From a plasmid: a stretch of 64,000 nt of DNA. How positions within the stretch are numbered: position 1 is the stretch's first letter; the number at the start of each line of letters is the position of its first letter. The translations under genes were made by a program, and so were the position numbers. The notes beneath the pieces were generated by a model that made no database searches, was not told the origin of the DNA, and saw only the letters and a list, made by a program, of their open reading frames with translations. This document shows, in pieces, positions 1-64,000 of this stretch. The stretch is from the sequence record NZ_CP012741.1; one strand, written 5' to 3'.

Positions 1-14
1 GTATTTGGCGTGAT

Positions 15-614
15 ATGGGTAAATCTGTTCATGCTCAAGAAAAAGCCGACCATTACGAAAATAAAGCAAATAATGTCGGTTCGGCTGGTATTGCTTCCGA
101 TGATCCCGAAGCCGTTAGTAAACTAAAAGAAAAATTACTGAGTTTGCAAAACAGTCAAGAGGTTATGAAGTCAATCAACAAAGTGATTCGCTCTCATAAC
201 TTAACAGATGAAGATAAAATTGAGTTTATGGTTCACACTCACAGATTTTCAGAATCGCACGCTAAGAATATCTTGTTTCCTAAAACGGGCTCACCTGGCT
301 TTGCTGATTACGCATTGAAAAACAATAATGCAAATATCAGGACGATAAAACAAAGAATTGAAGAACTTGAAAAGCTTCATAGTCAAAAACCGTTTGATCA
401 AAATGGTGAAGTTGATGGTTTTAGTTATCATCTTTATGAAGAGGAAGGTCGCATTAAATTTCGTTTTGATGAAATACCCAGCGATTCCGTGAGAAGTATT
501 TTAAAGTCAAACGGTTTTAAGTGGTCGCGATTTAGTGGGGCGTGGGTTAGAAAAATAACGGCCAATGCGGTTTCTTCTACGCGATACATCTTAAAAATGT
601 TCACAACCCTTTGA
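15..614 (+). CDS. hypothetical protein; the frame stays open to the window edge, so the true start may lie upstream
   Basis: 199-aa ORF from the six-frame track with no stop between position 1 and the first ATG. The C-terminal GF-W...W-rich region is reminiscent of small accessory proteins of conjugative elements. No confident family assignment. Confidence 0.4.
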   Translation: MGKSVHAQEKADHYENKANNVGSAGIASDDPEAVSKLKEKLLSLQNSQEVMKSINKVIRSHNLTDEDKIEFMVHTHRFSESHAKNILFPKTGSPGFADYALKNNNANIRTIKQRIEELEKLHSQKPFDQNGEVDGFSYHLYEEEGRIKFRFDEIPSDSVRSILKSNGFKWSRFSGAWVRKITANAVSSTRYILKMFTTL

Positions 615-695
615 ACGCATGACGCCTCATTGTTAAAATGGGGCGTTTTAATTTTCACGTACTTCAATCTAAATAGATTGGTTTGATGGTGGTTT

Positions 696-1142
696 ATGAA
701 AAAGATTTCACTGTTGCCTTTGCTTATCGTTTCTCAATCTGTAAGTGCATTTTGTTTTGATGAGGCGGGGGCGTATTACAATGTTGATCCTACATTATTA
801 AAAGCTATCGCAAAAGTTGAAAGTAGTCTTAACCCGTCTGCTTACAACGAAAATAAAAATGCTGCTGGTAAAATCATTAGTCAAGATTTTGGTTTAATGC
901 AAATTAACTCAAGTTGGTTTGAAAAGCTTTCGGATTTTAATGTGAATGAGCAGAATGTTTATGAGCCTTGTTTTAATGTGTCTTTAGGGGCTTGGGTGCT
1001 TAGTTCTAACTTTGCTAGTCACGGTTATAACTGGAATAGTGTCGGGGCGTATAATGCGGGTTTCTCCAAGCGCACTGAGAACGCCAGAAAAATATACATC
1101 CAAAAAGTTAAATCTGCTTATTATTCTGAAAAAGTTAAATAA
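696..1142 (+). CDS. secreted lytic transglycosylase (Slt/MltE-like), typical of conjugative plasmids
   Basis: N-terminal signal peptide (MKKISLLPLLIVSQSVSA). Has the conserved E-S...GLMQIN...AYNAG motifs of family-1 lytic transglycosylases and sits next to the tra region. Confidence 0.8.
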   Translation: MKKISLLPLLIVSQSVSAFCFDEAGAYYNVDPTLLKAIAKVESSLNPSAYNENKNAAGKIISQDFGLMQINSSWFEKLSDFNVNEQNVYEPCFNVSLGAWVLSSNFASHGYNWNSVGAYNAGFSKRTENARKIYIQKVKSAYYSEKVK

Positions 1143-1699
1143 CACACCTTGCACCGTCATGGTGCAAATTTGATCCTCTTCAGCCTTTTGGCTCCCTCTT
1201 TGTTTCAACCTCGATCCTCTCAGTTACACTCTATTCAATCGCCATAGTGCGGCTTTTTTGTGTTGCCCTGGTCAATTTCTCTCGGGCCCGCACAGTTGAA
1301 GCCGGTGATGTCATGCTGACTTTTTACTTTCTCTGAAAGCGACCACACACCACGGCGCATTGTAAACAATGCGAATGGTTGTCTGAGAAATCAATAAGTG
1401 CATATAAAACAATGACTTAAATTGCTGTTTTGAGAGATATTGCCATTAGGAAAAATTTTCAAAATCCTAACTAAATAGCCGACAAAATCCCAATGTAAAA
1501 TCATATATATAGAATGAATTGTCATTGATCCCTTTTGGAGTAAGGCTCCAACCTTGGTTTCAATGCAAAAATATTTAAAATTAATTGAATTGTAATTTAA
1601 CCCTTGTGACATAAGGCTATGGAGGTGATTTTAAAGGAGTGATACAATGGTTTTACATTGATAATTAATTGGTTTTCATTGAGGAGAAAAAGCTAAATT

Positions 1700-2059
1700 A
1701 TGTCGCGTTCTTACCCTTTACAAAGCTCCCTGCGAGGGAAGCTAGAGCAAGATTTTAAGAAGTTCCGAGATAGAGAAAGGTTAAGTGATGCCGAGGCAAC
1801 TCGTCAGCTTTTCACCCTGGCACTGCGCATCAAGTTGAACGATAGTGACGATGATAGACCGTCCAACCGTGAGTTGATGGAAGAGACTTATCGCAGGGTT
1901 AGGCAAATTCAAGGAGTGTTAAATTTAAATTTGGCACATAGCTTTGATGGTGAGAGTTATTATAAGAACAAAGCCGAATCTATTGAGCAAAGAAAATCGA
2001 ATACTGCATTGGTAGATAAAAGTGTTGATGAATATCTTTCAGGCGAAAAAAAAGGGTAG
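1700..2059 (+). CDS. hypothetical small charged protein, convergent with traI
   Basis: 119-aa ORF with a plausible SD (GAGGAGAAAAAGCTAAATTATG). Its stop codon lies inside the shared terminator hairpin. Confidence 0.4.
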   Translation: MSRSYPLQSSLRGKLEQDFKKFRDRERLSDAEATRQLFTLALRIKLNDSDDDRPSNRELMEETYRRVRQIQGVLNLNLAHSFDGESYYKNKAESIEQRKSNTALVDKSVDEYLSGEKKG

Positions 2060-2078
2060 CCGTAGCTACCCTTTTTAT
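2046..2078. terminator. bidirectional rho-independent terminator shared by traI and the convergent upstream ORF
   Basis: A-run, GGGTAGC-cgta-GCTACCC perfect 7-bp stem, then T-run (AAAAAAAAGGGTAGCCGTAGCTACCCTTTTTAT). The TAG of the plus-strand ORF is inside the stem and the TAA of traI abuts the T-run. Confidence 0.7.
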
Positions 2079-5000
2079 TATCGTTCTAACTCTCTGTCGA
2101 TTTCTCTGTCCTCCCAATCACTTTCTTTCTCTTGATGTTCAAAGTTCATCTCTTGCTGAGGTGAATATTCTTTTGGCTCAAAGTGTTCAAGTGATTGGCT
2201 ATCGGTTTCTTTTTTCTCATCAAAGTTCAATGTATCTAATCCACTTTCTTGATGAGTGGAATGTGTTTCACTTAATTCAATATCGTGTACGATGTTGTCC
2301 CTCTCTAGTTTTTCAATGCACGCCTTAATGTCTTCCTTGAGATTATCATCTGACATGAATTGAATATCTCTTCCATTGAAGTTTTCGATGATTTTCTCAA
2401 TGTTATTTGGGTTTAAGTCGTGATTGCCTTGGTTTAGTACAATAATGATGTTCTGTCTCAGTTCATCGATGTTGATGTTTTGAATGTCGTTCTTGTGATT
2501 GACATTAATAATGTCAATTTGTCCTTGTGTTTGCTCTCGAATTAAAAATGAATTTTCAATCGAGGTGCTGATGATGGTCGTGTTTAAATTCTCTCCTTGG
2601 TGAAAATTTGTTAACTGTTTGGATTTGGTGCCCAGCGTTCTTGGATTAATGTCTAGCGTGTTATCTCTATTTCCTTGTGAATCTAAATAGGTTACTTCAA
2701 TGGCTTTTGTTTCACCTTGTTTGTTGTGGATGTTAGTTAACATGGCAGGGTGATAAGCTTTATCTTCGGATGAGTATACCGAAGGGTGAAATTTCACATT
2801 GTCGTTTTCAATGTTATTAATACCAAGGCTGTTTAAGTACGTCTGCGCCAAAGTGTTATTGATCGGCTGGCTTTGACTTATGTACTCTTTGGCTCTTTCT
2901 TCAAACTTAGCAATATGCTTTGGTGTGGTGCTCAGTAATTTTTCGTGTTTGCTGTTTTCCTCTAGTTTGTATTTTTCTGGCTCATTGAGCATTTTATGGG
3001 CTTCATTCATCGCCTCTTTATAACTCATGCCGTTATGGCTCATCATTAGGTTGATGAGTGAGCCTTTTTCGCCCGTTGTGTAGTCTTTAAAATAACCACG
3101 ATGCTCACCTGTTAAAGAGACTTTAATGGCGGATTTGCCGATGCCAAAGGTTAAGTAATCGCGGTCTGACTTGGATTGGTTTGGTCTGCCTAATAACTGA
3201 GTGGCAAGGCTTTCGGTGTATTTTGGTAGCTGTGTATTGATGTGCTCCCTAAATTTATTGTAGTCAAAGTCACCACTTTTATTTTGGAACCGGACGTCCT
3301 CATGCGGAAGCGCGTTTCGGTTAAAGTAGGTGGTGTCTTTGGGTGGAATTTGGTTAATGGTTTCAATGGCACTGGCTTTATGGCTTTCTTTGGATAGCCA
3401 ACTTTTGACCAATTGTGTGGTGTTATCGGTATAGAGTCGGATGTGTTGACTGGCACGGGTGACATCGATACCGGCGCGTCTTAGGTTGGTCAATGCGCCT
3501 TTGCTCTGAATGGCGGTAATGACATGGGGATAGGTGGCCCCTTGCGCCATGTCGGCGGTTCGACTGTAAGCGTAATCCCAATGCCCATCTTTAAGCTCGC
3601 TCGGGTTGATGGTAAGCGTCTCTCCTGTTTTCGTTTGCGCAATGATGCCGTCTGAGCTTGCTTGTGTGATGCGATATTCCACGTTGGCTTTAATGTCACG
3701 GCTTTTATCGGTAAAGCGTGTCACTATCTTATCGCCCGTTGAAAGTGGCTTTTCTGACACGCTAAACAGTGTCGTGAAGGTATGATCTCGATGACGAGGT
3801 AAGAAGGGCTTGCTCTTACCATTTTGATCCTGGAGCGTCACCACGCCATGCTCTGAATCTACGTGGGTAATAGTGGTGTATTCCCCAGGCTTGGTACTCA
3901 GTACCAAGCCTTTTTGGTAGGGCATCATGGTAGACAGTTCTTCCCCTGTTGCCCCGATAGAGCGCAGCCTGGTGGTGATGATGTTTTCTTTGCCTATTTC
4001 TTGGGTTTTCATTAATCCGACACGGATGTGTTCGGTGATGGTGTCACGCTCCTTGTTGGTGTACGCGATGATAAGCGTATTCTCTCGCGCCTCTGGAGTG
4101 CGCTCTAGATAATCTTTGGCCACAACAAAAGGCAGCTTTTCAGTGGCTTCTAACTGCGCTTTGCGTCTGTCTTTGTTGTTTTCATCCAGCGTAGAAATGA
4201 CATGTTGGCGGTTGCCTTGACTGTCAGGGGCTTGCTGCTGGAGTTTGTCCAGGGCGCTTTGAGGCTGCTTATCAATGGTGTTTTGCGCCGCATTCAGTAA
4301 GGGGTCGTTTTGCTGACGAATGATGTCTGTCATGTACGCGGTATCGATATCGCCTTTACTTATGGCCAGCTCAAACGGCTTACCGGCGCTAAGGGACAAT
4401 AGCTGCTCTTTATCACCTAAAAGTACCGCTTTGGACTGACTGGCATTGACCAGTTCGGTAAACTCCTTAGCTTGTTTGTTGCTGACCATCGAGCTTTCAT
4501 CAAGAAAGAACAGGGTGTGTTGATAATCGCTGGCGTCTCGATTGCCTTGCCTGATATCGGACAGCAAACTTTCCAGCGTTTGTGCTTTTACCCCTTTGCT
4601 TTCAAGCTCTGCCACGGCGGCGTGAGTGGGCGCAAGTCCAATCACGTTTTGCTCGGGCAACTTGCTGGCTTCTCTCACCAATTGGATAAGCTCAATGTTG
4701 GACTCTAGCATGGTGGACTTACCCGTGCCGGCTAAACCTTGAATGGCCACAAAGCTGTCTTGAGTGGTTGAGGTTAGCGTGATGGCGTCCTTTTGTCCGT
4801 GGGTTAAGCGAGGTTTGGTATCGAGAAAGGTTTGCACCTGCTTAGGGGTAGCAAAAGGCTGATGTCGGTCTTTGCCATCGACGATGTTTTGCAAGATGCG
4901 TTTTTCCGTCTCTAGCGCCGCTTGTGTCGTCCAGCGTGTCCCGTCGCTGTATTCCGCAGAGAGTGTGTCACTGCGTTTGGCCAGATCGATTTCAATTTGG

Positions 5001-7852
5001 TCTTTGGTGATAGAGCCACCGGCTTCTTCAAAAGCGTAACGAACCGCTTCGACCACTAATGCTTTTTGGCTAAATGCCGCCTCTCGCTCTGAAAGGTGGT
5101 TAAGGGCAAAGCTGACCGCTTTCTCGATGAGAGGGGTGTTTTGCACTTTCGCCAGTGCCGATAACGCCTGACTGACATCTTGTTTTAACAAAGCTTGGGT
5201 GGTGTCGTTTAGGTAACGGTCATTGACGTTTTGTGTCTGTAAGACACGCTCAATCGCTGACGGGGAAACTTGCTCTTTTTCCAATGCGCTTTGGGCTTTA
5301 TCGGGTTTATCGGTGAAGATATCAAGTCGCTGCGTTTTTTCGGTCAGATCATTTATCAGTGGTTTAGAAAGGGTAAACGCTTTGGCTGAGAGTAAGGTAT
5401 GCGCCTTTTTCTCAATATGGCTGGCACCTCGGACGTAATCATATTGCAAAGGTGCGTCTTTTAGACTTTCTAAGCTTAGGTGTTGTGACTTGCCTTCGCT
5501 TTCTAGCGTGATACCTGTCTTATTGATATTGGTGACAAGGTAACTTTGATTGGTGTCCAAACCGGAGGGGTAGTGCTTTCCTAACGTACTAAGGCGCTCA
5601 CCTTTGGCAATGTTCAAACTTTGCGGTTTACTGATTTGCATCTTCATGGCTTTAAAAGCCCGAGTGGATGGGTCGAACGTGTGTGACTGTCCGTCGTGTT
5701 TGCTGAGTGTTGTCATGGTATTGCTCTCTTTATCGATACTGGCAATAACAAAACTTTGAGGTTTGCCTTTGTCCCAATGAGTCAGCGTCATGCCAGGCTT
5801 GTAGTGTTGAACGAGCGGTTGCTGCGCTTTAGAGAGGTAGTGGGGGACTTGAGTGAACAGCGTCGTTTCATGGCGAGAAAGCGTGCCGGTGTTTTTGAGT
5901 CTATCCCGAATGGCTTCGGTTAATCGCCGTTGCTCGACACTGGATGTTGCTATCACTTGTGTGTTCGCTTTATCGGGGAGGTCAGCGTAAACGCGCGCTA
6001 TCCTATCGGTATCACTCTCATGCAGTTTTACGTCTGTTTCGATGGGTTTACTGCTCACCCAAGTATGGCTCTCCACATTGCCTTTTTGATACAGCGAGAT
6101 AGCGTTATTGGCTTTAAAACCTTGACGGCTAGAAACACGGTTTAGCATTACCACTTTGCTGTTTGATTGCTTGGCTTTATCGGTCAGCGCTAACAGTTCA
6201 TTGGCGCTCATCTTGTTGGCGTCATCGATGAGCAAGACGTCCTTGTTCGTGAGTGGTATATCACTTTGCAGTAAGCTATGGGTGGTGTGGCGCTGCTCTG
6301 GGGAAAACACATTGGCTATCCATGTCCCAAGGGTTTGGCTTTTGCGCTGTACGTTCTCCATCCCTTCTGCTTTGGTTTTGGCACTTTGTGAGACAAACTG
6401 AACCCGTTTACCACTGTGATTACCCGCGTTAAGCAACTGCTGAGCAATCCCTTGTGATGAGCCATGCACATTCACCACATGGAACTGTTTGGTGGAGTGG
6501 TACAATTCGGTAAGAAGACGCTGCTGGCTTTCAGGAATAGCCAGTTTATTGAGCATCTTGGGTTCAACGTGAGTACGCATATGGTGCGCTCGTCCTTGAG
6601 TGCTGTCGATAAGCGCCTTCTCGTTGTCAATTAAGCCTTTGGTGGTGTATTGCCCTTTTTGGCTAAGTCCTATCAACTCTCCTGTTTTTATCATCTCATC
6701 GGCGGCTTTTTTGATATCAAGTGCGTTTAATTGCACGGCCCCTTTAGTGAATTCTGAGGCGGTGAGTTCAATGATTTTTTCTAGATGCAAAGCGGTGCTG
6801 TATTGACCTAAGTGGTCGATGGCTCTGCTGATGGCGGCTTTCGTTTCATCGAGCGAGGGTATTGTTTGTTGCTCCTTTGCTTTCTGCGCAAGACCAACGA
6901 GTTGAGAGGGCTCATACCCTTGTTCTCTGGCGGTGTTCTGCCACCGTTTATTGAGGCTATCATTGCTTTGATAGGTTTTGCTTTTACGGGTGTCTAGAGT
7001 GGCCACATCGCGAGCGGCGCGAGACTCAAATCCCAAATCGAGCGTGCGCTGGTCAATTTGTTGTTTGCGAGTTGAGGAAGCGTCAATAATGGATTGAGGC
7101 ACGCCACTGACTTCAAACTGGCCATTGCCGACGCCTCGCGTTGCATAGCCTAAGTCCTGTGCCTCTTTTGCTAGTTGGCTTTGGTATAAGATGCCGTAGT
7201 ATTTTTGGAAGTTGTAGATGCGCTCGCCAGTGCCGTTAATGACGCCCCCTTTTTGTTTGATGCTAGATGCCAGCGTGCGAAGTTGCCCTTCTTGATCGCG
7301 GGTCATATTGGCCGCTAGAGCGTGAGAATGGACTTGCATGTCATTTTCACGGCTGGTCTTATGGCGCACGACCGCAAATATCATGGAGTTTGTATTGTGG
7401 AACTCACGCTCTCCTTCTTTGTTGATGGTGGTGATTTGCGCCACGTCTTTCTCAAGCTCTGTGAGAGCGAATTTAACCGCGTTGTTATGCGCTTCAATAA
7501 GGCGGGTGTCACCGCCAGTAAGCGCAAGAATGCTGATGGATTTAGGAGCGGAAAAGGTGAGATCAAATCCTGATTTATGATCGTCTCGCTTCCCCTTGAT
7601 GGTTTCATCGCCAAGGTTACCTGATAGCACTGACTCTAATGTGCTTTGGTCCACGGCTTTGCCAGCCAGTCCCGCCTCGACAGCAAGCTTGCCGTGCCAG
7701 AAGGTGTTTTCTCCCTGATCTTTTTCTTTGAGGTAGTAGTTGTCACCGGCATCTTTCTCTAAAGAGACATCTGGCAGATCTTTGGGGTTTTCTTCGCTGA
7801 GGTAGTATTTTGCAGCGCCAGACGCGGATTTGAGTGGGCTAATAGAAAGCAT
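2078..7852 (-). CDS. traI: TraI relaxase-helicase, MOBF family (TrwC/F-TraI-like), about 1,925 aa
   Basis: N-terminus MLSISPLKSASGAAKYY... with the MOBF relaxase histidine motif (HKTSRENDMQVHSHALAANMT). Downstream Walker A GLAGTGKST and helicase motifs. The track ORF starts at 7921, but the in-frame ATG at 7852 has a strong SD (AAGGAAAATACCCATG). Confidence 0.9.
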   Translation of the reverse strand: MLSISPLKSASGAAKYYLSEENPKDLPDVSLEKDAGDNYYLKEKDQGENTFWHGKLAVEAGLAGKAVDQSTLESVLSGNLGDETIKGKRDDHKSGFDLTFSAPKSISILALTGGDTRLIEAHNNAVKFALTELEKDVAQITTINKEGEREFHNTNSMIFAVVRHKTSRENDMQVHSHALAANMTRDQEGQLRTLASSIKQKGGVINGTGERIYNFQKYYGILYQSQLAKEAQDLGYATRGVGNGQFEVSGVPQSIIDASSTRKQQIDQRTLDLGFESRAARDVATLDTRKSKTYQSNDSLNKRWQNTAREQGYEPSQLVGLAQKAKEQQTIPSLDETKAAISRAIDHLGQYSTALHLEKIIELTASEFTKGAVQLNALDIKKAADEMIKTGELIGLSQKGQYTTKGLIDNEKALIDSTQGRAHHMRTHVEPKMLNKLAIPESQQRLLTELYHSTKQFHVVNVHGSSQGIAQQLLNAGNHSGKRVQFVSQSAKTKAEGMENVQRKSQTLGTWIANVFSPEQRHTTHSLLQSDIPLTNKDVLLIDDANKMSANELLALTDKAKQSNSKVVMLNRVSSRQGFKANNAISLYQKGNVESHTWVSSKPIETDVKLHESDTDRIARVYADLPDKANTQVIATSSVEQRRLTEAIRDRLKNTGTLSRHETTLFTQVPHYLSKAQQPLVQHYKPGMTLTHWDKGKPQSFVIASIDKESNTMTTLSKHDGQSHTFDPSTRAFKAMKMQISKPQSLNIAKGERLSTLGKHYPSGLDTNQSYLVTNINKTGITLESEGKSQHLSLESLKDAPLQYDYVRGASHIEKKAHTLLSAKAFTLSKPLINDLTEKTQRLDIFTDKPDKAQSALEKEQVSPSAIERVLQTQNVNDRYLNDTTQALLKQDVSQALSALAKVQNTPLIEKAVSFALNHLSEREAAFSQKALVVEAVRYAFEEAGGSITKDQIEIDLAKRSDTLSAEYSDGTRWTTQAALETEKRILQNIVDGKDRHQPFATPKQVQTFLDTKPRLTHGQKDAITLTSTTQDSFVAIQGLAGTGKSTMLESNIELIQLVREASKLPEQNVIGLAPTHAAVAELESKGVKAQTLESLLSDIRQGNRDASDYQHTLFFLDESSMVSNKQAKEFTELVNASQSKAVLLGDKEQLLSLSAGKPFELAISKGDIDTAYMTDIIRQQNDPLLNAAQNTIDKQPQSALDKLQQQAPDSQGNRQHVISTLDENNKDRRKAQLEATEKLPFVVAKDYLERTPEARENTLIIAYTNKERDTITEHIRVGLMKTQEIGKENIITTRLRSIGATGEELSTMMPYQKGLVLSTKPGEYTTITHVDSEHGVVTLQDQNGKSKPFLPRHRDHTFTTLFSVSEKPLSTGDKIVTRFTDKSRDIKANVEYRITQASSDGIIAQTKTGETLTINPSELKDGHWDYAYSRTADMAQGATYPHVITAIQSKGALTNLRRAGIDVTRASQHIRLYTDNTTQLVKSWLSKESHKASAIETINQIPPKDTTYFNRNALPHEDVRFQNKSGDFDYNKFREHINTQLPKYTESLATQLLGRPNQSKSDRDYLTFGIGKSAIKVSLTGEHRGYFKDYTTGEKGSLINLMMSHNGMSYKEAMNEAHKMLNEPEKYKLEENSKHEKLLSTTPKHIAKFEERAKEYISQSQPINNTLAQTYLNSLGINNIENDNVKFHPSVYSSEDKAYHPAMLTNIHNKQGETKAIEVTYLDSQGNRDNTLDINPRTLGTKSKQLTNFHQGENLNTTIISTSIENSFLIREQTQGQIDIINVNHKNDIQNINIDELRQNIIIVLNQGNHDLNPNNIEKIIENFNGRDIQFMSDDNLKEDIKACIEKLERDNIVHDIELSETHSTHQESGLDTLNFDEKKETDSQSLEHFEPKEYSPQQEMNFEHQEKESDWEDREIDRELER

Positions 7853-7922
7853 GGGTATTTTCCTTATGAAAATACCGCGAGCCAAAAAAGTGCACCCAAA
7901 ACGAGCAGAATCAACTAACAAG

Positions 7923-7950
7923 ATTAAAGAGAATGGCCATTCTCTTTAAT
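7923..7950. promoter_or_regulatory. 28-bp perfect palindrome about 70 bp upstream of the traI start
   Basis: ATTAAAGAGAATGG|CCATTCTCTTTAAT, 14+14 perfect. Lies between orf169 and traI; candidate operator, attenuator or terminator for the upstream gene. Confidence 0.4.
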
Positions 7951-8064
7951 ACTACAAAGGAGGTAAGACCTGTTTGGTTGATAAGTTTTGGGTGCGATAG
8001 GGGTATATCAGAAAAATGAGTTTTGGCTAGCGGCTAGGAGGTGGAGTAGATGTCGTGAGTAATG

Positions 8065-8574
8065 TTATTGCAGCTCTTTTAGCCGCAATGTATTCATTTT
8101 GCTTGAATAATGCACAAAATCAGTGGGTGGTGTATCGGTTGCAGAACAAAAAATATTGAGACAGTTTTGTATCTTTTCTAATGATTCATCATGTCCAGTT
8201 AACGATGCGGGTGCTCTTACTGATAGTTCTTGGTGTGTGATTGTTAGTATTTCTTCTAGTGCATTGGGATCTATCTTGTTTTTAATACCAATATCGTCTA
8301 ACGAACTAACAATGATGTTGATCGCGAAAAAAACCATGCGATTTAATTCCCTATAAGCCTCTGAATACAATAAAGTTGGATGTATTTCTGTGACTTGCTT
8401 TGTCGCGATTTGATTGACTATTTCCCAGTACTGTTCATCGATGTTGCTACCACGAGTGAAATGCGCGGTTATGGTTTCCTCCCAGTAGGGTATATCGATA
8501 AAATGGCGTTTTAATTCTTCCATACACCAGTTGACGTCTTGTTCAAATTGAGGGGTATCAATGTGTTTTTTCAT
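8065..8574 (-). CDS. hypothetical protein between traD and traI
   Basis: 169-aa ORF in the same orientation as the tra operon, with a clean start and no recognisable motif. Confidence 0.5.
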   Translation of the reverse strand: MKKHIDTPQFEQDVNWCMEELKRHFIDIPYWEETITAHFTRGSNIDEQYWEIVNQIATKQVTEIHPTLLYSEAYRELNRMVFFAINIIVSSLDDIGIKNKIDPNALEEILTITHQELSVRAPASLTGHDESLEKIQNCLNIFCSATDTPPTDFVHYSSKMNTLRLKELQ

Positions 8575-8640
8575 TTTCTTTCCTTATGCAAGGCAAATTG
8601 CCGCTGGCAGCAACGCTGAGCGGTGTGTAGTGGCTAAAAT

Positions 8641-8670
8641 GAAATTAAAAAGCCTTGCTGTAACAAGGCT
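8641..8670 (-). terminator. rho-independent terminator downstream of traD
   Basis: Minus-strand hairpin AGCCTTG-ttacag-CAAGGCT followed by TTTTTAATTTC, about 35 nt past the traD stop. Confidence 0.6.
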
Positions 8671-8704
8671 TGGATGAGCATGAAAATGGAGAAGAACCTC
8701 TGTT

Positions 8705-10810
8705 CTAATCCACCATTTCTTCTGTGCTCATTTGGATATCTTGGGAGATAGCGGCTTCTTCCAACTCTTGCTGAGCTCGCTCTTGATAGTCGCCATCGGA
8801 TTTGAGTTTTTCCGCATCCTCGGTGGCCAGCTCTTTGACTGTATCACTTCGCTGCGCCTCTCTGATTTGGTCTGTTTCCAGCTTCATCTCTTCGGGTGTT
8901 TCAAACTGCTTGGCTTGGATTTCGGTCAATGCATTGCGATCTTCGTCATTGAGGAAAATGCCAGGTGCAACACACTCACAATAAATCGCTTCTTCATACG
9001 CTTTGGTCATCGCCGGTGATGGGGTGTAATCGCGTTTGATAAAGGCGGCGCTGACATCTCGCATCTTATCAAAGTGCAAATCCAGTTGAGTGATGAAACT
9101 GCTGCCTGGTACGCGAAGGTAGCATTGCAAATCATCCATGGCTTGAATTTCGCTACTCGATACGACAGGGCGGGTGATGGTTTGGTGGCCAATCGATACC
9201 CCATCACGCAACGTATTCGCACCGTAAGAGATGTTTTCTCTTGATACATCGACTTCTTGTTCGCCCAAATCTTTGGAGGAGATTTGCGCCATCTGCGCCG
9301 AAGGTGCGCGGAAGTAAAAGCGAGAGTTGAGCAAATCAAAAATTACATCTGCGGTGTTTTTGCCGTAGGTTTTCACCAGTTGCGCATACGACTGGAGACC
9401 AATCACATAACAGCCACCAAACTTACGTACCTCAGCAATGATGCTATCGAGTTCTGGCAGTTTATGCAGACTTGGCATTTCATCCATAATCACCCAAATC
9501 CGTCGGTCGTCATCTGGATCGAGTCCTAAGATGGCGTTAGATGCAATCGCCAGCCAAGTCGAAATCAATGGTCTCAAGGAAGCGTGTTGTTGTGCGTTAC
9601 TCGATAAGAACAAAAAACCTCGTTGTTTATCATCGAGCACCCAATCGGTGATGGAAAACGGCTGGCGTTTGAGCTTGCCGTGCTCATCTTTTTCATCCAG
9701 TCCATCCAGAAAGCGCAAACTCTTAATGTAGGTGGCCAAAACGGATTTAATCGAGATGGCGGTTTTTTTGATGTCTTTAGAGACAAGAGATGCCGATTCT
9801 GTACCTTGTAAAAAGTTACCGAGGGTTTCGAGCTCTGAGGTGAGGATCAGACTAAGCAATCTTGCGGTCGAGCAAGGCTTATTGTCTTGGCTCATGCGAT
9901 ACGCGGTACTAGAGAAAATGGTACGAGCGGAATCTACCCAGAACGGATCACCTTCACCGTGCTGTGGAATAAGGGCATTGGCAATGTTCTCAAAGTCAGG
10001 GGCTTCCTTGGCATCGCACCACACATCCCAATTGGCGCAGCGCTCATCAAATGGGTTGAGTAAGATATCTTGGCTAGGGTCAAAAAACTTACTGGTGAAG
10101 GTGCAGCCCTTATCATAAACAATCGCTTTGTCGCCTCGTTTGCGTATCCAGCGCAGTAGTTTGCGCAGCATGACAGATTTACCTGCTCCGGTCGTGCCAT
10201 CGATGAGTATGTGCTGAACTTCAAATTCATGCTTAAACAAGGCAAGGCCATCGACTTTAAAATCAGAAATCTTTCCGTTGCCTACGCCTTGTTTTTTCAG
10301 CTTTTTGGCACGCTGTTTTAAATCTTGAGTGAGTCTTTTGGGCTCTGCGTATTGAAATCCCCGAACGTGAAGATCTTCACTTTGCTTTTCCCCCTGGCGT
10401 TTGAAAAAGGTCATTGCGCCCATCAAGATAGCGAAAGCAATCGCGAGGGCAATTAAGAAATTGATTTGGGCTTGGCGTATGACGTTGTCGTAAAGGGTAA
10501 TGAGCTGTGTGTTTTCGAGCTGTGAGGCAAGGGTGCCAACGTAGCGCTTACCATTCCAGAAGGTCGTTACTTCACTGTTTAAGTCATGGCCAAGGTTGGC
10601 ATAGAGTTGGTTGCGCCAGTAGTAGAATACAGACCAAAAGGCATTGTCAGGGGCGCGCAACCAGGTGAGAAATCCGGTTAACGCAATCACCGCCCAAATA
10701 GCAGCGTAAACTAAGGTATTGTTGACTTGAAAGAACATTCGGATGGAGTGAAAGGTGATTTGTCCACCACGGGTAAAATGATTGCCTTTGGAGCGTGAAG
10801 GTCTAGACAT
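8705..10810 (-). CDS. traD: TraD type IV coupling protein (F-like)
   Basis: 701 aa with N-terminal TM segments and Walker A GTTGAGKS. Acidic, Q/E-rich C-terminal tail as in F TraD. Confidence 0.9.
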   Translation of the reverse strand: MSRPSRSKGNHFTRGGQITFHSIRMFFQVNNTLVYAAIWAVIALTGFLTWLRAPDNAFWSVFYYWRNQLYANLGHDLNSEVTTFWNGKRYVGTLASQLENTQLITLYDNVIRQAQINFLIALAIAFAILMGAMTFFKRQGEKQSEDLHVRGFQYAEPKRLTQDLKQRAKKLKKQGVGNGKISDFKVDGLALFKHEFEVQHILIDGTTGAGKSVMLRKLLRWIRKRGDKAIVYDKGCTFTSKFFDPSQDILLNPFDERCANWDVWCDAKEAPDFENIANALIPQHGEGDPFWVDSARTIFSSTAYRMSQDNKPCSTARLLSLILTSELETLGNFLQGTESASLVSKDIKKTAISIKSVLATYIKSLRFLDGLDEKDEHGKLKRQPFSITDWVLDDKQRGFLFLSSNAQQHASLRPLISTWLAIASNAILGLDPDDDRRIWVIMDEMPSLHKLPELDSIIAEVRKFGGCYVIGLQSYAQLVKTYGKNTADVIFDLLNSRFYFRAPSAQMAQISSKDLGEQEVDVSRENISYGANTLRDGVSIGHQTITRPVVSSSEIQAMDDLQCYLRVPGSSFITQLDLHFDKMRDVSAAFIKRDYTPSPAMTKAYEEAIYCECVAPGIFLNDEDRNALTEIQAKQFETPEEMKLETDQIREAQRSDTVKELATEDAEKLKSDGDYQERAQQELEEAAISQDIQMSTEEMVD

Positions 10811-10883
10811 GGTGATTTCCTATAGTGTTAAAGTAATACTGAATGATTATTGGTTGATGATATTGCTGTGCAGGGGGGCTGAT

Positions 10884-11423
10884 ATGAAAACAAAATTCAC
10901 ACATGCAGAAGTAGCCAAGCTGCCTTTTGCTCGTCGTGTTCTTTATATGGGAAGCAATATCAAGAAGGAAAAACTGATTGATGCAGAAGGTAAATATTGG
11001 CATATCACCGATGTGTATCTCCCCGACGTGGTGGGAAGTCTAGATCCGCGACATGCTGGCAGGACGTGGTTGGCTTTATTTCCTTGCACTGATGAGCCTT
11101 ACGGTCTCGAACGCGGTCAGCGTTATGCTCAGTACCTTCACAACAACCATGATTACTATTTTTCTGAAGAAGAAAAACGAAACTGGTTTCTTTGTAATAT
11201 TGATGGAGAACTTTATATTGATGACGGGCATCACCGGACAGTAATTGGTCGTGTATTTTTGGAGGCAAATGGTTTTGAGCCTGTCATTAAAGGCGTCCTC
11301 ATTGCTTATTACACTGGAGGGTTAATCCATCGTATTCGTATTTTCCCGCGCCGCTTCAAACACCGATTGATAAGTCGTTTCAATGTCTTCAAGCGAAAGA
11401 TAGGTAGAAGGACCATTTCTTGA
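10884..11423 (+). CDS. small ParB/sulfiredoxin-fold (DGHHR motif) protein
   Basis: Internal ATG at 10884 (MKTKFTHAEV...); the track ORF starts at a TTG inside the traD start region. Contains IDDGHHRTVIG, matching the ParB-N/DGQHR nuclease-like motif. Its 3' end overlaps the convergent gene at 11322-11912 by about 100 nt. Confidence 0.45.
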   Translation: MKTKFTHAEVAKLPFARRVLYMGSNIKKEKLIDAEGKYWHITDVYLPDVVGSLDPRHAGRTWLALFPCTDEPYGLERGQRYAQYLHNNHDYYFSEEEKRNWFLCNIDGELYIDDGHHRTVIGRVFLEANGFEPVIKGVLIAYYTGGLIHRIRIFPRRFKHRLISRFNVFKRKIGRRTIS

Positions 11424-11912
11424 TCCCCATCGAGTTCTTGGTAGTGCTTTCCATATCGTGTCATCATCGATGCCGAGTTTTCGGTAGTGCTCAATTAATG
11501 CCACGTCGATGCACTCTCCTTTTTTATGACACTGGCTGCACCATGAAGTATCAGCAACCAAATAACCGTAGTGCTTGAATAACCCTGGTGCGCAGTTATC
11601 ACACACCTGACAAGGAAAGGCTTGTTGCTCAGGATGGTTCATCGCAGAGAAAAACGAAGCCGGACCAAGATTAAAACAAGTCATTGGCGATAAGTGTGTT
11701 TTCAATAGTCGAGTGGCTTCTATACGGGAAAGTTTGAGTGGTTTGATGAGTGTTTTTAACTGATACGTTTTACTTTGGTCTGCAAGTAAAGACAAACGAA
11801 TGTTTTGCTTATGGCATTGAGTTAAAAAGGTATGGAGTTTGTCTTCTTGGGTTGCAGAGTCTTGAAATAAGAGTCTTTTAATTGCAGATGCCGCTTTGAG
11901 GATGGCGTTCAT
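11322..11912 (-). CDS. C4 zinc-finger protein with TraR/DksA-like CxxC-x17-CxxC spacing
   Basis: 196 aa, C-terminal half PCQVCDNCAPGLFKHYGYLVADTSWCSQCHKKGEC. The N-terminal half is helical and charged. Family assignment rests on Cys spacing only. Confidence 0.45.
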   Translation of the reverse strand: MNAILKAASAIKRLLFQDSATQEDKLHTFLTQCHKQNIRLSLLADQSKTYQLKTLIKPLKLSRIEATRLLKTHLSPMTCFNLGPASFFSAMNHPEQQAFPCQVCDNCAPGLFKHYGYLVADTSWCSQCHKKGECIDVALIEHYRKLGIDDDTIWKALPRTRWGSRNGPSTYLSLEDIETTYQSVFEAARENTNTMD

Positions 11913-12255
11913 ATCACTTCCTTTGAATAAGAGTTGCAGGGGCGAACGGTTGTATTACGTTGTAAAGGCTCAATCAGGGAAACAAAGAGTCCCGTTTTTT
12001 TGAGCCGTTATTTTGATGAGTACACTTGCGTTAAATCCCTCTTTGAGAGGTTTTTGAGGTAGAAAAATATCGCTTTGTTACCGTGTTACAGTTACTGGTG
12101 TTAAAGGTGAAGATTAAGTAAGATGAGGGAGTTGCTTGGCGCTCATCGGAACAGGGAACGTTTTCTTTAGGGAAAAGTCTTGAGTTGCGAGAGTCTGAAA
12201 TGCGCTTTCGCTGCCAAGCAGCCATGACGATTAATCATGAATAGACGCTCTTATA

Positions 12256-12290
12256 ACCAGTACTAGGCTCTCTCGCGTGCTGGTTTTTTT
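12256..12290 (+). terminator. rho-independent terminator insulating the hok locus from upstream transcription
   Basis: CCAGTAC-13-nt loop-GTGCTGG (one G-U wobble) followed by TTTTTTT. Confidence 0.5.
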
Positions 12291-12435
12291 GCCTTAAATC
12301 TAGAGTGGGAACGAAAAAAGCCTTAGAATCGCCGTGGGTGCTTTTGGTGTTCGACCAAAAGTAGTTCGAAAGATTTGCTGGCGGTAGAAAATCAAAAACC
12401 CCGAATGAACTGTAAATTCAAACGAGGTTTTAGAA

Positions 12436-12540
12436 ATGTTCCTAAGCAAAACAGATCTTAGCCTCTATCTCGATTTATTTCAATGCAAAATTGAAGGAGG
12501 CAAGTTATGCCAAAAAGTACGATTGCATTTGCAAGCCTAG
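12436..12540 (+). CDS. mok: mok-like leader ORF overlapping the hok start
   Basis: 34-codon ORF (MFLSKTDLSLYLDLFQCKIEGGKLCQKVRLHLQA) ending just inside hok in another frame. This is the architecture of hok/sok loci, where mok translation is coupled to hok. Confidence 0.35.
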   Translation: MFLSKTDLSLYLDLFQCKIEGGKLCQKVRLHLQA

Positions 12541-12659
12541 TGGTGGTGAGTCTCACCCTGCTTTGTTCTCTCTGGATAGTTCGTCACTCGCTTTGCGATG
12601 TGCGCTACTTAGATGAGAGAGTGGACTTTCAGGTAACCCTTGCCTACGAATCAAGATAG
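12507..12659 (+). CDS. hok: Hok/Gef-family membrane toxin (type I toxin-antitoxin); below the 60-aa ORF-track cutoff
   Basis: 50 aa: MPKSTIAFASLVVVSLTLLCSLWIVRHSLCDVRYLDERVDFQVTLAYESR. Aligns with Hok/Gef (KSLCEIRY...EVAAF.AYES). Strong SD GAAGGAGG 7 nt upstream. Confidence 0.85.
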   Translation: MPKSTIAFASLVVVSLTLLCSLWIVRHSLCDVRYLDERVDFQVTLAYESR

Positions 12660-12667
12660 TTGCTAGC

Positions 12668-12699
12668 CAGGGAGAGGGTCACAGGAAGCCCTCTCCCTG
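12668..12699 (+). other. 3' stem-loop of the hok mRNA (11-bp perfect stem)
   Basis: CAGGGAGAGGG-tcacaggaag-CCCTCTCCCTG starts 9 nt after the hok stop. No U-run follows, consistent with the stabilising/fold-back 3' hairpin of hok-family mRNAs. Confidence 0.5.
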
Positions 12700-12701
12700 A
12701 A

Positions 12702-12989
12702 CTAGTATTGCAAGGGCACATCATAAGCACCCATATCATCTGATCCCATTTCCAATTCAAGCGACACGACGTGATTGAGCGGTAAACCAGTGACGGTCGC
12801 CACTAATTCAATCGGCATCCATTCATCGAGCATCCACTTTGCAACGTCGGTCTGAGACTGCGTTGTACGAATGAATCGACCCTCAATAAGAGCCAAACTG
12901 TCGTGGTCGAGTGTGCCTTTGAGTTTGTCTTGCCAGTCTGTTTTCATTTTCTCACCACCGAGCTTGTCATTCGATATTGGACTCAACAA
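12702..12989 (-). CDS. hypothetical protein
   Basis: 95-aa ORF, likely starting at the internal MKTDWQD. No recognisable domain. Confidence 0.3.
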   Translation of the reverse strand: MLSPISNDKLGGEKMKTDWQDKLKGTLDHDSLALIEGRFIRTTQSQTDVAKWMLDEWMPIELVATVTGLPLNHVVSLELEMGSDDMGAYDVPLQY

Positions 12990-12995
12990 AAGCCG

Positions 12996-13598
12996 TTAAA
13001 ACAAGTGAATACCGCCAGAAGAAGAGGTCGGGTAATTCACATTCGAAACCTTTCCTTCCGTATCGAACGTGACTGTCATCGTATTCCAGCGGTTCGTCCA
13101 ATAAACCCAAGTTTGGGTTGCCATTGGTTTGGGTGTTCTAAAGGCCGGTGGGTAACCCATAGCCTGTATCACGGCCGCCTTTGTCATACCGATTTGTGCC
13201 GTTCCACTGCTGATACCTTGTTTGTCAATGTCGGATAGTGATGCAGATAGTGGTTCACACGACGTGCCAAAGTATTTTTGAATGTTTTGAGCAAAGTCAG
13301 GAGTACGTTTATGCCAGTAATAGTGATAGGTTTGGCCTGTCTCTTTGATGGAGAACTCCATGACTTTTTTGGTGGCAGAGTGTATATCGACTTCGGTGCA
13401 ACGAGGAATGAAACCGCCTTGCTGGTAGTTTAGGGAGAAGAGTTTGGCGCGTGTTGCATCTGGGTGCAAATTTACAAGGGTATACACGGGCTTGTTGGTG
13501 TCCACTAAATTATTCTGTTGTGCATCTTGTATGTCTATCGTTGAGGCGCAGCCAGCTAACGTAAGGACAACGCCGAGTGCGGTCAATTTTAGTTTCAT
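12996..13598 (-). CDS. lipoprotein (lipobox LTLAGC); candidate exclusion-type outer-membrane lipoprotein
   Basis: MKLKLTALGVVLTLAGCAST signal and lipobox. Sits where traS/traT lie in F-like operons, directly after traG. Confidence 0.6.
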   Translation of the reverse strand: MKLKLTALGVVLTLAGCASTIDIQDAQQNNLVDTNKPVYTLVNLHPDATRAKLFSLNYQQGGFIPRCTEVDIHSATKKVMEFSIKETGQTYHYYWHKRTPDFAQNIQKYFGTSCEPLSASLSDIDKQGISSGTAQIGMTKAAVIQAMGYPPAFRTPKPMATQTWVYWTNRWNTMTVTFDTEGKVSNVNYPTSSSGGIHLF

Positions 13599-13732
13599 GT
13601 CAGTATTCCTTTGTGTTATCGCAATTAAAGTCCGTTTTCATTAAGACGGACATTTTTCATCAATTCCTTTTCTCTTGTTTTTACTTTTAGGTCAATGAAA
13701 ATACGCTATCTAGTCCACGCCATGTGCTGAGG

Positions 13733-14269
13733 TTAATATTTCCAGCCATTAAATTGCAGCGACTTTGGAATGGGGCTGTAGCAAGGGTATTCGGTTTGAA
13801 GACCATATGCGATGATATAATCGATAGATACGCTGAAAGCACCGGCAAAATTTGCTCGTCTGAATTTTTGAGGGTCATTCTTGGCGGTTTTTTCGAGCAC
13901 TTTCCAGATAAGGTCTACAAAAAACTCAGGGTGACGGTCTGGATCAAGCGTCATGGTGTCACGCATGCAGAACCAAAGTCCTCCCCCTGTTTCTTTTTGG
14001 TTATAGGCGTTGTCAAAATAAGCGGTTTGTAATCCTAACAAGTAACCTTGTAGGCGCATCGATTCAACCGTATCCGTCTCATCAATGTGCTGCAAAAAGT
14101 AAGGCAGTTTGGTGACATTGGATAGGTCTTGAGAATAGGGTCTTTTAGTTATTACAGCCTGTTCGTACTGCTCATGTATCTCGCTCAGCAGTTGAGTGAG
14201 CTCAGGAGAATGCGTTTGCGCTTGTGCACTTGCGCAGGTAAGCAGCAGCAAAGGTAGGACTTTTTTCAT
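13733..14269 (-). CDS. secreted/periplasmic hypothetical protein
   Basis: Cleavable signal MKKVLPLLLLTCASAQA. Good SD (AAAAGGAGCGTT) upstream of the ATG at 14269. Confidence 0.55.
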   Translation of the reverse strand: MKKVLPLLLLTCASAQAQTHSPELTQLLSEIHEQYEQAVITKRPYSQDLSNVTKLPYFLQHIDETDTVESMRLQGYLLGLQTAYFDNAYNQKETGGGLWFCMRDTMTLDPDRHPEFFVDLIWKVLEKTAKNDPQKFRRANFAGAFSVSIDYIIAYGLQTEYPCYSPIPKSLQFNGWKY

Positions 14270-14351
14270 AATAACGCTCCTTTTAGATACCTGATCATAA
14301 TACCAGTATTTTAAGGGTGCATAAAGTCCTTTTTATGCACCATGATCAATA

Positions 14352-17165
14352 TTATTGGTTTGGATTTTGGGTGTATCTGGGTGCCGCAGGGTAGGATTGG
14401 TCGGAGGTGACGTATTCCGTCCTTTCGGGTTTTGTTACCTCTGCTTCTACCTGTGACTTGATGGTCAGCGCAATGATGGGTTCTGGTTTGGCGATCGACT
14501 GCTGAGCGTCGCTTTGCTGCTGCCTTGCGTTATCCGTGACCCCGTCGAAGCGATCTTGGTTAAACAGCCCGCCGGTGCCTTTATTGTGCATCACAGCGGT
14601 GCGGGTGGCGTCTACTGCACCTTGTGTTTTATCCCATTCATTCTCCATGGTTTTACTTTGCTCTGGGGTGAGCTGAGGCGGTGTTGTTGGTGTTGTGGTT
14701 TGATAGTCTTGGTTCATCTTGGCCACGACGCGTGCGCTGTCACCATCGAGTCCTGCCATGGTGGCAAAGGCTTCGGTGCGAGTAAATTCTTGCCAATGCT
14801 TCTTCGCATCCGCAATGTCTTCTGGTTGGTAAGCGGTCATGAGGCGTTGAACTTGTTGTTGCTTGAGCCCTGCATTTTCCTCCAAGTAGTTTTGGAATGC
14901 GCCATCGGCTTTAGCAGTAAAGCTGCCGCCAACTGATTCCAAACGCGTTTGGGTGTTGGAGAGTGCGTTCAAATCCGATTGGCTTTGCATCACGCTGGCA
15001 CCCAAGGACTTAGTGTTGCTGGCGTTAATCGCAAAGTCATGCGCAAACTGCTCAACTGACGTGCGCGTGTCTTTGTTATCCACTTGCGTGCCGGCAGTGG
15101 TGACCGCATTCGCCCCCTCAGTGTATTGCTTGGTCGCTTGCTCAAGCTGCTGCTTCTGCTCGCTGCTCATGTTGCTGTAAGCGGTGCGTTCTTCGTCTGA
15201 CCATTTCACCCCAGCGTTAGCGCTGGCGCTAAATGGAAGAATGCTTTTTCCTGAACCTACGCCCACATCCACGCCAGCATAAGCGCTTTGCAAGTAAGCT
15301 TGCGATTGGTCTTTCGTCCAACCCGTTTGTTTGCTGACGTTGTCAATGGCGCTTTGCATGTTGCTCATACCTTGGCTGACTTGGGTATTAAAGCCCGTGG
15401 TGCTGCCTTCGCCATAGTTTAGGTTTTTACCTACGCTGTCATGCCAACGATCACTCAATGCCGCGCCAGCTTGAATGGTTTGGCCAAGTTGAGTGCTGGT
15501 TTGCGCTAGGTTTTGCTCTGTTTGACTGCGAGCATTGGCCACACTTTCTTGCAGCATAGCGGAAGTGTTAGTGGATATATTACCTCGGCTGACCATTTGC
15601 GTACTGTCGTAAGTGGTGCGTCCATCGCCGTGTTGTGTGGTCACCGAACCGTCTTGGTTTTGGGTGTAGCTATGTCCTTGGTTAGTGAGTGTGTTGGTAT
15701 CAAACTTATTGGCATGGGTGTTGTTCATGCTGTGGTTATCAATTTGCATACTGCCAAAGTCCAGATTACCGGTTGATGCTGCCGCGCTCGCTCTGGCATT
15801 GGTGGAATTAATCATGCTTGATAACTGGTAGTTCATGCTCGACATGACCGATTGCCCGCCTTTGAGTATGCCACCGGCAATTAACGGTACGCCTATCATC
15901 AAGATGCCCGTCATCCAGGCAAAGCGGCTGTGTAGTTCATCGGCTGCATTGGCATTGGAGAGAACCAGCCCACCAAATTTACCAGAGACATCGGTGGAGA
16001 GAGATTCTAGCCCCCACAGTTGGAAGCCATTGATGATGGCAAAGAGCGCTGGCCACGTCGCCAGAAACGCAAACGTACCAACGTAGTTTTTCAATACCAT
16101 TAGGGTTAAGCCTGGAATGACCGCCGCGCCAGCAACAAAAAAGCCCAAACAAGCAAAGAGCATAAACAGCATAGTATGGAGCATGGGCAAGTATTCCCTT
16201 GCCATTAAGCCAAGAGAGGCCCACATCGAGGTGGTTTGCAGTTTGTTGGTGGTATAGGCGTAATTGAGTGCAGCTTGGGTGGGGTTAAGGCTATCTATGT
16301 TGTAGCGAAGCTCATTCATCAACATGTTTTGCTTAATCGTGTTGGAAGCGCTGGTGCTGATGGAAAAGAATTTGTTGTAACTGCGTTGGAGCGATTGAAC
16401 AATTTGGGGCTTGTAGCGATTGGCCTCCTTACCGAGTAAATGATGCGCTAACAAGGTGACGTTTTCGTTCGACGCAGCATCAAAGCGCTGTTTTACTATG
16501 GGGTACGCTTCTTCACACAATTTATAGCTGATTTTGCCGCCACCCTCATCAAGATAAAGCGCGCGCAGCGGGCTTTGTTTGATGCCATCGAGAAAGGTAA
16601 AAATATTCGGGGCGGCAAAGAGTTCATCCCACGTGTATTTGTGGTTAATTCTCACATCGCCAATCATGCAGTTTTGAAAATAATCACTCCACAGCTTTTT
16701 AAGTCCTATTTCGCGTACGCTTGATTGCCTTGAGAGCTGATAGAGCTCAGAGCCAAACAACATGCCTGTACGCCCATAACGCTCATCGTCTGAGGTGGTG
16801 AAAATGGCTTCGACCCCCTCTGTCATCCCCACCATAATAGAAGAGAAAAAGTAAGTCGGTACCGCGACAAGGTAGGGTACGTTATCGACTTTGTACGCTT
16901 TCCCTGGTTGGGTTTTGTCAATGATGAGCATGTCGGCTTTCATGTTGATAAGAAACAAGGGCACAGCAAAGAAAACCACCATCCATTTGATGAGGTCTTT
17001 GGGGTTACGAGAGAGCATGAAGATAAACAAGCTGGTGATAAGACCTAGCATCATGCACATCTGTAAGTAATCGCCAAAGGTATTGGTTTTAAAAAAGGTG
17101 GCCAGCGCGTTAAAGGCTTTATTGACCACCTCGCCAGAGGTGTAGGTGTAATACTCAAGTATCAT
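14352..17165 (-). CDS. traG: TraG (F-type), mating-pair stabilisation and pilus assembly
   Basis: 937 aa with a polytopic N-terminal half and a Q/N/T-rich periplasmic C-terminal half. Immediately follows traH. Confidence 0.9.
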   Translation of the reverse strand: MILEYYTYTSGEVVNKAFNALATFFKTNTFGDYLQMCMMLGLITSLFIFMLSRNPKDLIKWMVVFFAVPLFLINMKADMLIIDKTQPGKAYKVDNVPYLVAVPTYFFSSIMVGMTEGVEAIFTTSDDERYGRTGMLFGSELYQLSRQSSVREIGLKKLWSDYFQNCMIGDVRINHKYTWDELFAAPNIFTFLDGIKQSPLRALYLDEGGGKISYKLCEEAYPIVKQRFDAASNENVTLLAHHLLGKEANRYKPQIVQSLQRSYNKFFSISTSASNTIKQNMLMNELRYNIDSLNPTQAALNYAYTTNKLQTTSMWASLGLMAREYLPMLHTMLFMLFACLGFFVAGAAVIPGLTLMVLKNYVGTFAFLATWPALFAIINGFQLWGLESLSTDVSGKFGGLVLSNANAADELHSRFAWMTGILMIGVPLIAGGILKGGQSVMSSMNYQLSSMINSTNARASAAASTGNLDFGSMQIDNHSMNNTHANKFDTNTLTNQGHSYTQNQDGSVTTQHGDGRTTYDSTQMVSRGNISTNTSAMLQESVANARSQTEQNLAQTSTQLGQTIQAGAALSDRWHDSVGKNLNYGEGSTTGFNTQVSQGMSNMQSAIDNVSKQTGWTKDQSQAYLQSAYAGVDVGVGSGKSILPFSASANAGVKWSDEERTAYSNMSSEQKQQLEQATKQYTEGANAVTTAGTQVDNKDTRTSVEQFAHDFAINASNTKSLGASVMQSQSDLNALSNTQTRLESVGGSFTAKADGAFQNYLEENAGLKQQQVQRLMTAYQPEDIADAKKHWQEFTRTEAFATMAGLDGDSARVVAKMNQDYQTTTPTTPPQLTPEQSKTMENEWDKTQGAVDATRTAVMHNKGTGGLFNQDRFDGVTDNARQQQSDAQQSIAKPEPIIALTIKSQVEAEVTKPERTEYVTSDQSYPAAPRYTQNPNQ

Positions 17166-17168
17166 TGG

Positions 17169-18575
17169 TTAGTTCCCATAAGCCTGTGTTGGTTTAGTGG
17201 TGATGCCGATGTCCTTTTGACTGCGCTGCGCCGTTTTTCGTTGTGACTCGATAAGCTGGTTACGCTGGTTAAGTGTCTCAATGGCTTTGTCGGCAAGTCC
17301 GGTTGTAAATCGTTTGGCGTTATCGATATCGCGCGTGATGAGGGCAATATCCTCGACACTGTTATTGGTATTAGCCAATGATTGGCTGGCGATACTCAAC
17401 ATATTGGTGAGGTATTGATTAAGCAGCTCTACCGCTATCATGCGTGAGTAACTGTTGATGTCGGGGGTTTGATTGGCTGACAGATCATCCATGAAAAATT
17501 TGAGTACCGGTGTCTGGGTCAGCTCTAAAAAGCTTTTTTGTTTATCCGTCAGTTTTTGGTCGGTCGCGATATGACGTAGTATCGATTCCAGCTGTTTGCT
17601 TATCTGGCTTTGAATGCCGTTGGCCTGGCTGATGGATAAGTTGTTGGGCTTGGTGATGGTAATGCACGCTTTCGGATCTGTGTTTCTGCATTGGTAAATG
17701 TCGGCTTTGCCACCTTCCAAAAGTACGTTGACCAGGTTGTTATTATCGGTCAAAAGACTTGGGTAGTAGCGAGGGTTGCCGTTGGCATCGTAAACGTATG
17801 TCCCTGATAGGCTCATCATAAATTGCGCGAGGTGTTTATCTGCCGATAAAAACGCGTTGTTCATAATGGCCGACCACACCACATTATGATTGGTTTTGGT
17901 GATGTCTTTCAGTGCAGGATCGTTTTTTGCGTTGGCCAGTTGACCGGCGGCTTTACCGCCTGCCCCACATTCATGCTGAGCTTGTACCCAATCCGAGAAC
18001 GCATTGTTTTGTGTCCCGAGCGTGGCACAAACATGCTTTTTTGTGGCCGGTGCAGCAAAGGCCGCAAGTCCACCAATGGCGGCTTGTGCGGCTTCACAAG
18101 AGTTCACGGATTGGTTTAAGTATTTGTCGGCAATGGCTTGCAGATTATCTAGGTTTTGTTTGAGCTGCGGGGCCCAAGTTTGCAAAGCTAGGTTGACAAT
18201 GAAAGGAGGCGCGTTGTGGATAATGGCTTTGCCCACTTTTACCAACTGATCCGAACTGACATGAGAGAACCCCCCCATAAACATGTCAATCCCAGAACAG
18301 CCCGCACTGATAGAGGGTACGGTGACACTGACCAATTGTGCGTCAACGATGGGGGTGCGCACAAACAAGCTGCCCCCTGTGTAGTAGTTGGCCGATTGGC
18401 CTTGGTAGGCGCTGGGGTTAGAGACGTTCGCGTTATAACCCGAGCTATCAAAAAAGCGCGCTAGTGCGTTGTTGGTGTCTGCGTGACTCGTTGCGGGTAA
18501 CGCAATGAACAATAAGGGAATAATATGCTTATGCACCGAAATGGTGGATAAGTGGTGAGTAAGTGAGCGCCTCAT
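17169..18575 (-). CDS. traH: TraH (F-type)
   Basis: 468 aa with signal peptide. Position and size match F TraH, with conserved Cys pairs. Confidence 0.85.
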   Translation of the reverse strand: MRRSLTHHLSTISVHKHIIPLLFIALPATSHADTNNALARFFDSSGYNANVSNPSAYQGQSANYYTGGSLFVRTPIVDAQLVSVTVPSISAGCSGIDMFMGGFSHVSSDQLVKVGKAIIHNAPPFIVNLALQTWAPQLKQNLDNLQAIADKYLNQSVNSCEAAQAAIGGLAAFAAPATKKHVCATLGTQNNAFSDWVQAQHECGAGGKAAGQLANAKNDPALKDITKTNHNVVWSAIMNNAFLSADKHLAQFMMSLSGTYVYDANGNPRYYPSLLTDNNNLVNVLLEGGKADIYQCRNTDPKACITITKPNNLSISQANGIQSQISKQLESILRHIATDQKLTDKQKSFLELTQTPVLKFFMDDLSANQTPDINSYSRMIAVELLNQYLTNMLSIASQSLANTNNSVEDIALITRDIDNAKRFTTGLADKAIETLNQRNQLIESQRKTAQRSQKDIGITTKPTQAYGN

Positions 18576-18985
18576 TGCAATGCCTCCTGTACCCGTGGGT
18601 CATTGAGCGCGTTTTGAATGCTCTGAGCCAGTGTTCTTTCTGGCACATCGCCGATGCTCAAGCGGGAAAACTTGCGGCTGTTTACGTTCATCAAAAAGAG
18701 GGCGGGCATGAGGGCTTTCGTAATGTCAGGGAAAAAGGTGTTGGCAATTTCAGGGGTGACAGGGATAGGAACCTCAAAACCAGCAATGCCCACACCATCA
18801 ACAGAAAAAGCGTATACTGGCAGCTCAAAGCGTTCGCTAAGGCGCGTGATTTTTGGTGATGCCTTATGGCAGTACGCGCAAGTGCTTTGAAAAAAGAATA
18901 CTAGGGCGTATTGGTTTTGCATGGCAGCGTGCGCGCTGCCAGCGAATAGCGAAAAACTCAGCAAAAGGGTACGAAGAAACGGCAT
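18572..18985 (-). CDS. trbB: TrbB-like periplasmic thioredoxin-fold disulfide isomerase
   Basis: 137 aa with signal peptide and a CAYC (CxxC) active site, like F TrbB. Confidence 0.7.
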   Translation of the reverse strand: MPFLRTLLLSFSLFAGSAHAAMQNQYALVFFFQSTCAYCHKASPKITRLSERFELPVYAFSVDGVGIAGFEVPIPVTPEIANTFFPDITKALMPALFLMNVNSRKFSRLSIGDVPERTLAQSIQNALNDPRVQEALQ

Positions 18986-19002
18986 GACGCCTCCTTAAAT
19001 TT

Positions 19003-19788
19003 CTAAAAATCGGATTGTTCAAAGTTGGTGGCGACGTTGTAAAAACGCCCAAGTAGCTCGTTTTGGCTTATCCAGCCATACGCCAGTGGCTTCATCTCTC
19101 CAGTGCTTGGGTGTACTAAAATCAATGCGGGGGTAAACGGCACCGAAATCTTGCCTTGGTTGTGGCGGTTTACGGTGATGTTCGTGATGAAAGTTTCATC
19201 ATTGCTGATCCCAAGAAGTTCAAAGTGGTATTGGTCAGCAAATGCTTGAATGGATGGGGCAAGTTGCTGGCTAAGCTTGTCTTTGCCGTCATAGACAAAG
19301 AAAAAGCCCCAGCCTTCTTGCTTCATCTTTTCAACTGCATCGGTTTTCTTTTGGTTTTCGAGATCGAGATATACCTGTCTTGCCGCTTGCTCGGTCGGGT
19401 GCTCTTTGGTGTAAGAGAGCTCCGGTTTTTCCAGTAGTAAAGCCTTAAAGGTCATGCCTAGCTGATCGGTTTGGTCGGTAATAAATCGATTAAGCGCTAG
19501 GAACCTGGCCAATTTTTCTTTGTCTTTCGGATGGATGGCGGCGTCGTTTTGCGCCTCCTTGTGCATGGTGTGGAACCAATCCATTTGTTCGGTCGCTGAC
19601 AAGGTTTTGGGGCTTGATATGGTGGTTTGTGTGTTGCTTGGCAGTGGCTCGACTTTAGGCGCTTGAAGTGCGGGTTTCGGCTCGTTGTACCATCGCCACC
19701 CTGGTGGTGTTTCATTAGCCAAGGTGGGATGGACTTGAATAAGCAGCACTAGGGGAATGACGTAAAGCAGTCTTTTTTTCATCATCAT
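19003..19788 (-). CDS. traF: TraF (F-type, thioredoxin-like without CxxC)
   Basis: Likely true start MMMKKRLLYVIPLVLL, since the longer track ORF overlaps the traN 3' end. Has the GWGFFFVYDGKD and LGISNDE motifs of F TraF. Confidence 0.8.
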   Translation of the reverse strand: MMMKKRLLYVIPLVLLIQVHPTLANETPPGWRWYNEPKPALQAPKVEPLPSNTQTTISSPKTLSATEQMDWFHTMHKEAQNDAAIHPKDKEKLARFLALNRFITDQTDQLGMTFKALLLEKPELSYTKEHPTEQAARQVYLDLENQKKTDAVEKMKQEGWGFFFVYDGKDKLSQQLAPSIQAFADQYHFELLGISNDETFITNITVNRHNQGKISVPFTPALILVHPSTGEMKPLAYGWISQNELLGRFYNVATNFEQSDF

Positions 19789-19828
19789 AAACCTTAGTTG
19801 TATGAGGCGAAGTGATTCAGCGTGGGGG

Positions 19829-21562
19829 TTAATTGCCCGTTGCGCTTTGAAGTCGCTTCTTGATTTCATCAAAGTTAGGGAGTTGGGTGTTGGCGTGCAT
19901 CTCTGGGTAAAACTCTTTAAAGTCGATGTACTCAAAGTTGATTTGTCCCAATTCTTCGGGGGTTATCGCGGCGCAGATAGGGCTTTTTGCACTGCCAAGC
20001 CCCTTGCCTAATTGCCCGATAGACCCTTGCTCTTGAATGATTTTGGCAAGCTTGCTGTCATAGACGCAGTAGCTGCGTTTTTTGCGTGTGCAAACCCCAA
20101 GGACTTTCTTGGCGCAGTATTCCCCGACATAGAGGGTTAATCCTTTCTCTTTGGCCTTGCCTAGTGCCTCTTCGGCTTCGCTGCATTTAGCGCCAAGGTT
20201 TTGTCCCCAGCCCGAGTCTTTGCAACAGTCGTTAAAGCCGGCGAGTTTTTTGTCGCACTTCATGGGTTTACCCGTAAAGATTTGTGGCGGGTCGCCAATG
20301 TCTTTGACGGCTTCGGAAAGCCCCGCTAACGCCGCAACCGATTTATCAAAGTTGCCATTGAGTTTGGGCTCCTCTGTATAACAATCGCCATCAAGACAAA
20401 AAGATTGTTCGCCACATTGCATTTGAGTGGTGCGACACGACTTTTCAAAACAGTTTTTAGTGACTTCTTGCTCAACGCACACGCCATTTTGTTTGAGGCG
20501 ACACTGCGTTTTTACTGTTTCACATTCGCTGGGTAACGACTGGCAGGTATCTGTCATTTGGCATTGATAAAATGATTGGTATTTCCAGCATTCTAATGTC
20601 TCTGGGATGCCATTAATGATGCGGGTTTCCTTTCCTTCAATGCAGGTCTCATGGGTCATATGGCAATTTTTGATTAAGGAGCATTCTGTTTTCCAAGAAA
20701 ACGTATTTTTTATGCAGTTCCCCCCAGATAAAGAGAATCCTTCCTCGCAAGTCAAAATGAGAGGGGTAATATCAATCTCTTGTTTGCATATTTCTAGCCG
20801 CCCTCCATAAGAGCCCCATGTCGCTCGTTCGCCTTGCCTGTAGTAGTTTCCGTCAGAAGCTTTTATCCACTTTGGTCCGATTGGTCTTCTATCAACGCGC
20901 ACACCATTCCAAAAGGAACCTATATTTGACCAGTTTTTACCAACTTCAATGTAGTGGAGGTGGTCGAATTTGCACTGCTCTGTCACAAGCTTGCATTCTC
21001 TACCCTCTCGACTCCATCCCTCGTTACATCCTTCAAAAACAGTGGAAGTTATGACCGTGGCGGACGGCGTTTTGAGGCAGGGGACAGCATTGTTGGTTGG
21101 CATATTGCAGACCCTTGGAGTGCTTTTCTGTAAGCATTGCTGACCCGTATTGCAATCGACGTATTGGTTTGAAATGCCATGGGTAATTTCAAAGGCATTT
21201 TCTTGGCCGAGTAGGGCAAAGCGCAACGCTGGATCGTTTTTGATGTCGGGTCGGCCTTGGTTGAAATTGGCGTTGATGCTTTGCGCTATCTCATCGCTGG
21301 CAAAGGCCGCGCCTTTTTGGGCATTGATGTCACTGTCAGACAGGTTTGCTTCTTTAGGCGCGCGGATATCTCGACGGCAGGTAGCATCGGCACAATACTC
21401 ATCGATATTGAGCGGTAGCGCGTTGGGTGTGAGCGCTTGACTCGCGGTTTGCTTTGCCCAATTGGCGCTGTCGGTAAAAGTTTGTTGGTCGTCGGCGAAC
21501 GCCAAAGTGCAAAACAGGCTGAGCGCGAGCGCAGTCCAAAAATACAGGCGCATAGGAAACAC
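19829..21562 (-). CDS. traN: TraN (F-type), cysteine-rich outer-membrane mating-pair stabilisation protein
   Basis: 577 aa with signal peptide and more than 20 Cys in the C-terminal two-thirds, typical of TraN. Confidence 0.85.
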   Translation of the reverse strand: MFPMRLYFWTALALSLFCTLAFADDQQTFTDSANWAKQTASQALTPNALPLNIDEYCADATCRRDIRAPKEANLSDSDINAQKGAAFASDEIAQSINANFNQGRPDIKNDPALRFALLGQENAFEITHGISNQYVDCNTGQQCLQKSTPRVCNMPTNNAVPCLKTPSATVITSTVFEGCNEGWSREGRECKLVTEQCKFDHLHYIEVGKNWSNIGSFWNGVRVDRRPIGPKWIKASDGNYYRQGERATWGSYGGRLEICKQEIDITPLILTCEEGFSLSGGNCIKNTFSWKTECSLIKNCHMTHETCIEGKETRIINGIPETLECWKYQSFYQCQMTDTCQSLPSECETVKTQCRLKQNGVCVEQEVTKNCFEKSCRTTQMQCGEQSFCLDGDCYTEEPKLNGNFDKSVAALAGLSEAVKDIGDPPQIFTGKPMKCDKKLAGFNDCCKDSGWGQNLGAKCSEAEEALGKAKEKGLTLYVGEYCAKKVLGVCTRKKRSYCVYDSKLAKIIQEQGSIGQLGKGLGSAKSPICAAITPEELGQINFEYIDFKEFYPEMHANTQLPNFDEIKKRLQSATGN

Positions 21563-21589
21563 CTCATTAAACGTAATGGCAAGAAATGG

Positions 21590-22303
21590 CTATTGTGAAT
21601 ACAGGGTGTGCAGTAGGGGGCGAACATTTTGTTGTGCGTCCCCATCAGCGAGGTAATCCAGCGCTTGATAAAGCGAGATGTTACCGTAAAGAATGTCGTA
21701 GTCCGTGGCGGTGCAAGGTCGCTCTGGTAGGCAGCGACCTGGTTTTACTGAGACAAAGGCGGGCACCTTGGTGATACCAAATTGCTTAAACCAATCAGGG
21801 CTGATGGAAAATCCGCTCTTAATGGGAGCCTTGTTGGGGGAGCGTATCAACGACTCGATGCGTTTTGCGGTGGCAGGAAACCCGTCTGGTAAGACGCCGC
21901 GTATCACAAGAGGGACTCCGAGATGTTCGCTTTGCATTAAGAGCTGTTTGAGCGCGTTCTCTGGCATGGTCAACGACACAAAGACCATCACCCCTTTGGG
22001 CGCTTGGTCTGGATTGCGTGTTGGTTTTTGAATGCCGAGCAAGGGAGAGAGACTTTCTTCTTTCACTAGGGCTTGGATTTTGCGGCTGGCATCAAGCGCC
22101 TCCTGTTGATAGGCTCTGGCTTGATTTTGCACTTGGTCAATTCGAAACGAATGCGTTGCGCTGCTTTGTTGGCTGAGTTCTTGCTCAAGCTTGGCAAAGG
22201 CTTTGAGTTCTTCTTCTGTATAAGCCTGGCTTGGCAGTGAAACAACCAAGCACAGAAAAAGGAGAGAGCGCCAAAGGGCGCTCTCAAACGATGGTGCTTT
22301 CAT
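21590..22303 (-). CDS. trbC: TrbC (F-type)
   Basis: Internal start MKAPSFESALWRSLLFLCLVVSLPSQA (signal peptide). Sits between traU and traN. Confidence 0.75.
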   Translation of the reverse strand: MKAPSFESALWRSLLFLCLVVSLPSQAYTEEELKAFAKLEQELSQQSSATHSFRIDQVQNQARAYQQEALDASRKIQALVKEESLSPLLGIQKPTRNPDQAPKGVMVFVSLTMPENALKQLLMQSEHLGVPLVIRGVLPDGFPATAKRIESLIRSPNKAPIKSGFSISPDWFKQFGITKVPAFVSVKPGRCLPERPCTATDYDILYGNISLYQALDYLADGDAQQNVRPLLHTLYSQ

Positions 22304-22559
22304 GCTGACCTCTTCGCTATGGACGTTTGAAGGGTGGATAGAGAGTGTGAGCGTCTTGAAAACTGATTGAACACACCTTGCGGGCATTGAGCTCTTTGTA
22401 AAATGAGAACGGAAAGCTCATCAGTGGAAAACTGCAATAGATATGCTTGTGATTGGCGATATCTGTCTTTAAAAAGTCTTCGAGAGAGCTCAAGTTGCTG
22501 GCAATAAAGAGTTCTGACTCGCCTTGTCTTGTTGGTGATGAAAAAGTCATGATTGCCTC

Positions 22560-23570
22560 TTACAAAAATACACAGTTACGTTTTCGCCACTGAACAAAAC
22601 CAAAGTTATCTCCGGTGACGGGGTTGTCGTGTCCTGCTTCCCACAAGGTGGTGGTGGTCGTATAAGGGTGGCACCATGCCGCGTCAGGGATGGGTGACGA
22701 CATTTGATAGCGGTAGCGGGATTTTGGCAAAATGGGATCTGGATATTGATAACAAATCGCCCCATCTTCACCGCGCGTTTCCCAGACGATGCCTTGCCTG
22801 TGAAGCTTGTAGTTCAGCTTTTCCATCAACAGCGTTGCCGCTTGAATAGGTGTATCCCGATAGTTTGTTGTGCCCGTCAGGGGATAGGCACTGCCTTGTG
22901 ATCCCAAGCACCAAAAGAGCGCATCGATAGGGAGGACAAGGTTCGTCGAGGTGAGCATGGCTTCTGGAACACAAGCGAGCTGTGCAATCAAGTTACCAAA
23001 AAGTAAGGCTTCTGGGTTGAGAATGAGCGACAGTTCATCATCATCCCAAAGTGGATCGATTTCGGTCATATAAGCGACATCAAAATTGTCGGTAGCCATA
23101 CAAGCCGTGGATTGCATCAACTGTAACCAGTAAATGACGGGGTATTTGTACCAATGGGCATGATAAAAGCCGCCGTCACTGCTGTCATTGTCGCGAGCGG
23201 TCACTCGTCCACCCACTCGCTGACTGTTTGCCCCTGACATCTGTGTGCCCATGTTGACCATGCAATAAGGAACGCGGGTAATGTCCGTTAAAGCGTAGGG
23301 CTCCCAATAACCAATATTGACCCCGATTTGCACAAAGACCGGTGGGGGCTTTGGACAATAAGAAATCGGTGAAGCGGGGTTATTGGTGTCGGGGTATTTT
23401 GAGGGCATGACGGTGGCCGAGCCGATGGTCATTGGAAACAAGCAATCCCAACAAATGTCTGTAATGGGGTTGATAAATCGGCTTTTGCACGCTGCGCTGT
23501 CAGCTAAGGTGGGTGGCGCAATAAACATCAACAAGCAGCACAGTAGTAAAGGAAAGTATCGCTGTCTCAT
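22560..23570 (-). CDS. traU: TraU (F-type)
   Basis: 336 aa with signal peptide and a Cys-rich N-terminus (CKSRFINPITDICWDCLFPM), as in F TraU. Confidence 0.9.
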   Translation of the reverse strand: MRQRYFPLLLCCLLMFIAPPTLADSAACKSRFINPITDICWDCLFPMTIGSATVMPSKYPDTNNPASPISYCPKPPPVFVQIGVNIGYWEPYALTDITRVPYCMVNMGTQMSGANSQRVGGRVTARDNDSSDGGFYHAHWYKYPVIYWLQLMQSTACMATDNFDVAYMTEIDPLWDDDELSLILNPEALLFGNLIAQLACVPEAMLTSTNLVLPIDALFWCLGSQGSAYPLTGTTNYRDTPIQAATLLMEKLNYKLHRQGIVWETRGEDGAICYQYPDPILPKSRYRYQMSSPIPDAAWCHPYTTTTTLWEAGHDNPVTGDNFGFVQWRKRNCVFL

Positions 23571-24265
23571 GGCTCAATCTCCAACGGTGGTAAACCAGAT
23601 ACATCCACTTCATCGATGCGCCAGCGCGTACCTTCTTGATAAGCAATGGCGGGGACGTGAGTGATGCTGAGCCTTTCGGTTAAAAAACCGTCTTGTGCAA
23701 AGTATATTCTGGCATCGAGTAAGGTTGCCATTTGGTTTGGGCTACCTCCGGTCAGTATCCACTTTATTGGTTTGGGGTTTTGGTACTGGCTGGCAAAGCG
23801 CCTTTGCTGTGCATCTCTTGCATCAAAAAAGACCAGCACTTTGCTGAGTTCAAATCGAGGTAAAACGTCTTTTCCATCGACCTTTGGCCACGTTCGGCTG
23901 TCAAAGGGATTGACCTTAGTGCCCGCTTTGGCAATGACTTGACCTGTTGCGGGGATAATGATGTCTTTCGGGATGGTGATGCTTGGGTCAGCGTAAAAGG
24001 TGCGAGGGTTGGTCGTGGTGGTTAACCCTTCAACCGGTGGCGGGTTTTCAATGCTTTTTTTAACTCGCTCGGTAAACTCCTCTTGCATATCAGCCAGTTT
24101 GCCATTGGCTTCAAATTGTCTCAGCCTGTGGTCAATCCATTCAAGCATGTCAATTTCACCGATAGGAAAGACAGGGGCGACTTGCCCCAACTCTTTTCCG
24201 TAAGCATTAACAGTGACCATACCTGTGACGACGATGAAAGGCAGCGAGCTAAGCGCTCGCGCCAA
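23567..24265 (-). CDS. traW: TraW (F-type); start codon uncertain, probably TTG
   Basis: Signal-peptide-like ARALSSLPFIVVTGMVTVNA|YGKELG, then the EIDMLEWIDHRL region as in F TraW. No in-frame ATG upstream of the signal peptide that avoids a long overlap with traC. Confidence 0.65.
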   Translation of the reverse strand: MARALSSLPFIVVTGMVTVNAYGKELGQVAPVFPIGEIDMLEWIDHRLRQFEANGKLADMQEEFTERVKKSIENPPPVEGLTTTTNPRTFYADPSITIPKDIIIPATGQVIAKAGTKVNPFDSRTWPKVDGKDVLPRFELSKVLVFFDARDAQQRRFASQYQNPKPIKWILTGGSPNQMATLLDARIYFAQDGFLTERLSITHVPAIAYQEGTRWRIDEVDVSGLPPLEIEP

Positions 24266-26801
24266 TCGCTTGTTTAAAGGCTTCGATTTCTTTGCCGTAG
24301 AAGTGCATGGACGTCTGTTCGATGGCCTCTTCCAGAGCCATGCCTTGTTTGTAAAGATTTTCACAGTATTCAAACTCCTTGGGCTCGGTTGAAAACATGG
24401 CCCGTTTGACGGGGGAAGCAAAAAAGCGGTGATAGGTTACGTGACCGCCGGCTTTGATGCGTGCACAGCTGTATCCCGCGGTGGAGGACTTATCAAAACT
24501 TTTGATGATGCGTTGCTCATAAGGGCTGAACGCGGATGGGTTTTGCGCTAGGTATTTATCAAACCCTTCCCCTTGGCGAAGAATGATGTGGATATCAGAG
24601 TTGTTGTAACAGGCTTTCGCCTCCTCACTACTAAAGAAGTCCTCTATCCCTTGAGTGACCGTACAGAAAGCCCCTCCGAACTTACGGGCGGTGCGATAGC
24701 CTGTGTTGATGAACTCACGGGCTTGCTCGTTTGCCCCAGACAGTAAGCTCCACGCCTCTTCAATGATGCACAGCTTCGGTGTTGAGCGAGAGCCTGATAG
24801 GTACATTTGCTGATTGATAGACACCATCAGGGCGAAAATTACCGGACGAAGTACCGCTGGCGGGAAGCCATCTAACTCTAGGGTGGTGATCTCCACTTTA
24901 GGATCGAGCATTGACGGTTTGTTAAACACCTCTTTATACATTCCATCACTACAGAATTTTTTCAGTTGCACCGCAATGTCTTTAATGCGCCGGTCGGAAT
25001 CGATCCCAGCAATCTCAATCAAGGCATCTCTGACATCGTCCACTAACGCTTGATTACCTTTTCGCTCCCACGCCGTAACGATGGCGTCGCCAAGCACGCT
25101 TTGCTGAAACGCCGTTAGTGGGGCATAAGGGGAGGCGATGGTGGCAAAGAGTGCGGTGATGTTGTCGAGTGCTTCCATCATAGGGTCAACGGCGTGGCCG
25201 TCATCATCAACAAACTCAAACTCTGCACTTTGTATCGAGCCCAAATGCGTGAAGGGATTTAAAAAGATATTGGCGTGCGTCATGTAAGTGCCGCCGAGGC
25301 TTAACGTCAGCTTTTTGTAACTGGAGCCTTTATCGAGTATCCACACTTTACCGCCCATGGCGTAGATGACTTCTGCCATTTCCTGAACAAAAAAGCTCTT
25401 TCCTGCCCCAGAGCCTCCGGTGAGTGCAATGTTTTGGTTGTCACTGCCACAGGTAAAGGGATTAAAGAACGAGATTTGCTGGCGCATGGTCGGAAGGAGT
25501 ACCCCTCCTTTGAGTTGGCAAAAATCCATGATGAGCGGCAAGAAGTTCACCAGGTTGGAGCTTTTTAATGTGCGCACTCGACCGGCTTTTTTACAATCTT
25601 GCCATAAGCCTTCACTCATCATAAAAGGCAGTGTTGAGAGCAGGGCTTGTGGCTGATTCATTTTCAGCGGGATGATATCGAGTCCCGCATTACTGAACGA
25701 CTCTTTCGCCGCTTGTGTGTCTTTCTTTTGGTTGTCCTTGTCGGTAAAGAGGGTCACGGTCAGTACCATTGACGCAATGGTAAACTCTTTTGAGAGCAAT
25801 CCCTTTTGCAGAGCTTTGCGCTCTTTGAGTTCATCTTCGGCCGTCGGTGCGAGCAGCGCCATTTGGCTGTTCACGGTTTTGTTGAGATCTTTAATTTTGT
25901 TGTCGTTGTCGGCGTTTTGTTTACCGGTTGGCTCATTGCGAAAATTCAGCGTGACTCGGTACGGACATGTAATGTTACGTGACACGTTGCGAATAGAGGA
26001 AAATGCCTCTGGTAGCGCATAGAGTCGATAATCCCCTGGCAACCTTGACAGGCCCATGTTCACTATCTGGGTTTGAACTTCTTTTCCTTGGTGGTTGGTA
26101 TGCCGAGTGGCAATATGACCGCGATAGGTGAGCGCTTCTGTGTCGGGTGATAACGCTTGTAGGTTTAACGGCTCTAAGGGGTTATAACTTTTTTCCATTG
26201 GGCGGTCTTGCCGCTTATCAAAGTTCAAAATGTCGCCCACACTGGTGAGCAACATTTCTGGGGTAACGGGCAGTAAATCAAACCCAAGTTGCGCCAGTCC
26301 TGTTTCAAGTGTGAGGCGCGCATCGAGAAGCTCTTGTGGATCTTTTTCCGTGGTGGAGACAAAAAAGAACGCATCATGATCGCGCAGGTCGAAACGATTG
26401 TTTTTTTGTCGATGCAAAAAGCCATGCTGCGCGGCATAGTGCGCGTAAATGGCATCGTCATTGGCCATCTTTTGACAAATTCCCCCGCGCTGACTGAGTT
26501 GGGCTTGATTCCCCTCTAAGTAGTGCGCAACACGGTTATGGCCAAACAGTTGTACTTGATAATCCCATTTGTCACCTTCGGGTAAATCACCAATAAGGTG
26601 GCTAAGTGACTGAATAAGATCATCATTAGCACCGCCTAGAACGCTGAGTTTAAAGCCAAACCCACGAGAATGTGTGTTTTCAAAGACGCGTTCAATGGGG
26701 TCATAGTCTCGATAGGGCAATTCATGGTGGAGGTGGTTTTGGGCGCGTTTCGCCTCTTGGAATAAGGCAGAAAGGCCACTGCTAGTACGTGAAAGCATCA
26801 T
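24249..26801 (-). CDS. traC: TraC (VirB4-family conjugative ATPase)
   Basis: 850 aa with Walker A GGSGAGKSF and Walker B regions. In F order between traV and traW. Confidence 0.9.
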   Translation of the reverse strand: MMLSRTSSGLSALFQEAKRAQNHLHHELPYRDYDPIERVFENTHSRGFGFKLSVLGGANDDLIQSLSHLIGDLPEGDKWDYQVQLFGHNRVAHYLEGNQAQLSQRGGICQKMANDDAIYAHYAAQHGFLHRQKNNRFDLRDHDAFFFVSTTEKDPQELLDARLTLETGLAQLGFDLLPVTPEMLLTSVGDILNFDKRQDRPMEKSYNPLEPLNLQALSPDTEALTYRGHIATRHTNHQGKEVQTQIVNMGLSRLPGDYRLYALPEAFSSIRNVSRNITCPYRVTLNFRNEPTGKQNADNDNKIKDLNKTVNSQMALLAPTAEDELKERKALQKGLLSKEFTIASMVLTVTLFTDKDNQKKDTQAAKESFSNAGLDIIPLKMNQPQALLSTLPFMMSEGLWQDCKKAGRVRTLKSSNLVNFLPLIMDFCQLKGGVLLPTMRQQISFFNPFTCGSDNQNIALTGGSGAGKSFFVQEMAEVIYAMGGKVWILDKGSSYKKLTLSLGGTYMTHANIFLNPFTHLGSIQSAEFEFVDDDGHAVDPMMEALDNITALFATIASPYAPLTAFQQSVLGDAIVTAWERKGNQALVDDVRDALIEIAGIDSDRRIKDIAVQLKKFCSDGMYKEVFNKPSMLDPKVEITTLELDGFPPAVLRPVIFALMVSINQQMYLSGSRSTPKLCIIEEAWSLLSGANEQAREFINTGYRTARKFGGAFCTVTQGIEDFFSSEEAKACYNNSDIHIILRQGEGFDKYLAQNPSAFSPYEQRIIKSFDKSSTAGYSCARIKAGGHVTYHRFFASPVKRAMFSTEPKEFEYCENLYKQGMALEEAIEQTSMHFYGKEIEAFKQAIGASA

Positions 26802-26810
26802 AGCTCCTTA

Positions 26811-27203
26811 TTAATCTTTCCAAATGGCACGCGCTGGTCGCCCAGACCAACGCCCTTCGTCCAAGATGAAATACACATCCATGGTATCGATGTAATGGTT
26901 CTCTTTATCGATGAACGGGAAGATGGTGAGTTTTTTGACCTCTTCTTGACTTCGCTGTGGCTCTCCATCTCGGTTTCGCCTTGGCAGTAGGGTGAACGCG
27001 GTAGGGGGAGCCGTTCTTGCCTGGTTGGTTATCGTGGCACTATCACCCGTGTAACCGTACAAGTTGTCTCGCACCTCGTTCATGGTGACACAACCTGAAA
27101 CACCCCCGACTTTGTCGCAACTGTATTCGCTGTCAAAGCCAGCGCTACAGCCAGTTAGACCGAATAATGCAAAAAATAAGTAAGATAAAAGTTTCAATCT
27201 CAT
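26811..27203 (-). CDS. traV: TraV lipoprotein
   Basis: 130 aa with lipobox LTGCSAG and a Cys-containing mature region. Confidence 0.8.
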   Translation of the reverse strand: MRLKLLSYLFFALFGLTGCSAGFDSEYSCDKVGGVSGCVTMNEVRDNLYGYTGDSATITNQARTAPPTAFTLLPRRNRDGEPQRSQEEVKKLTIFPFIDKENHYIDTMDVYFILDEGRWSGRPARAIWKD

Positions 27204-27208
27204 GATGG

Positions 27209-28741
27209 TTATTCCTCGCGCCCAAAGCCCACGCTATTTAGCCCTTGTTGGGTGAGCTTTTGTGCTAATGGGTTGATGGGGGCAGTTTGGTTAACTTGGG
27301 GTAGCGCTGGCGCATTGGTGATGACATCAAGTATCTGATTGGTACTGGAGACTTGTTCGCGCTGTGCTTGAATGCGCGTTTCGTATTCTTCGGCCAGGAG
27401 TGGGTCAAGCGGAAACCCTTCTAAAAAGACAATGTTCACGACTGCGCCTGGATTGACTTCGACAATGGGGTGATAAAGTTCAGCAAGCTTGATGTAGTAG
27501 TCAGCAAGCTTACTGCCCACACTTTCTGTTGCGCCGCCAAGTAGGCTTAATCCGACCTTATCAGCATCCACACTTTGACTTGGTCCAAGTGCGGTTGGTG
27601 TGGTGGTTTGTGCCAGCGCCTTGCCCGCGTCCCCTAAACCTTCCAAGATGCCTGCAATGCCCGCCATTTGAACAATTTTGCCGTTTTTCAAAATGGTGGT
27701 GCCTCGGATGCCGTTACGGCCAAAGTTAAACACGGTGGCATTAACGGGGATGTCTAAGATATCGCCATTGTCTTGAATGCAGCTCATACGGTTCGTTCGT
27801 GCAACCCCGCGACTGGATGAAATTTCACCGTAGACGGCCCCTGTAATCGTGCAGTTGTCCAGCTTGGACTTTTTACCATTGGGTAAAATGCCTTGATTGA
27901 CGGTTTGAAAAACAATGGGTGAGGTATCCCCTTGGCCAGATACGCCCGCATTCGCATCAGCGCCGCCTGTCACTACGGCGGTAACAAAGGTGCCTGTTGG
28001 GACATAATTATCGGTTGTTCGACGGGATTTTTTCTCATCGATGCTGGCTTGCCAATGAAATTCAAAGCTATCAAACGCATCACCGCTAAAGGCGACGTCA
28101 TCTTGTCTTTGGTAGGTGAACTCATTGATATTGCTCGCATCCACATTGTTATCAATGCTCGCCCTTGGTGGCAGACGATATTGTCCAAAGGTATCGCCCT
28201 GGGCGGAATTTGCAGTGCTTTGGTGGCTTTGCGCATTGAGGCTTTCGGTAAGCTGTGTCTCAAGTTGGGCTTTAAGTGCCTCAATCTCATCGAGCTTTTG
28301 CTGCATCTGCTGCTCTAGTCCGGCGTACTGCGACTCTTGATTGCGCTTAGAGGTGGTTTTGATGTTTTCTAGTTCAGACTGTAAGCTCTCACCAAAACGA
28401 TTGAGCGTGCCTTCAAACTTGGTAAGGCTTTGCTCAAGTTGATTGATTTTATCTTGTTGAAAGGTGAGGGCAGATTGGTTGTCTTTATCGGTGAAGTCAT
28501 CGGTCACAATAGCACCAAAACCGACTGTTTCATGTTGGGCTTCTTGAGGCTCAGCCGGTAAGGTGAATCGCCAAACCGCAAAGGCAATCACGCTAACGAC
28601 CGTCAGAGCAACAAACGTGATGCTGCGGTTGCGCTTTTGTGTTGCCGCATTCACCTCACCCCCCTCTTCAAAGTCGCCATCGGTGTCTTTAAAAAACCGT
28701 TTCTTAAACCCTTCCAAGCGGTGTCTTTGTTTATCGAACAT
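27209..28741 (-). CDS. traB: TraB (VirB10-like)
   Basis: True start MFDKQRHRLEG at 28741 overlaps the traK stop. TM anchor FVALTVVSVIAFAVW, coiled-coil, and a conserved C-terminal VirB10 domain. Confidence 0.85.
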   Translation of the reverse strand: MFDKQRHRLEGFKKRFFKDTDGDFEEGGEVNAATQKRNRSITFVALTVVSVIAFAVWRFTLPAEPQEAQHETVGFGAIVTDDFTDKDNQSALTFQQDKINQLEQSLTKFEGTLNRFGESLQSELENIKTTSKRNQESQYAGLEQQMQQKLDEIEALKAQLETQLTESLNAQSHQSTANSAQGDTFGQYRLPPRASIDNNVDASNINEFTYQRQDDVAFSGDAFDSFEFHWQASIDEKKSRRTTDNYVPTGTFVTAVVTGGADANAGVSGQGDTSPIVFQTVNQGILPNGKKSKLDNCTITGAVYGEISSSRGVARTNRMSCIQDNGDILDIPVNATVFNFGRNGIRGTTILKNGKIVQMAGIAGILEGLGDAGKALAQTTTPTALGPSQSVDADKVGLSLLGGATESVGSKLADYYIKLAELYHPIVEVNPGAVVNIVFLEGFPLDPLLAEEYETRIQAQREQVSSTNQILDVITNAPALPQVNQTAPINPLAQKLTQQGLNSVGFGREE

Positions 28742-29540
28742 GGGCGGCACCTCCTCCAGTAATGAGATAGAGCGTCGTGGTTTGTCCTGGTGCCAAGTGG
28801 TAGGCATCGAGCGCGGCTGAACGAGCTGAATCGCTGTAGAACTGCGCTGTGGTAAGCGCCATCTCTTGGTTGCCTTGGTTTTTGAGCTGGTAAATGACGC
28901 CAGAGTAATCGCTGCCAACAAAGACGGTTTGAGGGATGATGGCCAGTTTGGCTTCATCCTTTGGCAGCGTGTTTGGATCGACATCGTGGCGTTTAAAGCC
29001 CGCAATGGGTGAGCCATCATGAACAAAGCGCATCATCGATTTAGTGAGTGCTGTCATGGCTGCGGGATAATCTGCTGCCAGTGCTATGGGGCTTTTTTGC
29101 TCTTTGTAACTCTCAGACCAGACAAACTCAGTGACAAGAGCTGGTGTGGATTTTGGCGTAATAAACAAGGCAAATAAGCGTCCTTTTTCCGTGGTAAGGT
29201 GCGCGGTAAACGGCAAGGCGATGTTGATTTTTAAGGTAATAGAGCCAGAGGCGTCTTTTTGGTTGCCTGATGAGGTACAAAACCCTTTGGGGCAGACAAT
29301 CGAAAGGATGCGGTCATTTTTAACCACTAATCGGTTGATATTAATCGAAGAGAGTGCCAAGGGTATGGTGTCACCTTCATTAAACTCATAGCTGACTTTG
29401 CCCACGTTCTGCGCCATGGCAAATGGCGCGATAAAAAACGCTAATACCAAGGTGATTGAAGCAAGATAGCCACGCCATCTTGGTTGTGGGGGTAATGATT
29501 GCTTATGGAGATTCATCGTTCTTGACCTCGACTTCTTCAA
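28731..29540 (-). CDS. traK: TraK (VirB9-like secretin-type)
   Basis: 269 aa with signal peptide. Position matches F traK. Confidence 0.8.
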   Translation of the reverse strand: MKKSRSRTMNLHKQSLPPQPRWRGYLASITLVLAFFIAPFAMAQNVGKVSYEFNEGDTIPLALSSININRLVVKNDRILSIVCPKGFCTSSGNQKDASGSITLKINIALPFTAHLTTEKGRLFALFITPKSTPALVTEFVWSESYKEQKSPIALAADYPAAMTALTKSMMRFVHDGSPIAGFKRHDVDPNTLPKDEAKLAIIPQTVFVGSDYSGVIYQLKNQGNQEMALTTAQFYSDSARSAALDAYHLAPGQTTTLYLITGGGAAHVR

Positions 29541-30078
29541 TGGAGAGTAAGCCTATTGAGCCTTGCTCATAGCTAAAGCTCACTTGATACCATTTCATTT
29601 CAGGCTCTAAAGCGCGCCGTCCCACGTACTTTTGCAGTTTGCCGTAGAGCTGCACTTGGAGGGTATCGAGCGAAATGCGGATAGACTCGACAGAAAATTG
29701 ACTGCTGATGTTGTCTTTTTTAATCACCGTTGCTTCACGCAGTAGCTTAGGTTGCACACTATGCCAGCTTTGTGCATCGACATACTCAAGAAACTGTCCA
29801 AACTGGCGAGAGACGTTTGCGGGGGTAACGTTGAGTTTTAGGTAGAGTAGATAATCGGCCATCTGCTCAAGGTAAGGCTCATCGACTGCGCCGTCAGAAA
29901 CCGTAAAGGCTTTTGAAATAGTTGGTGGGATGAGTGTACGGCTTTGATGGGTTAGGGCTCGATAACTGGTGTAACCCAATACCAGGTTGGTGATAAGCAT
30001 AGCAAGAAAGCCTGCCACTAATAAGAAGTTGAGCAGGCTTTTGATGGCTAACCTATCCCGCTTAATATACGGGTCCAT
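29503..30078 (-). CDS. traE: TraE
   Basis: Start MDPYIKRDRLAIKSLLNFLLVAGFLAMLI with a single N-terminal TM. About 190 aa, as for F TraE. Confidence 0.8.
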   Translation of the reverse strand: MDPYIKRDRLAIKSLLNFLLVAGFLAMLITNLVLGYTSYRALTHQSRTLIPPTISKAFTVSDGAVDEPYLEQMADYLLYLKLNVTPANVSRQFGQFLEYVDAQSWHSVQPKLLREATVIKKDNISSQFSVESIRISLDTLQVQLYGKLQKYVGRRALEPEMKWYQVSFSYEQGSIGLLSIEEVEVKNDESP

Positions 30079-30092
30079 AAAGGTTAGGCTCC

Positions 30093-30395
30093 TTAAAAAA
30101 TCCAATACCTCCGACAAGCGGAGGGGGTGCGTTTAAAGAAAGTGGGGCTGACAAAGGAAGCGCCCCACCAATAAAGGGACAAAATGATGATGTTGTCACC
30201 GTATTGCGCTTTGATGTAGCGTAGCCCCCCAAACCAGCCTAGTGATAAAGCGAGCCCTATCATCTCGTGTTTGAGCCAAAATGAGAGCCCGAAGATGATC
30301 AAAGCCGGTGCGATTTCATCGGCTGGGAAGCCGAGTAACCGGCGTCCCTTATTCATGTGTTTGGGGATAGAGAAAAACTGATGAGGGTCTTCCAT
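30093..30395 (-). CDS. traL: TraL
   Basis: 100 aa, hydrophobic, with a C-terminal ...SACRRYWIF resembling F TraL ...DSCLRHWIK. Confidence 0.8.
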   Translation of the reverse strand: MEDPHQFFSIPKHMNKGRRLLGFPADEIAPALIIFGLSFWLKHEMIGLALSLGWFGGLRYIKAQYGDNIIILSLYWWGASFVSPTFFKRTPSACRRYWIF

Positions 30396-30404
30396 GGCGA
30401 TGCC

Positions 30405-30692
30405 TTAACCAAGCCCAACGAGTGGCGCTCCAACGTTCCACAAAATAGAGCCGCCAGCAAAACCACCAAGGGCGGCAAACCAGTTACGGGTCATTAATCC
30501 AGTGACAACGGCACCAAATAATCCAGTGCCGAGCATGGCAGTTTCGACAGTCGAACCTTTACCAGCGGTGTCTTTCATCGCTTGCTTACCAGTGGCAAAA
30601 ATATCGGCGGCTAACGCTGGCTGCGTCACTAGAAGTGCAGAAACGGCCAGTCCAGCAGTGAAAGCTAAAGTGCGTTGAGTGCGAGTGTTCAT
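30405..30692 (-). CDS. traA: TraA F-type pilin precursor
   Basis: 95 aa with a long leader MNTRTQRTLAFTAGLAVSALLVTQPALA|AD and a hydrophobic mature pilin ending ...VGAPLVGLG. Confidence 0.8.
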   Translation of the reverse strand: MNTRTQRTLAFTAGLAVSALLVTQPALAADIFATGKQAMKDTAGKGSTVETAMLGTGLFGAVVTGLMTRNWFAALGGFAGGSILWNVGAPLVGLG

Positions 30693-31012
30693 AACGTGAT
30701 TCCTTGGTTGATGGGAGAGTCACCGCTTCGTTGTTGGTGTCGGCGGTGTATTGAAATATTAAGTGGACGCTTCAAATGCTCACTGACCTTGGATGGGGCA
30801 TGGGTGCTTTGGTCGGGCTGTTTGCTCTTTTTCAGCCTACAGCAATAGACTGCGTGATAAGTGCGCTTACAAGGTTGGTGCCCAGAGGTATAACGGTTAT
30901 TTTTGAAGTGTTAGCATCACTCACAGTTTGACTGTGAACAGAAGGTTTTCTGTGCTGTTTTCAAGAGTACAACCCATATTGGGTCAGTGAGCATTTAAAG
31001 CGTCCAAGAGGT

Positions 31013-31110
31013 AAATTGCGGTAGGGCTAAAGTTTTATATACAAATCCGTTAGGACGAGGTGCTACCGCAATTTGAAAGAGTTCGCTAGAGCAACGTCTT
31101 TCAAATTGCC
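31013..31110. promoter_or_regulatory. nested inverted repeats in the traA upstream/oriT-candidate region
   Basis: AAATTGCGGTAG...(38 nt)...CTACCGCAATTT overlaps GCAATTTGAAAGA-(16 nt)-TCTTTCAAATTGC. A further IR CTTTTGGCT...AGCCAAAAG lies at about 31140-31190. Confidence 0.35.
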
Positions 31111-31299
31111 TCTCTGTCTGAGAGTGCGGTGAGTTCAATCCGCTGGCGCGGTACTCCTTTTGGCTCTACAAGAGGCTTCGCCTCGTTATAGCAGCCAAAA
31201 GCGAGCTTGATCGTTGAAATTTTCGAAATGGCACAATCGTAAGTAGTAAAAATGGGTACGATTATTAGCCAAATAAGAGGTAATCAAAATGGGGTGACT

Positions 31300-31560
31300 A
31301 TGAGTCGAAAACCACGTCATAAAAAAATAACGTTCGTAGAACTAGACGGTTACAGTGAGACAGATCGAGAACTGATTTATGCAACAAAAAATGAACTTAA
31401 GCTTTGTATTCGAGAAGCCATTATTGTCTTGACTCAACAACGTAAAATTCGGAGGCGTAGGAAAAAAGTGGATAAACCGAAACCCAAACATACACCAAGT
31501 TATTCGCAAAAAGTTGTCGTGACTAAAAAAGGTTGTCGTGATTGGGGAAAAGTGAAATAG
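31300..31560 (+). CDS. small basic hypothetical protein, divergent from the tra operon
   Basis: Internal start MSRKPRHKK with SD GGGGTGA. Lys/Arg-rich with an RRRRKKVDKPKPK tract, possibly DNA-binding. Confidence 0.4.
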   Translation: MSRKPRHKKITFVELDGYSETDRELIYATKNELKLCIREAIIVLTQQRKIRRRRKKVDKPKPKHTPSYSQKVVVTKKGCRDWGKVK

Positions 31561-31880
31561 AAATAGTAGTTGTGGTCAAAATCGTTTGATATAGAACGCT
31601 CTTTCACTCTCATTGGGCCAGAGCCTCTCCCAATCCCCGCCACGGTGCTAAACGTTGGGGTGTGTATGTCGGATTATTACGGGCATCCGACGTCGAACCT
31701 CCTAGAGCACTGAATGATATTTCTCAACATGAACAGTCAGGCGGAGCGTTCTGCCGTTGGCACGAATTGTTAAAGAGCGAGAGTGCGGTAATCGCATTCC
31801 TATAAAACTTTTCAGAGAAAAGGCTTATAGGAGTGCACTGACTCGTTGTGATCCAAACTGGGGATCTTTTTTTGAAAAAA

Positions 31881-32108
31881 TTACGGTTTGCTTTTGGGTA
31901 CTTCCCAGTTCACACCAAACAATTCAAGGTGATGCTCTAATCGAGCTTGAGCCTCTGCGCGCTTTGTACGACTGTTGTGTGCCTTTGAACTTTCAAGAAT
32001 TTGGTTATGTTTGCCTGATAGTTTGATGTTGACGTGCGTGCCTTTTGAATCGGATGGTTTTTTGCTCAAAATCGCTTCAATCCTTACTGTATTTAACATA
32101 ATGAACAT
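31881..32108 (-). CDS. hypothetical small protein; its start codon lies within a 17-bp inverted repeat
   Basis: 75-aa ORF with a weak SD; coding status uncertain. Confidence 0.3.
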   Translation of the reverse strand: MFIMLNTVRIEAILSKKPSDSKGTHVNIKLSGKHNQILESSKAHNSRTKRAEAQARLEHHLELFGVNWEVPKSKP

Positions 32109-32412
32109 AATGTGAATTAAAGTAAGTTGATGAAATATAAGATAAAAGATGTTTTTGTTGGTGTGCTTGTGATGAAAAATAAAGCGATTGGTGTAATATA
32201 GAGGCTATGAAAAGAGTATCAATGAAGTATAATATGTGATTATGTATCACAGATTATAGAAATGGTCTGTAAGTTATTGATATAACTACGTATAATGTTC
32301 ATTATGTTAAACATTTTTATGAAAATGTGATTTAGGGCTTGAGACTAAGAAAGTAAGTGCGCTATACTTTGGTCAAGTCCTTAAAGCGAAAAGTGCATTA
32401 CATAGCACGCTA

Positions 32413-32442
32413 CTACATAGTTTTCTATGTAGTGTATTTTTT
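32413..32442 (+). terminator. hairpin plus U-run (candidate sRNA/attenuator terminator upstream of rep)
   Basis: CTACATAG-tttt-CTATGTAG followed by TGTATTTTTT. Confidence 0.4.
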
Positions 32443-32490
32443 AAGGATTGAGAGTGTGTTGGACTACTACCCCAACTATATAGCATTCGC

Positions 32491-32526
32491 AAAAAGCCGT
32501 TCGCCCGCTAGTGAACGGCTTTTTTG
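32491..32526. terminator. bidirectional rho-independent terminator upstream of rep
   Basis: AAAAAGCCGTTC-gcccgctagt-GAACGGCTTTTTTG, with an A-run before and a T-run after. Confidence 0.55.
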
Positions 32527-32760
32527 TACCTGAAATTTAAGGATTTGATCTTTTTGCGGATCTTGTGTAGATTGAACATTCATTGTTTGGCTTAGTAACC
32601 CAAACAACCCTAAAAATCTAGCGGAATCCAACTATGAATAAGCCCATTGCGTCTTGCCTATGGCAAGCCACTCTCAGACTCAAGACTCTCGTAATAACCG
32701 CATCCAGACTAGGTGATCGTACTCTGTTGGTGTTTGGTGGTGACGCAGAGGGTGAGTCGC

Positions 32761-33591
32761 ATGGTCAGTACTAAGCCCTCCCCTACCCTCGCCAAATCGC
32801 AATACGATAAAGAATATCGGGCTAAGCGCAAAGAGCGTAAGCAAGCGCTGGTCGAGTTCCATCACGCGGTTCTGGCCGATAAGCGCGAGCAAGAGCCGAA
32901 TTTTCAGATAGGTTTTACCGCGCGTCGATTGCTTCGTAGTGGTGACGTTGTCAATCTTCCGCATGAATACGCTTTTATTTTAAAAGGGTGTGAAGAGTTT
33001 ATCGATAACCCACAGCGTTTTTCCTCCCTGTTTTCTTGGGGGGGCGAAGCAATTAATAATATCAGTTGCCGAACCCTGATTGCTAAAGTACTGGCGTGTC
33101 TCTTACCTTGCACTGATTTGATTGGTGGCCGGATTGGGACGCCGACCGAAGCAGGACTGAAAACCCTCAGCTATGACCAGCTTCAAGAAGATTATGCCTT
33201 GCGCTTTGGGGAGTTTATCGCCCCGAAATCCTTTGCAAAAGTCGTCACCTATCTCAAGCGCGCAGCGTACCTTCACACCGAGCGTATCAATGTGTGTGTG
33301 GATGAGGAAGAGGGCACAGTGCGCAGTGCGGCGGCTTACAAGCAACTGACCGAGGTATTCTTTCGGGATTTGAAAGTGGTGCGCTACCCAAACATTTGCG
33401 ATCTCATCATCGCCACGCGTAAAAGAATGGAAAAGAAGGGACTCAACTTCAACTGGATGTCATTTCGTGCGATCGCTAACGGGATACAAGACATCTTTAA
33501 TGCCAGCAAGCTTAATGAGTTCGCGCAAACCACGTCGATGGTCTTCCGTGCCCACATGAGCGCTTCTCAGCTTTCTCTCTCTCCTCATTGA
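32761..33591 (+). CDS. putative plasmid replication initiator (Rep), inferred from context
   Basis: Internal start MVSTKPSPTLAKSQYDKEYRAKRKERK (basic N-terminus). A DnaA box, 13-bp direct repeats and an AT-rich tract follow directly downstream. No family assigned by eye. Confidence 0.45.
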   Translation: MVSTKPSPTLAKSQYDKEYRAKRKERKQALVEFHHAVLADKREQEPNFQIGFTARRLLRSGDVVNLPHEYAFILKGCEEFIDNPQRFSSLFSWGGEAINNISCRTLIAKVLACLLPCTDLIGGRIGTPTEAGLKTLSYDQLQEDYALRFGEFIAPKSFAKVVTYLKRAAYLHTERINVCVDEEEGTVRSAAAYKQLTEVFFRDLKVVRYPNICDLIIATRKRMEKKGLNFNWMSFRAIANGIQDIFNASKLNEFAQTTSMVFRAHMSASQLSLSPH

Positions 33592-33744
33592 CCTTCTGGG
33601 CTGGTATCCGCTTCACGGCGGAGGATAACGCACGTCTGTAGTTCAGCGGTGCTCAAATTTCCACCAGTTTTACTCTTGTTTGTCCTGTCTTTTGTCTTAC
33701 GATCGCCTTCGATTTTCCCTGTTTAACACGGAACGCGTCATTTT

Positions 33745-33900
33745 CTGTTTATCCACACAAAAGGTAGTGCAAGAAAATAGTTCAAGAAATAAGAGCAAGA
33801 AATGGGTAAAAAACTAGGCGGGTCTTATGTGTACTTCGTATTAGAACTACGTATAAAAATAAATATAGAAATAAATATTAAGAAAAGAATAAGAGCATCG
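33745..33900. promoter_or_regulatory. oriV-like region: DnaA box, three 13-bp iterons and an AT-rich segment
   Basis: Perfect DnaA box TTATCCACA (33749-33757). Iterons GTGCAAGAAAATA / GTTCAAGAAATAA / GAGCAAGAAATGG (33767-33806). Then a more than 80% AT stretch with TACGTA palindromes (33830-33890). Confidence 0.5.
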
Positions 33901-33920
33901 CTTCGCTCAACAATACCCTC

Positions 33921-34228
33921 AGCCAGCATCAAGACAGAGTATTCACTTTAGTTCATTACACTTGCTGGCTGCGCTGAACCTTTCTTTTGTCATCCGACAG
34001 GAAACTATCGTGTTAATACGCATGAACCAGTGGAATAACACAAAAAGCCATATTAAAAATGGAAAGAATCACTGACCACATTTCCGCTTCGCGGGCCTAG
34101 CAAGGCAAAGGGGCAAATTTTGTACCGTTACCTTAGTGGTTAACCATCACGCTAGGAGAAAGGTTTTACTCCCCTCTTACTCGCTGCGCGAGCGCGTTCT
34201 GGTATTCGTCGCACTGCGACTCATGAAA
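33921..34228. repeat. about 310-bp direct repeat, copy 1 (copy 2 at 50713-51020, about 90% identical)
   Basis: Begins AGCCAGCATCAAGACAGAGTATTCACTTTAGTTCATTACACTTGCTGGCTGCGCTGAACC and ends ...GACTCATGAAA. Same orientation in both copies; no convincing ORF. Confidence 0.8.
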
Positions 34229-34342
34229 TGAAAAAGTGACAGGACAATCGATCCAATTCGATCTGTGCAGATCTTTTGTGTGGCAAACCAATGGTGAAGA
34301 ACATATATCAATTAACAAGGTTACACTGTAACAAATGTGAGC

Positions 34343-34374
34343 TATAAAAATAGCGAAATGGATGGATTTCGCTA
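34343..34374 (-). terminator. terminator of the rpn-like gene
   Basis: Minus-strand hairpin TAGCGAAA-8 nt-TTTCGCTA followed by TTTTTAT, just past the stop at 34391. Confidence 0.5.
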
Positions 34375-34390
34375 TTAAAAAGAGAAGTGA

Positions 34391-35345
34391 TCAGTTGATC
34401 AGTGCTGACAGCTCTTGCTCTGACAAGCCTGTAGTTTCCGAGATCAACGCTTTATCGAGACCTGCGGCCAACATCTTTTTCGCGATAGCGACTTTGGCTT
34501 CTTGTTCACCTTCTTGACGGCCCTTTTGTAAACCTTCTTGACGGCCCTTTTGTAAACCTTGCTGTAAACCTTGTTCGCGACCGCGCGCTTCTAATTGCTC
34601 TGCTACTGTCATGAATTTTTCCTCATGCTCTGGGACTTGCTTCGCCAAGGTTCGCATCAAATCTTCTAAATTCGACGTCTCCCCTACTCTCAGCAAATAC
34701 TCCACTAAACTGTCTAACTGACTTGCTGTGATTAAACGTTCTAACAACAGTGTAACCACTGTCTCTGTAAAATCCAATAAGTCTCTTTGTCGTACATGCT
34801 TTTGGACCAGCTCTAACAGTGCCACTCTCTTATGCTGAATGATTTCATCATCCGGTATCACCGTTACATCCACCAAGGGAAAGTCCTGGCTATACAGAGC
34901 TTTCGCTATCTCAGGGTGGTCAAATTCATCCAGCCAATTGGTGCTGTATGGGTAAGGACTCGTTTGGCCATGATAGAACAGTAACGGCACCACTAAAGGG
35001 AGCGTCTCATTTCCCGCATCCAGGTGTTGTTTCATCGCTGCGATGGCATAACGCATCATCCGAAAGCCCATGTGTTTGTCTGGGCGACTTTGATGCTCGA
35101 TGAGCGCATACACATACCCTACCCCACTTTCTGTTTCCATCGAGCACATCCGAATAATACGGCACTAACTCTTCTTCCAAAAATGAACTTGATTGGAGCT
35201 GGAGCGTATTGAGATTGCAGATTTTTTTGATGTGCCCTGGTAAGTGTACATCGAGAAAGTCTCTCGCTGTATCTGGTACGGTCAGGAACGACTTAAACAA
35301 TCCATCATGTATTGATGTTGGTGCCTTCACTGTACTTATCCCCAT
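34391..35345 (-). pseudogene. Rpn/YhgA-like (PDDEXK_7, transposase_31) recombination-promoting nuclease gene with a frameshift
   Basis: Two overlapping ORFs in different frames (35345-35007 and 35149-34391). Together they match RpnA-like proteins: TSIHDGLFKSFLTVPDTARDFLDVHLP...YSDVL // GVGYVYALIEHQSRPDKHMGFRMMRYAIAAM...C-terminal QGLQKGRQEG repeats and HTH. The frame switches near 35130. Confidence 0.7.
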
Positions 35346-35464
35346 TTAATCTGGCGATACTATACCAACTACTCTTATTCGTATATAGCATACGTTTTCG
35401 TTCCATTGGGCTTCAGCCCCCTCATAGGAGGTAAAGTTTCCACAATAAATGAGCTGTAATTTAA

Positions 35465-35542
35465 GTGTAATACATATGTATTATATAAATGTATTGACAA
35501 GCATTTCACTTTACGTAAGATGTGTATTACACATGTAACACA
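35465..35542. promoter_or_regulatory. palindromic GTATTACA/TGTAATAC repeats upstream of parA (operator or centromere-like)
   Basis: GTGTAATACATATGTATTAT (35465-35484) and TGTGTATTACACATGTAACACA (35521-35542), overlapping the parA promoter region. Confidence 0.5.
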
Positions 35543-35555
35543 CGGATGAATTATA

Positions 35556-36326
35556 ATGAAAACAAAGATTATAGCCACTGCAAATCAAAAGGGAGGGGTT
35601 GGTAAAACCACGACCGTTATTAATCTAGGGGCTGAGCTAGCAAGACGGAAAAAGGTGCTTATTATTGACCTTGACCCGCAAGGAAACTGTTCAAAAACCT
35701 TAACTGCACAGCGTACTTTTCCATTTGAAGAAACTATAGCGGCTATGTTCGATAGACCAAAAGTTGTTTCGATAGCTGATTTGATTCGACCTGCTTTAGT
35801 ACATAACTCTCAAATCGAGAACCTAGATCTGGTTCCTGCGGACTTCCAGTTGTCCCGTATCATTGAAACATCGCTGACCAAGATTAATCGTGAGCGTATC
35901 CTCGAAAAGCAATTAGCAAAGCTGGAGGGGATTTATGACTTTGTTATTTTAGATACACCTCCGAATCTATCGCTTACAACGCTAAATGCTATTCAAGCAT
36001 CCGATCTGATTTTGATTCCTGTCGATTCTGGTGCGTTTTCTCTGGATGGGATCTCTCCTCTTCTTGACGCTGTTTCTGAAATAAAAGACGAAGATGCACA
36101 CTACCTTATATTGAGAAACGAGGTAGATTCTAGAAATTCGATCATTAATGAGTTTATTGATGAAGAGTTAGAAGTTGCACAAGATAGAGTACTACCTGTT
36201 TCTATTCGTAAATCAGAACATGTAGGCCAAGCTAATGCTGTTTCTGCTCCAGTGCGTTTCTATAAGTCAGGATCGCTAGTCAATAATGACTATCGCCAGT
36301 TAGCTCTATTTATTAATGATATGTAA
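35556..36326 (+). CDS. parA: ParA/Soj-family partition ATPase
   Basis: Deviant Walker A KGGVGKTT. 256 aa, followed by a small DNA-binding partner gene. Confidence 0.85.
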   Translation: MKTKIIATANQKGGVGKTTTVINLGAELARRKKVLIIDLDPQGNCSKTLTAQRTFPFEETIAAMFDRPKVVSIADLIRPALVHNSQIENLDLVPADFQLSRIIETSLTKINRERILEKQLAKLEGIYDFVILDTPPNLSLTTLNAIQASDLILIPVDSGAFSLDGISPLLDAVSEIKDEDAHYLILRNEVDSRNSIINEFIDEELEVAQDRVLPVSIRKSEHVGQANAVSAPVRFYKSGSLVNNDYRQLALFINDM

Positions 36327-36342
36327 TACATAGGTAATACAC

Positions 36343-36642
36343 ATGAGTAGGCTAAAAAATCATGGAGCTAGTACATCTATATCCGAATTTAACAATAAGG
36401 ATAGAGGTAAACAGAGTGGAATCACCACAGTTAAGAAAAAGGTTACCACTTCATACAAAATCCCCCCTTTGACACTAAGAATGTCTCTCTCAGATAAGAA
36501 AGCCATTGGCGATTGGGTGGATGAATTGCAAGAGCTATCAGAGCGAAATGTCTCTGCCGCCAAGCTGTTTCGAGCGTTAGTCTCATATCGAGATAAGATA
36601 GATAATGAAGAGTTGATCGAACTTATTAATAAAATGAATTGA
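36343..36642 (+). CDS. small centromere-binding partition protein (ParB/ParG-like partner of ParA)
   Basis: 99 aa immediately downstream of parA, flanked by the same palindromic repeats. Confidence 0.5.
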   Translation: MSRLKNHGASTSISEFNNKDRGKQSGITTVKKKVTTSYKIPPLTLRMSLSDKKAIGDWVDELQELSERNVSAAKLFRALVSYRDKIDNEELIELINKMN

Positions 36643-36730
36643 TGTGTATTACCTATGTATTACATTGTCGCTATGCTGGTTTCTTAGTAATATGATTACG
36701 GTTTTTAGTGTATTACATGTGTAATACACG
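36641..36730. repeat. centromere-like palindromic repeats downstream of the par locus
   Basis: TGTGTATTACCTATGTATTACA and GTGTATTACATGTGTAATACAC. An inverse copy ATGTAATACATAGGTAATACACAT lies at 36321-36345, between parA and the partner gene. Confidence 0.5.
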
Positions 36731-36858
36731 TATTTTAAAATATTTCAAACTTGCACTGATATCTGTTTGTTTGTTGGGGTAGATTAGATACATACTGTTA
36801 AATGAGTGATAGCTAATTAAAAGGCTTGGGTATTCGCCAAGCCTTTGGTATGTAATTA

Positions 36859-37272
36859 TTACTGACACCCTTCTTTTGTCTGATTAGACGATTTGATGAG
36901 CTCTGTCATATAGATTAAACCAACCGTTTCTTCTTCAAAGCCTACTGCTTTTCGGTTTTCTGGAAATCCTGAAAACAGTACATAGATTTCCTGATACGGC
37001 TCTCCGACCTTTTGAGCTTTTGCTAGTGAAGCTTGCTCAATGATCTCCATTTGTTTTTGTTCACCATTTAACCAAAAAGTTTCGTTTGTTCCACATGAGC
37101 GAAAATCAGAAACTTCACTCCCATATGTAAAATATCCTTCATATTGCTGTTTGTTGGAGATTGAACAACCGGATACTAAAAGTAATGCTATGAATAGTAT
37201 TGTATTTGATAGTTTCATTATTAATCCCTTTAATTTACAACTTTGTTTTCGATAATTTTTGTACAGCTGCAA
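36859..37272 (-). CDS. lipoprotein of unknown function
   Basis: Signal and lipobox LLVSGCS. 137 aa. Confidence 0.5.
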   Translation of the reverse strand: MQLYKNYRKQSCKLKGLIMKLSNTILFIALLLVSGCSISNKQQYEGYFTYGSEVSDFRSCGTNETFWLNGEQKQMEIIEQASLAKAQKVGEPYQEIYVLFSGFPENRKAVGFEEETVGLIYMTELIKSSNQTKEGCQ

Positions 37273-37852
37273 TGGTTGAGCGGCTACATCCTAAGAGTGA
37301 TTGCACTTGCGACCAGCTCTTGCCTTCTGCAAGTAAAAGCTGAATGTTTTCTCTCAACTTAACGTTTGGTTTTCGCCCCTGGTATTTTCCTAACGCTTTG
37401 GCTTTCTCTATCCCTTGAGCTTGGCGTTTTTTTCTTGTTTCGTAATCATCCCTTGCCATTGCTGCCGCTAAATCAACCATGAATTCGGTGAGTACCCTAG
37501 AAATCATGGATGTTTGTTGATCAGTATGAGTTAGCACTGCGTGAGTCATTGGTTGATCGAGAACGACTATATTGATACCAGCTTCGACGAGTTGTTGTTT
37601 GAGTTCTTTCCACTGGTCATAGGGTAGGCGAGATAGACGGTCAACTTTTTCAATGAGTAACACATCCCCTCTATGAGAGTCATCAATCAAACGCGATAAT
37701 TCAGCTCTTTCTAATTTAGTCCCTGATAAATATTCAGTATAAAAACTTGCAATGCGTACGTTGTTTTTATTAGCGAAAGTTTGGAGTTCACTTTTTGCTC
37801 GATCAGCATGTTGGTCTGTTGTTGAAGCTCGTAAATAGGCTCTTATAAACAT
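37235..37852 (-). CDS. serine recombinase (resolvase family)
   Basis: N-terminal AYLRASTTDQ catalytic Ser motif, DRLSR motif, C-terminal HTH. 205 aa. Confidence 0.8.
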   Translation of the reverse strand: MFIRAYLRASTTDQHADRAKSELQTFANKNNVRIASFYTEYLSGTKLERAELSRLIDDSHRGDVLLIEKVDRLSRLPYDQWKELKQQLVEAGINIVVLDQPMTHAVLTHTDQQTSMISRVLTEFMVDLAAAMARDDYETRKKRQAQGIEKAKALGKYQGRKPNVKLRENIQLLLAEGKSWSQVQSLLGCSRSTIAAVQKLSKTKL

Positions 37853-38239
37853 AGTTGCTTACTGTTGGTTCGGTTTGAGTATGGTTTTGTATTTTGGTGT
37901 GCGTAGGGTTGTAAATCAATACTTATCGAACCAAAGTTAGGTCATGGTTTGGTGGTTTGCATAAGGTATACCTCACTCAAACCAATTCAGATATGCAACC
38001 AACCCTCTCGATGAATCAGCATTAGCTACCTATCAAAACATTGGATTTGATAGGTAATGCCTATATAGCTCGTTAAGGTCATTTTTTAGACAAAGTAGCC
38101 CTCACTAAATTAGTACCATCTTAATAACTAAAAAAAAAACTCCTATCAATTTGTATACTTTTTGATAGTTCGTGAAATTATCTATCAAAAGTACTATTAT
38201 AAATGCCAAATCAAAATATCTTAGAGTTATTGATAGATT
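37853..38239. promoter_or_regulatory. AT-rich intergenic region with TATCAA/TTGATAG inverted repeats; candidate res or crossover sites between divergent recombinases
   Basis: CTATCAATTTGTATACTTTTTGATAG, TATCTATCAAAAGTAC and GTTATTGATAGATTATG motifs. Confidence 0.35.
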
Positions 38240-38842
38240 ATGGAGAAAATCGGATACGCTCGAGTGAGCTCTACTGGTCAAAGTTTAGACGTTCAATTGG
38301 AAAAACTAAATCATGTAGGTTGTCAACGCATTTACCAAGAAAAAAGAAGTGGTCGAACCTCTAACCGACCAGAATTTCAATCTTGTATGAATTATCTTCG
38401 AGAGGGAGATACGTTAGTCATCACTCGATTAGATCGCCTTGCTCGATCTGTTGTCCATCTGGCACAACTCGCTAAACGTTTTGAGCAAGAAAAAATTAAC
38501 TTAATCGTCATTGATCAAAATATCGATACCAGCACATCAACTGGTAGATTGATGTTTAACATGTTGGCATCCATTGCTGAGTTCGAAAATGATTTACGAA
38601 CTGAGCGGCAAGCCGAAGGTATTGCCAAAGCAAAAGAGAACGGCGTGAAGTTTGGGCGCCCAGCAAAACTTAACGAGCAAATATGCCATGCAATACGTAC
38701 TCGTCGAAATGAAGGGGCAACCATAGGTCAAATTGCGAAAGAATTTAACCTAGGAGAGGCGACAATTTATCGGGCGTTAAAAATAGCAATAACAAAAGAG
38801 TGTGAACCACATACTCCATCTGGTGAAACTGGTGCTTTCTAA
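38240..38842 (+). CDS. serine recombinase (resolvase/DNA-invertase, Hin/TnpR-like)
   Basis: MEKIGYARVSSTGQSLDVQ...LDRLARS...C-terminal HTH (IGQIAKEFNLGEATIYRAL). Confidence 0.85.
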   Translation: MEKIGYARVSSTGQSLDVQLEKLNHVGCQRIYQEKRSGRTSNRPEFQSCMNYLREGDTLVITRLDRLARSVVHLAQLAKRFEQEKINLIVIDQNIDTSTSTGRLMFNMLASIAEFENDLRTERQAEGIAKAKENGVKFGRPAKLNEQICHAIRTRRNEGATIGQIAKEFNLGEATIYRALKIAITKECEPHTPSGETGAF

Positions 38843-39007
38843 ATTGGAATTGCCCTAAATTAATTCACGGTAAAGACTCATACTCTGTCTATTATTATGT
38901 ACCTTGGCACCTTTTGAAGTCAGTCATGCAGCACAACATATTAGAAAAGTGACACTAGAGTGCCTGAATTCTTAAATTTTGCAATAGAGCCCCAAATTAC
39001 GGTAACT

Positions 39008-41257
39008 CTATAACTTAACTTCAAGTCCAATTTTCCAGTTTATGCCAGGGGCAGTAAATCTATTTAAGCCAAGTCCATCCTGATCTACCATGTTGGTAGA
39101 ACCGAACTTTGGTATGCTACGTACTGAATCCCAGGTCTTGTATTTTTTATCCAAGATATTAAAAATGCCTGCGTTCATAGTGAAGTTTTTAGTTATTCTG
39201 TAGTTTGCGATTAAGTCAAGCAGAAAGACGCTGTCGTTAACGTAGCCCCACTCTTTTCCATCTCGGATGGTATCTTCCGCTTTCTTCTCACTTATATACA
39301 TTGAACGCAAATTCAAATCATAGTTATTGGAGACGTATTTAAAGCTGCCATTGACCTGCCAAGGTTGTACACTAATTAATGAATCACCATCGCTGCCCTT
39401 ACCCTTACTGTAGTTAAACGCGGAATTGAACCAAAGTTGATTGTCTAAAAGCAAATATGTCGATAGATCCACTTTGAATCTCAGATCGATGCCGTAAATG
39501 TATGCAGAGTCAACGTTTTTGTACTGGAGATGATTTTGTTCGAGGTACTTCTTTGGGAAAGTAATTGGATCATACCATGGGTTAGGCACCAGTTTTTGCT
39601 CTGCTTTCAAGTCGATAAAATCTTTGTAAGTTGTATAAAATGGACTAACCGACCAAGCAAGATCCTCTTTGCTATATCGAATGAGTATTTCATTAGTGAT
39701 CCCCTTCTCATCCTTTAGATCGGGGTTTGGCTCAACTCTATTGGCGGCAATTTCGTTACCATAAGAAAAATACAGTTCATTTGGGTTAGGTGCTCTAAAT
39801 CCAGAACTGACTTTATATGACAATCGCAAAGGATCGTTTACCTGTAAATCATATCTCACTGAAGCACTAATTCCATCAAAACTAGTATCTTCCGGTTTGG
39901 GGAAAGACTTACTGTAATGAGGTGTCGATATTGATTTTCCGTTAGTTTTCACTTTGTTTCTATAGTTGTCGTACCTTACGCCCATCGAAAACGTTTGAAA
40001 GTCAGAAACATCAAACTCATTTAGATAAGCAAAGTGATAATGTTTCGTATCCACTGGCTCAATAATACTATTATTTGTAACGTAAGTTTTATTCAGGAAT
40101 AAAATATCCGTATTATTATTTTCAAAGCTTTTTTTATTGAACCCGTAAATCAATGTTTGTGTAAACGGTAATGATATAACGTTCATCTTAGAAAATTCAA
40201 AATTCTGATTGAATCCAATCGATTTTTGGTCTTGAGAACGGTCGTATATTTGTTCTAATTCATTATTATCAAATTTATAAACAGAGCTTATTTTTTTTTG
40301 TTTTATTTCCTGGTAAAAGATTTTTGTGTCAATATTTTGTATGTATTTACCATCTTTATCATAATTCCAATCTATAGAGTATCTCGTTCGTTCTCCTTCA
40401 CTAGTATATAGCCTATGGTTAAACCCAAATAACTCCCACGAACGTTCATCAACAAACTTATCAACAGAGAAGTTTTCGTAAGTTAATTTCAAAATATGAT
40501 TATCGTTAAGTATGATATTTGACTTTACTAAAATATTGTCAGATTTTTTTCGGAGTGGATCAGGTTTCGAACGTGCTTTTCCATAAATATCATAACCACT
40601 ATCTTTCGTCTTTTGCTCACGTCCTTTTGTATATGTATACAGGAGCAGTAAGTCACCGTAATCTTGCTGCAGAGCAATACCTGAAGTCGTTTTAAACTCC
40701 GAGCGACTACTACTGTAAATAGTCTTATTATACAAACCGAAATCCTTATTAGATGAAATAAGATCACTCGCCTCTTTGGTTTCGTAAGACACTGCACCAC
40801 CTAAACTACCGGAACCGGTGAAGAGAGAATCAGTCCCTTTGTTAATATTGACAGTTTTAACAGAATCCAATTCTATTTCATTAATCGAACCATCGAAATA
40901 TCCGTATCCAACGTAAATGTCATTTTCGAAGGTTTCACCTTGATGGATACCATCTACAAGAATTGCGACCCTGTCCTGTTCGACACCTCGAATATTGAAT
41001 CCACTTGTTCCAGAGTTAGATTTTTGGACAACACTAACCCCAGGTTCATTACTCACAAGGTCATTTACATCTGACACTAAATTAGCATTGATTTCATCTT
41101 GTCCAATGCTAACATCAGACTCCTTTAAAACAGCATCTTTCGCACCTAAAACTAAAACTTCGGAAAATTGACTGACATCTTCTGCATAAAGATTAAAACT
41201 CAAAGGCACTAAAATAAATAATAAACTTTTCATTAAATTTCTGACATCTATCTTCAA
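39008..41257 (-). CDS. TonB-dependent outer-membrane receptor
   Basis: 749 aa with signal peptide, plug domain (GVSVVQKSNSGTSGFNIRGVEQDRVAILVDG) and a long beta-barrel. Lower GC than the tra region. Confidence 0.85.
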   Translation of the reverse strand: MKIDVRNLMKSLLFILVPLSFNLYAEDVSQFSEVLVLGAKDAVLKESDVSIGQDEINANLVSDVNDLVSNEPGVSVVQKSNSGTSGFNIRGVEQDRVAILVDGIHQGETFENDIYVGYGYFDGSINEIELDSVKTVNINKGTDSLFTGSGSLGGAVSYETKEASDLISSNKDFGLYNKTIYSSSRSEFKTTSGIALQQDYGDLLLLYTYTKGREQKTKDSGYDIYGKARSKPDPLRKKSDNILVKSNIILNDNHILKLTYENFSVDKFVDERSWELFGFNHRLYTSEGERTRYSIDWNYDKDGKYIQNIDTKIFYQEIKQKKISSVYKFDNNELEQIYDRSQDQKSIGFNQNFEFSKMNVISLPFTQTLIYGFNKKSFENNNTDILFLNKTYVTNNSIIEPVDTKHYHFAYLNEFDVSDFQTFSMGVRYDNYRNKVKTNGKSISTPHYSKSFPKPEDTSFDGISASVRYDLQVNDPLRLSYKVSSGFRAPNPNELYFSYGNEIAANRVEPNPDLKDEKGITNEILIRYSKEDLAWSVSPFYTTYKDFIDLKAEQKLVPNPWYDPITFPKKYLEQNHLQYKNVDSAYIYGIDLRFKVDLSTYLLLDNQLWFNSAFNYSKGKGSDGDSLISVQPWQVNGSFKYVSNNYDLNLRSMYISEKKAEDTIRDGKEWGYVNDSVFLLDLIANYRITKNFTMNAGIFNILDKKYKTWDSVRSIPKFGSTNMVDQDGLGLNRFTAPGINWKIGLEVKL

Positions 41258-41477
41258 AAAAAGAAGTTTTTAGACGTCCTCCTCATTTATAAAATTAGTA
41301 TTTAGATACGAAACCGAAACCGCGTAATTTCGTACGGATTATATCAAACTATTAAATACTTTATTATGGAAATATTACTTAAACCTAAATATTAATGATA
41401 TAGTATATGGTTATAATTAAACCATTAAATAAAGTCTTATTTAAAGGCGAGAAACACAATAAAATTTCAACTGTTAT

Positions 41478-42089
41478 GTCGTTCTAGCCTCAATGTTGTT
41501 ACATTATCCCTTCCCCCGATTAAGACTCATCAACGACTATTATTTATACAAATAAAGCATTGATCCATTTAACAAATGTTAACATCTAGCAGTGTTATGA
41601 CTATGACGCCGTCATATTGGCATAGTTATGCCAATCAATCAATAATGATTATCATTATCACTATTGTTTAAATGCGGCTTTTTGCGTAAGTTTAACTAGT
41701 TTGTGCATTGTAATTTTTTAGGCTTTGATGTGATGGACACTCCTCCCTTCCAGCTCCGATGTACCAAACTAATGGTGCAACCAGTAAGAACAGGAGTAAT
41801 AATCATGTCGATTAAATCACTGCGGAGTCATTTACCGTTAGCGATTGAAGATGCTGAGAATCAGTTGTCTCATGTTATGAGAAGTTTGCTTTAAACGCCG
41901 TACTGTAACCTTATCAATACCAGCGACGAAATTGATGAAGTTACTCAAAGCATAACCAGATTGAGCCAACAAAATCCAAGGTGTGAGGCAGTTAAGAATA
42001 TCCCTGGTTTTGGTCCGACTTTGACTGCTGCAATTGTTAATGAAGTAGGCTCTGGCAAATAGTTTCAAAATGGTCGGTAATTCTCAGCT
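41478..42089. mobile_element. left copy of a 612-bp near-perfect inverted duplication carrying an IS110-family transposase fragment
   Basis: Reverse complement of 44895-45523 with 3 mismatches. Encodes in shifted frames ...LRSHLPLAIEDAENQL... and ...IPGFGPTLTAAIVNEVGSGK, typical of the IS110-family C-terminal region. Continues as FQNGR.FSAW beyond the repeat. Confidence 0.7.
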
Positions 42090-42311
42090 TGGCGTGTTTT
42101 ATCAACCGGCTTTGAATAGACAGTGAGGAGCGGATTACATCATGGCGCTGGTCTGTTATTGACCTAGATAGACGTCGGATATATGTTAGCGACCGTACCA
42201 TTCAATTAGCAATTACAGCCAGAGGTTCGTCCATATATGTTGCTTAAATCGATGGAACTAAATCAAGAAGCCACGATCTGATCGGTTACTCTCATCAGTC
42301 GTCATAGCCTC

Positions 42312-42491
42312 ATGCCTAAAGCTCGTTACAAAACAACCAACTGGAAGCAGTACAATCCAGCCTTAATCAACCGTGGTTCTCTGACCTTTTGGATTGATGA
42401 GGAAGTGATCGCTGAGTGGAAACAAAGCACGCGGCTTGGGCATGGATCATGCGATATTACAACGCTAGATACAAGAAAACTCCCTAACTAG
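42312..42491 (+). pseudogene. IS5-family (IS903-group) transposase N-terminal remnant
   Basis: MPKARYKTTNWKQYNPALINRGSLTFWIDEEVIAEW matches IS903 Tnp (KITNWSTYNKALINRGSLTFWLDDGAIQAW). It stops after 59 codons and the rest is missing. Confidence 0.6.
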
Positions 42492-43120
42492 AAAGGACAT
42501 TCAGACGGCAGAAACATCCAGTCTTACCTTCATAGCGCACCGGCGAAAACTACGTGAAAATCAAGGGCATTTGGTGTACCTGTATCCCATCTGTGAGCCG
42601 TTCTATGTGTTCGCAGGCTAATTGTATCTAATAAATAGGCTCGTCCCGCGATTTTTCAAACTTTACGACACTACCTTTTTTGTGATAATCCACGACCCAA
42701 AGCACACAATTGCTTCATTAGCTTACTAACATCTTTGCGCCAAATTACGAGTGCATGTCTTGGTAAGTTCCAAGCTTCAAAAAAAGTTGCTTATGAAGAT
42801 TTATGGGAAATTACGACCATAAAGAAGAAGTTGCACTAAGCGAGGATAAAACACGATCATGAATATGCGAAGTGCAACTAAACTCATAATAGAGTAAGAA
42901 ATGCAACTTGCCAAGAACAACCTTATCCCTTCTATACAATATCCCAGAGAGGACATTTTAACATGGGATTGGCAGATTTTTGATCGGTTGAGCATCATTC
43001 ATATTTTAGGACTGATGCCCGTTTTGCTGGTGCAGAGCAACTAAAATATTGACCATGAAAGAAAACCTCTAATTTTCCGGTCGCTACTTATTTGTATTTA
43101 TTGTTCATAGGAATTTCTCC

Positions 43121-43507
43121 ATGAAAAAACTAAAAATCACGCTTCTGACATTATGCTCTATTTTTGCAACTCCTGCTTTTTCGGATATAAGCGTGCATGT
43201 TTTGGACACCAATAGAGGATTACCAGGTACTGGCATTGAGGTTCATTTGTTTGAGAAGGTGGATGCTGAATGGAAGCTTTTGGCAACAAAGACGACAGGT
43301 AAAGATGGACGTATTAAGCATTTTGATATCGGTGAAGGTAAAGAATACCGAGCTGTATTTAATGTTGATTCATTCTTTAAGGGACAAAAAGTAGAATCGT
43401 TTTATAGAAGTATTCCTGTTGATTTTAAAGTAGAGGATAAAAAAGCGCATTACCACATACCGTTGCTGTTAAGTCCTTATGCTTATTCAACATACCGTGG
43501 TAATTAA
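43121..43507 (+). CDS. periplasmic transthyretin-like protein / 5-hydroxyisourate hydrolase family
   Basis: Signal peptide. Has the HIUase/transthyretin signature including C-terminal YRGN (family YRGS) and HYHIPLLLSPYAYSTYRG. Confidence 0.8.
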   Translation: MKKLKITLLTLCSIFATPAFSDISVHVLDTNRGLPGTGIEVHLFEKVDAEWKLLATKTTGKDGRIKHFDIGEGKEYRAVFNVDSFFKGQKVESFYRSIPVDFKVEDKKAHYHIPLLLSPYAYSTYRGN

Positions 43508-43984
43508 ATGCGCTATAGATAAGTATTTAACGTAACTACACTTAGTGCGAACCTAGATTTAGACGCAAGAACAACTCCCAATTGGGAGCCGTTCTTCGTT
43601 ACGGAGTCACGCAAGTGCGATTTTACTCATCGTATTAGCTCTTCACAACCCACTTTGCCATACCAGTAGTTTTTTCAGTCTTTGCTAATGTTCGACTTTC
43701 CGAAAATGATAATTGTCCAAAAACGTGTTACACCGCCAAATTTTTCAACTCCTTGCTGCGTGGGTTTACATTTTAATTTCGCATTACGGATGATATGTTA
43801 AATGAGTGGCTGTTAACAAAAAGGCTTGATGGTTAGGAATTTCAATCCCTAACCACCAAGCTTTCGGGCGAGATAAAGCATTGTTTAATGAGTGATCGCA
43901 CTAAAGGTAAACTGAACTAATGAGGATTTAACCAGCTAATTGGTCGTTTTTGCGTCTATTTTCCTGATTTTAGATAGATTTATC

Positions 43985-44931
43985 CTAGGCTGGCACACCA
44001 AGACGCCGTGATTCGCGTATGCTCATTCGGCGATTATTCAGTAGCTCTCGATTTTTTGAACCCGCTGTAAAACCGGTAAACACCATTCTTTTTCCGCACA
44101 ATACACACTGATACGGGTCGTTACCTGTAAAGCCTTTGTATTGTTTCGCATACGTGAGCAGCTCTGGCTGCTTTGGTGCTTTCTCTCCCAGAGCTAAATA
44201 CACCAGAGGAAGCAACCGCCCCCGTTTTCGGTTCGACAGAAAACCGTAGTAACGCACCATTTTCAAATGGTGCTGTGGGATATGGCTCACGTACCGCAAT
44301 ATCATTTATTCTTGTGTCAACGTTTTCGTTTTGTATTTGCCATCTCGATGGTCTAGATACTTAAACACCACTGTGCTTCCACTGTAATGACGCAGTCTCG
44401 ATGCGGATATCGGGGGGCGCTTCAGGTAACGACCCAGATAATTTACCGTCTGTTTTAGTTCTTGCGTTTTCTGAGCAAATTCCAGTAACGTTGGTATTGG
44501 CGCTCTAAGAAGAAGTGCCATTGGCGAGAGTCCTGGGTGTGGTTTGTGCTCGATGTCAATAAGTTAAGCTCGCCGTACTTTCGTCTGAGTAACCCGATTA
44601 AGCATCGGCGCCAGTGGTATTCCACATGCTTCTTTTTAAAGTAGATGGACCGCCAGATGTTGTGCTTATCTAACCCTCCTCGTGTCACGGATAAGTGAAT
44701 GTGCGGATGCCAGTTGAGACCGCGACCGTAGGTATGGAGCGCACCGAATATACCAACTTCAAGCCCATGCTTCTTCGCCCACTTCAGTAGTGTGTCTGCC
44801 GCCAATGAGAACAAGTCATTGAGCAGTGTCGGATTGGCTTCGAAGATAGGCCTGAGCTCGCTCGGCATGGTGAACGTGATGTGTTGATGCTCACAGTATG
44901 GCATGGCATCAAGCTGAGAATTACCGACCAT
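43985..44931 (-). pseudogene. IS91-family (HUH Y2) transposase, frameshifted into three pieces and N-terminally truncated
   Basis: Fragments carry HTYGRGLNWHPHIHLSVTRGG (HUH), NYLGRYLKRPPISASRL and VRYYGFLSNRKRG...CVLCGKRM. The N-terminus is cut by the right copy of the 612-bp repeat at 44895. Confidence 0.7.
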
Positions 44932-45523
44932 TTTGAAACTATTTGCCAGAGCCTACTTCATTAACAATTGCAGCAGTCAAAGTCGGACCAAAACCAGGGA
45001 TATTCTTAACTGCCTCACACCTTGGATTTTGTTGGCTCAATCTGGTTATGCTTTGAGTAACTTCATCAATTTCGTCGCTGGTATTGATAAGGTTGCAGTA
45101 CGACGTTTAAAGCAAACTTCTCATAACATGAGACAACTGATTCTCAGCATCTTCAATCGCTAACGGTAAATGACTCCGCAGTGATTTAATCGACATGATT
45201 ATTACTCCTGTTCTTACTGGTTGCACCATTAGTTTGGTACATCGGAGCTGGAAGGGAGGAGTGTCCATCACATCAAAGCCTAAAAAATTACAACGCACAA
45301 ACTAGTTAAACTTACGCAAAAAGCCGCATTTAAACAATAGTGATAATGATAATCATTATTGATTGATTGGCATAACTATGCCAATATGACGGCGTCATAG
45401 TCATAACACTGCTAGATGTTAACATTTGTTAAATGGATCAATGCTTTATTTGTATAAATAATAGTCATTGATGAGTCTTAATCGGGGGAAGGGATAATGT
45501 AACAACATTGAGGCTAGAACGAC
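44895..45523. mobile_element. right copy of the 612-bp inverted duplication (IS110-like fragment)
   Basis: Reverse complement of 41478-42089. The track ORFs 44933-45163 and 45107-45298 mirror 41838-42068 and 41703-41894. Confidence 0.7.
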
Positions 45524-45639
45524 TTGGTTATGACTCAAATAGATTGATGGGTGTTAATATAGCTACCTGATTTCTGATGTTTTTTAACTCATTGCTACTA
45601 TCCAAGTTCAATGTTGTTTCTGTAATAAAACTGAGCCTG

Positions 45640-46075
45640 TCCGTAAACATGGAAACGGGCATTCTGGCTTTCCTCGTTTCAGGAGTGTCGAAAGAGCTTT
45701 CAACTCTATTACGTTTACGAAGTCCGCAAGCTAGATGTAAAAGAAAAAATCGCCGATTGCTTTGGTATGCATAAGAGCTACGTTATAAGCGCATCATTAC
45801 TCATGCATTTAGTAAACGTAATACGGATGCATTGCGAGCGCTACTAACTTTACTAAAGCCGTTCGAAATCAGCTTTTTTCTCCGATGACTTCAGTGCCTA
45901 CACGAAAGAGCGACCAAGAGAGGAGCACGTTGTAGATAAAAGGTTCACTCAACGAATTGAGTGAACCCATCTGACATTACGTTCAAGATTGAAGCGCCTT
46001 GTTCGTAAAACGATTGGCTTTTCAAAATCAAAATAGATGCATGATAACGTTATAGGGACGTTTATTGAGCGGGAA
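45640..46075 (+). pseudogene. IS1-family (InsA/InsB) remnant
   Basis: Degenerate frames give ...KRFTQRIE.THLTLRSRLKRLVRKTIGFSKSK.MHDNVIGTF, matching the InsB C-terminus ([42 protein letters not shown]). Upstream is GVSKELSTLLRLRS, InsA-like. Confidence 0.5.
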
Positions 46076-46131
46076 TTCTACATTTGAGTCATGACCAAAC
46101 CATTTATGGAAACTACGGAGTTAAATTAAAA

Positions 46132-47529
46132 ATGAACAGAATCAAAAACATATCTTTACTCATATTAATTAGTATAGGGTTAGCCGGATGTAATGGCTCA
46201 TCAGAAGGCAAAAATTCTTTAGATGGGGCTGGGGAAGATGGGAAGGCTATTATTATACCTAAACCTTTATCCTTCGACAAAAACATGAGGAAAAACCATC
46301 TAAATCTATCTCCTGACTCTCCTCTAGGCGATTACCGTGTATCTTTGAGTTACCAAGGAAATGTAATGGCAGTGGTTAACACTGGTTCTAAAAACTCTAA
46401 CGTGAGAATGTACACCAAATCGAATAGTAAATGGGTTCTCTCTAATAGCATTGTATCCGATAGCCGGACTTTCGGGGCTGGCGTTACGGTTAGTTCGAAT
46501 GGTAAATACGTATTTATCACTGATAAATATGAGGATAACAATGGTGTCGAAAATACAGGTAAGGTTCTAGTCTATAAATATAACGGAAAAGAATTTTTCG
46601 TCGCCCAGGAATTAATTAGGACAGATACAAGAGAAAATGGAAATTTTGGAAGCAGCATTTCTGTTAGCTCTAATGGAAAGTTATTAGTTGTAAGTGCAGC
46701 TCAAAACACCCCCTCTGAAGGTAAGAAGGGAGGAGTTTACACATATAAACTTAACGAAAACCTCGATATGTGGGAATTTGCCCAAGAATTAGATTTTAAT
46801 AAAGACGAGCCTTACTTCGGGGATGACTTAGCAGTTAGCGGAGATGGAAGCACCATTATCGCTTCAGACATATACGGGAACGTATATATCTATGGCAACG
46901 ACAACGATAAGTTTGTTAGAAAAGCGACTTTAAGAATAGAAGCGCCTGTTTCTTCCATCTCTATAAATCAAAACGGAACGTCATTCACAGTATCAGATTT
47001 TAATAGTCAGCTATTTCACTACGAAACAAAAAATGGTGCATACTCAAAAACATTAATAACTAAACCTATCAGCGATAAGGTTTACGATAGTTACCCAGGT
47101 TACAAGTTTGCGGAAAAAGCACAGATAAGCCAAAGCGGAGATGTAATTTTAGTTTCTGCAAATTCAGATTTCTACGCTCCTCCTGCCGATTCTATAGTTA
47201 GCGGAAAAACCTTGACAAATATACTTACCAAGAAAGAGGAATGCTCACCTAAATATTCTTGGAGTAATGAAACAACTAAGATTAAGACTGGCGCTATCCT
47301 TGTTTACAAACGAAACGCGAGCGGCGATTGGATTCTACATCAATATATGAAGCCTGATCTATCTAAAATTCGTTCATACAAAGGAAAGGATATTTGCGAT
47401 CAAGATTATTTGAACGGTTACAAGGGAGAGCGCTTTTTAGAGAACGGAATTTCATTCTCTCTTTCCGGCAGTTCTTTGGTTCAGACGACGATCAATGGGA
47501 ATATATTCGAATATACCAACCAGCAATAG
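46132..47529 (+). CDS. FG-GAP/beta-propeller repeat lipoprotein
   Basis: Start MNRIKNISLLILISIGLAGCNGS (lipobox). Repeated FG..V.VSS.GK.L.V.. motifs (FGAGVTVSSNGKYVFITD; FGSSISVSSNGKLLVVSA; FGDDLAVSGDGSTIIASD). Confidence 0.6.
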   Translation: MNRIKNISLLILISIGLAGCNGSSEGKNSLDGAGEDGKAIIIPKPLSFDKNMRKNHLNLSPDSPLGDYRVSLSYQGNVMAVVNTGSKNSNVRMYTKSNSKWVLSNSIVSDSRTFGAGVTVSSNGKYVFITDKYEDNNGVENTGKVLVYKYNGKEFFVAQELIRTDTRENGNFGSSISVSSNGKLLVVSAAQNTPSEGKKGGVYTYKLNENLDMWEFAQELDFNKDEPYFGDDLAVSGDGSTIIASDIYGNVYIYGNDNDKFVRKATLRIEAPVSSISINQNGTSFTVSDFNSQLFHYETKNGAYSKTLITKPISDKVYDSYPGYKFAEKAQISQSGDVILVSANSDFYAPPADSIVSGKTLTNILTKKEECSPKYSWSNETTKIKTGAILVYKRNASGDWILHQYMKPDLSKIRSYKGKDICDQDYLNGYKGERFLENGISFSLSGSSLVQTTINGNIFEYTNQQ

Positions 47530-47697
47530 GCACTTAGAACCTATATCAATAGGATTTGTCTGAGTTAAATCAACACCTATTGAGAAAAGAGTCCTGAAAA
47601 AGTAGCGAAGAACACCTTGTTGAAGCTCAAAAACTGAGTGCGAAGCTAGAAGGTCAATTAATGCAAAATCAAAAGAAGTAAGAGAATATTAAAAAAT

Positions 47698-47737
47698 ATT
47701 TACACCTTAATCGTATGCATACGATTAAGGTGTAAAT
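47698..47737. repeat. 40-bp perfect palindrome (20+20) flanked by A- and T-runs; bidirectional terminator-like
   Basis: ATTTACACCTTAATCGTATG|CATACGATTAAGGTGTAAAT, directly after a truncated C-terminal gene fragment (...EEHLVEAQKLSAKLEGQLMQNQKK*). Confidence 0.6.
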
Positions 47738-48381
47738 TATATTATGAAATCATCTTTACATGAAATCATAGCTCGCTGATAGAAAAGAGAAAATGCTGAT
47801 TAATTCGGGTGTACAGCGATATGCGCTTGATGTGTTTCTGCATTCCTCTCTTTCATTTCAGCAAGGAAAAGTCCGTGCTGATTTATCGAGTTGATAAGTT
47901 CCGGTGCTATCATCCAACTGGATGAGCATTGAAAGCAGAGCAACTTATTTTTGCTGATGCTCAAAGCCATACTCTCTGATCTTCATTATCTAAACGTTCT
48001 TGCTCTGTCATGGCGAACTTCAACACTTCTCGTAACCGCTTGAAGGTAAGGAGTCTTTGAGTTTCCTTACCTTCAAGATAGCGATGCTACGCATCGAGCT
48101 AGGGCGCTATTAGTCCATTGATTTTATTATCATTCAGAGTGCGCTATCCTCCCCCTTTCAGAAAACAATTCAACCTATCAACACTCTCATGAAAAAAGTA
48201 AAACTCGGCTTCTATGCCGTAAAATTCGGCTCGGTCGCACTTTGCCACGGCGCATCTTTGGTTGTCACTCACGATAAAAGCACATTGCGAGAACTGGCTC
48301 CGGTCAACAAAGGTCATGTATAGAGCGTCAACTAGCTTGACCGATCCAGCGTCAATTAGCTTGGCCGGTTGAGACCCTGTT

Positions 48382-49131
48382 TTATAGTAGGTTTCGTTGC
48401 GCTTCTTTCCTCCTGTAACTTTCCCCTTGGCATTGCAAGATTTTCGCGTGATGGATCAGTCTATCTATGGCTGCCACCGTCATCACTGTATTGTCGAACA
48501 GTTCATCCCACTCCTCGAACGATTGATTTGATGTAATGATTAAGCTATATCGTTCATAGCGATGGGCTATTAGCTCGAACAGCACGCTTGTCTCCTCACT
48601 CGTTTTTTGGACATAACCTATATCATCTAAGATAAGCACACTGTACTTATCCAGCTTCATTAAGGCTTCTGATAGTTTCAGCTCTTCCTTCGCTTGTTGA
48701 AGTTGCTGTACCAGTAAGTTTGCACTCATGAACTTAACCCGCTGACCATGCTCGATCAGCTTGTATCCAAGCCCAGCAGCTAAATGCGTCTTGCCTAACC
48801 CACTGGCTCCGAACAGTAAGAGGTTGTCGCCCGTTTTCACCCATTCTCTATGGTTGGCTAAGTGCCACACTTGTCCTTTGTCTATCCCTCCCACCGCGGT
48901 AAAGTCATAGTTATCAAGGTACTTGCCCGCTGGAAGGTTGGATTCCTTTAAGTGGCGCTGCAAGCGCTTTTCTTCTCGGCTATCTAGCTCTAGTCGGCAT
49001 AACTCAGCAAGGTAACGTTCTACCGACCAACTTTGCTCGCGAGCCTTATCTGCCATTGGCTCCCATTGGGAGACAAGACTACTGAGGCGTAACGATTTGA
49101 GAAGAAGAGGGAGGATATGCTGCTCTGACAT
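48382..49131 (-). CDS. istB: IstB helper ATPase of IS21
   Basis: 249 aa, Walker A LLLFGASGLGKTHLA, DnaA-like AAA+. Confidence 0.9.
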   Translation of the reverse strand: MSEQHILPLLLKSLRLSSLVSQWEPMADKAREQSWSVERYLAELCRLELDSREEKRLQRHLKESNLPAGKYLDNYDFTAVGGIDKGQVWHLANHREWVKTGDNLLLFGASGLGKTHLAAGLGYKLIEHGQRVKFMSANLLVQQLQQAKEELKLSEALMKLDKYSVLILDDIGYVQKTSEETSVLFELIAHRYERYSLIITSNQSFEEWDELFDNTVMTVAAIDRLIHHAKILQCQGESYRRKEAQRNLL

Positions 49132-50663
49132 TAGTTTACCCCCTCTAAGATTTGTTGATAGCTCGACAGTCTGTGCTGCTCTACCTTAGGGCTCTCCGCC
49201 CAGCTTTCATCTTTTAAGAACCTATCTTCGCAGTCGAACAGTGTTGGTAGGCGGCCTATACGTATCCCATCAAGCACGAACCTGCCAACAGTATCTTCTC
49301 TCTCCGATTTGTTGGCGATATTCAATAATCTCACCATGTAGAGGCTTGCCTCATCCATCGTAAGATGCGTATCAACGTACTGCCAGATTTGGCGGTAGTC
49401 ATCGCTAGGAAGCATCTGATCTCGCCACTGACATCCCCTGAACGCTCGTGGCTTCTTCATTAAGGAGCCAATAATATGTCTGTAATCAATTTGATGCCCA
49501 CGACGACAGGACTGGGTATGTACCCTCTCTAGACTTAAGGTGTGTTCATCATGGCAGTAGATTTCTAGTGTTTTGTCATAGAGATGAACACGGACGGTTC
49601 CGCCGATAAGGCGGGACGGCACTGAGTAAGTGACTCTCTTAAGTTGGATCGTACTTGTCGTCGAGACTTTCAGTACATGAACTGTGTAATTGACGCTGGC
49701 GAACTTTGGTAGTGGTTGTAATTGTCGCTGCTCGTCAATTAGAAGCGGCTTAGAGCGGCGATTACGTCGCTCAACGAGTTGTTCTACGAACAACTCGTAC
49801 TCTTCTTTTGTGTTGAAGTCATAAGAGCCTCGTATTGCTAAGGCTTGGCGGACCTGATTTTTTAGGTGGTTATTCGCACTTTCTATCGCCCCATTCTCAT
49901 GTGCGACACCGGTATTATTTTTCGTTGGCTTGAAGCCATAATGCATGGCAAGTTGTTGGAAGTTATCAGTAAACTGACGTTCACTGGTGTTATTTTTATA
50001 CGCAGCACTTAAGCTGTCCGTTCTAACCTCAAGCGGAACACCACCTGAACGTTCAAAAGCCCCTTGTAGCCCCGTCGCAACCGCTGTAAAGCTTTCTCCA
50101 CCATAAACAACCTCGGCATGGCTCCAGCCACTGGCAGGTAAGCGATAATTGAACAGGCGATGCTCAAGCGTTTCACCTTGTATCGTGACGGTGAAATCAG
50201 CCCAGGTAAAATCCATGATCCCTTGCCGTCCAAACTCCTTTTCCTGTCGAAAGATCACCTCCTTATCTTCACCATGCAGAAGGCGCCATTTACGGACACG
50301 ACGCTCTAACGTACGTCGATGTTTCGGTAAGAATACGTCGCTATGCTCTTCACATAAGTGATCGAAAATACCGACAGGGGTAATTGTCGCGCTTCGCTCA
50401 AGGAGCGGAACGACGACAGGCTCCCAAACTGCTTCAAGAGGGTCTTTTCGTGTTCGGTATTCTCTAGGTTTGAGTGGACCTAATTGTCGTTGGCCTGATT
50501 CAATGCGACGAGCAGAGCGCTCAGAGAAGCCAGCCTTAGCGGCAGAAGTGGTTTGTGTTTTGTCTTTACGATTAGCCATGTATAGCCTTATTTGTTGATC
50601 TGTAATTCGTTTTCCTGGCACAAAGCTTTCCAATAGAGAGTTTGTCCCAATGTAGCAGATCAA
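49131..50663 (-). CDS. istA: IstA transposase of IS21 (DDE)
   Basis: 510 aa with N-terminal HTH (TQTTSAAKAGFSERSARRI) and a DDE catalytic core. The track start is TTG, so the exact start is uncertain. Confidence 0.85.
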   Translation of the reverse strand: MICYIGTNSLLESFVPGKRITDQQIRLYMANRKDKTQTTSAAKAGFSERSARRIESGQRQLGPLKPREYRTRKDPLEAVWEPVVVPLLERSATITPVGIFDHLCEEHSDVFLPKHRRTLERRVRKWRLLHGEDKEVIFRQEKEFGRQGIMDFTWADFTVTIQGETLEHRLFNYRLPASGWSHAEVVYGGESFTAVATGLQGAFERSGGVPLEVRTDSLSAAYKNNTSERQFTDNFQQLAMHYGFKPTKNNTGVAHENGAIESANNHLKNQVRQALAIRGSYDFNTKEEYELFVEQLVERRNRRSKPLLIDEQRQLQPLPKFASVNYTVHVLKVSTTSTIQLKRVTYSVPSRLIGGTVRVHLYDKTLEIYCHDEHTLSLERVHTQSCRRGHQIDYRHIIGSLMKKPRAFRGCQWRDQMLPSDDYRQIWQYVDTHLTMDEASLYMVRLLNIANKSEREDTVGRFVLDGIRIGRLPTLFDCEDRFLKDESWAESPKVEQHRLSSYQQILEGVN

Positions 50664-50712
50664 CCGGCCAATCTAATTGTCGCTGAACCGGTCAGGCTAA
50701 TTGTCGCTCAAT

Positions 50713-51020
50713 AGCCAGCATCAAGACAGAGTATTCACTTTAGTTCATTGCACTTGCTGGCTGCGCTGAACCTTTCTTTTGTCATCCGACAGGAAACTAT
50801 CGTATTAATACGTATGAGCCAGTGGAATAACACAAAAAGCCATATTGAAAATGGAAAGAATCACTGACCACATTTCCGCTTCGCGGGCCTAGCAAGGCAA
50901 CGGGGCAAATTTTGTGCCGTTACCTTCTTGGCCAACAATAACACCTGGAGAAATCTTAAGTCCCCTTCTTACTCGCTTTGCTCGCGCGTTCTAGTATTCG
51001 TCGCGCAGCGACTCATGAAA
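50713..51020. repeat. about 310-bp direct repeat, copy 2 (see 33921-34228), abutting the IS21 left end
   Basis: About 90% identical to copy 1, with most divergence in the central 60 bp. Confidence 0.8.
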
Positions 51021-51106
51021 CACTAGGTGACGCCGTCACATTGAGCGGAATGAAAAAATGGCGAAATGCCTTAACACTTCGCCATCATGTCTAATGAGTC
51101 AAGTTG

Positions 51107-51544
51107 TCAACAAAGTTCATTTCTTGCTGCTATAGCCAAGAAATGACTTCTGTCTCGATAGAGGTCGCTATTCTCTACTTTACGATCGATTACCGCTAGT
51201 AACGATTCTGGTAGAGAAATATTGACCCTTTGGCTTTTTCCGCTGTATCTGCTTACGTCAATTTCTATCTGTAACCAAACATCACAAAAACGGTAGGCTT
51301 CATCTTCTCGATAAGCCAGTGCTCCTTGGTCTTCGAGTCCTAACACATCAAAGCCATCGGCAAGCATTTCTTCTAAAATACTTTCTATCGCTTCTGCTGA
51401 ATGTGCCGCTATCTCTTTACTGCTATCTGATGCGCTATAGCAGGAATAACGGTCATTACAAAGAGCTGGAACGACGATCCCGTAAGAGGAATCTTTATCT
51501 TTTGGTGTTTCTACACCCAATGTAAACCACATCGTTACCTCCAA
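51107..51544 (-). CDS. hicB: HicB-family antitoxin (RNase-H-like fold plus C-terminal RHH)
   Basis: 145 aa. C-terminal RVNISLPESLLAVIDRKVENSDLYRDRSHFLAIAARNEL is a CopG/RHH DNA-binding module. Directly downstream of hicA. Confidence 0.75.
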   Translation of the reverse strand: MEVTMWFTLGVETPKDKDSSYGIVVPALCNDRYSCYSASDSSKEIAAHSAEAIESILEEMLADGFDVLGLEDQGALAYREDEAYRFCDVWLQIEIDVSRYSGKSQRVNISLPESLLAVIDRKVENSDLYRDRSHFLAIAARNELC

Positions 51545-51553
51545 GTGCGCGGG

Positions 51554-51736
51554 CTAGATGCCCGCGTCTTTTTTGATAGAACGTACTGTGCCTATTGGTA
51601 AGGAGCCTTTCGGGTGAGGCACCGGAAATTTTTTACCAGAGATTGGAGATTTCCAGATCTGGTGACTTCCTTTGCCATGCCTTACAAACTCACATCCTGC
51701 GGCGAGTAGTTCATCTATTAGGTCTTTAGATTTCAT
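51554..51736 (-). CDS. hicA: HicA-family mRNA interferase toxin
   Basis: 60 aa, ...HGKGSHQIWKSPISGKKFPVPHPKGSLPIGTVRSIKKDAGI matches the HicA signature. SD GGAGG upstream. Confidence 0.8.
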   Translation of the reverse strand: MKSKDLIDELLAAGCEFVRHGKGSHQIWKSPISGKKFPVPHPKGSLPIGTVRSIKKDAGI

Positions 51737-51757
51737 ATTGCCTCCGACCTAACAAGC

Positions 51758-51781
51758 ATTATACACACGCGTGTGTATAAT
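51758..51781. promoter_or_regulatory. 24-bp perfect palindrome in the hicAB promoter (candidate HicB operator)
   Basis: ATTATACACACGCGTGTGTATAAT about 22 bp upstream of the hicA start. Confidence 0.55.
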
Positions 51782-51920
51782 GTAAAGTTCGTCTGTTATA
51801 TCTATTCTAAGTTGATTTATTTGTCATTTAACATGCTGTTTTTATTCAATAAAAACAGCATGAGACAAACCATGAATCTATAGAATATTTTTCTTGAACT
51901 CTTAGTTATTCAGCGTATAG

Positions 51921-52032
51921 TAATTGAGTAATTGAGTAATTGAGTAATTGAGTAATTGAGTAATTGAGTAATTGAGTAATTGAGTAATTGAGTAATTGAG
52001 TAATTGAGTAATTGAGTAATTGAGTAATTGAG
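51921..52032. repeat. tandem array of 14 x 8 bp (TAATTGAG) ending 1 nt before the parA2 start codon; centromere-like iterons
   Basis: Perfect copies. A second array of the same unit lies at 52881-52982. Confidence 0.85.
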
Positions 52033-52033
52033 T

Positions 52034-52669
52034 ATGGCTAATATTATTGCAGTTTTGAATCCGAAAGGTGGTGCAGGAAAAACCACCATTGCTTTACATT
52101 TATCTAGAGCGTTGAAGGAACACGGCTCTGTTCTTATGGTTGATTCTGACCCTCAAGGATCAGCACGAGACTGGGCTGAACAAGGAGGTGGTGATTCTTT
52201 TCCTATTGTTGGAGTTGACCGAGCAGGGGCACTTAAAAGTACGATACAGCAAATAGCGCCTTCGTATGACTGGGTTGTTATTGATGGTGCAGCTAAGCTT
52301 GAAGAAATGGCCGCTCATGCTGTGAGTATTGCTGAGCTTATCATAATTCCAGTGCAGCCATCCCCATTAGATCTGTGGGCTTGTGAAACTTTAGTTAGTC
52401 AAATTAAGCAACGTCAAATTATTACTGACGGTATTCCGACCGCTGCATTCCAAATCTCCAGAGCTAAAAAGGGGACGACTTTGGCAAAGGATGTTCGAAA
52501 AGTTGTTGCTGAGTATGATCTTCCTTTGCTTGATGGAAATATCCATGATCGCACCGTTTTTGCTAAATCCTTATCAGAGGGCTCTACTGCTATCGATGTT
52601 GAACCTAATGGTGCAGCGGCGTTTGAAATTCGTCACTTAGTGAAGCAAATAGTTAAAGGGTTTGAGTGA
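52034..52669 (+). CDS. parA: ParA-family partition ATPase (second par locus)
   Basis: MANIIAVLNPKGGAGKTT deviant Walker A. The track ORF begins at an upstream TTG inside the repeat; the ATG at 52034 is preferred. Confidence 0.85.
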   Translation: MANIIAVLNPKGGAGKTTIALHLSRALKEHGSVLMVDSDPQGSARDWAEQGGGDSFPIVGVDRAGALKSTIQQIAPSYDWVVIDGAAKLEEMAAHAVSIAELIIIPVQPSPLDLWACETLVSQIKQRQIITDGIPTAAFQISRAKKGTTLAKDVRKVVAEYDLPLLDGNIHDRTVFAKSLSEGSTAIDVEPNGAAAFEIRHLVKQIVKGFE

Positions 52670-52889
52670 AATGTTGAAGATAAAAAAAACAGGGGAAGGG
52701 CACCAACATCCACAAATAGAGGAGATTAAGAAGGTGATAACTAAAGAAGCTACAAAACGTTTAAATGCAGAACTACCCAAGAGTTTTTATTTGCAAGTTA
52801 AAAATTTCGCCGCTGAAAACGATATGTCTATCACCGACTTAACTAAGAAAGCCTTGACAGAGTTTATGTCTCAATCAAAAATTGAGTAA
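52662..52889 (+). CDS. small RHH (ParG/CopG-like) centromere-binding partner
   Basis: 75 aa, overlaps the parA2 stop (ATGA). C-terminal SITDLTKKALTEFM is RHH-like. Its last two codons and stop lie inside the first units of the downstream TAATTGAG array. Confidence 0.6.
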   Translation: MSEMLKIKKTGEGHQHPQIEEIKKVITKEATKRLNAELPKSFYLQVKNFAAENDMSITDLTKKALTEFMSQSKIE

Positions 52890-52982
52890 TTGAGTAATTG
52901 AGTAATTGAGTAATTGAGTAATTGAGTAATTGAGTAATTGAGTAATTGAGTAATTGAGTAATTGAGTAATTGAGTAATTGAG
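52881..52982. repeat. tandem array of about 12.75 x 8 bp (TAATTGAG) starting within the 3' end of the RHH gene
   Basis: Perfect copies, same orientation as the upstream array. Confidence 0.85.
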
Positions 52983-52990
52983 TCCTCTCA

Positions 52991-53221
52991 GTGCAATCGC
53001 CAAATCCCACTGAGAGGGCATCCGACCCTATAGGAGAGACCAAGATGCAAGTGAATTGTAGCATTAACCACACCCTAAACCAAAGCGCTACTAACGAAGA
53101 ACTCGATATGTTGCTCAGTCTGATGAAGCGCAACTACTTTCGTCCCAACCAGCAAGAAGTGATTGCTGCCTTTGTTGGTCGACAAGCCATTAAAAACTTC
53201 CTGGAAGAGTTCGAGCATTAA
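52991..53221 (+). CDS. hypothetical small protein
   Basis: 76-aa ORF, possibly starting at the internal MQVNCS. No motif. Confidence 0.3.
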   Translation: MQSPNPTERASDPIGETKMQVNCSINHTLNQSATNEELDMLLSLMKRNYFRPNQQEVIAAFVGRQAIKNFLEEFEH

Positions 53222-53894
53222 CTTGTTATATAGAATGCCACTCCGTGGTGGTGATTAGATACAATATGTTAAATAGAGGAATTTGCCCTGACTTTTGCCG
53301 CTTAGGGAGCAGACCGAGCGACAACCTGGTGAAAGTAGGGGCTTTCCTCTCTAAGAACCCTCAAAACCATTCTGAAAGTTAATTACAGTTTTTGGCCAAA
53401 TGTTAATTGATTGTGATGCGTTTTCATTTCGTCGTGATCTTGTCTCTTAATCCCCAAAATGATCGGTTTTCCTTTCTATTTGATAGGGCTTCAAAATGAA
53501 ACTCGGATGTAAGTCGTTTTTGGACATAAACGTGTTTATAGTTTGCTCTATTTGGTCTGATAGGTATTAGAAAAAGTATGGATATTGCCTCTATGAAGTA
53601 CTTTTTGGGATACAAAAAGACCGCCACGATGGACGGCCATTTAACAACACCCAGATCAGTATAAGTCTGATTTTTTCGTTCAGTATCTTTATGAGAATAG
53701 CTAACGCGTGTGTACAACCTTGCAACTTTCATCGATGGGCAGCCAAATAAGGTATAGCTCATTTGAGCTAGTGCATAACGTTAAAATGTATAATAAAACA
53801 CAAAAACTATACACGATGCGTTAGATATGTATAATTTAAGGGGATATTTATACATTAACTTGTCGCCAAGTATAAAAAAGGAAGCAATTTAGCT

Positions 53895-54974
53895 ATGTCT
53901 ACACGCATTGCGCCATTGCCACTGGCCAACATTGAACAATGGGAAACCCGTGCGGTGCTAAAAAAAGCGGCTGAAGCACATCGTTACTTGGCCGAGCTAA
54001 AAGGGGTAGCGGCAAGTATTCCCGATGAGGCCATTTTAATCAACACATTGTCCTTGCAAGAAGCAAAAGATAGCTCTGAAGTTGAAAACATCGTCACCAC
54101 CCATGATGAGCTCTACAAAGCAAATCTTTTTGAAGAGGCCATTACCAACCCCGCAACCAAAGAAGTGCAAAACTACGCTTTTGCATTAAAACAAGGCTTT
54201 CACAGTGCACGGCAAAGTAAGCTCATTCGCTTAAGCGATATTCTCGCTATTCAACAAAATCTTGAGTACAGCACCGCGGGGTTACGTAAGTTACAGGGAG
54301 CTGATTTGAAAAATGCACGGACTGACGAAGTGGTGTACACTCCACCACAACATGCTGAGGACATTACCTACTTGATGGATAACCTCGTGCAGTTTATCAA
54401 TAATGATGAACTGTGCGACGCCGATCCGCTGGTAAAAATGGCGATTATCCACCATCAGTTTGAAAGTATTCACCCATTTTACTATGGCAATGGATGCACT
54501 AGTCGTATCATCAACATTCTGTATTTGGTCACTAAAGATCTACTCAATTTACCCGTGTTGTATTTAAGCCGTTTTATTATTCATCACAAAGCAGAGTACT
54601 ACGCTAACTTACAAGCAGTACGTGATACCGGCAATTGGGAACCTTGGTTATTGTTTATGCTTGATGACATTATCGAAACTGCGCAAAATACCATTTCGTT
54701 GATCACCGAAATGAAAACTCTAATGTCGAATGTCAAATACGGTATTCGCGAGCAACTCCCCAAGCTTTATAGCCAAGATTTACTCAATAACCTGTTTAAC
54801 CATCCCTACACAAAAATAGACTTTATTGTTGAAGAACTCGGTGTAACGCGTATTACCGCCACTAAGTACTTAGAACAACTAGTCGAGCACGGCTTTTTAA
54901 TGAAGCAGAAAGTTGGTCGTGTCAATTACTACATCAACCAGCCACTGTGCCAATTATTAATCGTACACAGCTAA
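53895..54974 (+). CDS. Fic/DOC-family protein with a degenerate active-site motif and a C-terminal winged-helix domain
   Basis: HPFYYGNGCTSR in place of canonical HPFx[D/E]GNGRxxR. C-terminal VTRITATKYLEQLVEHGFLMKQKVGRVNYY is HTH-like. Lies 25 bp upstream of hsdM. Confidence 0.75.
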   Translation: MSTRIAPLPLANIEQWETRAVLKKAAEAHRYLAELKGVAASIPDEAILINTLSLQEAKDSSEVENIVTTHDELYKANLFEEAITNPATKEVQNYAFALKQGFHSARQSKLIRLSDILAIQQNLEYSTAGLRKLQGADLKNARTDEVVYTPPQHAEDITYLMDNLVQFINNDELCDADPLVKMAIIHHQFESIHPFYYGNGCTSRIINILYLVTKDLLNLPVLYLSRFIIHHKAEYYANLQAVRDTGNWEPWLLFMLDDIIETAQNTISLITEMKTLMSNVKYGIREQLPKLYSQDLLNNLFNHPYTKIDFIVEELGVTRITATKYLEQLVEHGFLMKQKVGRVNYYINQPLCQLLIVHS

Positions 54975-54999
54975 AGCGTATTTTTAGATAGAGAACATT

Positions 55000-56595
55000 A
55001 TGACCAACAATGACATAGTCCAAAAACTCTGGAACTTGTGTGACGTACTACGTGACGACGGGATTAACTACAGTGATTATGTTACCGAGCTGGTACTGCT
55101 GCTGTTCATCAAAATGGTGCATGAAAACACCGAAGCAGGCACGCTAAAAAAACACCCGTTACCAGAAGGCTGCCGATGGATAGACATCAACAAAAAATCT
55201 GGCGTAAACCTGCTCAATGATTACAAAGATATTTTATTAGCTTTGTCTACGGGTAAACGCTCTGAAGCAGATCCAAAAGAGCCGGGAAAAACCATCGAGG
55301 TTCAAATTCACGATGACTCTCTCATCAGCGCCATTTATGTAGATGCCCAAACCCGCCTGCGAGAGCCGCGTCACCTAGAGCAAATGATTAAAACGCTGGA
55401 TCAAATCGACTGGTTTAGCGCGCAAAAAGATGGCTTGGGTGATTTATACGAAGGCTTATTAGAAAAAAATGCCAGCGAAACCAAATCAGGTGCAGGCCAA
55501 TACTTTACGCCACGCGCGCTGATTAACGTCATGGTGCGCTGCATCAAACCACAAGTAGGCGAAGTGATTCAGGATCCGGCTGCCGGCACAGCCGGCTTTT
55601 TGGTGGCCGCCGACCAATATATGCGTAACCAGACCGACGATTATTTTAACCTTGATGCCAAGCAAGTCGCCTTCCAAAAAAAACAAGCCTTTGTTGGAGT
55701 CGAACTAGTACCCAACACCCGCCGCCTAGCCCTAATGAACTGTTTGTTACATGGAATGGAAGGTAATGATGAAGGTGTGGTGCACTTGGGTAACGCTCTA
55801 GGTGATGCAGGTAAAAATCTAAAAAGAGCCAATATTATTTTGGCCAACCCACCGTTTGGTACCAGTAAAGGCGGCGAAGCCAGCAACACCCGTGATGACT
55901 TAACCTATAAAACCAGCAACAAACAACTGGCGTTTTTGCAGCATATTTACCGTAACCTAGAACCCGGCGGCCGCGCTGCTGTAGTCGTGCCCGATAATGT
56001 ATTATTTGACGCAGGCGTTGGCACCGATGTACGCCGAGACCTGATGCACAAGTGTAACCTGCACACTATCTTGCGCCTACCTACCGGTATTTTTTACGCT
56101 CAAGGCGTAAAAACCAATGTGTTGTTCTTTACCAAAGGCAGCGCGGCCGACAAGTTCCAGCAGGAAAACTGCACCCAAAATATCTGGGTGTACGACTTGC
56201 GCACCAATATGCCCAGTTTTGGTAAACGCACTCCCTTTGGAGACAGCCATTTAGCACCGTTTGAGAAAGTTTATGGCGACAATGCCGATGGAACCAGTAC
56301 GCGTTTAGAAGGCGACTGGAGCTTTGACGCTCTTAGTGTTGAGGCTTCTTCCGACAATGAAAACCAAGGTGTAGATAATCAGTTAGCTCAGTCACGCTGG
56401 CGCTGCTTTAGCCGTGAATGGGTAGCCAATAACAAAGGCGATTCGCTGGACATTAGTTGGTTAAAAGACAAAGACAGCGTGGATGTGACCGACTTGCCCG
56501 AGCCGGAGGCATTGGCGCGCGAAGCCAAAGATGAATTAACCACAGCACTAAGTGAAATTGATGAGTTATTGGCAGCGTTGGAAGGGGGGAATTGA
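55000..56595 (+). CDS. hsdM: type I restriction-modification N6-adenine DNA methyltransferase subunit
   Basis: 531 aa, N-terminal HsdM_N, catalytic NPPF (ILANPPFGTSKGG), AdoMet-binding region. Confidence 0.9.
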   Translation: MTNNDIVQKLWNLCDVLRDDGINYSDYVTELVLLLFIKMVHENTEAGTLKKHPLPEGCRWIDINKKSGVNLLNDYKDILLALSTGKRSEADPKEPGKTIEVQIHDDSLISAIYVDAQTRLREPRHLEQMIKTLDQIDWFSAQKDGLGDLYEGLLEKNASETKSGAGQYFTPRALINVMVRCIKPQVGEVIQDPAAGTAGFLVAADQYMRNQTDDYFNLDAKQVAFQKKQAFVGVELVPNTRRLALMNCLLHGMEGNDEGVVHLGNALGDAGKNLKRANIILANPPFGTSKGGEASNTRDDLTYKTSNKQLAFLQHIYRNLEPGGRAAVVVPDNVLFDAGVGTDVRRDLMHKCNLHTILRLPTGIFYAQGVKTNVLFFTKGSAADKFQQENCTQNIWVYDLRTNMPSFGKRTPFGDSHLAPFEKVYGDNADGTSTRLEGDWSFDALSVEASSDNENQGVDNQLAQSRWRCFSREWVANNKGDSLDISWLKDKDSVDVTDLPEPEALAREAKDELTTALSEIDELLAALEGGN

Positions 56596-58256
56596 TGACA
56601 ACTCCTTTTCCCAAAGAGTGGAAGTCAGTCACTGGCTCTGAATTTGTTGTAGATCCGAAATCAGATATTGTTGATGGTCCATTTGGTTCAAATTTGAAAT
56701 CATCTGAATATATAGACTCAGGTGTACCAATTGCTCGAATTCAAAATGTAAAAAGGTTTAACTTTATTGACAAAAACATAAGGTTTGTTAGTGAAGAAAA
56801 AGCTGAAGAGCTTCAAAGGCACAGTTTTGCATGCGGCGATATTTTAATAACTAAGCTTGGTGATCCTTTAGGCTTGGCCTGCGAGGTCCCAGAATCCTTT
56901 GAATATGGAATTATTGTTGCTGATTTAGTTCGTCTAAGACCAAATCTAGGAGTTTGCTTCAAATCTTATCTTACCTACTTATTAAACTCCGAGATTGTAA
57001 TTAAACAAATCGAATTACATGTTAAGGGAACTACTCGACCAAGAATTAATTTAGGTGTAATCAGAGGTCTGAGCCTACCTCTCCCTCCACTAGCCGAACA
57101 AAAAGTGATTGCTGATAAACTTGACATCCTTTTAGCACAGGTGGAAACCAGTAAAGCACGCCTCGAGCGCATCCCCGAGATCCTAAAAACTTTCCGCCAA
57201 TCCGTCCTTGCCGCCGCCGTGAGTGGCAAATTGACCAAAGAGTGGCGTGAAGGGAATGAGGTTTCAATTGAAAGCTGGGTTTCGACCAATATAGGAGAAT
57301 TAGCGCAGGTAGCTACTGGCAAAACGCCAAAAAGAACTAATGCTGAGTATTGGGATGGTGGCAATATTCCTTGGTTGACAAGTTCTGCAACAGGATCTGC
57401 ATTTACATTTGAAGCGGAACAATTCGTTACAGAACTGGCAGTTAAAGAATGTACTTTGAAATTATTTCCAATAGGTACGCTTTTGTTGGCAATGTATGGT
57501 GAAGGTAAAACGCGAGGCCAAGTAACAGAGTTACAGTTAGAATCCACATGTAATCAAGCATGTGCAGCAATTCTTGTTGATGAAACAAAAGTAAGCAAAG
57601 AGTTTCTTAAATTGCGCTTACAAGAGAATTATGAAGAGACAAGAAAAGCAGCAGTTGGTGGAGCTCAGCCCAACTTAAACTTGAGTAAAGTTAGAGAAAT
57701 TACTGTAGAACTGCCGAGCGAACCCGAACAAACCGAAATCGTCCGCCGTGTCAAAGGGCTATTCGCCTTTATCGATCGTATCGAGCAAAGCGCCAATACT
57801 GCCCTTAAGCGTGTAAATAACCTCACCCAAGCCATCCTAGCTAAAGCTTTTCGCGGTGAGCTTACAGCTGAATGGCGCGCAGTTAACCCTGAGTTGGTCA
57901 GCGGTGAAAATAGCGCCGAAGCATTATTGGAAAAGATTAAGGCAGAACGCGAAGTGCTAAAAAAACAGCCTAAACTGAAACGTACCGCCGTAAAAAAAAG
58001 GACAGGTAGCATCATGAATAAACAGATCATCAAAGTTGTTGATGCCTTAAAAGAAGCTGGACAACCGTTAAGTGGTCAGCAATTACTCGCGGCAGCAGGC
58101 TACCCGAGTAATAGCAGTACAGACCAATTGGAACAGTTTTTTCTGGATATTCGAGAGGCATTAACTTCTGATAAATCCATTATTAAGCTTGAACGCAGTA
58201 ATAATAGCCAAGACTGGTTCGCTTTGGCTGAAACAGCCGAGACGAATAAAGCCTAA
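56592..58256 (+). CDS. hsdS: type I RM specificity subunit with a C-terminal extension of about 130 aa
   Basis: Two target-recognition domains separated by conserved central (LAEQKVIADKLDILLAQVE...) and distal (EPEQTEIVRRVKGLFAFIDRIEQ...AKAFRGELT) helices. Extra Lys-rich linker plus an about 90-aa tail. Start overlaps the hsdM stop (ATGA). Confidence 0.85.
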   Translation: MMTTPFPKEWKSVTGSEFVVDPKSDIVDGPFGSNLKSSEYIDSGVPIARIQNVKRFNFIDKNIRFVSEEKAEELQRHSFACGDILITKLGDPLGLACEVPESFEYGIIVADLVRLRPNLGVCFKSYLTYLLNSEIVIKQIELHVKGTTRPRINLGVIRGLSLPLPPLAEQKVIADKLDILLAQVETSKARLERIPEILKTFRQSVLAAAVSGKLTKEWREGNEVSIESWVSTNIGELAQVATGKTPKRTNAEYWDGGNIPWLTSSATGSAFTFEAEQFVTELAVKECTLKLFPIGTLLLAMYGEGKTRGQVTELQLESTCNQACAAILVDETKVSKEFLKLRLQENYEETRKAAVGGAQPNLNLSKVREITVELPSEPEQTEIVRRVKGLFAFIDRIEQSANTALKRVNNLTQAILAKAFRGELTAEWRAVNPELVSGENSAEALLEKIKAEREVLKKQPKLKRTAVKKRTGSIMNKQIIKVVDALKEAGQPLSGQQLLAAAGYPSNSSTDQLEQFFLDIREALTSDKSIIKLERSNNSQDWFALAETAETNKA

Positions 58257-58271
58257 CGCTAAGGAACGTTT

Positions 58272-59873
58272 GTGAAAGTCGATAAATTACATATTCGCTC
58301 TCGTTTTAAAAACCTTGAAAACGTGAGCGTGGACTTTGATGAAGACCACCTAATGACAGTGGTGGTAGGTCGCAATGGTTCGGGAAAATCTAACGTGCTG
58401 GAGGCTTTGGTTGCGATATTTCGCAACCTTGATTTGGGCAAAGCTCCTCCTTTTTCATACGAGTTAGTTTACCGACTTGGCGAGCCCCACAAGCCAAATC
58501 AAACCAGTGAGCAATGGTTGGAAATTACTATTGATGCTGACCCAACTCGTGGCACAATAACTAAGCAATACCAAGTACAATTACGCGACTTGTTATCGGA
58601 TGAAGCACCTCAAGACCTTTTAGAAGAAAAGTCGGCAGGCCAAATCATTCCTTTCTCAAAAGTAAAGCGAGACAAAGAAGGTAAAGCGCCGTATCTGCCT
58701 AACTATGTCTTTGCTTACTATTCAGGCCCCAGTGATCGCTTAGAAAATCACTTTAAGAAACATCGCACTGATTTTTACCGTCGCCTACTTAAAGATGAGC
58801 TGGATTTAAAAGGTGATATTCGCCCTCTGTTCTATGCCAAACCCCACCACAGTCAATTTGTACTATTGGCCTTTTTCTTATCAGCTAAAGACAGTGCAGA
58901 AAAAGCTTTTTTACTTGAGCACTTAGGCATTGAAGGTTTAGACAGTATTCACTTTGTGATGCGTCAACCCGGTTGGGCTAAACAGAAAGGTGAATTATTT
59001 TGGGGCGCAAGAGGTGTTGTTCGCCGCTTTTTAGATGAACTAATTAAACACACACTGTCACCTGTCAAAGTTACGCGTCAGGAAGATACTTCTTTGACCG
59101 GCAGCAATATTCGCAATGAGTTCTTTCATCTGTTTTTACCCGACGTAAACGCTCTGCGTGACTTTGCCAAAGACCTCAGCCCAGATGAGCTATTTAAAAT
59201 GCTCGAAAGTACGCTGCTTTCCGAAATCATCTCTGAAGTTAGCATTCGGGTGAAAGTTTCAAGCAGTCAAGAACCACTCACTTTTCGAGAACTTAGTGAA
59301 GGTGAACAGCAGCTTCTTACTGTGTTGGGCTTGCTCAAGTTCACTGGTGGTAAAGATTCCCTATTTCTACTCGACGAACCAGACACCCACCTCAACCCTT
59401 CATGGGCAGTGAAATACTTAAAATTCCTGCGTGAATTCGTGCCCAACCACGAAACTAGCCATTTGTTGATGGTGACCCATCACCCACTTGCTATTGCAGA
59501 GTTAAAGAAAGAACAAGTTCAAGTGATGAAACAGATCGGAGCGCAACAAATAACTGCGAAGATGCCTGGTGAAAGCCCACGGGGAATGGGAATCAACCTT
59601 ATCTTGCGTAGCGATATGTTTGGTTTACAGACAACGCTTGATGATGAAACGAATCAAAAACTTACGGCCAGAAATGCGCTAGCAGCTCAGGAAACGCTAT
59701 CTAAAGAAAAACTTGTTCGTGAAGAAAGTCATGAACCTGAAGACGAAGAGCAGTATTTGTCTAGACTGAACTCCGAACTCGAAGTCCTGGGTTTTAACTT
59801 AGCGACCGATGATCCAGATTACCTAGAGTTCCTTCGCGAGAAGTATCACTCGAAAAATTCGGGGGAGCACTAA
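58272..59873 (+). CDS. AAA_15/AAA_21-type ATPase, Septu PtuA-like
   Basis: GTG start with SD AAGGAA. N-terminal LHIRSRFKNLENVSVDF...VVGRNGSGKSNVLEAL (Walker A). Distal LFLLDEPDTHLNP (Walker B/D-loop) and LLMVTHHP (H-loop). Confidence 0.75.
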   Translation: MKVDKLHIRSRFKNLENVSVDFDEDHLMTVVVGRNGSGKSNVLEALVAIFRNLDLGKAPPFSYELVYRLGEPHKPNQTSEQWLEITIDADPTRGTITKQYQVQLRDLLSDEAPQDLLEEKSAGQIIPFSKVKRDKEGKAPYLPNYVFAYYSGPSDRLENHFKKHRTDFYRRLLKDELDLKGDIRPLFYAKPHHSQFVLLAFFLSAKDSAEKAFLLEHLGIEGLDSIHFVMRQPGWAKQKGELFWGARGVVRRFLDELIKHTLSPVKVTRQEDTSLTGSNIRNEFFHLFLPDVNALRDFAKDLSPDELFKMLESTLLSEIISEVSIRVKVSSSQEPLTFRELSEGEQQLLTVLGLLKFTGGKDSLFLLDEPDTHLNPSWAVKYLKFLREFVPNHETSHLLMVTHHPLAIAELKKEQVQVMKQIGAQQITAKMPGESPRGMGINLILRSDMFGLQTTLDDETNQKLTARNALAAQETLSKEKLVREESHEPEDEEQYLSRLNSELEVLGFNLATDDPDYLEFLREKYHSKNSGEH

Positions 59874-60682
59874 TGCGTTGGATTTGTAAGGACGAAATAG
59901 AGGAATGCTTGACTGCGGCTTGGAGGGAGATGGCAGATCAGGCAAAAGCTGAGCTGCTGGCTGCACCAAATGAAGCAGCAAGAAAAGCCATTCTCAAAAA
60001 AGTCGCTTCTTCAAAAGTTTGGCGCGATTTCTATGACTTACTACCCGACGTTTACAAACGTAAATGTTGGTATTGTGAAGCCGAGGAAATACGCTCGGAT
60101 ATGCCAGTTGACCATTTCAGACCGAAAAATAAAGTTGAAGATGATAATCAGCATGATGGCTACTGGTGGCTAGCATTCGATTGGGAGAACTATCGGTGTG
60201 CTTGTACATTCTGTAATAGCCGTAGGGTCTTTGAGGAAACTGAAGGCGGTAAAGCATGTAGATTTCCCCTTGAAAATCCTCAAGACAGAGCCTTTACTCC
60301 TGCAGATCAGGTAAAGCTTCGTAACGAACGACCTTACTTCCTTGACCCATTTAATCCGGATGATGAAAAGCTACTTTGGTTTGATAACGATGGGCTACCA
60401 GAGGCTAAGCCAGCAGCAACAGCAGAACAAAAATTAAAGGTTGAGAACTCCATTGAAATTTTTCACCTCAATGAAGCCAGAATAACAAGAGCTAGAAATA
60501 AAATTCGTTTAGAGGTGGAACGACAAGTTAAAAAAATAAAGGGTAATGATGATGTATCAGCTGCAAAAGCAAAGTTACGCCGTATGGTGCGAGATTCGGA
60601 AAAACTATCAAGGGCGGCGGTTGTCTATTTACGAGCACATAGAAATTTACAAGAAGTTAAAGATATTTTGCGTTTAGATTAA
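59873..60682 (+). CDS. HNH endonuclease, Septu PtuB-like
   Basis: CWYCEA...DHFRPKN...NYRCACTFCNS is an HNH signature. Start overlaps the PtuA-like stop (TAATG); 269 aa. Confidence 0.75.
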   Translation: MRWICKDEIEECLTAAWREMADQAKAELLAAPNEAARKAILKKVASSKVWRDFYDLLPDVYKRKCWYCEAEEIRSDMPVDHFRPKNKVEDDNQHDGYWWLAFDWENYRCACTFCNSRRVFEETEGGKACRFPLENPQDRAFTPADQVKLRNERPYFLDPFNPDDEKLLWFDNDGLPEAKPAATAEQKLKVENSIEIFHLNEARITRARNKIRLEVERQVKKIKGNDDVSAAKAKLRRMVRDSEKLSRAAVVYLRAHRNLQEVKDILRLD

Positions 60683-61014
60683 GTTGTACATTCAATTTAA
60701 AATAGCTGATACACATAGCTTTTACTTAGCCATCATTATAATATCCCCAAATCGTTGCCGAAATTTGAGATGAACGGTAATACCATTATCGAATGGCTGT
60801 TTAAAAGACCTACTTTTTATGACTAACAGCTTGTAAAATTGCCAACACCATACTGTTTGCAAGTTGTTTTGCATTTGAATGCGCCCAACAAAAAAGCTAC
60901 CGCACATCCATTAGTATTTACTATTAAAGGTCGCTGATTTGAAATTGCATTAGAGCAAAAACTTTAACTAATAATGGGGCAAAAATGTGTGGAATCGTAT
61001 GTGCAAAGGTGGCG

Positions 61015-61287
61015 TTAATGCGGTAACTCACGACCAAGAGCCATTACGTACTTCACCGCCTCTCTCAGTACAAGTTCATTAAAGTTGATCGATAGCCCTT
61101 CATCGGTCAATACAATTATTAAAAGTATGTCATCGTCCACCAAGTCGTTCATTAAATGCCAATCGATTTCTGCGGAATCGGTTCGCATCAAAGCTTGACT
61201 CATCATATCAAGAAGCTCGACTAAACATTTGTCACTATCCAGTTTTGCTCGATGGATTTGGGCTAGAAGGAAGGTCTTTGTATTCAT
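61015..61287 (-). CDS. hypothetical acidic protein, downstream partner of the 61432-62013 gene
   Basis: 90-aa ORF in the same orientation, 145 bp downstream of the preceding gene. Confidence 0.4.
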   Translation of the reverse strand: MNTKTFLLAQIHRAKLDSDKCLVELLDMMSQALMRTDSAEIDWHLMNDLVDDDILLIIVLTDEGLSINFNELVLREAVKYVMALGRELPH

Positions 61288-61431
61288 ACCACTAGGGTAG
61301 TGACTTTTGAATATCAGTAAGTATGAGATTCGGCTGATATATTGTGACCTTTAACAAACTTCTGGGCAGAGGCTAGCCACCTTCCCTAGAGTTGAATAAC
61401 TTTATATGCCCTAAGTGGTTTTACGTGAACC

Positions 61432-62013
61432 TTAATTCGGGTGCACGACGATATGCGCTTGGTGTGAACTGGCATTCCACTCCTTCATTTCAGCAACGAA
61501 AAGTCCGTGCTGATTTATTGAATCGATAAGTTCTGGCGCGCGTTCCAACTGAATCAGCATCGAAAGCGGGGCAACTTGGTTGTGCTCATGGTCAAAACCA
61601 TGCTCGATTTGCTCTTCAAGCATATAGAGGATCCCTGTCTCGGCTTCGCTGCCTTCCTCAAACAAACGGGATTCGATCCCTTCCACATCATAGAGGTATA
61701 CCAGTAGGTTATAGAGCTTTTCGGCTCCGGCGAGTTTTGTGCGATTGGCTTGCGAATTTAAATCGTACAATCTCATCTCTAGATTCCCTCCTGGTCTTCT
61801 GGCTACATTGAGCATGAGCTTAATATCTTTCTTGATATTCGATAACGCTTTGTTATTCAGTTTCGGCTTTAGGTATCGGATCAAAATGTCGTTACGAGTC
61901 GAAACTGGTACGTGACGAGTGGTTTCTGATACTTTGCTAAGTAAGTGAAGCAAGGCGTGAGTCACTAGATTATGCAGGTTGTGGTAATACTCAAAATCTC
62001 GTTTGATTTGCAT
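61432..62013 (-). CDS. hypothetical protein with a truncated paralog at 47797-47990
   Basis: 193 aa with no recognised motif. Its 3' terminal 190 bp are about 80% identical at DNA level to an unannotated fragment next to IS21. Confidence 0.5.
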   Translation of the reverse strand: MQIKRDFEYYHNLHNLVTHALLHLLSKVSETTRHVPVSTRNDILIRYLKPKLNNKALSNIKKDIKLMLNVARRPGGNLEMRLYDLNSQANRTKLAGAEKLYNLLVYLYDVEGIESRLFEEGSEAETGILYMLEEQIEHGFDHEHNQVAPLSMLIQLERAPELIDSINQHGLFVAEMKEWNASSHQAHIVVHPN

Positions 62014-62077
62014 CGCGGTTTGGGTTTGCTCTACATGATATGAAATACGGGCGTTCGTTGGTCTGCATCATAACACG

Positions 62078-62117
62078 ACTGAATCAGGAAGAGGGCAAAC
62101 CCTCTTCCTGATTCAGT
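62078..62117. promoter_or_regulatory. 18-bp perfect-stem hairpin or palindrome (4-nt loop) 65 bp upstream of the 61432-62013 gene
   Basis: ACTGAATCAGGAAGAGGG-caaa-CCCTCTTCCTGATTCAGT, with no U-run on either strand. Confidence 0.6.
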
Positions 62118-62620
62118 TGTATGCCCCTAATTGATGCTTGCAACAAAAGCTTGCATAGCGATAAAGGCACATCAATGGCTTACTGTTACTTTTGCAGCAA
62201 AACTTTTCATAAACCATTTATCAATATCTTTAAAAGCAACTCAACAGACTTTGTAAGTTACTGAAAGAAAGAGCTATGCAGTCTTATGCTGCAAATTTGC
62301 AAATCCTTTTGCAATTTATGCAGACTTATATTGCAAACAACATAATGTTTGGTAACGAACTCTTGAAACAACCTTAAGACTAATCGAAACGGACACTGTG
62401 AGTATGCTAGCAATTGCTGATATGGCATTTTTAAATATAATAGACATATATGACGGGTGGGTGTAGGGTGTTTTTGTGAGCTACAAACAAGTGAGCCACC
62501 CTCGAAAGGGTGGCTCTTAAACTCGCTACCTGTTGTCAATACTGTTTCCAGCGGAAGAGGACAGGGCTATCACAACAAAAGGCTACGCCTCAGTTGCAGT
62601 AAATATACATAATAATTTCA

Positions 62621-63367
62621 TTGAGGGCAAATGTTTTGGATTTGGAAGAGATCAAGCAAGGACTTTCTACAGAAAAACTAGAAACCTATCGTCAGGTGCT
62701 CGACTGTAAATCTGACAGTGAGTTAATCGCCGTCTATATGGCAATGCAAAGTATAATGTCTCAGTTTTTCTCAGTGGTTCAGCTACTTGAAGTGACGTTG
62801 AGAAATTCAATCCATAAATCAGCTACAGAATGCTTTGAAGATGATGAATGGTATAAGCGTATCCCGATCAGCCACGAGTCAAAAAAACAGGTCGATTTTG
62901 CAGAACAGCAATGTTTGGATGATGTTGGTACTCGATACACTAGCAACGACTTAGTTTCTCGCCTACCTTTCGGTTTTTGGGTGCACATGCTTCATAGAGA
63001 CTACAACAATCCACGCGATAAAGAACATAACCTTTGGCAGACTCAACTAGACAAGTGCTTCCCTAACGCAAAAGCACAGAATGTAAAACTCAACACCCTA
63101 TTTCAGAGAATGGGTTCTCTTAACAAATTTAGAAATAGACTATTTCACCATGAACCTGCATGGAAAGGCCGACACACCAAAAATAGATCTGATGCAGTTC
63201 AATACCTACTAAAAATGTTTAACGAACACATGGAAGCTATTGGCTTACTATCAACATCAAAACGAGAGCTGATTGCTGTATTAGGGTTTGAAGAACGGTT
63301 CTTGCAAGAATGCGATATTAAAAGTCTAGAGCGTTTTGAGTCGATACTAAGTCCAGACGAGAAGTGA
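62621..63367 (+). CDS. Abi_2-family (AbiD/AbiF-like) abortive-infection protein
   Basis: 248 aa. LPFGFWVHML...LNKFRNRLFHHEPAW matches the Abi_2 hallmark (FG.L....RN.IAHHE.I). Confidence 0.6.
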   Translation: MRANVLDLEEIKQGLSTEKLETYRQVLDCKSDSELIAVYMAMQSIMSQFFSVVQLLEVTLRNSIHKSATECFEDDEWYKRIPISHESKKQVDFAEQQCLDDVGTRYTSNDLVSRLPFGFWVHMLHRDYNNPRDKEHNLWQTQLDKCFPNAKAQNVKLNTLFQRMGSLNKFRNRLFHHEPAWKGRHTKNRSDAVQYLLKMFNEHMEAIGLLSTSKRELIAVLGFEERFLQECDIKSLERFESILSPDEK

Positions 63368-63426
63368 TTTAAATATTCTACTAGACATATTTGACAGGTT
63401 GTTTTAAAAGGTTATACTAGACGCAT

Positions 63427-63612
63427 ATGACAGGTAAAACTATTACAGAGTTTCAACGCATTGCTAATGCAAAAGGTTGGAAATTTGAAGATATAGCTAA
63501 ACGTTGGGGTAAGTCCGAACGCCAGTTATCACGGATAGCAAAGGCGGGTGAACAGCGTGATTTAGACGCTGTGAATGGCTTACCAAACAAAGACAGCGAA
63601 CAAAAGGGGTAA
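63427..63612 (+). CDS. small HTH DNA-binding protein
   Basis: 61 aa. GKSERQLSRIAKAG is helix-turn-helix-like. Confidence 0.4.
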   Translation: MTGKTITEFQRIANAKGWKFEDIAKRWGKSERQLSRIAKAGEQRDLDAVNGLPNKDSEQKG

Positions 63613-63616
63613 AATC

Positions 63617-63961
63617 ATGGGTAGAGCAAAACCAGTCACTATTGCAGGGCGTTTATTTGAAAAACAAGGGGATGCAGTAAGCTATTTTACAGAACAAAAG
63701 GAAGAAAGGTTAGCAAGTGGTCTAATTCAAGAAGGAGAGCTATACGATGCCCTTAAGGATGTATACGAGCGATACTGTGACAACTCCCCAGGTTACGAAC
63801 TAAATGGCCGATTGATCACTGCATTCAGTGTCGCCTATGAGAAACGTCAAAACAACGGAGTGTGGGCTACACATGCTTGTTATAAAGTGTATTTTAGCAA
63901 TGATGAAATTAGGCCGTTCTCAATTGCAAAAGCTGTCAGATCTGTAGCTAGTAACTCTTAA
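63617..63961 (+). CDS. hypothetical protein
   Basis: Internal start MGRAKPVTIAGRLFEKQGDAV with SD AAAGGGG. 114 aa, no motif. Confidence 0.4.
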   Translation: MGRAKPVTIAGRLFEKQGDAVSYFTEQKEERLASGLIQEGELYDALKDVYERYCDNSPGYELNGRLITAFSVAYEKRQNNGVWATHACYKVYFSNDEIRPFSIAKAVRSVASNS

Positions 63962-64000
63962 GGGGAAATTAGCCCTCTTACAAACCACAATATCTAGTAT

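Follow-up and report, generated by a model that had tools for sequence, protein, structure and literature searches.

The locus analyzed here lies in a window of 64,000 nucleotides from a plasmid (NZ_CP012741.1), between the transfer genes traD and traG and on the strand opposite to both. A comparison over 3.5 kb gave 100% identity between the window and the Vibrio vulnificus plasmid pVv180806. The functional unit extends from approximately 12301 to 12738, and its genes, reading frames and neighbors are the following:

8705..10810, minus strand: traD, flanking gene
12436..12540, plus strand: mok-like leader ORF of 34 codons, overlapping the hok start by 34 nt (ORF list)
12496-12500, plus strand: hok Shine-Dalgarno (SD) sequence GGAGG, 6 nt before the ATG (sequence)
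12507..12659, plus strand: hok toxin gene, 50 aa, MPKSTIAFASLVVVSLTLLCSLWIVRHSLCDVRYLDERVDFQVTLAYESR (ORF list, Pfam, NCBIfam, BLASTP, RefSeq)
14352..17165, minus strand: traG, flanking gene

The initial annotation had described a 50-aa Hok/Gef-family ORF with a strong SD and a 34-codon mok-like frame overlapping its start, and had proposed to search the locus with a Hok HMM and with the Rfam hok/sok models. Both frames and the SD were recovered, and the peptide belongs to the family PF01848 (HOK_GEF) with 24.7 bits against a gathering score of 22 (E 1.8e-5). The outcome named there as a refutation, namely the absence of a significant Hok-family HMM match, was thus not observed. For the NCBIfam Hok subfamily NF007279, a model built on enterobacterial Hok, the score of 33.2 bits is under the curated cutoff of 73, with an E-value of 3.5e-8 over the full length. 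BLASTP against HokC from E. coli K-12 gave an ungapped alignment over 50 aa (E 8e-7) with an identity of only 26%, and the residues in common include LC(E/D)V and AYES. Residues 6-24 (IAFASLVVVSLTLLCSLWI) are hydrophobic and would form the N-terminal helix; C-terminal to it the peptide carries SLC30D and AY47ES, the counterparts of C31 and Y48 in R1 Hok, which are among the conserved Hok positions (bioRxiv 10.1101/2025.08.07.668861). The L-C motif is present in all 16 homologs aligned and (A/V)YE in 15 of them. It was reported that 42 of 45 diverse Hok homologs tested are toxic, the present sequence not being shown to be among them, and that Hok of Vibrionaceae plasmids falls into 6 clusters found on 10-18% of plasmids (bioRxiv 10.1101/2025.08.07.668861).

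The module itself is ordinary and public databases already annotate it. In RefSeq the 50-aa ORF is named "Hok/Gef family protein" (WP_081280404.1; NZ_CP044208.1 and also the sister plasmids), so that the description of the locus as unannotated is true only with respect to an ORF cutoff of 60 aa. As Hok in Vibrionaceae plasmids was also catalogued before, identity and distribution are settled by the RefSeq annotation together with the published Hok survey, and little is new in this regard. DNA homologous to the locus was found in 146 plasmid records. A short-ORF cutoff can hide a real addiction module, although PGAP and Rfam already detect such modules; what is gained here is a base-level map of promoters, tac/fbi, mok, sokT and Sok, and an alignment of 16 loci in which the tested R1-type helices are conserved with covariation across plasmids of Vibrionaceae and Shewanella. 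The map could help in curing or engineering conjugative plasmids of V. vulnificus and V. harveyi or in the design of anti-Sok oligonucleotides.

The leader and the mRNA were analyzed using Rfam, minimum free energy (MFE) folding and an alignment of 16 homologous loci from plasmids of Vibrio, Aliivibrio, Photobacterium and Shewanella. The following elements were assigned on the hok mRNA, all on the plus strand:

12301..12329: predicted hok promoter, with a weak -35 TAGAGT (12301-12306), a 17-nt spacer and -10 TAGAAT (12324-12329) (inference)
12336..12738: predicted full-length hok mRNA of approximately 400 nt, 3' end approximate (Rfam, MFE fold, nhmmer)
12336..12350: tac element at the mRNA 5' end, pairing with fbi 12718-12732 (inverted repeat I2, 16 nt, 88% complementary)
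12341..12361: 5' metastable hairpin CTTTTGGT / ACCAAAAG, overlapping tac (perfect 8-bp inverted repeat I22)
12392..12434: hairpin of the anti-SD (ucb-like CCCCG, 12399-12403) with the mok SD region (CGAGG, 12422-12426) (inverted repeat I3)
12424..12465: sokT (Sok-target) hairpin with the loop CCUAAGCAA at 12441-12449 (Rfam consensus hairpin, loop CCUAAACAA)
12459..12475: 5' arm of a long-range helix enclosing the hok coding domain, with its partner 12649-12665 across the stop codon (inverted repeat I4)
12475..12494: 20-nt insertion between sokT and the hok SD (16-locus alignment)
12668..12699: hairpin just after the hok stop codon, perfect 11-bp stem 12668-12678 with 12689-12699 (inverted repeat I7)
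12718..12732: fbi (fold-back inhibitory) element (inverted repeat, RNAalifold, covariation)

The Rfam family RF01794 matches positions 12336-12500 on the plus strand with 63.9 bits against a gathering score of 59 (E 7e-12), covering model positions 1-157 of 157, and the leader thereby belongs to the family independently of the peptide. Using E. coli K-12 as a control, RF01794 corresponds to the hok mRNA leader in sense orientation with sokC antisense inside it. Position 1 of the model coincides with a conserved GGGTGC, the putative 5' end of the mRNA, and TAGAAT is located 6 nt upstream and kept in 12 of the 16 loci; the consensus promoter scan did not call this predicted hok promoter. An nhmmer search with a profile of the family mRNA spans 12336-12737, and the predicted full mRNA has an MFE of -141.4 kcal/mol (z = -6.16 versus shuffles) with the 5'-3' closure recovered in the fold.

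Covariation in the 16 loci is extensive. For the helices of the closed form, 86.8% of the cells are paired, compared to 33-46% when the partners are slid, and 29 pairs are changed on both sides compared to 6-16; for the metastable and sokT helices the values are 91% and 37-53% of cells paired. RNAalifold pairs columns 1-8 with 415-422, which is the tac/fbi helix 1 (94.9% paired, 3 pairs changed on both sides), with compensatory changes from U-A to A-U in three sequences and from U-A to C-G in five. The fbi core AGC(A/T)CCC is invariant, it covaries with the 5' GGG(T/A)GCT, and fbi resides inside the 3' end of a convergent ORF (12702..12989, minus strand). In the metastable hairpin (12341-12348 with 12354-12361), 93.8% of the cells are paired and 4 of 8 pairs are changed on both sides. 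The anti-SD/mok SD hairpin (helix 3) contains the invariant pairs C-G, C-G, C-G and G-C with covarying flanking pairs, and the sokT hairpin, which is an alternative to it, has a local fold of -11.3 kcal/mol with 86-97% of cells paired and compensatory changes. Inverted repeat I4 is 17 nt long with 82% complementarity, and 4 of 6 pairs in its helix 6 are changed on both sides.

In the full-length fold the hok SD pairs with CUUGCCU of the 3' coding region and is paired in the MFE structure; this corresponds to inverted repeat I1 (12498-12518 with 12625-12645), for which helices 8-11 are 72-98% paired. Full-length and truncated mRNAs of five sequences were also compared by partition-function folding at the mok SD, the mok AUG, the hok SD and the sokT loop: accessibility of the mok AUG rises from 0.74 in the full-length to 0.94 in the truncated mRNA, and the mok SD has an unpaired probability of 0.25 in both, so that its release upon 3' truncation is not predicted. 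An R1-like tac/ucb stem sought by eye was restricted to GGGU/ACCC (approximately 4 bp), without covariation in the GGGAGC lineage. The post-stop hairpin (helix 12; 92.4% of cells paired, 8 of 11 pairs changed on both sides in the 16 loci) likely forms the 3' terminus of the active mRNA after processing. With no U tract following on either strand, it does not qualify as a canonical terminator, and an assignment as bidirectional terminator was rejected for this reason. Downstream of fbi, neither inspection of the sequence nor the consensus scan revealed an intrinsic terminator for the hok mRNA.

The mok ATG at 12436 is invariant in all 16 loci, and in each of them its frame continues without a stop as far as the hok SD or beyond; the other two frames do so in 3/16 and 8/16 loci. 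The 20-nt insertion is lineage-specific: within the set of 16 loci, those of the window, p345-67 and pC4602-1 have it and no others do. It makes mok longer and provides the -35 element of Sok.

The initial annotation had stated that a Sok-like RNA is not located here and had advised to look for a minus-strand promoter across 12430-12510. Such a candidate is present, and a predicted Sok could be placed:

12455..12483, minus strand: predicted Sok promoter, -35 TTGAAA from 12483 to 12478, 17-nt spacer, -10 TAAGAT from 12460 to 12455 (promoter scan)
12388..12447, minus strand: predicted Sok RNA of approximately 60 nt, from about 12447 to about 12388 (fold, K-12 position, conservation)

The promoter is the only sigma-70-like site found from 11800 to 13100, and the Sok signals are conserved across the aligned loci. 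The -10 element reads TA(A/G/C)(G/T)AT in 16/16 loci. Where the insertion is missing (13 loci), TTGCCT takes the place of the -35 element (TTGCAC in pVSAL840); it is complementary to the hok SD and likewise separated from the -10 by 17 nt. The predicted Sok would comprise an unpaired 5' tail, antisense to both the sokT loop and the mok AUG, followed by a terminator hairpin, which is the complement of the 12392-12434 hairpin, and a U run. Its predicted fold has -18.1 kcal/mol (z = -4.47), and its placement relative to the Rfam model matches that of the annotated sokC in the K-12 control.

From its sequence, the locus is very probably a canonical hok/mok/sok type I toxin-antitoxin module for post-segregational killing on an F-type (MOBF/MPF_F) conjugative plasmid of V. 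vulnificus. As in hok/mok/sok (parB) of plasmid R1, the toxin has approximately 50 aa, a transmembrane helix at its N-terminus and the conserved Cys and AYE motifs, the mok leader ORF overlaps hok and has GAGG as its SD, and an antisense Sok of approximately 60 nt, here a predicted one, originates inside mok. Shared as well are the tac/fbi closure, the metastable 5' hairpin, the anti-SD/mok SD hairpin and the post-stop hairpin of the R1 model (PMC9841398). In contrast to R1, the host is a Vibrio plasmid, sequence identity is very low (just 26% even with HokC of E. coli), mok comprises only 34 codons, 20 nt are inserted between sokT and the hok SD, the tac/ucb complementarity seems weaker, and no hok terminator was found downstream of fbi. 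E. coli K-12 hokC/mokC/sokC (gef) resembles the locus in the Rfam family match, which likewise falls on the hok strand and encloses Sok in antisense, and in the 50-aa toxin that aligns without gaps; it differs in being chromosomal, in its Rfam score (118 bits compared to 64 here) and in a longer mok of 69 codons. Also among the nearest known systems are the hok loci of Vibrionaceae plasmids, such as those of pC4602-1 from V. vulnificus and of the AHPND plasmid pVA1/pVPA3-1 ('pndA'/ORF7; the pVA1 pndA was described in PMC7409025), which belong to the same RNA family and are alignable over the whole mRNA. Identity of Hok is 98% to pC4602-1 and p345-67 (1 residue) and 44-51% to pVPWZ1 and pVPA3-1. 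The pVA1-type loci differ from the present one in context, with DUF2913 or antirestriction genes next to them or a traF signal peptidase in the vicinity; they also have no 20-nt insertion, and their Sok -35 is TTGCCT.

The mechanism proposed takes the R1 hok/sok model as template (PMC9841398). The sequences themselves show that peptide and leader belong to their families, that the RNA helices covary, that the mok frame is conserved and that Sok has promoter and terminator signals; transcription, trimming of the 3' end, refolding, cleavage by RNase III, toxicity and stabilization of the plasmid would follow by analogy. A stable mRNA of approximately 400 nt would start at 12336, and during its synthesis the 5' hairpin 12341-12361 would hold tac. 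Upon completion, the 5' end 12336-12350 would pair with fbi 12718-12732, the anti-SD 12399-12403 would hold the mok SD and the 3' coding region the hok SD; in this state the full-length mRNA would be untranslatable and would not bind Sok. Slow trimming of the 3' end to the post-stop hairpin 12668-12699 would remove fbi, and refolding of the leader would make both the sokT hairpin and the start of mok accessible. As long as a cell carries the plasmid, the unstable Sok of approximately 60 nt (12447 to 12388, minus strand) would pair with sokT and the mok start region, thereby blocking mok translation, and the duplex would be degraded; hok translation, coupled to that of mok in this model, would be blocked as well. 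In plasmid-free cells Sok would decay first, Mok and Hok would be translated and the 50-aa membrane peptide would kill the cell.

The boundaries of the module were revised. The previously reported interval, 12256-12699, contains all the sequence features listed for it, but its first 40 nt belong to a terminator of the backbone and its 3' end must reach fbi at 12718-12732; an end of the full-length mRNA at 12699 is not compatible with the tac/fbi pairing, which puts the end approximately 35 nt further. Upstream of the module lies:

12255..12290, plus strand: intrinsic-terminator-like hairpin, arms 12255-12263 and 12277-12285, then T7 at 12284-12290 (inverted repeat, sequence)

This hairpin is conserved in pC4602-1 and p345-67, and a homologous hairpin is present in pHLE-202008, which has no hok; as judged from these comparisons, it is part of the plasmid backbone and not of the hok module. 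The terminator and the 3' stem-loop, proposed to bracket the locus, both exist, but they do not bracket the mRNA, as the stem-loop is internal to it and the terminator belongs to the backbone. The region 11940-12335 was also considered as a separate sRNA or a part of the module, and this was rejected since its fold has a z of -0.79 and the hok-less relative has the terminator too; a permissive Rfam scan of this region returned only the sok match and two sub-threshold chance matches.

The location of hok between traG-associated genes and traD was described correctly in the initial annotation, but its rating as an unusual place is overstated. Within this family of plasmids, variable accessory DNA occupies the traG-traD interval, hok recurs in it in at least nine plasmids, including pC4602-1 and p345-67 at the same position, and a sister plasmid without the hok cassette has its tra genes intact. 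In plasmid F this interval holds traS/traT, and vapBC is encoded on the opposite strand between traD and traI. F is thus similar in carrying an addiction module on the opposite strand inside the distal F-type transfer region; it differs in that vapBC is a type II pair with a protein antitoxin, compared to type I here, and in that its Hok-family toxin flm, the one hok-family gene listed in the stretch of F examined (55000-99159), is located in the leading region outside the tra operon, while the present module occupies the traS/traT interval.

That the Hok-like motif is fortuitous and the ORF arose by chance could be argued from the short peptide and from a Pfam score just 2.7 bits over the threshold. 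This reading is refuted by the Rfam match, which is obtained independently on the leader, and by the covariation of the closed-form, metastable and sokT helices in the 16 loci, and the homologous DNA in 146 plasmid records speaks against it as well; we regard its probability as negligible. Very unlikely, too, is a decaying, non-functional relic. Chromosomal hok loci are often inactive, a remnant at 62044-62111 and an IS-disrupted copy occur among these plasmids, and the 20-nt insertion displaced the ancestral Sok -35. However, the ORF, both SDs, the mok frame, all helices and the -10 and terminator of Sok are intact, the insertion brings a new Sok -35 at exactly 17 nt, and sister plasmids with 92-94% DNA identity differ by the single Hok residue R33H.

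The same hok/sok module might instead serve mainly in plasmid competition or exclusion, in early establishment after transfer or in abortive-infection phage defence, which we consider rather unlikely. Such roles were proposed in the literature (bioRxiv 10.1101/2025.08.07.668861), several hok lineages whose Sok 5' tails diverge are often found together on Vibrio plasmids, and the remnant of a second locus in the window would fit a competition-driven turnover. Sequence does not separate these roles, however, post-segregational killing is the function of every plasmid hok locus investigated to date (R1, F, R483), and hok is here located outside the leading region. Unlikely is also a coupling of hok to conjugation, by which minus-strand read-through from the distal tra operon (traG toward traD) would act as a long antisense silencing hok in cells active in transfer, or hok transcription would collide with that of tra and dampen traD/traI. 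It would be in line with the opposite orientation of hok between traG and traD, the recurrence of this arrangement in at least nine plasmids and the lack of a U tract on either strand of the post-stop hairpin. Scans from 13100 to 10700 found no minus-strand terminator-like site and no promoter besides that of Sok, although consensus scans are weak evidence. The placement may be functional, since hok is antisense to the distal tra genes and no terminator or traD promoter was detected up to traD; that the tra read-through represents a giant Sok, silencing hok in transfer-competent donors, and that hok/Sok transcription modulates traD/traI, is nevertheless improbable in our view, and would, if true, link addiction to conjugation. 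Against any coupling, the cassette-less sister plasmid keeps its tra genes intact, so that transfer does not require the cassette, members of the same hok family are found elsewhere in unrelated contexts, and F tolerates its opposite-strand toxin-antitoxin pair between traD and traI with no known coupling. Post-segregational killing is the preferred reading of the module.

For the ORFs located between traD and traG, Pfam and NCBIfam searches returned no match over the threshold. Among these ORFs, one of 178 aa has a signal peptide and one of 200 aa a lipobox, but they could not be assigned to TraS/TraT. Searches of the window for a second hok copy, by tblastn with five diverse Hok peptides and by nhmmer with the mRNA profile, revealed only the 3' remnant at 62044-62111. 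In pVPSD2016-4, an IS3 element interrupts the homolog immediately behind its SLC motif.

The plus-strand locus at ~12301-12738 is, judged from its sequence, a genuine hok/mok/sok module, intact and well conserved. The initial annotation had identified a hok/mok type I toxin locus, and this is borne out by Pfam and Rfam scores above threshold and by conserved RNA helices and a conserved mok frame. The 50-aa toxin ORF is present at 12507..12659 (+), preceded by a strong Shine-Dalgarno (SD) sequence (GGAGG at 12496-12500, 6 nt 5' of the ATG), and it belongs to the Hok/Gef family as had been proposed (Pfam HOK_GEF, 24.7 bits; gathering score 22). The NCBIfam Hok subfamily model matched over the full length (E 3.5e-8), yet remained under its curated cutoff. 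An ungapped alignment to E. coli K-12 HokC spans the full 50 residues (E 8e-7, 26% identity), and both proteins share the motifs LC(D/E)V and AYES. That the locus is transcribed, processed at the 3' end and refolded, with coupled translation, toxicity and plasmid stabilisation, is inferred from the R1 paradigm.

The Rfam search returned RF01794 "sok" with 63.9 bits (threshold 59), matching the entire model at 12336-12500 on the hok strand. The annotated E. coli K-12 hokC/mokC/sokC locus (NC_000913.3 16300-17500) was used as strand control. There, the RF01794 match runs along the hokC/mokC strand, beginning at the mRNA 5' end and reaching the hok ATG, and spans the annotated sokC ncRNA of the opposite strand. 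Therefore, what the Rfam "sok" model represents is the sense leader of the hok mRNA; the genuine antisense RNA Sok has to be sought on the other strand within 12336-12500. Automated "sok antitoxin" ncRNA calls thus mark the sense hok leader, with the true Sok lying antisense within the match; Rfam sok matches were reported by automated annotation for V. harveyi plasmids (PMC12088062).

A Sok-like RNA had been described as not located here; a predicted Sok could be placed antisense based on promoter, fold and conservation. The suggested search for a minus-strand promoter and short antisense RNA, as a scan of 11800-13100, yielded a sole sigma-70-like site, located on the minus strand (TTGAAA, 12483 to 12478; 17 nt; TAAGAT, 12460 to 12455). 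The predicted RNA starts at ~12447, is ~60 nt long and ends in a hairpin with U run at ~12398-12388 (MFE -18.1 kcal/mol, z = -4.47); complementarity to the loop of the Sok-target hairpin (sokT) and to the mok AUG resides in its 5' tail (GCUUAGGAACAU). Across 16 loci, i.e., the window and 15 fetched homologous loci with an annotated or intact Hok ORF, the -10 element, the mok AUG complement and the terminator hairpin are conserved and the 5' tail is variable, which would set specificity between co-resident loci. A 20-nt insertion (TTATTTCAATGCAAAATTGA, 12475-12494) that holds a small inverted repeat and makes mok longer is found, among the 16 loci, only in the window and in its closest relatives, p345-67 and pC4602-1. 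In the 13 loci without it, the Sok -35 position is occupied, at 17-nt spacing, by the hok SD complement TTGCCT (TTGCAC in pVSAL840); the insertion shifts this ancestral -35 by 20 nt and brings TTGAAA at exactly 17 nt.

The proposed 34-codon mok-like frame overlapping the hok start was found at 12436..12540. Its ATG (12436) is invariant in all 16 loci, 9 nt 3' of an invariant ACGAGG, and the frame is open to the hok SD or beyond in 16/16 loci (the other two frames: 3/16 and 8/16). Peptide conservation is poor, and loci differ in the mok frame relative to that of hok, as expected if the act of translation and not its product is selected. In Shewanella baltica pS19502 (850-1056), the mok-like ATG and hok share a frame with no stop between, so that an N-terminally extended Mok-Hok fusion of 68 aa is predicted.

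For the alignment of the predicted mRNAs, the conserved GGG(T/A)GCT marked the 5' end, and the 3' limit was set just beyond a conserved AGC(A/T)CCC. Pairing of the 5' end (tac) with the fold-back inhibitory element (fbi) at the 3' end closes the molecule in both the RNAalifold and the single-sequence MFE fold (z = -6.16). Elements of the closed form and alternative elements on the plus strand are:

12336-12350 with 12718-12732: tac/fbi helix, closed form
12392-12434: anti-SD/mok SD hairpin, closed form
12459-12475 with 12649-12665: long-range helix, closed form
12498-12518 with 12625-12645: hok-SD helix, closed form
12668-12699: post-stop-codon hairpin, closed form
12341-12361: 5' metastable hairpin, alternative element
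12424-12465: sokT hairpin, loop CCUAAGCAA, alternative element

These correspond to the elements of the R1 hok model (summarised in PMC9841398). Over the 16 loci, 86.8% of cells are paired in the closed form (33-46% with partners slid) with 29 both-side pair changes (6-16 with partners slid), and its covariation score was reached by 0/500 shuffles. In the pVPWZ1 lineage, tac/fbi shows the compensatory change from GGGUGC/GCACCC to GGGAGC/GCUCCC, and in the post-stop hairpin both sides changed in 8/11 pairs. The metastable and sokT hairpins are 91% paired (37-53% with partners slid); the complementarity of tac to ucb, the anti-SD-side element, is weak by eye. When full-length and 3'-truncated mRNAs of five sequences were folded by partition function, the unpaired probability of the mok SD was 0.25 in either form, and that of the mok AUG rose from 0.74 to 0.94 on truncation.

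An upstream terminator and an 11-bp perfect 3' stem-loop had been reported to bracket the hok mRNA. Both exist, the hairpin with T7 at 12255-12290 and the stem-loop at 12668-12699, but they do not bracket it. The terminator accompanies the cassette in close relatives, and cassette-less pHLE-202008 (homologous to window 10500-12080 and 13722-14588) has a homologous hairpin, which assigns the terminator to the plasmid backbone. The stem-loop is a conserved hairpin inside the transcript, not at its end, and probably forms the 3' end of the processed hok mRNA; fbi lies 19-33 nt past it, within the 3'-terminal part of the convergent ORF 12702..12989. No hok mRNA terminator was found downstream of fbi. 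Three plus-strand terminator-like hairpins with T runs (11977-12003, 12038-12055, 12255-12290) sit in a 420-bp gene-free stretch upstream of hok that is conserved in sister plasmids; no plus-strand gene ended by them is evident in this stretch, which has no unusual structure (fold z = -0.79) and no Rfam match.

An annotation of the module already exists, and its lineage among Vibrionaceae plasmids has been catalogued: RefSeq names the 50-aa ORF, initially considered unannotated, "Hok/Gef family protein" (WP_081280404.1). A recent survey reported Hok in 10-18% of Vibrionaceae plasmids, enriched on large conjugative ones and including six clusters exclusive to this family, and 42/45 tested Hok homologs were toxic (bioRxiv 10.1101/2025.08.07.668861). 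ORF7 of the AHPND plasmid pVA1 was described as hokC/pndA (PMC7409025). A blastn search with 12300-12760 found 146 plasmid records (Vibrio 123, Photobacterium 12, Aliivibrio 6, Shewanella 5), nine with at least 80% query coverage, eight of these at 92-94% identity; most remaining records match the leader only. V. harveyi QT520 p2 (3208-3360) and NZ_CP150468.1 contain an intact ORF for the same Hok protein as p345-67, but the ORF is missing from their PLSDB gene tables; hence annotation-based hok counts in Vibrio plasmids are too low. In V. parahaemolyticus pVPSD2016-4 (~978-1130), the leader is intact and the ORF diverges directly after the SLC motif, with a stop 9 codons later and an IS3-family transposase gene beginning ~60 nt downstream, which looks like IS-mediated inactivation. 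A second hok/sok locus, of the pVA1 type, seems to have left a remnant at window 62044-62111 (-) (nhmmer E 3.5e-6), directly upstream of ORF 61432..62013 (-) (MQIKRDFEYY...). The remnant retains only the post-stop hairpin (CAGGAAGAGGG/CCCTCTTCCTG) and a degenerate fbi (CCAACGAACGCCCG), and is flanked on its 3' side by sequence matching the beginning of the DUF2913-family gene that lies 3' of hok in pVPA3-1, pHLD and pVPCZ2014-2; tblastn found no second Hok ORF in the window.

The hok locus lies in the traD-traG gap, opposite to the tra genes. Neighbouring genes are:

traI, minus strand
8705..10810, minus strand: traD
12996..13598, minus strand: 200-aa predicted lipoprotein (lipobox LAGC, weak BamE/OsmE-like C-terminus)
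13733..14269, minus strand: 178-aa protein with signal peptide
14352..17165, minus strand: traG

This position between traG and traD had been called unusual for an F-like plasmid. The position holds but is less remarkable than that, since the content of the traG-traD interval varies between sister plasmids and, between its traD and traI, plasmid F has the type II toxin-antitoxin pair vapBC on the opposite strand (NC_002483.1 91966-92591), a precedent for addiction modules within the distal tra region; the Hok-family toxin of F is in the leading region. V. harveyi p345-67 and V. vulnificus pC4602-1 have Hok/Gef annotations at the identical position, and other members of the Vibrio hok family occur in many different genomic contexts. 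From the cassette to traD, the scans detected no minus-strand terminator and no promoter besides that of Sok, and tra read-through would then run antisense to hok; this reading is unlikely, given that a sister plasmid does without the cassette and that such scans are weak evidence.

In plasmid F, the accessory genes traS and traT occupy the traG-traD interval, and in the window the traT/traS positions are held by ORFs 12996..13598 and 13733..14269. Both ORFs gave no family assignment in Pfam and NCBIfam, and sister plasmids have other genes in place of the lipoprotein gene; the two may be exclusion-function analogues. Window 11000-14500 is 100% identical to the conjugative Vibrio vulnificus plasmid pVv180806 (NZ_CP044208.1; 65.6 kb, MOBF/MPF_F), in a match split into two pieces because the record origin corresponds to window position 12697. 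This RefSeq record is flagged linear, and as its origin lies inside the hairpin after the hok stop codon, the hok mRNA 3' end and fbi are divided between the two ends of the record.

Follow-up and report, generated by a model that had tools for sequence, protein, structure and literature searches.

A probable TP228-like type Ib partition cassette between two uniform, length-variable 8-bp repeat arrays on a Vibrio vulnificus conjugative plasmid

Organization of the locus

The DNA analysed here, referred to as the window, is a stretch of 64,000 nucleotides from plasmid record NZ_CP012741.1. It derives from a V. vulnificus F-type (MOBF/MPF_F) conjugative plasmid of the pYJ016/pVv180806 family, and a 22-kb query matches pVv180806 with 99.7% identity over 84% of its length. 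Two genes, coding for a ParA-type ATPase and a protein of 72 aa, lie between two arrays of a perfect 8-bp repeat (Table 1). A hicAB toxin-antitoxin pair is located upstream of this cassette on the other strand, and a Fic-domain gene is found downstream. Another ParA of 256 aa (35556-36326), unrelated to the one in the cassette, is encoded elsewhere in the window, 16 kb away, and a 99-aa ORF comes after it.

Table 1. Features of the partition locus (positions in the window)
Feature	Position	Strand	Description	Assignment
Promoter-like site	51894..51921	+	TTGAAC-16 nt-TATAGT; consensus scan, 9/12 matches, weak	Predicted promoter
Array 1	51921..52032	+	14 perfect TAATTGAG units	Proposed operator and centromere
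parA	52034..52669	+	211 aa, deviant Walker A motif KGGAGKT; Pfam AAA_31/CbiA/MipZ	ParF-like ATPase
parG-like gene	52671..52889	+	72 aa; ATG 1 nt after the parA stop
Array 2	52880..52983	+	13 periods of TAATTGAG, orientation as array 1	Proposed second centromere array
Hairpin	52984..53017	+	10-bp stem CCTCTCAGTG/CACTGAGAGG, 14-nt loop; directly after array 2
58-aa ORF	53045..53221		Downstream of array 2; own Shine-Dalgarno sequence	Backbone ORF

Tandem Repeats Finder placed array 1 at 51919-52034 (period 8, 14.5 copies, 100% matches, score 232), and direct reading agrees. A single nucleotide, T52033, separates the array from the parA ATG. Hence, the original prediction of 14 perfect units ending 1 nt before this start codon is borne out. 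The same holds for its view that the Shine-Dalgarno and start context is built from repeat units, as the nearest GAG with a usable Shine-Dalgarno spacing (52022-52024, 9 nt 5' of the ATG) falls inside one of them. For array 2, both approaches yielded a period-8 tract of 13.0 copies, also with 100% matches (score 208), which includes 12 full TAATTGAG units at 52887-52982. The array starts at the very end of the 72-aa ORF, within the three sense codons that precede the stop (AAA ATT GAG TAA; K I E stop), and the TAA is inside the first full unit of the array. An array starting in the last codons of this gene, with the stop inside a repeat, had indeed been proposed; only the count of 12.75 units becomes 12.9-13 by phase, which is a trivial difference.

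The two arrays share one strand and one orientation. A two-unit probe with up to 3 mismatches found 25 sites in the 64-kb window, all of them in arrays 1 and 2 (0.9 expected from shuffles), and no copies of the unit outside both arrays. Two minus-strand ORFs (51910-52089 and 52864-53133), which run through the arrays and encode LNYSITQ repeats, were discarded as artefacts: read on the complementary strand, the unit contains no stop codon.

Array 1 shares its first bases with the -10 hexamer of the promoter-like site, which places the predicted start of the parA transcript within the array. In V. tasmaniensis p1, an equivalent promoter-like sequence (TTGACT-16-TATAGT) adjoins the array, and it is less clear in two further related loci (L007 and L008). 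At the other end of the cassette, the hairpin has a fold energy of -20.8 kcal/mol (z=-4.8) and is not followed by a U-tract. Relatives also have a hairpin at this place, and its sequence in pC4602-1 is unrelated. The par cassette and the conserved plasmid backbone meet at this hairpin, which may or may not be part of the cassette. An Rfam scan of 51500-53500 at E<=1 returned two chance-level matches only and no known RNA element. The 58-aa backbone ORF then follows, and in related plasmids it is found after par cassettes of differing types.

A ParF-like ATPase and a remote ParG-like partner

The best match of ParA in the PDB is ParF (4dzz, E=6.9e-27), with residues 4-211 aligned end to end with residues 3-206. 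The protein lacks an N-terminal DNA-binding domain and keeps the PSPLD motif that contains Ser-108 and Asp-111 in ParF (PMC7308502). Its size and its homology to ParF are those of TP228-type ATPases (about 200-215 aa, deviant Walker A).

The nature of the 72-aa protein was less evident. Taken alone, it gave nothing above the Pfam thresholds for ribbon-helix-helix (RHH) or ParG families, with only a sub-threshold CopG_antitoxin match, and a single-sequence phmmer search against the PDB did not find ParG. Since single-sequence searches were uninformative, a family profile was needed. A word-index search recovered only 12 homologues, in Vibrio genomes and aquatic metagenomes, and their profile matched a CopG-family RHH protein (E=1e-3) and, in full-length register, ParG (1p94, E=0.11). 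An exhaustive HMM search retrieved 143 relatives, mostly of 55-85 aa. With the profile of this expanded set, ParG became the top PDB match (E=5e-11), and omega was also matched weakly (E=0.025). Moreover, the Pfam family ParG (PF09274) was the most frequent one among the relatives, matched by 35 of 149. The gene downstream of the closest non-Vibrio ParA relative in PLSDB is also ParG by its NCBI name.

The AF2 monomer, of modest overall confidence (pLDDT 66; 71-87 in the helical part), shows residues 1-28 disordered, helices at 37-49 and 54-69, and no beta-strand. Its best Foldseek matches are the RHH proteins StnY, the RHH domain of PutA and ORF56; ParG ranks eighth, and it superposes poorly over the full length (rmsd 16 A). 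The predicted ribbon, KRLNAELP, can be aligned with KRVNVNFD of ParG, in which positions 2, 4 and 6 read bases (PMC3413123). These positions are R-N-E here versus R-N-N in ParG, two of three being the same, and an R-N-[N/D/E] ribbon is present in 95 of the 149 relatives. In Acinetobacter, Psychrobacter and the metagenomic locus L004, ACTC boxes also adjoin genes coding for R-N-D or R-N-N ribbons. Ahead of the C-terminal RHH domain, the N-terminal tail (MLKIKKTGEGHQHP) is disordered, Lys-rich and conserved, with K3, K5, K6, G10, H11, H13 and P14 invariant. The tail of ParG holds an arginine finger-like motif (PMC7308502). This motif is not conserved in the 72-aa protein, as residues 1-29 contain no arginine, and lysine may substitute for it. 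Altogether, sequence comparison indicates that the 72-aa protein is a remote ParG-like RHH protein, whose homology is transitive, through its relatives. The pairing of ParA, nearest to ParF, with a protein of predicted RHH fold and ParG-family affinity supports the type Ib partition cassette that the original prediction had envisaged.

The repeat unit matches the ParG site

When reverse-complemented and rotated, TAATTGAG reads ACTC+AATT, and the minus strand of array 1 is (ACTC+AATT)n. In TP228, one ParG dimer binds each 5'-ACTC-3' box, with 4-bp AT-rich spacers 'invariably' between boxes. Twelve boxes make up parH and 8 boxes the OF operator, all upstream of parF; box removal leads to stepwise weaker binding and centromere function, and a synthetic array with all boxes in direct orientation is functional (PMC3130281, PMC3413123). 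A 20-mer oligonucleotide employed by the TP228 laboratory, AATTACTCAATTACTCAATT, amounts to 2.5 units of the present array (PMC5389482). For comparison at the sequence level we used the third TP228-type locus, which is intact; of the two others, one is cut at the record start and one is truncated by an insertion upstream of parF. Its operator ends ...GAGTaattGAGT...atttGAGT immediately before the ATG and, running as ...ACTCaaaaACTCacagGAGTaattGAGTagatACGCaattGAGGatttGAGT into this codon, it includes the unit GAGTAATT verbatim. No array is found after parG in this locus. Array 1, that is, GAGT+AATT x14, ends with GAGT, one T and ATG, and the TP228-type operator with GAGT and ATG. Because the last TP228-type box abuts the parF ATG, the overlap between repeats and start codon is a family trait and not a peculiarity of this plasmid. 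The array DNA, (AATTGAGT)n, is a candidate target of the 72-aa protein. Since the unit equals the published ParG box plus spacer, the reading of the arrays as centromere and operator sites, already made in the original prediction, is supported by homology.

The relatives keep boxes at equivalent places. Perfect TAATTGAG units flank cassettes whose nucleotide sequences share only about 74% identity, in V. tasmaniensis p1 (8 + 7 units, upstream and downstream, with a TGA stop in the first downstream unit in a different frame), V. mediterranei (11 + 8) and V. qingdaonensis (6 + 7). One metagenomic relative has 4 units upstream, and 2 perfect plus 2 TAATTAAG units downstream. Candidatus Enterovibrio altilux and Enterovibrio nigricans likewise have arrays upstream of ParA homologues. 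In the most distant member, which is 60% identical and carried by small Rep3-type plasmids from aquatic metagenomes, no perfect array is present. Its upstream region contains 8 GAGT/ACTC boxes that face both ways, are separated by variable 4-bp AT spacers and end in GAGT directly before ATG; another 3-4 boxes lie downstream, across the parG stop. In an Acinetobacter plasmid, degenerate boxes precede parA and span its stop, and a perfect array of opposite orientation, (ACTCAATT)x10, follows about 135 bp beyond parG. In a Psychrobacter plasmid, (ACTCAAAT)x4 precedes parA. The 8-bp phasing of the boxes was matched by 0 of 5000 shuffles in L004, Acinetobacter L019, TP228-type L085 and Psychrobacter L087, and an Aeromonas IncU locus with CCTC variants failed this test (5000 shuffles). 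From these comparisons, the conserved box is GAGT/ACTC, and the spacer is AATT. Most relatives have a downstream array, and one over the parG stop recurs in L003, L007, L008, L010, L004-6 and L086.

The role of array 2

A different function for array 2 deserves consideration. Array 1 alone might serve the par operon, as its operator and its centromere, and array 2 might act mainly as an operator for the 58-aa backbone ORF, as omega does in pSM19035, where three repeat sites are located at separate promoters (PMC5016525). In this sense, a promoter-like TTGACA-17-AAAAAT sequence (52854-52882), although a weak match, adjoins array 2 with the same geometry as seen at array 1, and the 58-aa ORF has its own Shine-Dalgarno sequence and follows different par types in related plasmids. 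However, this TTGACA corresponds to conserved Leu-Thr codons of an RHH helix, and V. tasmaniensis has TTAACA there, with no good -10 after it. A stable hairpin also lies between array 2 and the ORF. Furthermore, the downstream boxes are present in metagenomic L004-6 and in an Aeromonas plasmid, in which the 58-aa ORF is absent. We therefore consider this division of labour unlikely, though it is the strongest of the competing explanations. Regulation of the 58-aa ORF by array 2 would be compatible with a centromere role of the same array.

Array length polymorphism

Three complete V. vulnificus plasmids, namely the one in the window, pYJ016 and pVv180806, show 0 substitutions in the 819 bp upstream and in the 846-bp parA-parG region. 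Their full units in array 1 and array 2 number 14/12, 11/12 and 18/14, respectively. The identical 72-aa protein was found in ten more assemblies, with 0 substitutions in the parts of the 846-bp region that they hold. Seven of these ten have both arrays intact, with 4-13 units upstream and 8-15 downstream; unit counts from draft assemblies are soft, and two of the ten have N gaps inside array 1. Thus, all 13 assemblies with the exact 72-aa protein (three of which miss part of parA at an assembly gap or contig end) are identical in all assembled parts of parA-parG, irrespective of array length. The gain and loss of units is real, because plasmids with 0 substitutions differ in unit number, and judging from these sequences it is much faster than point mutation. 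These differences in otherwise identical plasmids support the copy-number slippage raised as a possibility in the original prediction.

The anatomy of the locus constrains what such changes could do. As array 1 sits between the -10 and the ATG, no copy number changes promoter spacing or ParA. Likewise, any length of array 2 gives the same 72-aa protein because the stop codon is in the first full unit. With both proteins and the promoter spacing unaffected by unit changes, copy number could act only in a graded manner, by setting how many binding sites there are, and such an effect would be expected by analogy with the TP228 deletion series. One could go further and regard the arrays as hypermutable 'contingency' centromeres. 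If so, frequent changes in unit number (4 to 18 in plasmids whose genes are identical) would retune how many RHH dimers sit on the operator and within the partition complex, and par expression, segregation efficiency and the strength of incompatibility versus co-resident plasmids of the same ACTC-box specificity would shift. Direct arrays might, in addition, serve to excise or exchange entire par cassettes. Both arrays sit exactly at homology breakpoints with the backbone, and pC4602-1 carries a different par cassette at the equivalent backbone site. We consider this extended reading unlikely.

Slippage also raises the question of whether the arrays have any specific protein partner. Among species-representative genomes, 70 stretches contain exact (TAATTGAG)x4, and most of them belong to Bacteroidaceae, Chloroflexota and Acidobacteriota MAGs. 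A ParA homologue was found within the 8-kb locus in only 6 of the 70 (phmmer), adjoining the array in only 4 or 5. A perfect (TAATTGAG)n is thus no indicator of a par site by itself, because many unrelated genomes have it with no ParA nearby. The arrays could accordingly be generic, slippage-prone octamer microsatellites, whose adjacency to par is incidental or affects leader length only. Nevertheless, Vibrionaceae cassettes that have diverged by 26% in nucleotide sequence keep the unit unchanged and in the same two places, and this unit is the experimentally defined ParG site. In distant relatives, moreover, the perfect array gives way to degenerate ACTC/GAGT boxes in 8-bp phase, a pattern not expected from slippage alone. 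For these reasons, we find the microsatellite explanation very improbable. An on/off phase-variation switch for ParA or the RHH protein, acting on frame, promoter spacing or stop codon, is likewise very improbable and was rejected: unit number is highly polymorphic among otherwise identical plasmids and the arrays touch a start and a stop codon, but the anatomy contradicts a switch, as unit changes leave reading frame, promoter spacing and stop codon intact and the same parA-parG is found in the 13 assemblies regardless of array length, wherever assembled. Replication iterons were also rejected, because the 8-bp unit is far below typical iteron length and matches a partition-protein site; no rep gene adjoins the arrays in the window.

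Proposed mechanism and implications

In our view, the cassette probably belongs to the type Ib partition systems of the TP228 ParF/ParG/parH family and works as follows. Dimers of the 72-aa RHH protein would bind one per 8-bp unit, with the GAGT/ACTC box read by ribbon residues R30, N32 and E34 and the AATT spacer serving dimer-dimer cooperativity. This would lead to a coat of about 14 dimers on array 1 and about 13 on array 2, and the coated arrays would be the centromeres. The Lys-rich N-terminal tails of the RHH protein may recruit and stimulate the ParF-like ATPase, which would position plasmid copies over the nucleoid. On array 1, the coat would also repress parA-parG transcription, resulting in autoregulation, because this array starts at the -10 and fills the leader up to the ATG. 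Finally, tandem 8-mers would expand and contract by slippage or unequal exchange, homogenising the units, and selection for protein binding would maintain their sequence. Such expansion and contraction would explain why the arrays are at once perfect and variable in length.

These results offer a concrete, testable mechanism for an unannotated 'hypothetical protein' and two unannotated arrays on conjugative, virulence-associated Vibrio plasmids (pYJ016, pVv180806 and relatives). The arrays would represent a natural, idealised centromere of the ParG type, made of uniform ACTC-AATT units with a copy number of 4 to 18, in contrast to TP228, where boxes are degenerate and their number was varied by engineering. 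A set of plasmids with zero substitutions and variable array length is, in addition, a clean case of putative centromere arrays changing by unit gain and loss far more rapidly than by point mutation. Fast changes in array length could matter for plasmid incompatibility and stability.

Comparison with known partition systems

The closest resemblance is with TP228 parFGH. Both systems have a small ParF-like ATPase, ParF being its best solved relative, together with an RHH partner of about 70 aa that has a flexible N-terminal tail and a K-R-x-N-x-[N/E] ribbon. Both also have ACTC/GAGT boxes with 4-bp AT-rich spacers and a period of 8, the last box reaching the ATG. The differences concern mainly the arrays. 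Whereas TP228 has 20 degenerate boxes of mixed orientation, all upstream, here 14 + 13 identical and all-direct units are split between two flanks. The second array overlaps the stop of the parG-like gene, and TP228 lacks boxes after parG. As compared with ParG, the 72-aa protein has an identity too low for direct detection, a tail without arginine and a Glu at ribbon position 6.

The original prediction had likened the cassette to pB171 par2. This resemblance holds for the layout only, in which a two-gene operon with a small ParA is flanked by repeat arrays on either side; the order in pB171 is parC1-parA-parB-parC2 (construct descriptions, PMC4270457). In both its sequence and its site, the cassette comes closest to the TP228 parFGH family instead. 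The repeats of pB171 are 6-bp units in clusters, not contiguous perfect 8-mers, and its ParB was reportedly found by Ringgaard and colleagues in 2007 to bind both sites and to repress through parC1. The site sequence of the present arrays fits ParG and, judged against the description of pB171, not its ParB.

The delta/omega system of pSM19035 and ParAB of pCXC100 are similar in that an RHH protein binds contiguous short repeats with one dimer per repeat, as we propose for the 72-aa protein by analogy. In pSM19035, arrays of 7-10 units at several sites are both operators and centromeres, and the pCXC100 centromere consists of direct repeats only (PMC5016525). However, the period of omega is 7 bp, versus 8 bp here, and the unit sequences differ. 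The pSM19035 genes do not form one operon, and the hosts of both plasmids are Gram-positive.

Finally, ParG homologues of Yersinia pseudotuberculosis and Aliivibrio salmonicida, the latter a member of the Vibrionaceae, are associated with arrays of tetramer boxes and 4-bp AT-rich spacers upstream of parF homologues (PMC3413123), an arrangement that the present arrays share. Their boxes are GA[C/T]A and CAT[T/G], and their ribbons differ from ParG at 4 and 7 positions (Zampini and Hayes 2012, PMC3413123). Unlike these homologues, the 72-aa protein keeps R-N at ribbon positions 2 and 4 together with the ACTC box. What is notable in the V. vulnificus cassette is the presence of uniform, hypervariable arrays on both flanks, while the working principles of type Ib systems are unchanged.

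Results

The first base past array 2 is the exact start of the homology between the window and V. harveyi plasmids, and this gives the par cassettes the appearance of exchangeable modules occupying one fixed site of the backbone. After the cassette come a hairpin and a conserved 58-aa ORF (MQVNCSINHTLNQ...); for the ORF, which was found in many Vibrio plasmids, Pfam returned no match. In pC4602-1, this ORF lies 3' of an unrelated ParA/118-aa cassette, and the hairpin preceding it differs in sequence from that of the window.

Coordinates of the features described, in the window and in retrieved comparison loci (L)
Feature	Sequence	Coordinates	Strand
Hairpin and conserved 58-aa ORF, after the par cassette	window	52984-53221	
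Counterpart of the hairpin and 58-aa ORF region	L082 (pC4602-1)	2440-2689	
Counterpart of the hairpin and 58-aa ORF region	L081	518-761	
Four TAGCTAGCTA-centred palindromes, upstream of parA	L082 (pC4602-1)	1270-1375	
Fifth TAGCTAGCTA-centred palindrome, at the very end of parB	L082 (pC4602-1)	2430-2450	
Partition-like pair: 256-aa ParA (KGGVGKT) and 99-aa ORF	window	35556-36642	
hicA/hicB toxin-antitoxin pair, divergent from par	window	51107-51786	minus
IS21-family istA/istB	window	48385-50708	minus
parF-parG intergenic boxes	L085 (TP228-type)	1210-1245	
parF-parG intergenic boxes	L019 (Acinetobacter)	3050-3105	minus
parF-parG intergenic boxes	L086 (Aeromonas)	around 1320-1357	
Perfect (ACTCAATT)x10 array	L019 (Acinetobacter sp. 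MB5 plasmid contig)	2633-2714	
Second array, 6 units, ACTC/GAGT boxes ahead	L018 (same contig, elsewhere)	4651-4700	

On the other side of the cassette, the hicA/hicB genes have a strong promoter-like site (TTTACA-17-TATAAT, 51786-51758) that overlaps a perfect 20-bp palindrome, TATACACACGCGTGTGTATA (51760-51779), probably the HicB operator. The IS21-family genes are adjoined by a 24-bp x2 repeat with 86% matches (50662-50708). In the close relative pVv180806, the matched stretch is about 2.7 kb shorter (18.3 kb vs 21.0 kb of query covered) and query coverage is only 84%; for these reasons, an insertion at the istA/istB location in the window would fit the alignment.

The 256-aa ParA and its 99-aa partner form a second partition-like pair, and therefore the plasmid probably carries two par systems. 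Near this pair, at 33.7-34.6 kb, lie several short tandem repeats, one of them perfect (24 bp x2.2, 34508-34560); this stretch may constitute the replication region.

Octamer arrays also occur outside par loci. Among genome contig matches, 70 stretches from very different phyla (L011-L080) contain exact (TAATTGAG)x4, many of these arrays being about 39 bp long, and for most of them no ParA homologue was found within the 8-kb locus. More than 30 contigs belong to one Bacteroidaceae MAG, in which the arrays are intermixed with GAGTGATT/GTGGTTAC-type octamers. Other carriers are Chloroflexota/Anaerolineae, where inverted CAATTACC arrays often come next, Acidobacteriota, one cyanobacterium, Undibacterium (16 units) and Morganella (17 units).

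In two draft V. vulnificus assemblies, N runs fall exactly on array 1 (L091, 903-1000; L096, 867-889). The arrays break or confuse assembly from short reads, and hence draft genomes are not a reliable source of copy numbers.

Comparison with related partition loci

In TP228-type, Acinetobacter and Aeromonas plasmids, the short region between parF and parG contains GAGT/ACTC-type boxes with 4-bp spacers, which overlap the parF stop (e.g. TTTGAGTaattACACattcACTCatat). We found no mention of these boxes in the cited ParG literature. They could be an additional ParG site or a side effect of the conserved C-terminal Phe-Glu-stop codons.

The decamer of ACTCAATT units in Acinetobacter sp. MB5 is located about 135 bp 3' of the parG-like gene, in an orientation inverse to the Vibrio arrangement. 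The alternative cassette of pC4602-1, with its palindromes, resembles that of the window in its two-flank arrangement, in which the second gene is overlapped at its 3' end.

Follow-up and report, generated by a model that had tools for sequence, protein, structure and literature searches.

An HsdR-less type I methyltransferase cassette on a Vibrio plasmid carries a Septu-type PtuA/PtuB pair and an HsdS domain proposed to link the two

What does a type I methyltransferase do without its restriction subunit, when the next genes in the operon encode a Septu-like ATPase and HNH nuclease? The window analysed here, a stretch of 64,000 nucleotides from plasmid NZ_CP012741.1, carries five tightly packed plus-strand ORFs (fic, hsdM, hsdS, ptuA and ptuB; 53895-60682), in agreement with the compact defence cassette described in a sequence-only reading of this DNA. 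That reading left open whether the M and S subunits act as a methylase beside an independent Septu, or whether the ATPase/HNH pair substitutes for HsdR. The features of the locus are as follows.

53507..60988, no strand assigned: mobile cassette of 7,482 bp, consisting of fic-hsdM-hsdS-ptuA-ptuB flanked by 388 bp on the upstream side and 306 bp on the downstream side
53808..53835, plus strand: promoter-like site some 60 nt ahead of fic (TATACA-16-TATAAT, 10/12)
53895..54974, plus strand: Fic protein of the SoFic-like type whose active site is degenerate (Pfam Fic_N, Fic and SoFic-like_C; PADLOC SoFic, 365 bits)
55000..56595, plus strand: HsdM, type I m6A methyltransferase (N6_Mtase, E=2.5e-74; PADLOC MTase_I, 725 bits)
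56592..58013, plus strand: HsdS core (Methylase_S twice; PADLOC Specificity_I, 433 bits over residues 5-458)
57992..57999, plus strand: A8 homopolymer in the basic linker just ahead of the extra HsdS domain
58014..58256, plus strand: extra HsdS winged-helix domain (residues 475-554), whose first residue is an invariant Met and which is proposed to act as an adaptor for the docking of PtuA
58272..59873, plus strand: PtuA-like ABC/SMC-type ATPase, GTG start (PADLOC PtuA PDLC00293, 689 bits; Pfam AAA_21/AAA_15/SMC_N)
59873..60682, plus strand: PtuB-like HNH nuclease, CWYCE...VDHFRPK...N...CN (PADLOC PtuB PDLC00330, 333 bits)

The cassette is thus built from an EcoKI/EcoBI-related methyltransferase core, an HsdS winged-helix domain and a Septu-type PtuA/PtuB pair. 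Its genes lie close together. A gap of 25 nt separates fic from hsdM, and the hsdM/hsdS overlap, previously given as ATGA, reads TGATG (1 nt) if hsdS starts at the ATG at 56595 and TTGA if it starts at the TTG at 56592. The other two junctions are as first described: a 15-nt gap precedes ptuA, which has its own ribosome-binding site (AAGGA, 7 nt ahead of the GTG), and ptuA and ptuB overlap as TAATG, with GGGGGAG just before. The hsdS gene is followed by ptuA and ptuB in translational coupling.

At the 5′ end, AGGAAG precedes the ATG of fic, and the region's best sigma-70-like match lies further upstream, a candidate promoter by its match to the consensus. The Fic protein scores 352 bits against the NCBIfam SoFic model (cut-off 550), and its motif reads HPFYYGNGCTSR where the 12 relatives checked all have the canonical HPFxDGNGRxGR. 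The protein was aligned with SoFic structures, and of 13 homologues it alone lacks the motif's D and first R; the inhibitory motif SSEVEN is kept. The degeneracy noticed earlier is therefore real, and the active site appears to be dead.

HsdM has motif I as DPAAGTAGF and motif IV as NPPF, and is 54% identical to the HsdM of EcoBI, a level at which formal membership of the type IA family is uncertain. The whole hsdS ORF spans 56592-58256. Its core has two variable target-recognition domains (TRDs) and central and C-terminal conserved helices, as in EcoKI and EcoBI; the C-terminal one is closely similar to its EcoBI counterpart. At the DNA level, alignment of hsdS to its relatives is confined to the conserved regions, at 57076-57259 and from 57726. 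The locus differs from the type IA systems in the lack of hsdR, in the appended ptuAB and in an HsdS whose tail adds about 90 aa to its length; the window's relatives share the hsdR-hsdM-hsdS order of those systems. The description of the two genes as canonical accordingly holds for their type I M and S families, and for the presence of M and S only, but does not extend to the additional C-terminal domain of HsdS.

The assignment of the next two genes as Septu-like is upheld by the PADLOC models, under which the locus would be labelled plain Septu, and by structural relatives that are PtuA and PtuB proteins. PtuA has Walker A (GRNGSGKS), signature (LSEGE) and Walker B (LFLLDEP) motifs. Its best PDB profile matches are the Septu and retron PtuA proteins (E=1e-14 to 1e-12). 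The nearest structural relative that is not a PtuA is AriA of PARIS, a resemblance that was counted in favour of the guard role discussed below. The PtuB protein has no match in Pfam and lies under the cut-offs of TIGR02646 (49 bits) and of the retron PtuB model (48 bits); its PDB profile matches are PtuB proteins only, and D80, H81, N106 and N115 are invariant in 16 diverse homologues. As in the described Septu systems (Doron 2018; 8EE4/8EE7; Septu Ec-B88), an ABC/SMC-type ATPase gene is followed by an overlapping HNH gene, and the pair keeps Walker A, Walker B, the signature and the D-H...N...N residues. Unlike them, the clade of the window sits in type I operons directly after hsdS, with a dedicated HsdS domain, and its proteins are only distant kin of those studied experimentally (E=4e-7 to 8EE4 in a single-sequence comparison of PtuA).

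No hsdR was found in the 64 kb, either in a survey of ORFs or by tblastn with three HsdR proteins (nothing at E≤1e-3), as had been claimed. The cassette lies on an F-type conjugative Vibrio plasmid, and the large ORFs of the window encode TraI, TraD, TraG, TraC, TraN, TrbI and a TonB receptor. In a sibling plasmid (99.6% identical), the 10 kb that follow ptuB contain no large ORF either. HsdM of the window nests within an HsdR-bearing clade, and the hsdR that its closest relatives have has been lost secondarily in this lineage. It could be supposed that the locus is what remains of an R-Fic-M-S-A-B operon in decay from the 5′ side, with hsdR lost and Fic inactivated, and that restriction, if any, needs a cognate HsdR from the host chromosome, outside the window. 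This would fit the position of HsdM and a Fic that alone among the 13 has a broken motif. In EcoKI-type loci hsdR lies upstream in a separate transcription unit, so its loss leaves hsdMS intact; EcoBI-type hsdR is present in 938 of 5,426 E. coli genomes, so a resident type IA HsdR is common. We nevertheless regard decay as improbable. The region 53507..60988 is 99.76% identical between the window plasmid and an unrelated chromosomal integrase island, with homology ending at both edges, and the HsdR-less unit as a whole has clean boundaries, with 99.8% identity in these two mobile contexts and several sibling plasmids, in all of which the five ORFs are full length. No hsdR remnant was found in the window or upstream of fic, and no catalytic motif has been lost from HsdM, the HsdS tail, PtuA or PtuB. 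The HsdR of the cognate class is only 40% identical to that of EcoBI, which makes assembly across families doubtful.

The neighbourhoods of PtuA orthologues were compared for recurrent linkage to hsdMS, and the linkage is close to absolute. In 86 of 88 assessable loci the gene immediately before ptuA is hsdS, which overlaps it or lies at gaps of 0-16 nt (median 4.5 nt), and ptuB follows ptuA in 100 of 101. Adjacency holds from 91% down to 41% PtuA identity and in two conserved operon orders, (R)-M-S-A-B and (R)-S-A-B-M, the latter with ptuAB between S and M; the sole clear exception has a 5′-truncated ptuA. The reverse comparison gives the same picture, since all 11 E. coli genomes with an HsdM of this class carry M-S-AAA-partner, as do relatives of HsdM down to 66% identity. 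This PtuAB clade is essentially never free-standing, and the operon of the window is a member of a large type I family with an integrated module of HsdS tail, PtuA and PtuB. An autonomous Septu that merely sits in or behind a type I locus, with no physical or regulatory coupling and with M and S serving in the window as an orphan methyltransferase that protects plasmid DNA, is therefore unlikely, given an adjacency that survives both PtuA divergence and operon rearrangement, gaps so short, and an HsdS tail that occurs only alongside ptuAB and tracks the type of PtuA. There are precedents for such independence. Defence genes are known to be embedded in type I operons (Payne et al. 2024), Septu has been found embedded in Hma while most Septu are free-standing (Payne 2021, 2024; Halomonas), TgvAB embedded in a V. 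cholerae type I system works alone, and the R-M intergenic slot of these same operons is variously occupied, by diverse Fic proteins or by an Abi; the plain Septu label of PADLOC points the same way.

The feature that sets these operons apart is the HsdS tail of about 80 aa, which is missing from the HsdS of EcoBI. Every PtuA-linked HsdS carries it, with about 120 residues past the last conserved helix compared with 42 in EcoBI. A natural minimal pair is provided by an Enterobacter locus (L014), whose HsdM and HsdR are 94.5% and 89% identical to those of EcoBI and which differs by the presence of the tail and ptuAB. Runs of 6-10 A occupy the linker position in many relatives, and in one K. pneumoniae locus an A10 run divides hsdS in two, a core of 488 aa and a separate tail ORF of 80 aa, which overlap as ATGA. 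The AF2 model of the tail has a winged-helix topology (pLDDT about 80). The best matches in a fold search, although weak (E=0.012), are the kleisin C-terminal winged-helix domains bound to SMC heads; generic MarR-type winged helices score close to these. Identity in the tail co-varies with that in PtuA at rho 0.83, against 0.62 for the neighbouring HsdS helix and 0.60 for HsdM, and in pairs with more than 70% identity in HsdM but less than 60% in PtuA the identity of the tail drops to 0.29, while that of the HsdS helix is still 0.61. Part of this co-variation could reflect adjacency in the DNA rather than contact between the proteins. We propose that the tail, as a domain that co-varies with PtuA, links PtuAB to the type I operon.

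Among the relatives, 43 of 61 assessable lineages have an hsdR with intact motifs (D..EAK, GxGKT, DEAH), and 18 have none. Since most keep an intact HsdR, a general replacement of HsdR by PtuAB is not supported, and the pair is better described as an add-on than as a substitute nuclease. Neither of the roles left open by the sequence-only reading holds as a general rule; PtuAB of this clade forms an integral, accessory part of type I operons. The HsdR-less lineages include plasmid-borne S-A-B-M forms and the entire clade with a 511-aa HsdM, which spans Vibrio, Pseudoalteromonas, Acinetobacter, Advenella and Enterobacterales, E. coli (11/11 genomes without hsdR) and K. pneumoniae (2,313 collection blocks, very common).

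Because whole clades lack HsdR, M-S-PtuAB function independent of it is a live possibility. M2S1 bound to unmethylated sites of incoming DNA would recruit or license the tethered PtuAB to cut, with host DNA shielded by HsdM methylation; PtuAB would be a second effector where HsdR is present and the only restriction nuclease where it is not, as in the window. The HsdR-less clades are deep and stable, NPPF is kept in the HsdM of 70/70 relatives, and TRD1 and TRD2 are reshuffled independently of each other, as freely as in HsdR-bearing clades and even where two HsdR-less loci have 98% identical HsdM. In the HsdR-less clades sequence-specific restriction fits these two properties better, a pure guard requiring neither. 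M and S also precede the nuclease gene, as in restriction-modification systems, and one study, as cited elsewhere, reports DNA cutting by the PtuAB pair of E. coli ATCC 25922. In K. pneumoniae NUH66, HsdM and HsdS without any HsdR confer SAM-dependent, ArdB-sensitive, site-specific restriction of plasmids by a nuclease that was not identified, which counts against a guard (Oo et al. 2025, PMC12456054). However, that paper is silent on the genes past hsdS and does not report ptuAB, and NUH66 has McrBC upstream, unlike the common K. pneumoniae M-S-PtuA-PtuB cassette, which lies in a different context. PtuAB would be unneeded as a nuclease in the 43 lineages with a fully competent HsdR, and the two best-characterised pairs cleave tRNA-Tyr and not DNA. 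The carriers are often-moving plasmids and small integrase islands, and a DNA-restricting PtuAB with no known control of establishment would endanger each new host. On balance we consider restriction by PtuAB possible, though less likely than the guard role described next.

The best reading is that the M2S core carries PtuAB as a tethered partner, whose role, with somewhat less than even confidence, is most likely that of a PrrC-like guard or an abortive effector. HsdM2-HsdS1 would methylate a bipartite target on plasmid and host DNA and would also be the platform on which the HsdS tail holds PtuA-PtuB. The pair would stay latent on the type I complex and be released or activated once infection or plasmid entry perturbs that complex, for instance through M2S-binding DNA-mimic anti-restriction proteins; it would then act as an abortive or backup nuclease. 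HsdR would be optional in such a guard, which would explain the HsdR-less lineages.

This guard role is argued by analogy to PrrC with EcoprrI and to the logic of retron Eco7. PrrC is found embedded almost nowhere but in type I systems (Payne 2024), and PrrC and PARIS are recognised guardians of restriction-modification (PMC12707154). PrrC, and likewise RloC, is an ABC-type NTPase-nuclease inside a type I operon beside hsdS; the type I enzyme imposes latency and anti-restriction factors activate it, an arrangement proposed here by analogy. PrrC differs in that a single polypeptide includes a HEPN nuclease and the locus is of type IC, whereas the present family has two proteins, an HNH nuclease, EcoKI-related loci and a proposed HsdS winged-helix link. 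According to PMC13096335 and PMC11555353, PtuAB of stand-alone Septu and of retron Eco7 are infection-triggered tRNA-Tyr nucleases sequestered by a partner, which in Eco7 is RT-msDNA (PMC11555353). The retrons of type I-A (Ec78/Eco7, 'Septu type II') thus resemble the window in having a sensor or sequestering module encoded just upstream of PtuAB. Their partner is a reverse transcriptase with msDNA where that of the window is HsdM-HsdS; neither a reverse transcriptase ORF nor an Rfam RNA family was found in the cassette, and its scores against the NCBIfam retron PtuA and PtuB models are far under the cut-offs. The DNA cutting reported for a Septu PtuAB and the weak kleisin match of the tail were both counted against a guard.

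In the literature we found no name for this operon family, no description of the HsdS tail, the near-obligate hsdS-ptuA linkage or the HsdR-less clades, and no experiment on any member. A methylase apparently tied to a Septu pair through an HsdS domain recurs in many bacteria, with or without HsdR. A Salmonella relative with the M-S-AAA-partner order passes TIGR04435, 'restriction system-associated AAA family ATPase' (423 bits; cut-off 300), so the link to restriction systems had already been noted at the level of annotation; the window PtuA, with 156 bits, falls under this cut-off and thus belongs to a sister family.

The five ORFs of the cassette are present as the sequence-only reading described them, all on the plus strand.

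Genes of the cassette (window coordinates), with their profile matches
53895-54974, plus strand: fic, SoFic-like (PADLOC SoFic, 365 bits)
55000-56595, plus strand: hsdM (PADLOC MTase_I, 725 bits; N6_Mtase, E=2.5e-74)
56592-58256, plus strand: hsdS (PADLOC Specificity_I, 433 bits; Methylase_S in two stretches)
58014-58256, plus strand: the C-terminal tail of HsdS, residues 475-554
58272-59873, plus strand: ptuA, GTG start (PADLOC PtuA PDLC00293, 689 bits, residues 1-529)
59873-60682, plus strand: ptuB (PADLOC PtuB PDLC00330, 333 bits)

Direct reading of the junctions confirmed the 15-nt gap between hsdS and ptuA, with its own Shine-Dalgarno sequence (AAGGA), and the TAATG overlap of ptuA and ptuB; the hsdM/hsdS junction, which had been read as ATGA, is in fact TGATG, or TTGA with a TTG start. 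About 60 nt before fic is the best promoter-like match in the region, TATACA-16-TATAAT. The Fic protein was rightly called degenerate: its motif is HPFYYGNGCTSR, compared with HPFxDGNGRxGR, and is the sole broken catalytic motif among 13. Relative to the general form HxFx(D/E)GNGRxxR, Y stands in place of the D/E and C in place of the first R. Fold-level domains are present, with an NCBIfam SoFic score of 352 against a cut-off of 550; the protein lacks the catalytic motif of SoFic, a Fic AMP-transferase defence protein.

PtuA has the Walker A (GRNGSGKS), signature (LSEGE) and Walker B (LFLLDEP) motifs, while D80-H81, N106 and N115 of PtuB are invariant among homologues; the Walker A/B and signature motifs and the D-H...N...N pattern are conserved throughout. 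In profile searches against PDB sequences, PtuA matched PtuA of 8ee4 best (E=1.1e-14), followed by retron PtuA (range E=1e-14 to 1e-12), and PtuB matched PtuB proteins only (22bv, 9kjx, 8ee7). These matches agree with the PADLOC scores of 689 and 333 bits, and the pair is Septu-like, as had been proposed. An AF2 model of PtuA was too poor to be used (mean pLDDT 57), the alignment being shallow, with 29 sequences that are all at least 76% identical.

Several related systems were considered and set aside. A retron of type I-A was rejected, as there is no RT among the five ORFs and no Rfam family in 50000-64000. PARIS (AriA with a Toprim/DUF4435 AriB) does not fit either, since AriA models reach 79 bits where PtuA scores 689, and the gene beside it encodes an HNH protein. 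For MADS (mad1-8), the NCBIfam MAD2, MAD3 and MAD5 scores of 86, 26 and 47 lie far below the cut-offs of 720, 420 and 400. The restriction system-associated AAA ATPase family TIGR04435 gives 156 bits for the window PtuA (cut-off 300) and 423 bits for a Salmonella relative (L052), which places the window PtuA in a sister family of TIGR04435.

The genomic context of ptuA was analyzed in three locally HMM-annotated samples, namely 25 loci of species-representative genomes, records of plasmids and of E. coli, and 80 metagenomic loci in which PtuA identity ranges from 91% down to 41%; the total is 114 non-redundant loci. The recurrent linkage to hsdMS that was to be looked for is evident: in 86 of the 88 loci whose upstream sequence is long enough, the gene immediately before ptuA is hsdS (median gap 4.5 nt), and ptuB comes next after ptuA in 100 of 101. 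The exceptions comprise a locus whose record itself annotates an S subunit (L038) and one with a 5'-truncated ptuA beside an unrelated gene (L079). Two operon orders occur, (R)-M-S-A-B and (R)-S-A-B-M (A and B being ptuA and ptuB), the latter with ptuAB between hsdS and hsdM. In the reverse test, the arrangement M-S-AAA-partner was found in all 11 E. coli genomes that carry this class of HsdM (11/11), and K. variicola and Salmonella have it too, with HsdM relatives as low as 66% in identity. The family spans Gamma-, Beta- and Alphaproteobacteria and Verrucomicrobia, with members in E. coli, Salmonella, Acinetobacter and Vibrio, and is very common in K. pneumoniae.

The window pair therefore has the homologous PtuA ATPase and the downstream HNH PtuB of Septu, but does not form a self-contained two-gene system, because in 86 of 88 loci of this clade a tailed hsdS directly precedes ptuA, and the operon also includes hsdM. 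The compact defence operon was correctly spotted and is real; the choice between an independent Septu and a substitute for HsdR, however, gives way to an integrated module.

HsdM contains the motifs DPAAGTAGF and NPPF, as expected of an m6A methyltransferase (SAM-binding plus NPPF), and the NPPF is kept in 70/70 loci. Window HsdM is 54% identical to that of EcoBI, the type I system of E. coli BL21, which has no ptuAB; relatives have an HsdR of the cognate class that shares 40% identity with EcoBI HsdR. At these values the window system may or may not fall into family IA (EcoKI/EcoBI), whose subunits are highly similar and complement one another. In one relative, L014, HsdR and HsdM are 89% and 94.5% identical to their EcoBI counterparts, indicating a backbone of the EcoKI/EcoBI kind. 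A survey of large ORFs and a search with HsdR proteins over the whole window found no hsdR in the 64 kb, in agreement with the sequence-only reading; nor is there one in the 10 kb downstream on the 99.6%-identical sibling plasmid (L027), and searches for remnants of the gene upstream of fic, a permissive one included, returned only noise. Of the components of a type I RM system, the window thus has HsdM and an HsdS with two target-recognition domains (TRDs), and lacks HsdR. The cassette is best classed as Septu parts set in a type I chassis, and is neither a stand-alone Septu nor a type I system with its HsdR.

In relatives, the 1,140-1,210-aa ORFs upstream are type I HsdR proteins (ResIII, Helicase_C, EcoEI_R_C), with the D...EAK nuclease motif, GxGKT and DE(A/C)H intact in 13/13 examined. 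HsdR is present in 43 of 61 assessable lineages and missing in 18. In the HsdM tree, a 511-aa HsdM class is uniformly HsdR-less (Pseudoalteromonas, Vibrio, Advenella, Acinetobacter, Trabulsiella, Enterobacter, E. coli); 2,313 collection blocks list it for K. pneumoniae, where the HsdR-less M-S-PtuA-PtuB cassette is very common (e.g. chromosomes L062-L069). The window and Shewanella insulae (L002), on the other hand, lack HsdR within a clade that otherwise has it, and so are cases of secondary loss. That the cassette is a decaying or trans-complemented remnant is the last of the four readings we considered, and a very improbable one.

The segment between hsdR and hsdM is an insertion hot spot of varied contents (L003-L025, L037), holding Fic proteins 32-77% identical to that of the window, an Abi-family gene (L037) or nothing (L014, L017).

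HsdS had been described as canonical. This holds for its two TRDs and conserved helices, but the protein has an additional, non-canonical C-terminal domain. The conserved regions align with relatives and with EcoBI, whereas the TRDs do not; TRD1 and TRD2 reassort independently of each other, and do so equally whether or not the clade has HsdR. Taken with the stable HsdR-less clades and the retained methylase motifs, this shuffling of recognition domains favours restriction that is guided by M2S and independent of HsdR, a reading that we rank second of the four and regard as possible, if on the unlikely side.

EcoBI HsdS stops shortly after '...ALLEKIKAER', while the HsdS of L014 runs about 80 residues further and is followed by ptuAB; judged by their sequences, the two are a natural minimal pair for the tail plus ptuAB. 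The tail is conserved in every PtuA-linked HsdS, and where the tail HMM fails about 120 residues still follow the last conserved helix, compared with 42 in EcoBI. Its first residue is an invariant Met, preceded by a disordered linker rich in Lys/Arg, and it is predicted to fold as a winged helix (pLDDT ~80). Its best fold matches in the PDB are C-terminal winged helices of kleisins bound to SMC heads (5h66_C, E=0.012; 6qpq, 4i99), a match that serves only as a lead, since generic winged helices of the MarR type score similarly. A protein-database search with the tail alone gave 29 matches, all of them short fragments or split ORFs. Apparent 20-aa deletions in HsdM/HsdS of the sibling contigs L029 and L031 proved to be runs of N in the assemblies rather than real indels.

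Co-variation was examined over 63 loci (1,953 pairs, Spearman rho). The tail follows the N-terminal 400 residues of PtuA (rho 0.83) more closely than it follows the adjacent HsdS helix (0.62) or HsdM (0.60). In pairs where HsdM is more than 70% but PtuA less than 60% identical, the tail has diverged (0.29), unlike the HsdS helix (0.61). Types of the PtuA C-terminus are congruent with those of PtuB and reassort against the HsdM classes. Tail, PtuA and PtuB therefore make up the unit that moves onto different M/S backbones, and we infer that PtuAB is tethered through the HsdS tail to M2S1, the HsdM2-HsdS1 complex. Mere embedding of ptuAB in the operon, with no coupling to the type I proteins, ranks third and is improbable.

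An A tract (57992-57999) lies directly before the invariant Met of the tail, and runs of A6-A10 are found at this position in relatives. In K. pneumoniae L058 (9970-10003), an A10 run splits hsdS into a 488-aa HsdS and an 80-aa tail ORF with an ATGA overlap; the fused, 570-aa HsdS is the commoner form in this species. The tract could switch the tail between tethered and free states, by phase variation or by slippage in transcription, although sequencing error in some assemblies is also possible.

PrrC occurs almost solely as an insert in type I RM systems (Payne 2024), TgvAB is embedded in a type I system of V. cholerae, and PrrC and PARIS are recognised as RM guardians (PMC12707154). The PtuAB proteins of retron Eco7 (PMC11555353) and of the stand-alone Septu Ec-B88 (PMC13096335) are infection-triggered tRNA-Tyr nucleases; in one report, PtuAB is described as cutting DNA. 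An HsdMS without HsdR in K. pneumoniae NUH66 restricts plasmids site-specifically, with its nuclease left unidentified (PMC12456054). Within the literature searched, no description was found of an M-S-PtuAB system or of the HsdS tail.

As in the PrrC-type guardians, a nuclease gene lies here in a type I operon beside hsdS, together with an ABC-type NTPase. In PrrC, however, the nuclease is a HEPN anticodon-nuclease fused to the NTPase, while here it is a separate HNH protein. The latency that the type I enzyme imposes on PrrC by binding it, and that anti-restriction factors end, may also have a counterpart, as hinted by an HsdS tail that co-varies with PtuA. The reading that we place first, though at a little short of an even chance, is that PtuAB is a sequestered abortive effector of the PrrC/retron kind: it would be held on the type I complex and freed when that complex is perturbed. 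A further and rather doubtful proposal is that the winged-helix tail docks on the PtuA ATPase head in the manner of a kleisin, so that M2S1-PtuA-PtuB would be an HsdR-independent, methylation-sensitive restriction enzyme.

Septu is among the most widespread anti-phage systems, and to our knowledge its infection sensor has not been described. Type I RM enzymes are textbook enzymes, and hsdMS genes without hsdR are usually dismissed as orphan methylases. Were the docking proposal correct, the cassette would represent a new class of type I-like RM with a Septu module as effector, Septu would gain a defined non-self sensor, and the 'missing nuclease' of restricting, HsdR-less HsdMS such as that of K. 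pneumoniae NUH66 would be named. If PtuAB acts only as a PrrC-like guard, it would still add a second, independent family to the RM guardians beside PrrC. The analysis provides a concrete and testable sensor-effector pairing for a Septu subtype, in a family that is abundant, also in clinical Enterobacterales, and a candidate explanation for 'type I-like' restriction without HsdR, by which plasmid uptake is limited in clinical Klebsiella. It also provides an annotation rule: where an HsdS exceeds the usual length by about 90 aa and its gene precedes an AAA_15/21 and then an HNH gene, the whole is treated as one system, replacing the label 'orphan MTase plus Septu'.

The window belongs to an F-type conjugative plasmid, encoding TraI, TraD, TraG, TraC, TraN and TrbI, and a V. 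parahaemolyticus / V. alginolyticus protein matches its PtuA at 100% identity. A chromosomal integrase island (L028) with nothing else in common with the plasmid also contains the segment 53507-60988 (7,482 bp), at 99.76% identity; the HsdR-less five-gene unit therefore moves as such, and the cassette is a discrete mobile unit. No tRNA genes or Rfam families were found near its ends. Just two full-length relatives, at 42% identity, were found in the viral contigs searched, so that the system is not, in the main, phage-borne. In Enterobacteriaceae (L041-L048), the cassette ends small integrase / AlpA / RadC / DUF2787 islands adjoining yicG-ligB.

Downstream of the cassette, a 248-aa ORF (62621-63367, plus strand) has no Pfam match but resembles the single-gene defence PD-T4-5 in PADLOC (E=2.4e-31); as it lies 2 kb away, this part of the plasmid is a small defence island. 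It is followed by a 128-aa ORF (63575-63961, plus strand), again with no Pfam match and with a weak PADLOC match to HamC / DUF3223 (E=3.9e-5). Upstream, a ParA-like gene (52028-52669) and its small partner ORF (52662-52889) are followed directly by 13 perfect tandem copies of the 8-bp AATTGAGT (52880-52983); the array is probably a centromere-like plasmid partition site. Just upstream of the partition genes is a HicA toxin / HicB antitoxin pair (51107-51736, minus strand). An IS21-like element (48382-50663, minus strand) encodes a 510-aa transposase with a Mu-transposase C-terminal domain and a 249-aa IstB-type ATPase; the latter most likely accounts for the PADLOC 'DrmD' call at 48382-49131, which was discarded as a defence gene. 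Because homology with the sibling plasmid L027 begins only at 50711, the element may be an insertion specific to the window plasmid. Between the transfer region and the defence/maintenance region, a TonB-dependent receptor gene (39008-41257, minus strand) lies in a low-GC stretch (33-42% GC; profile 32-48 kb), which suggests mosaic cargo.
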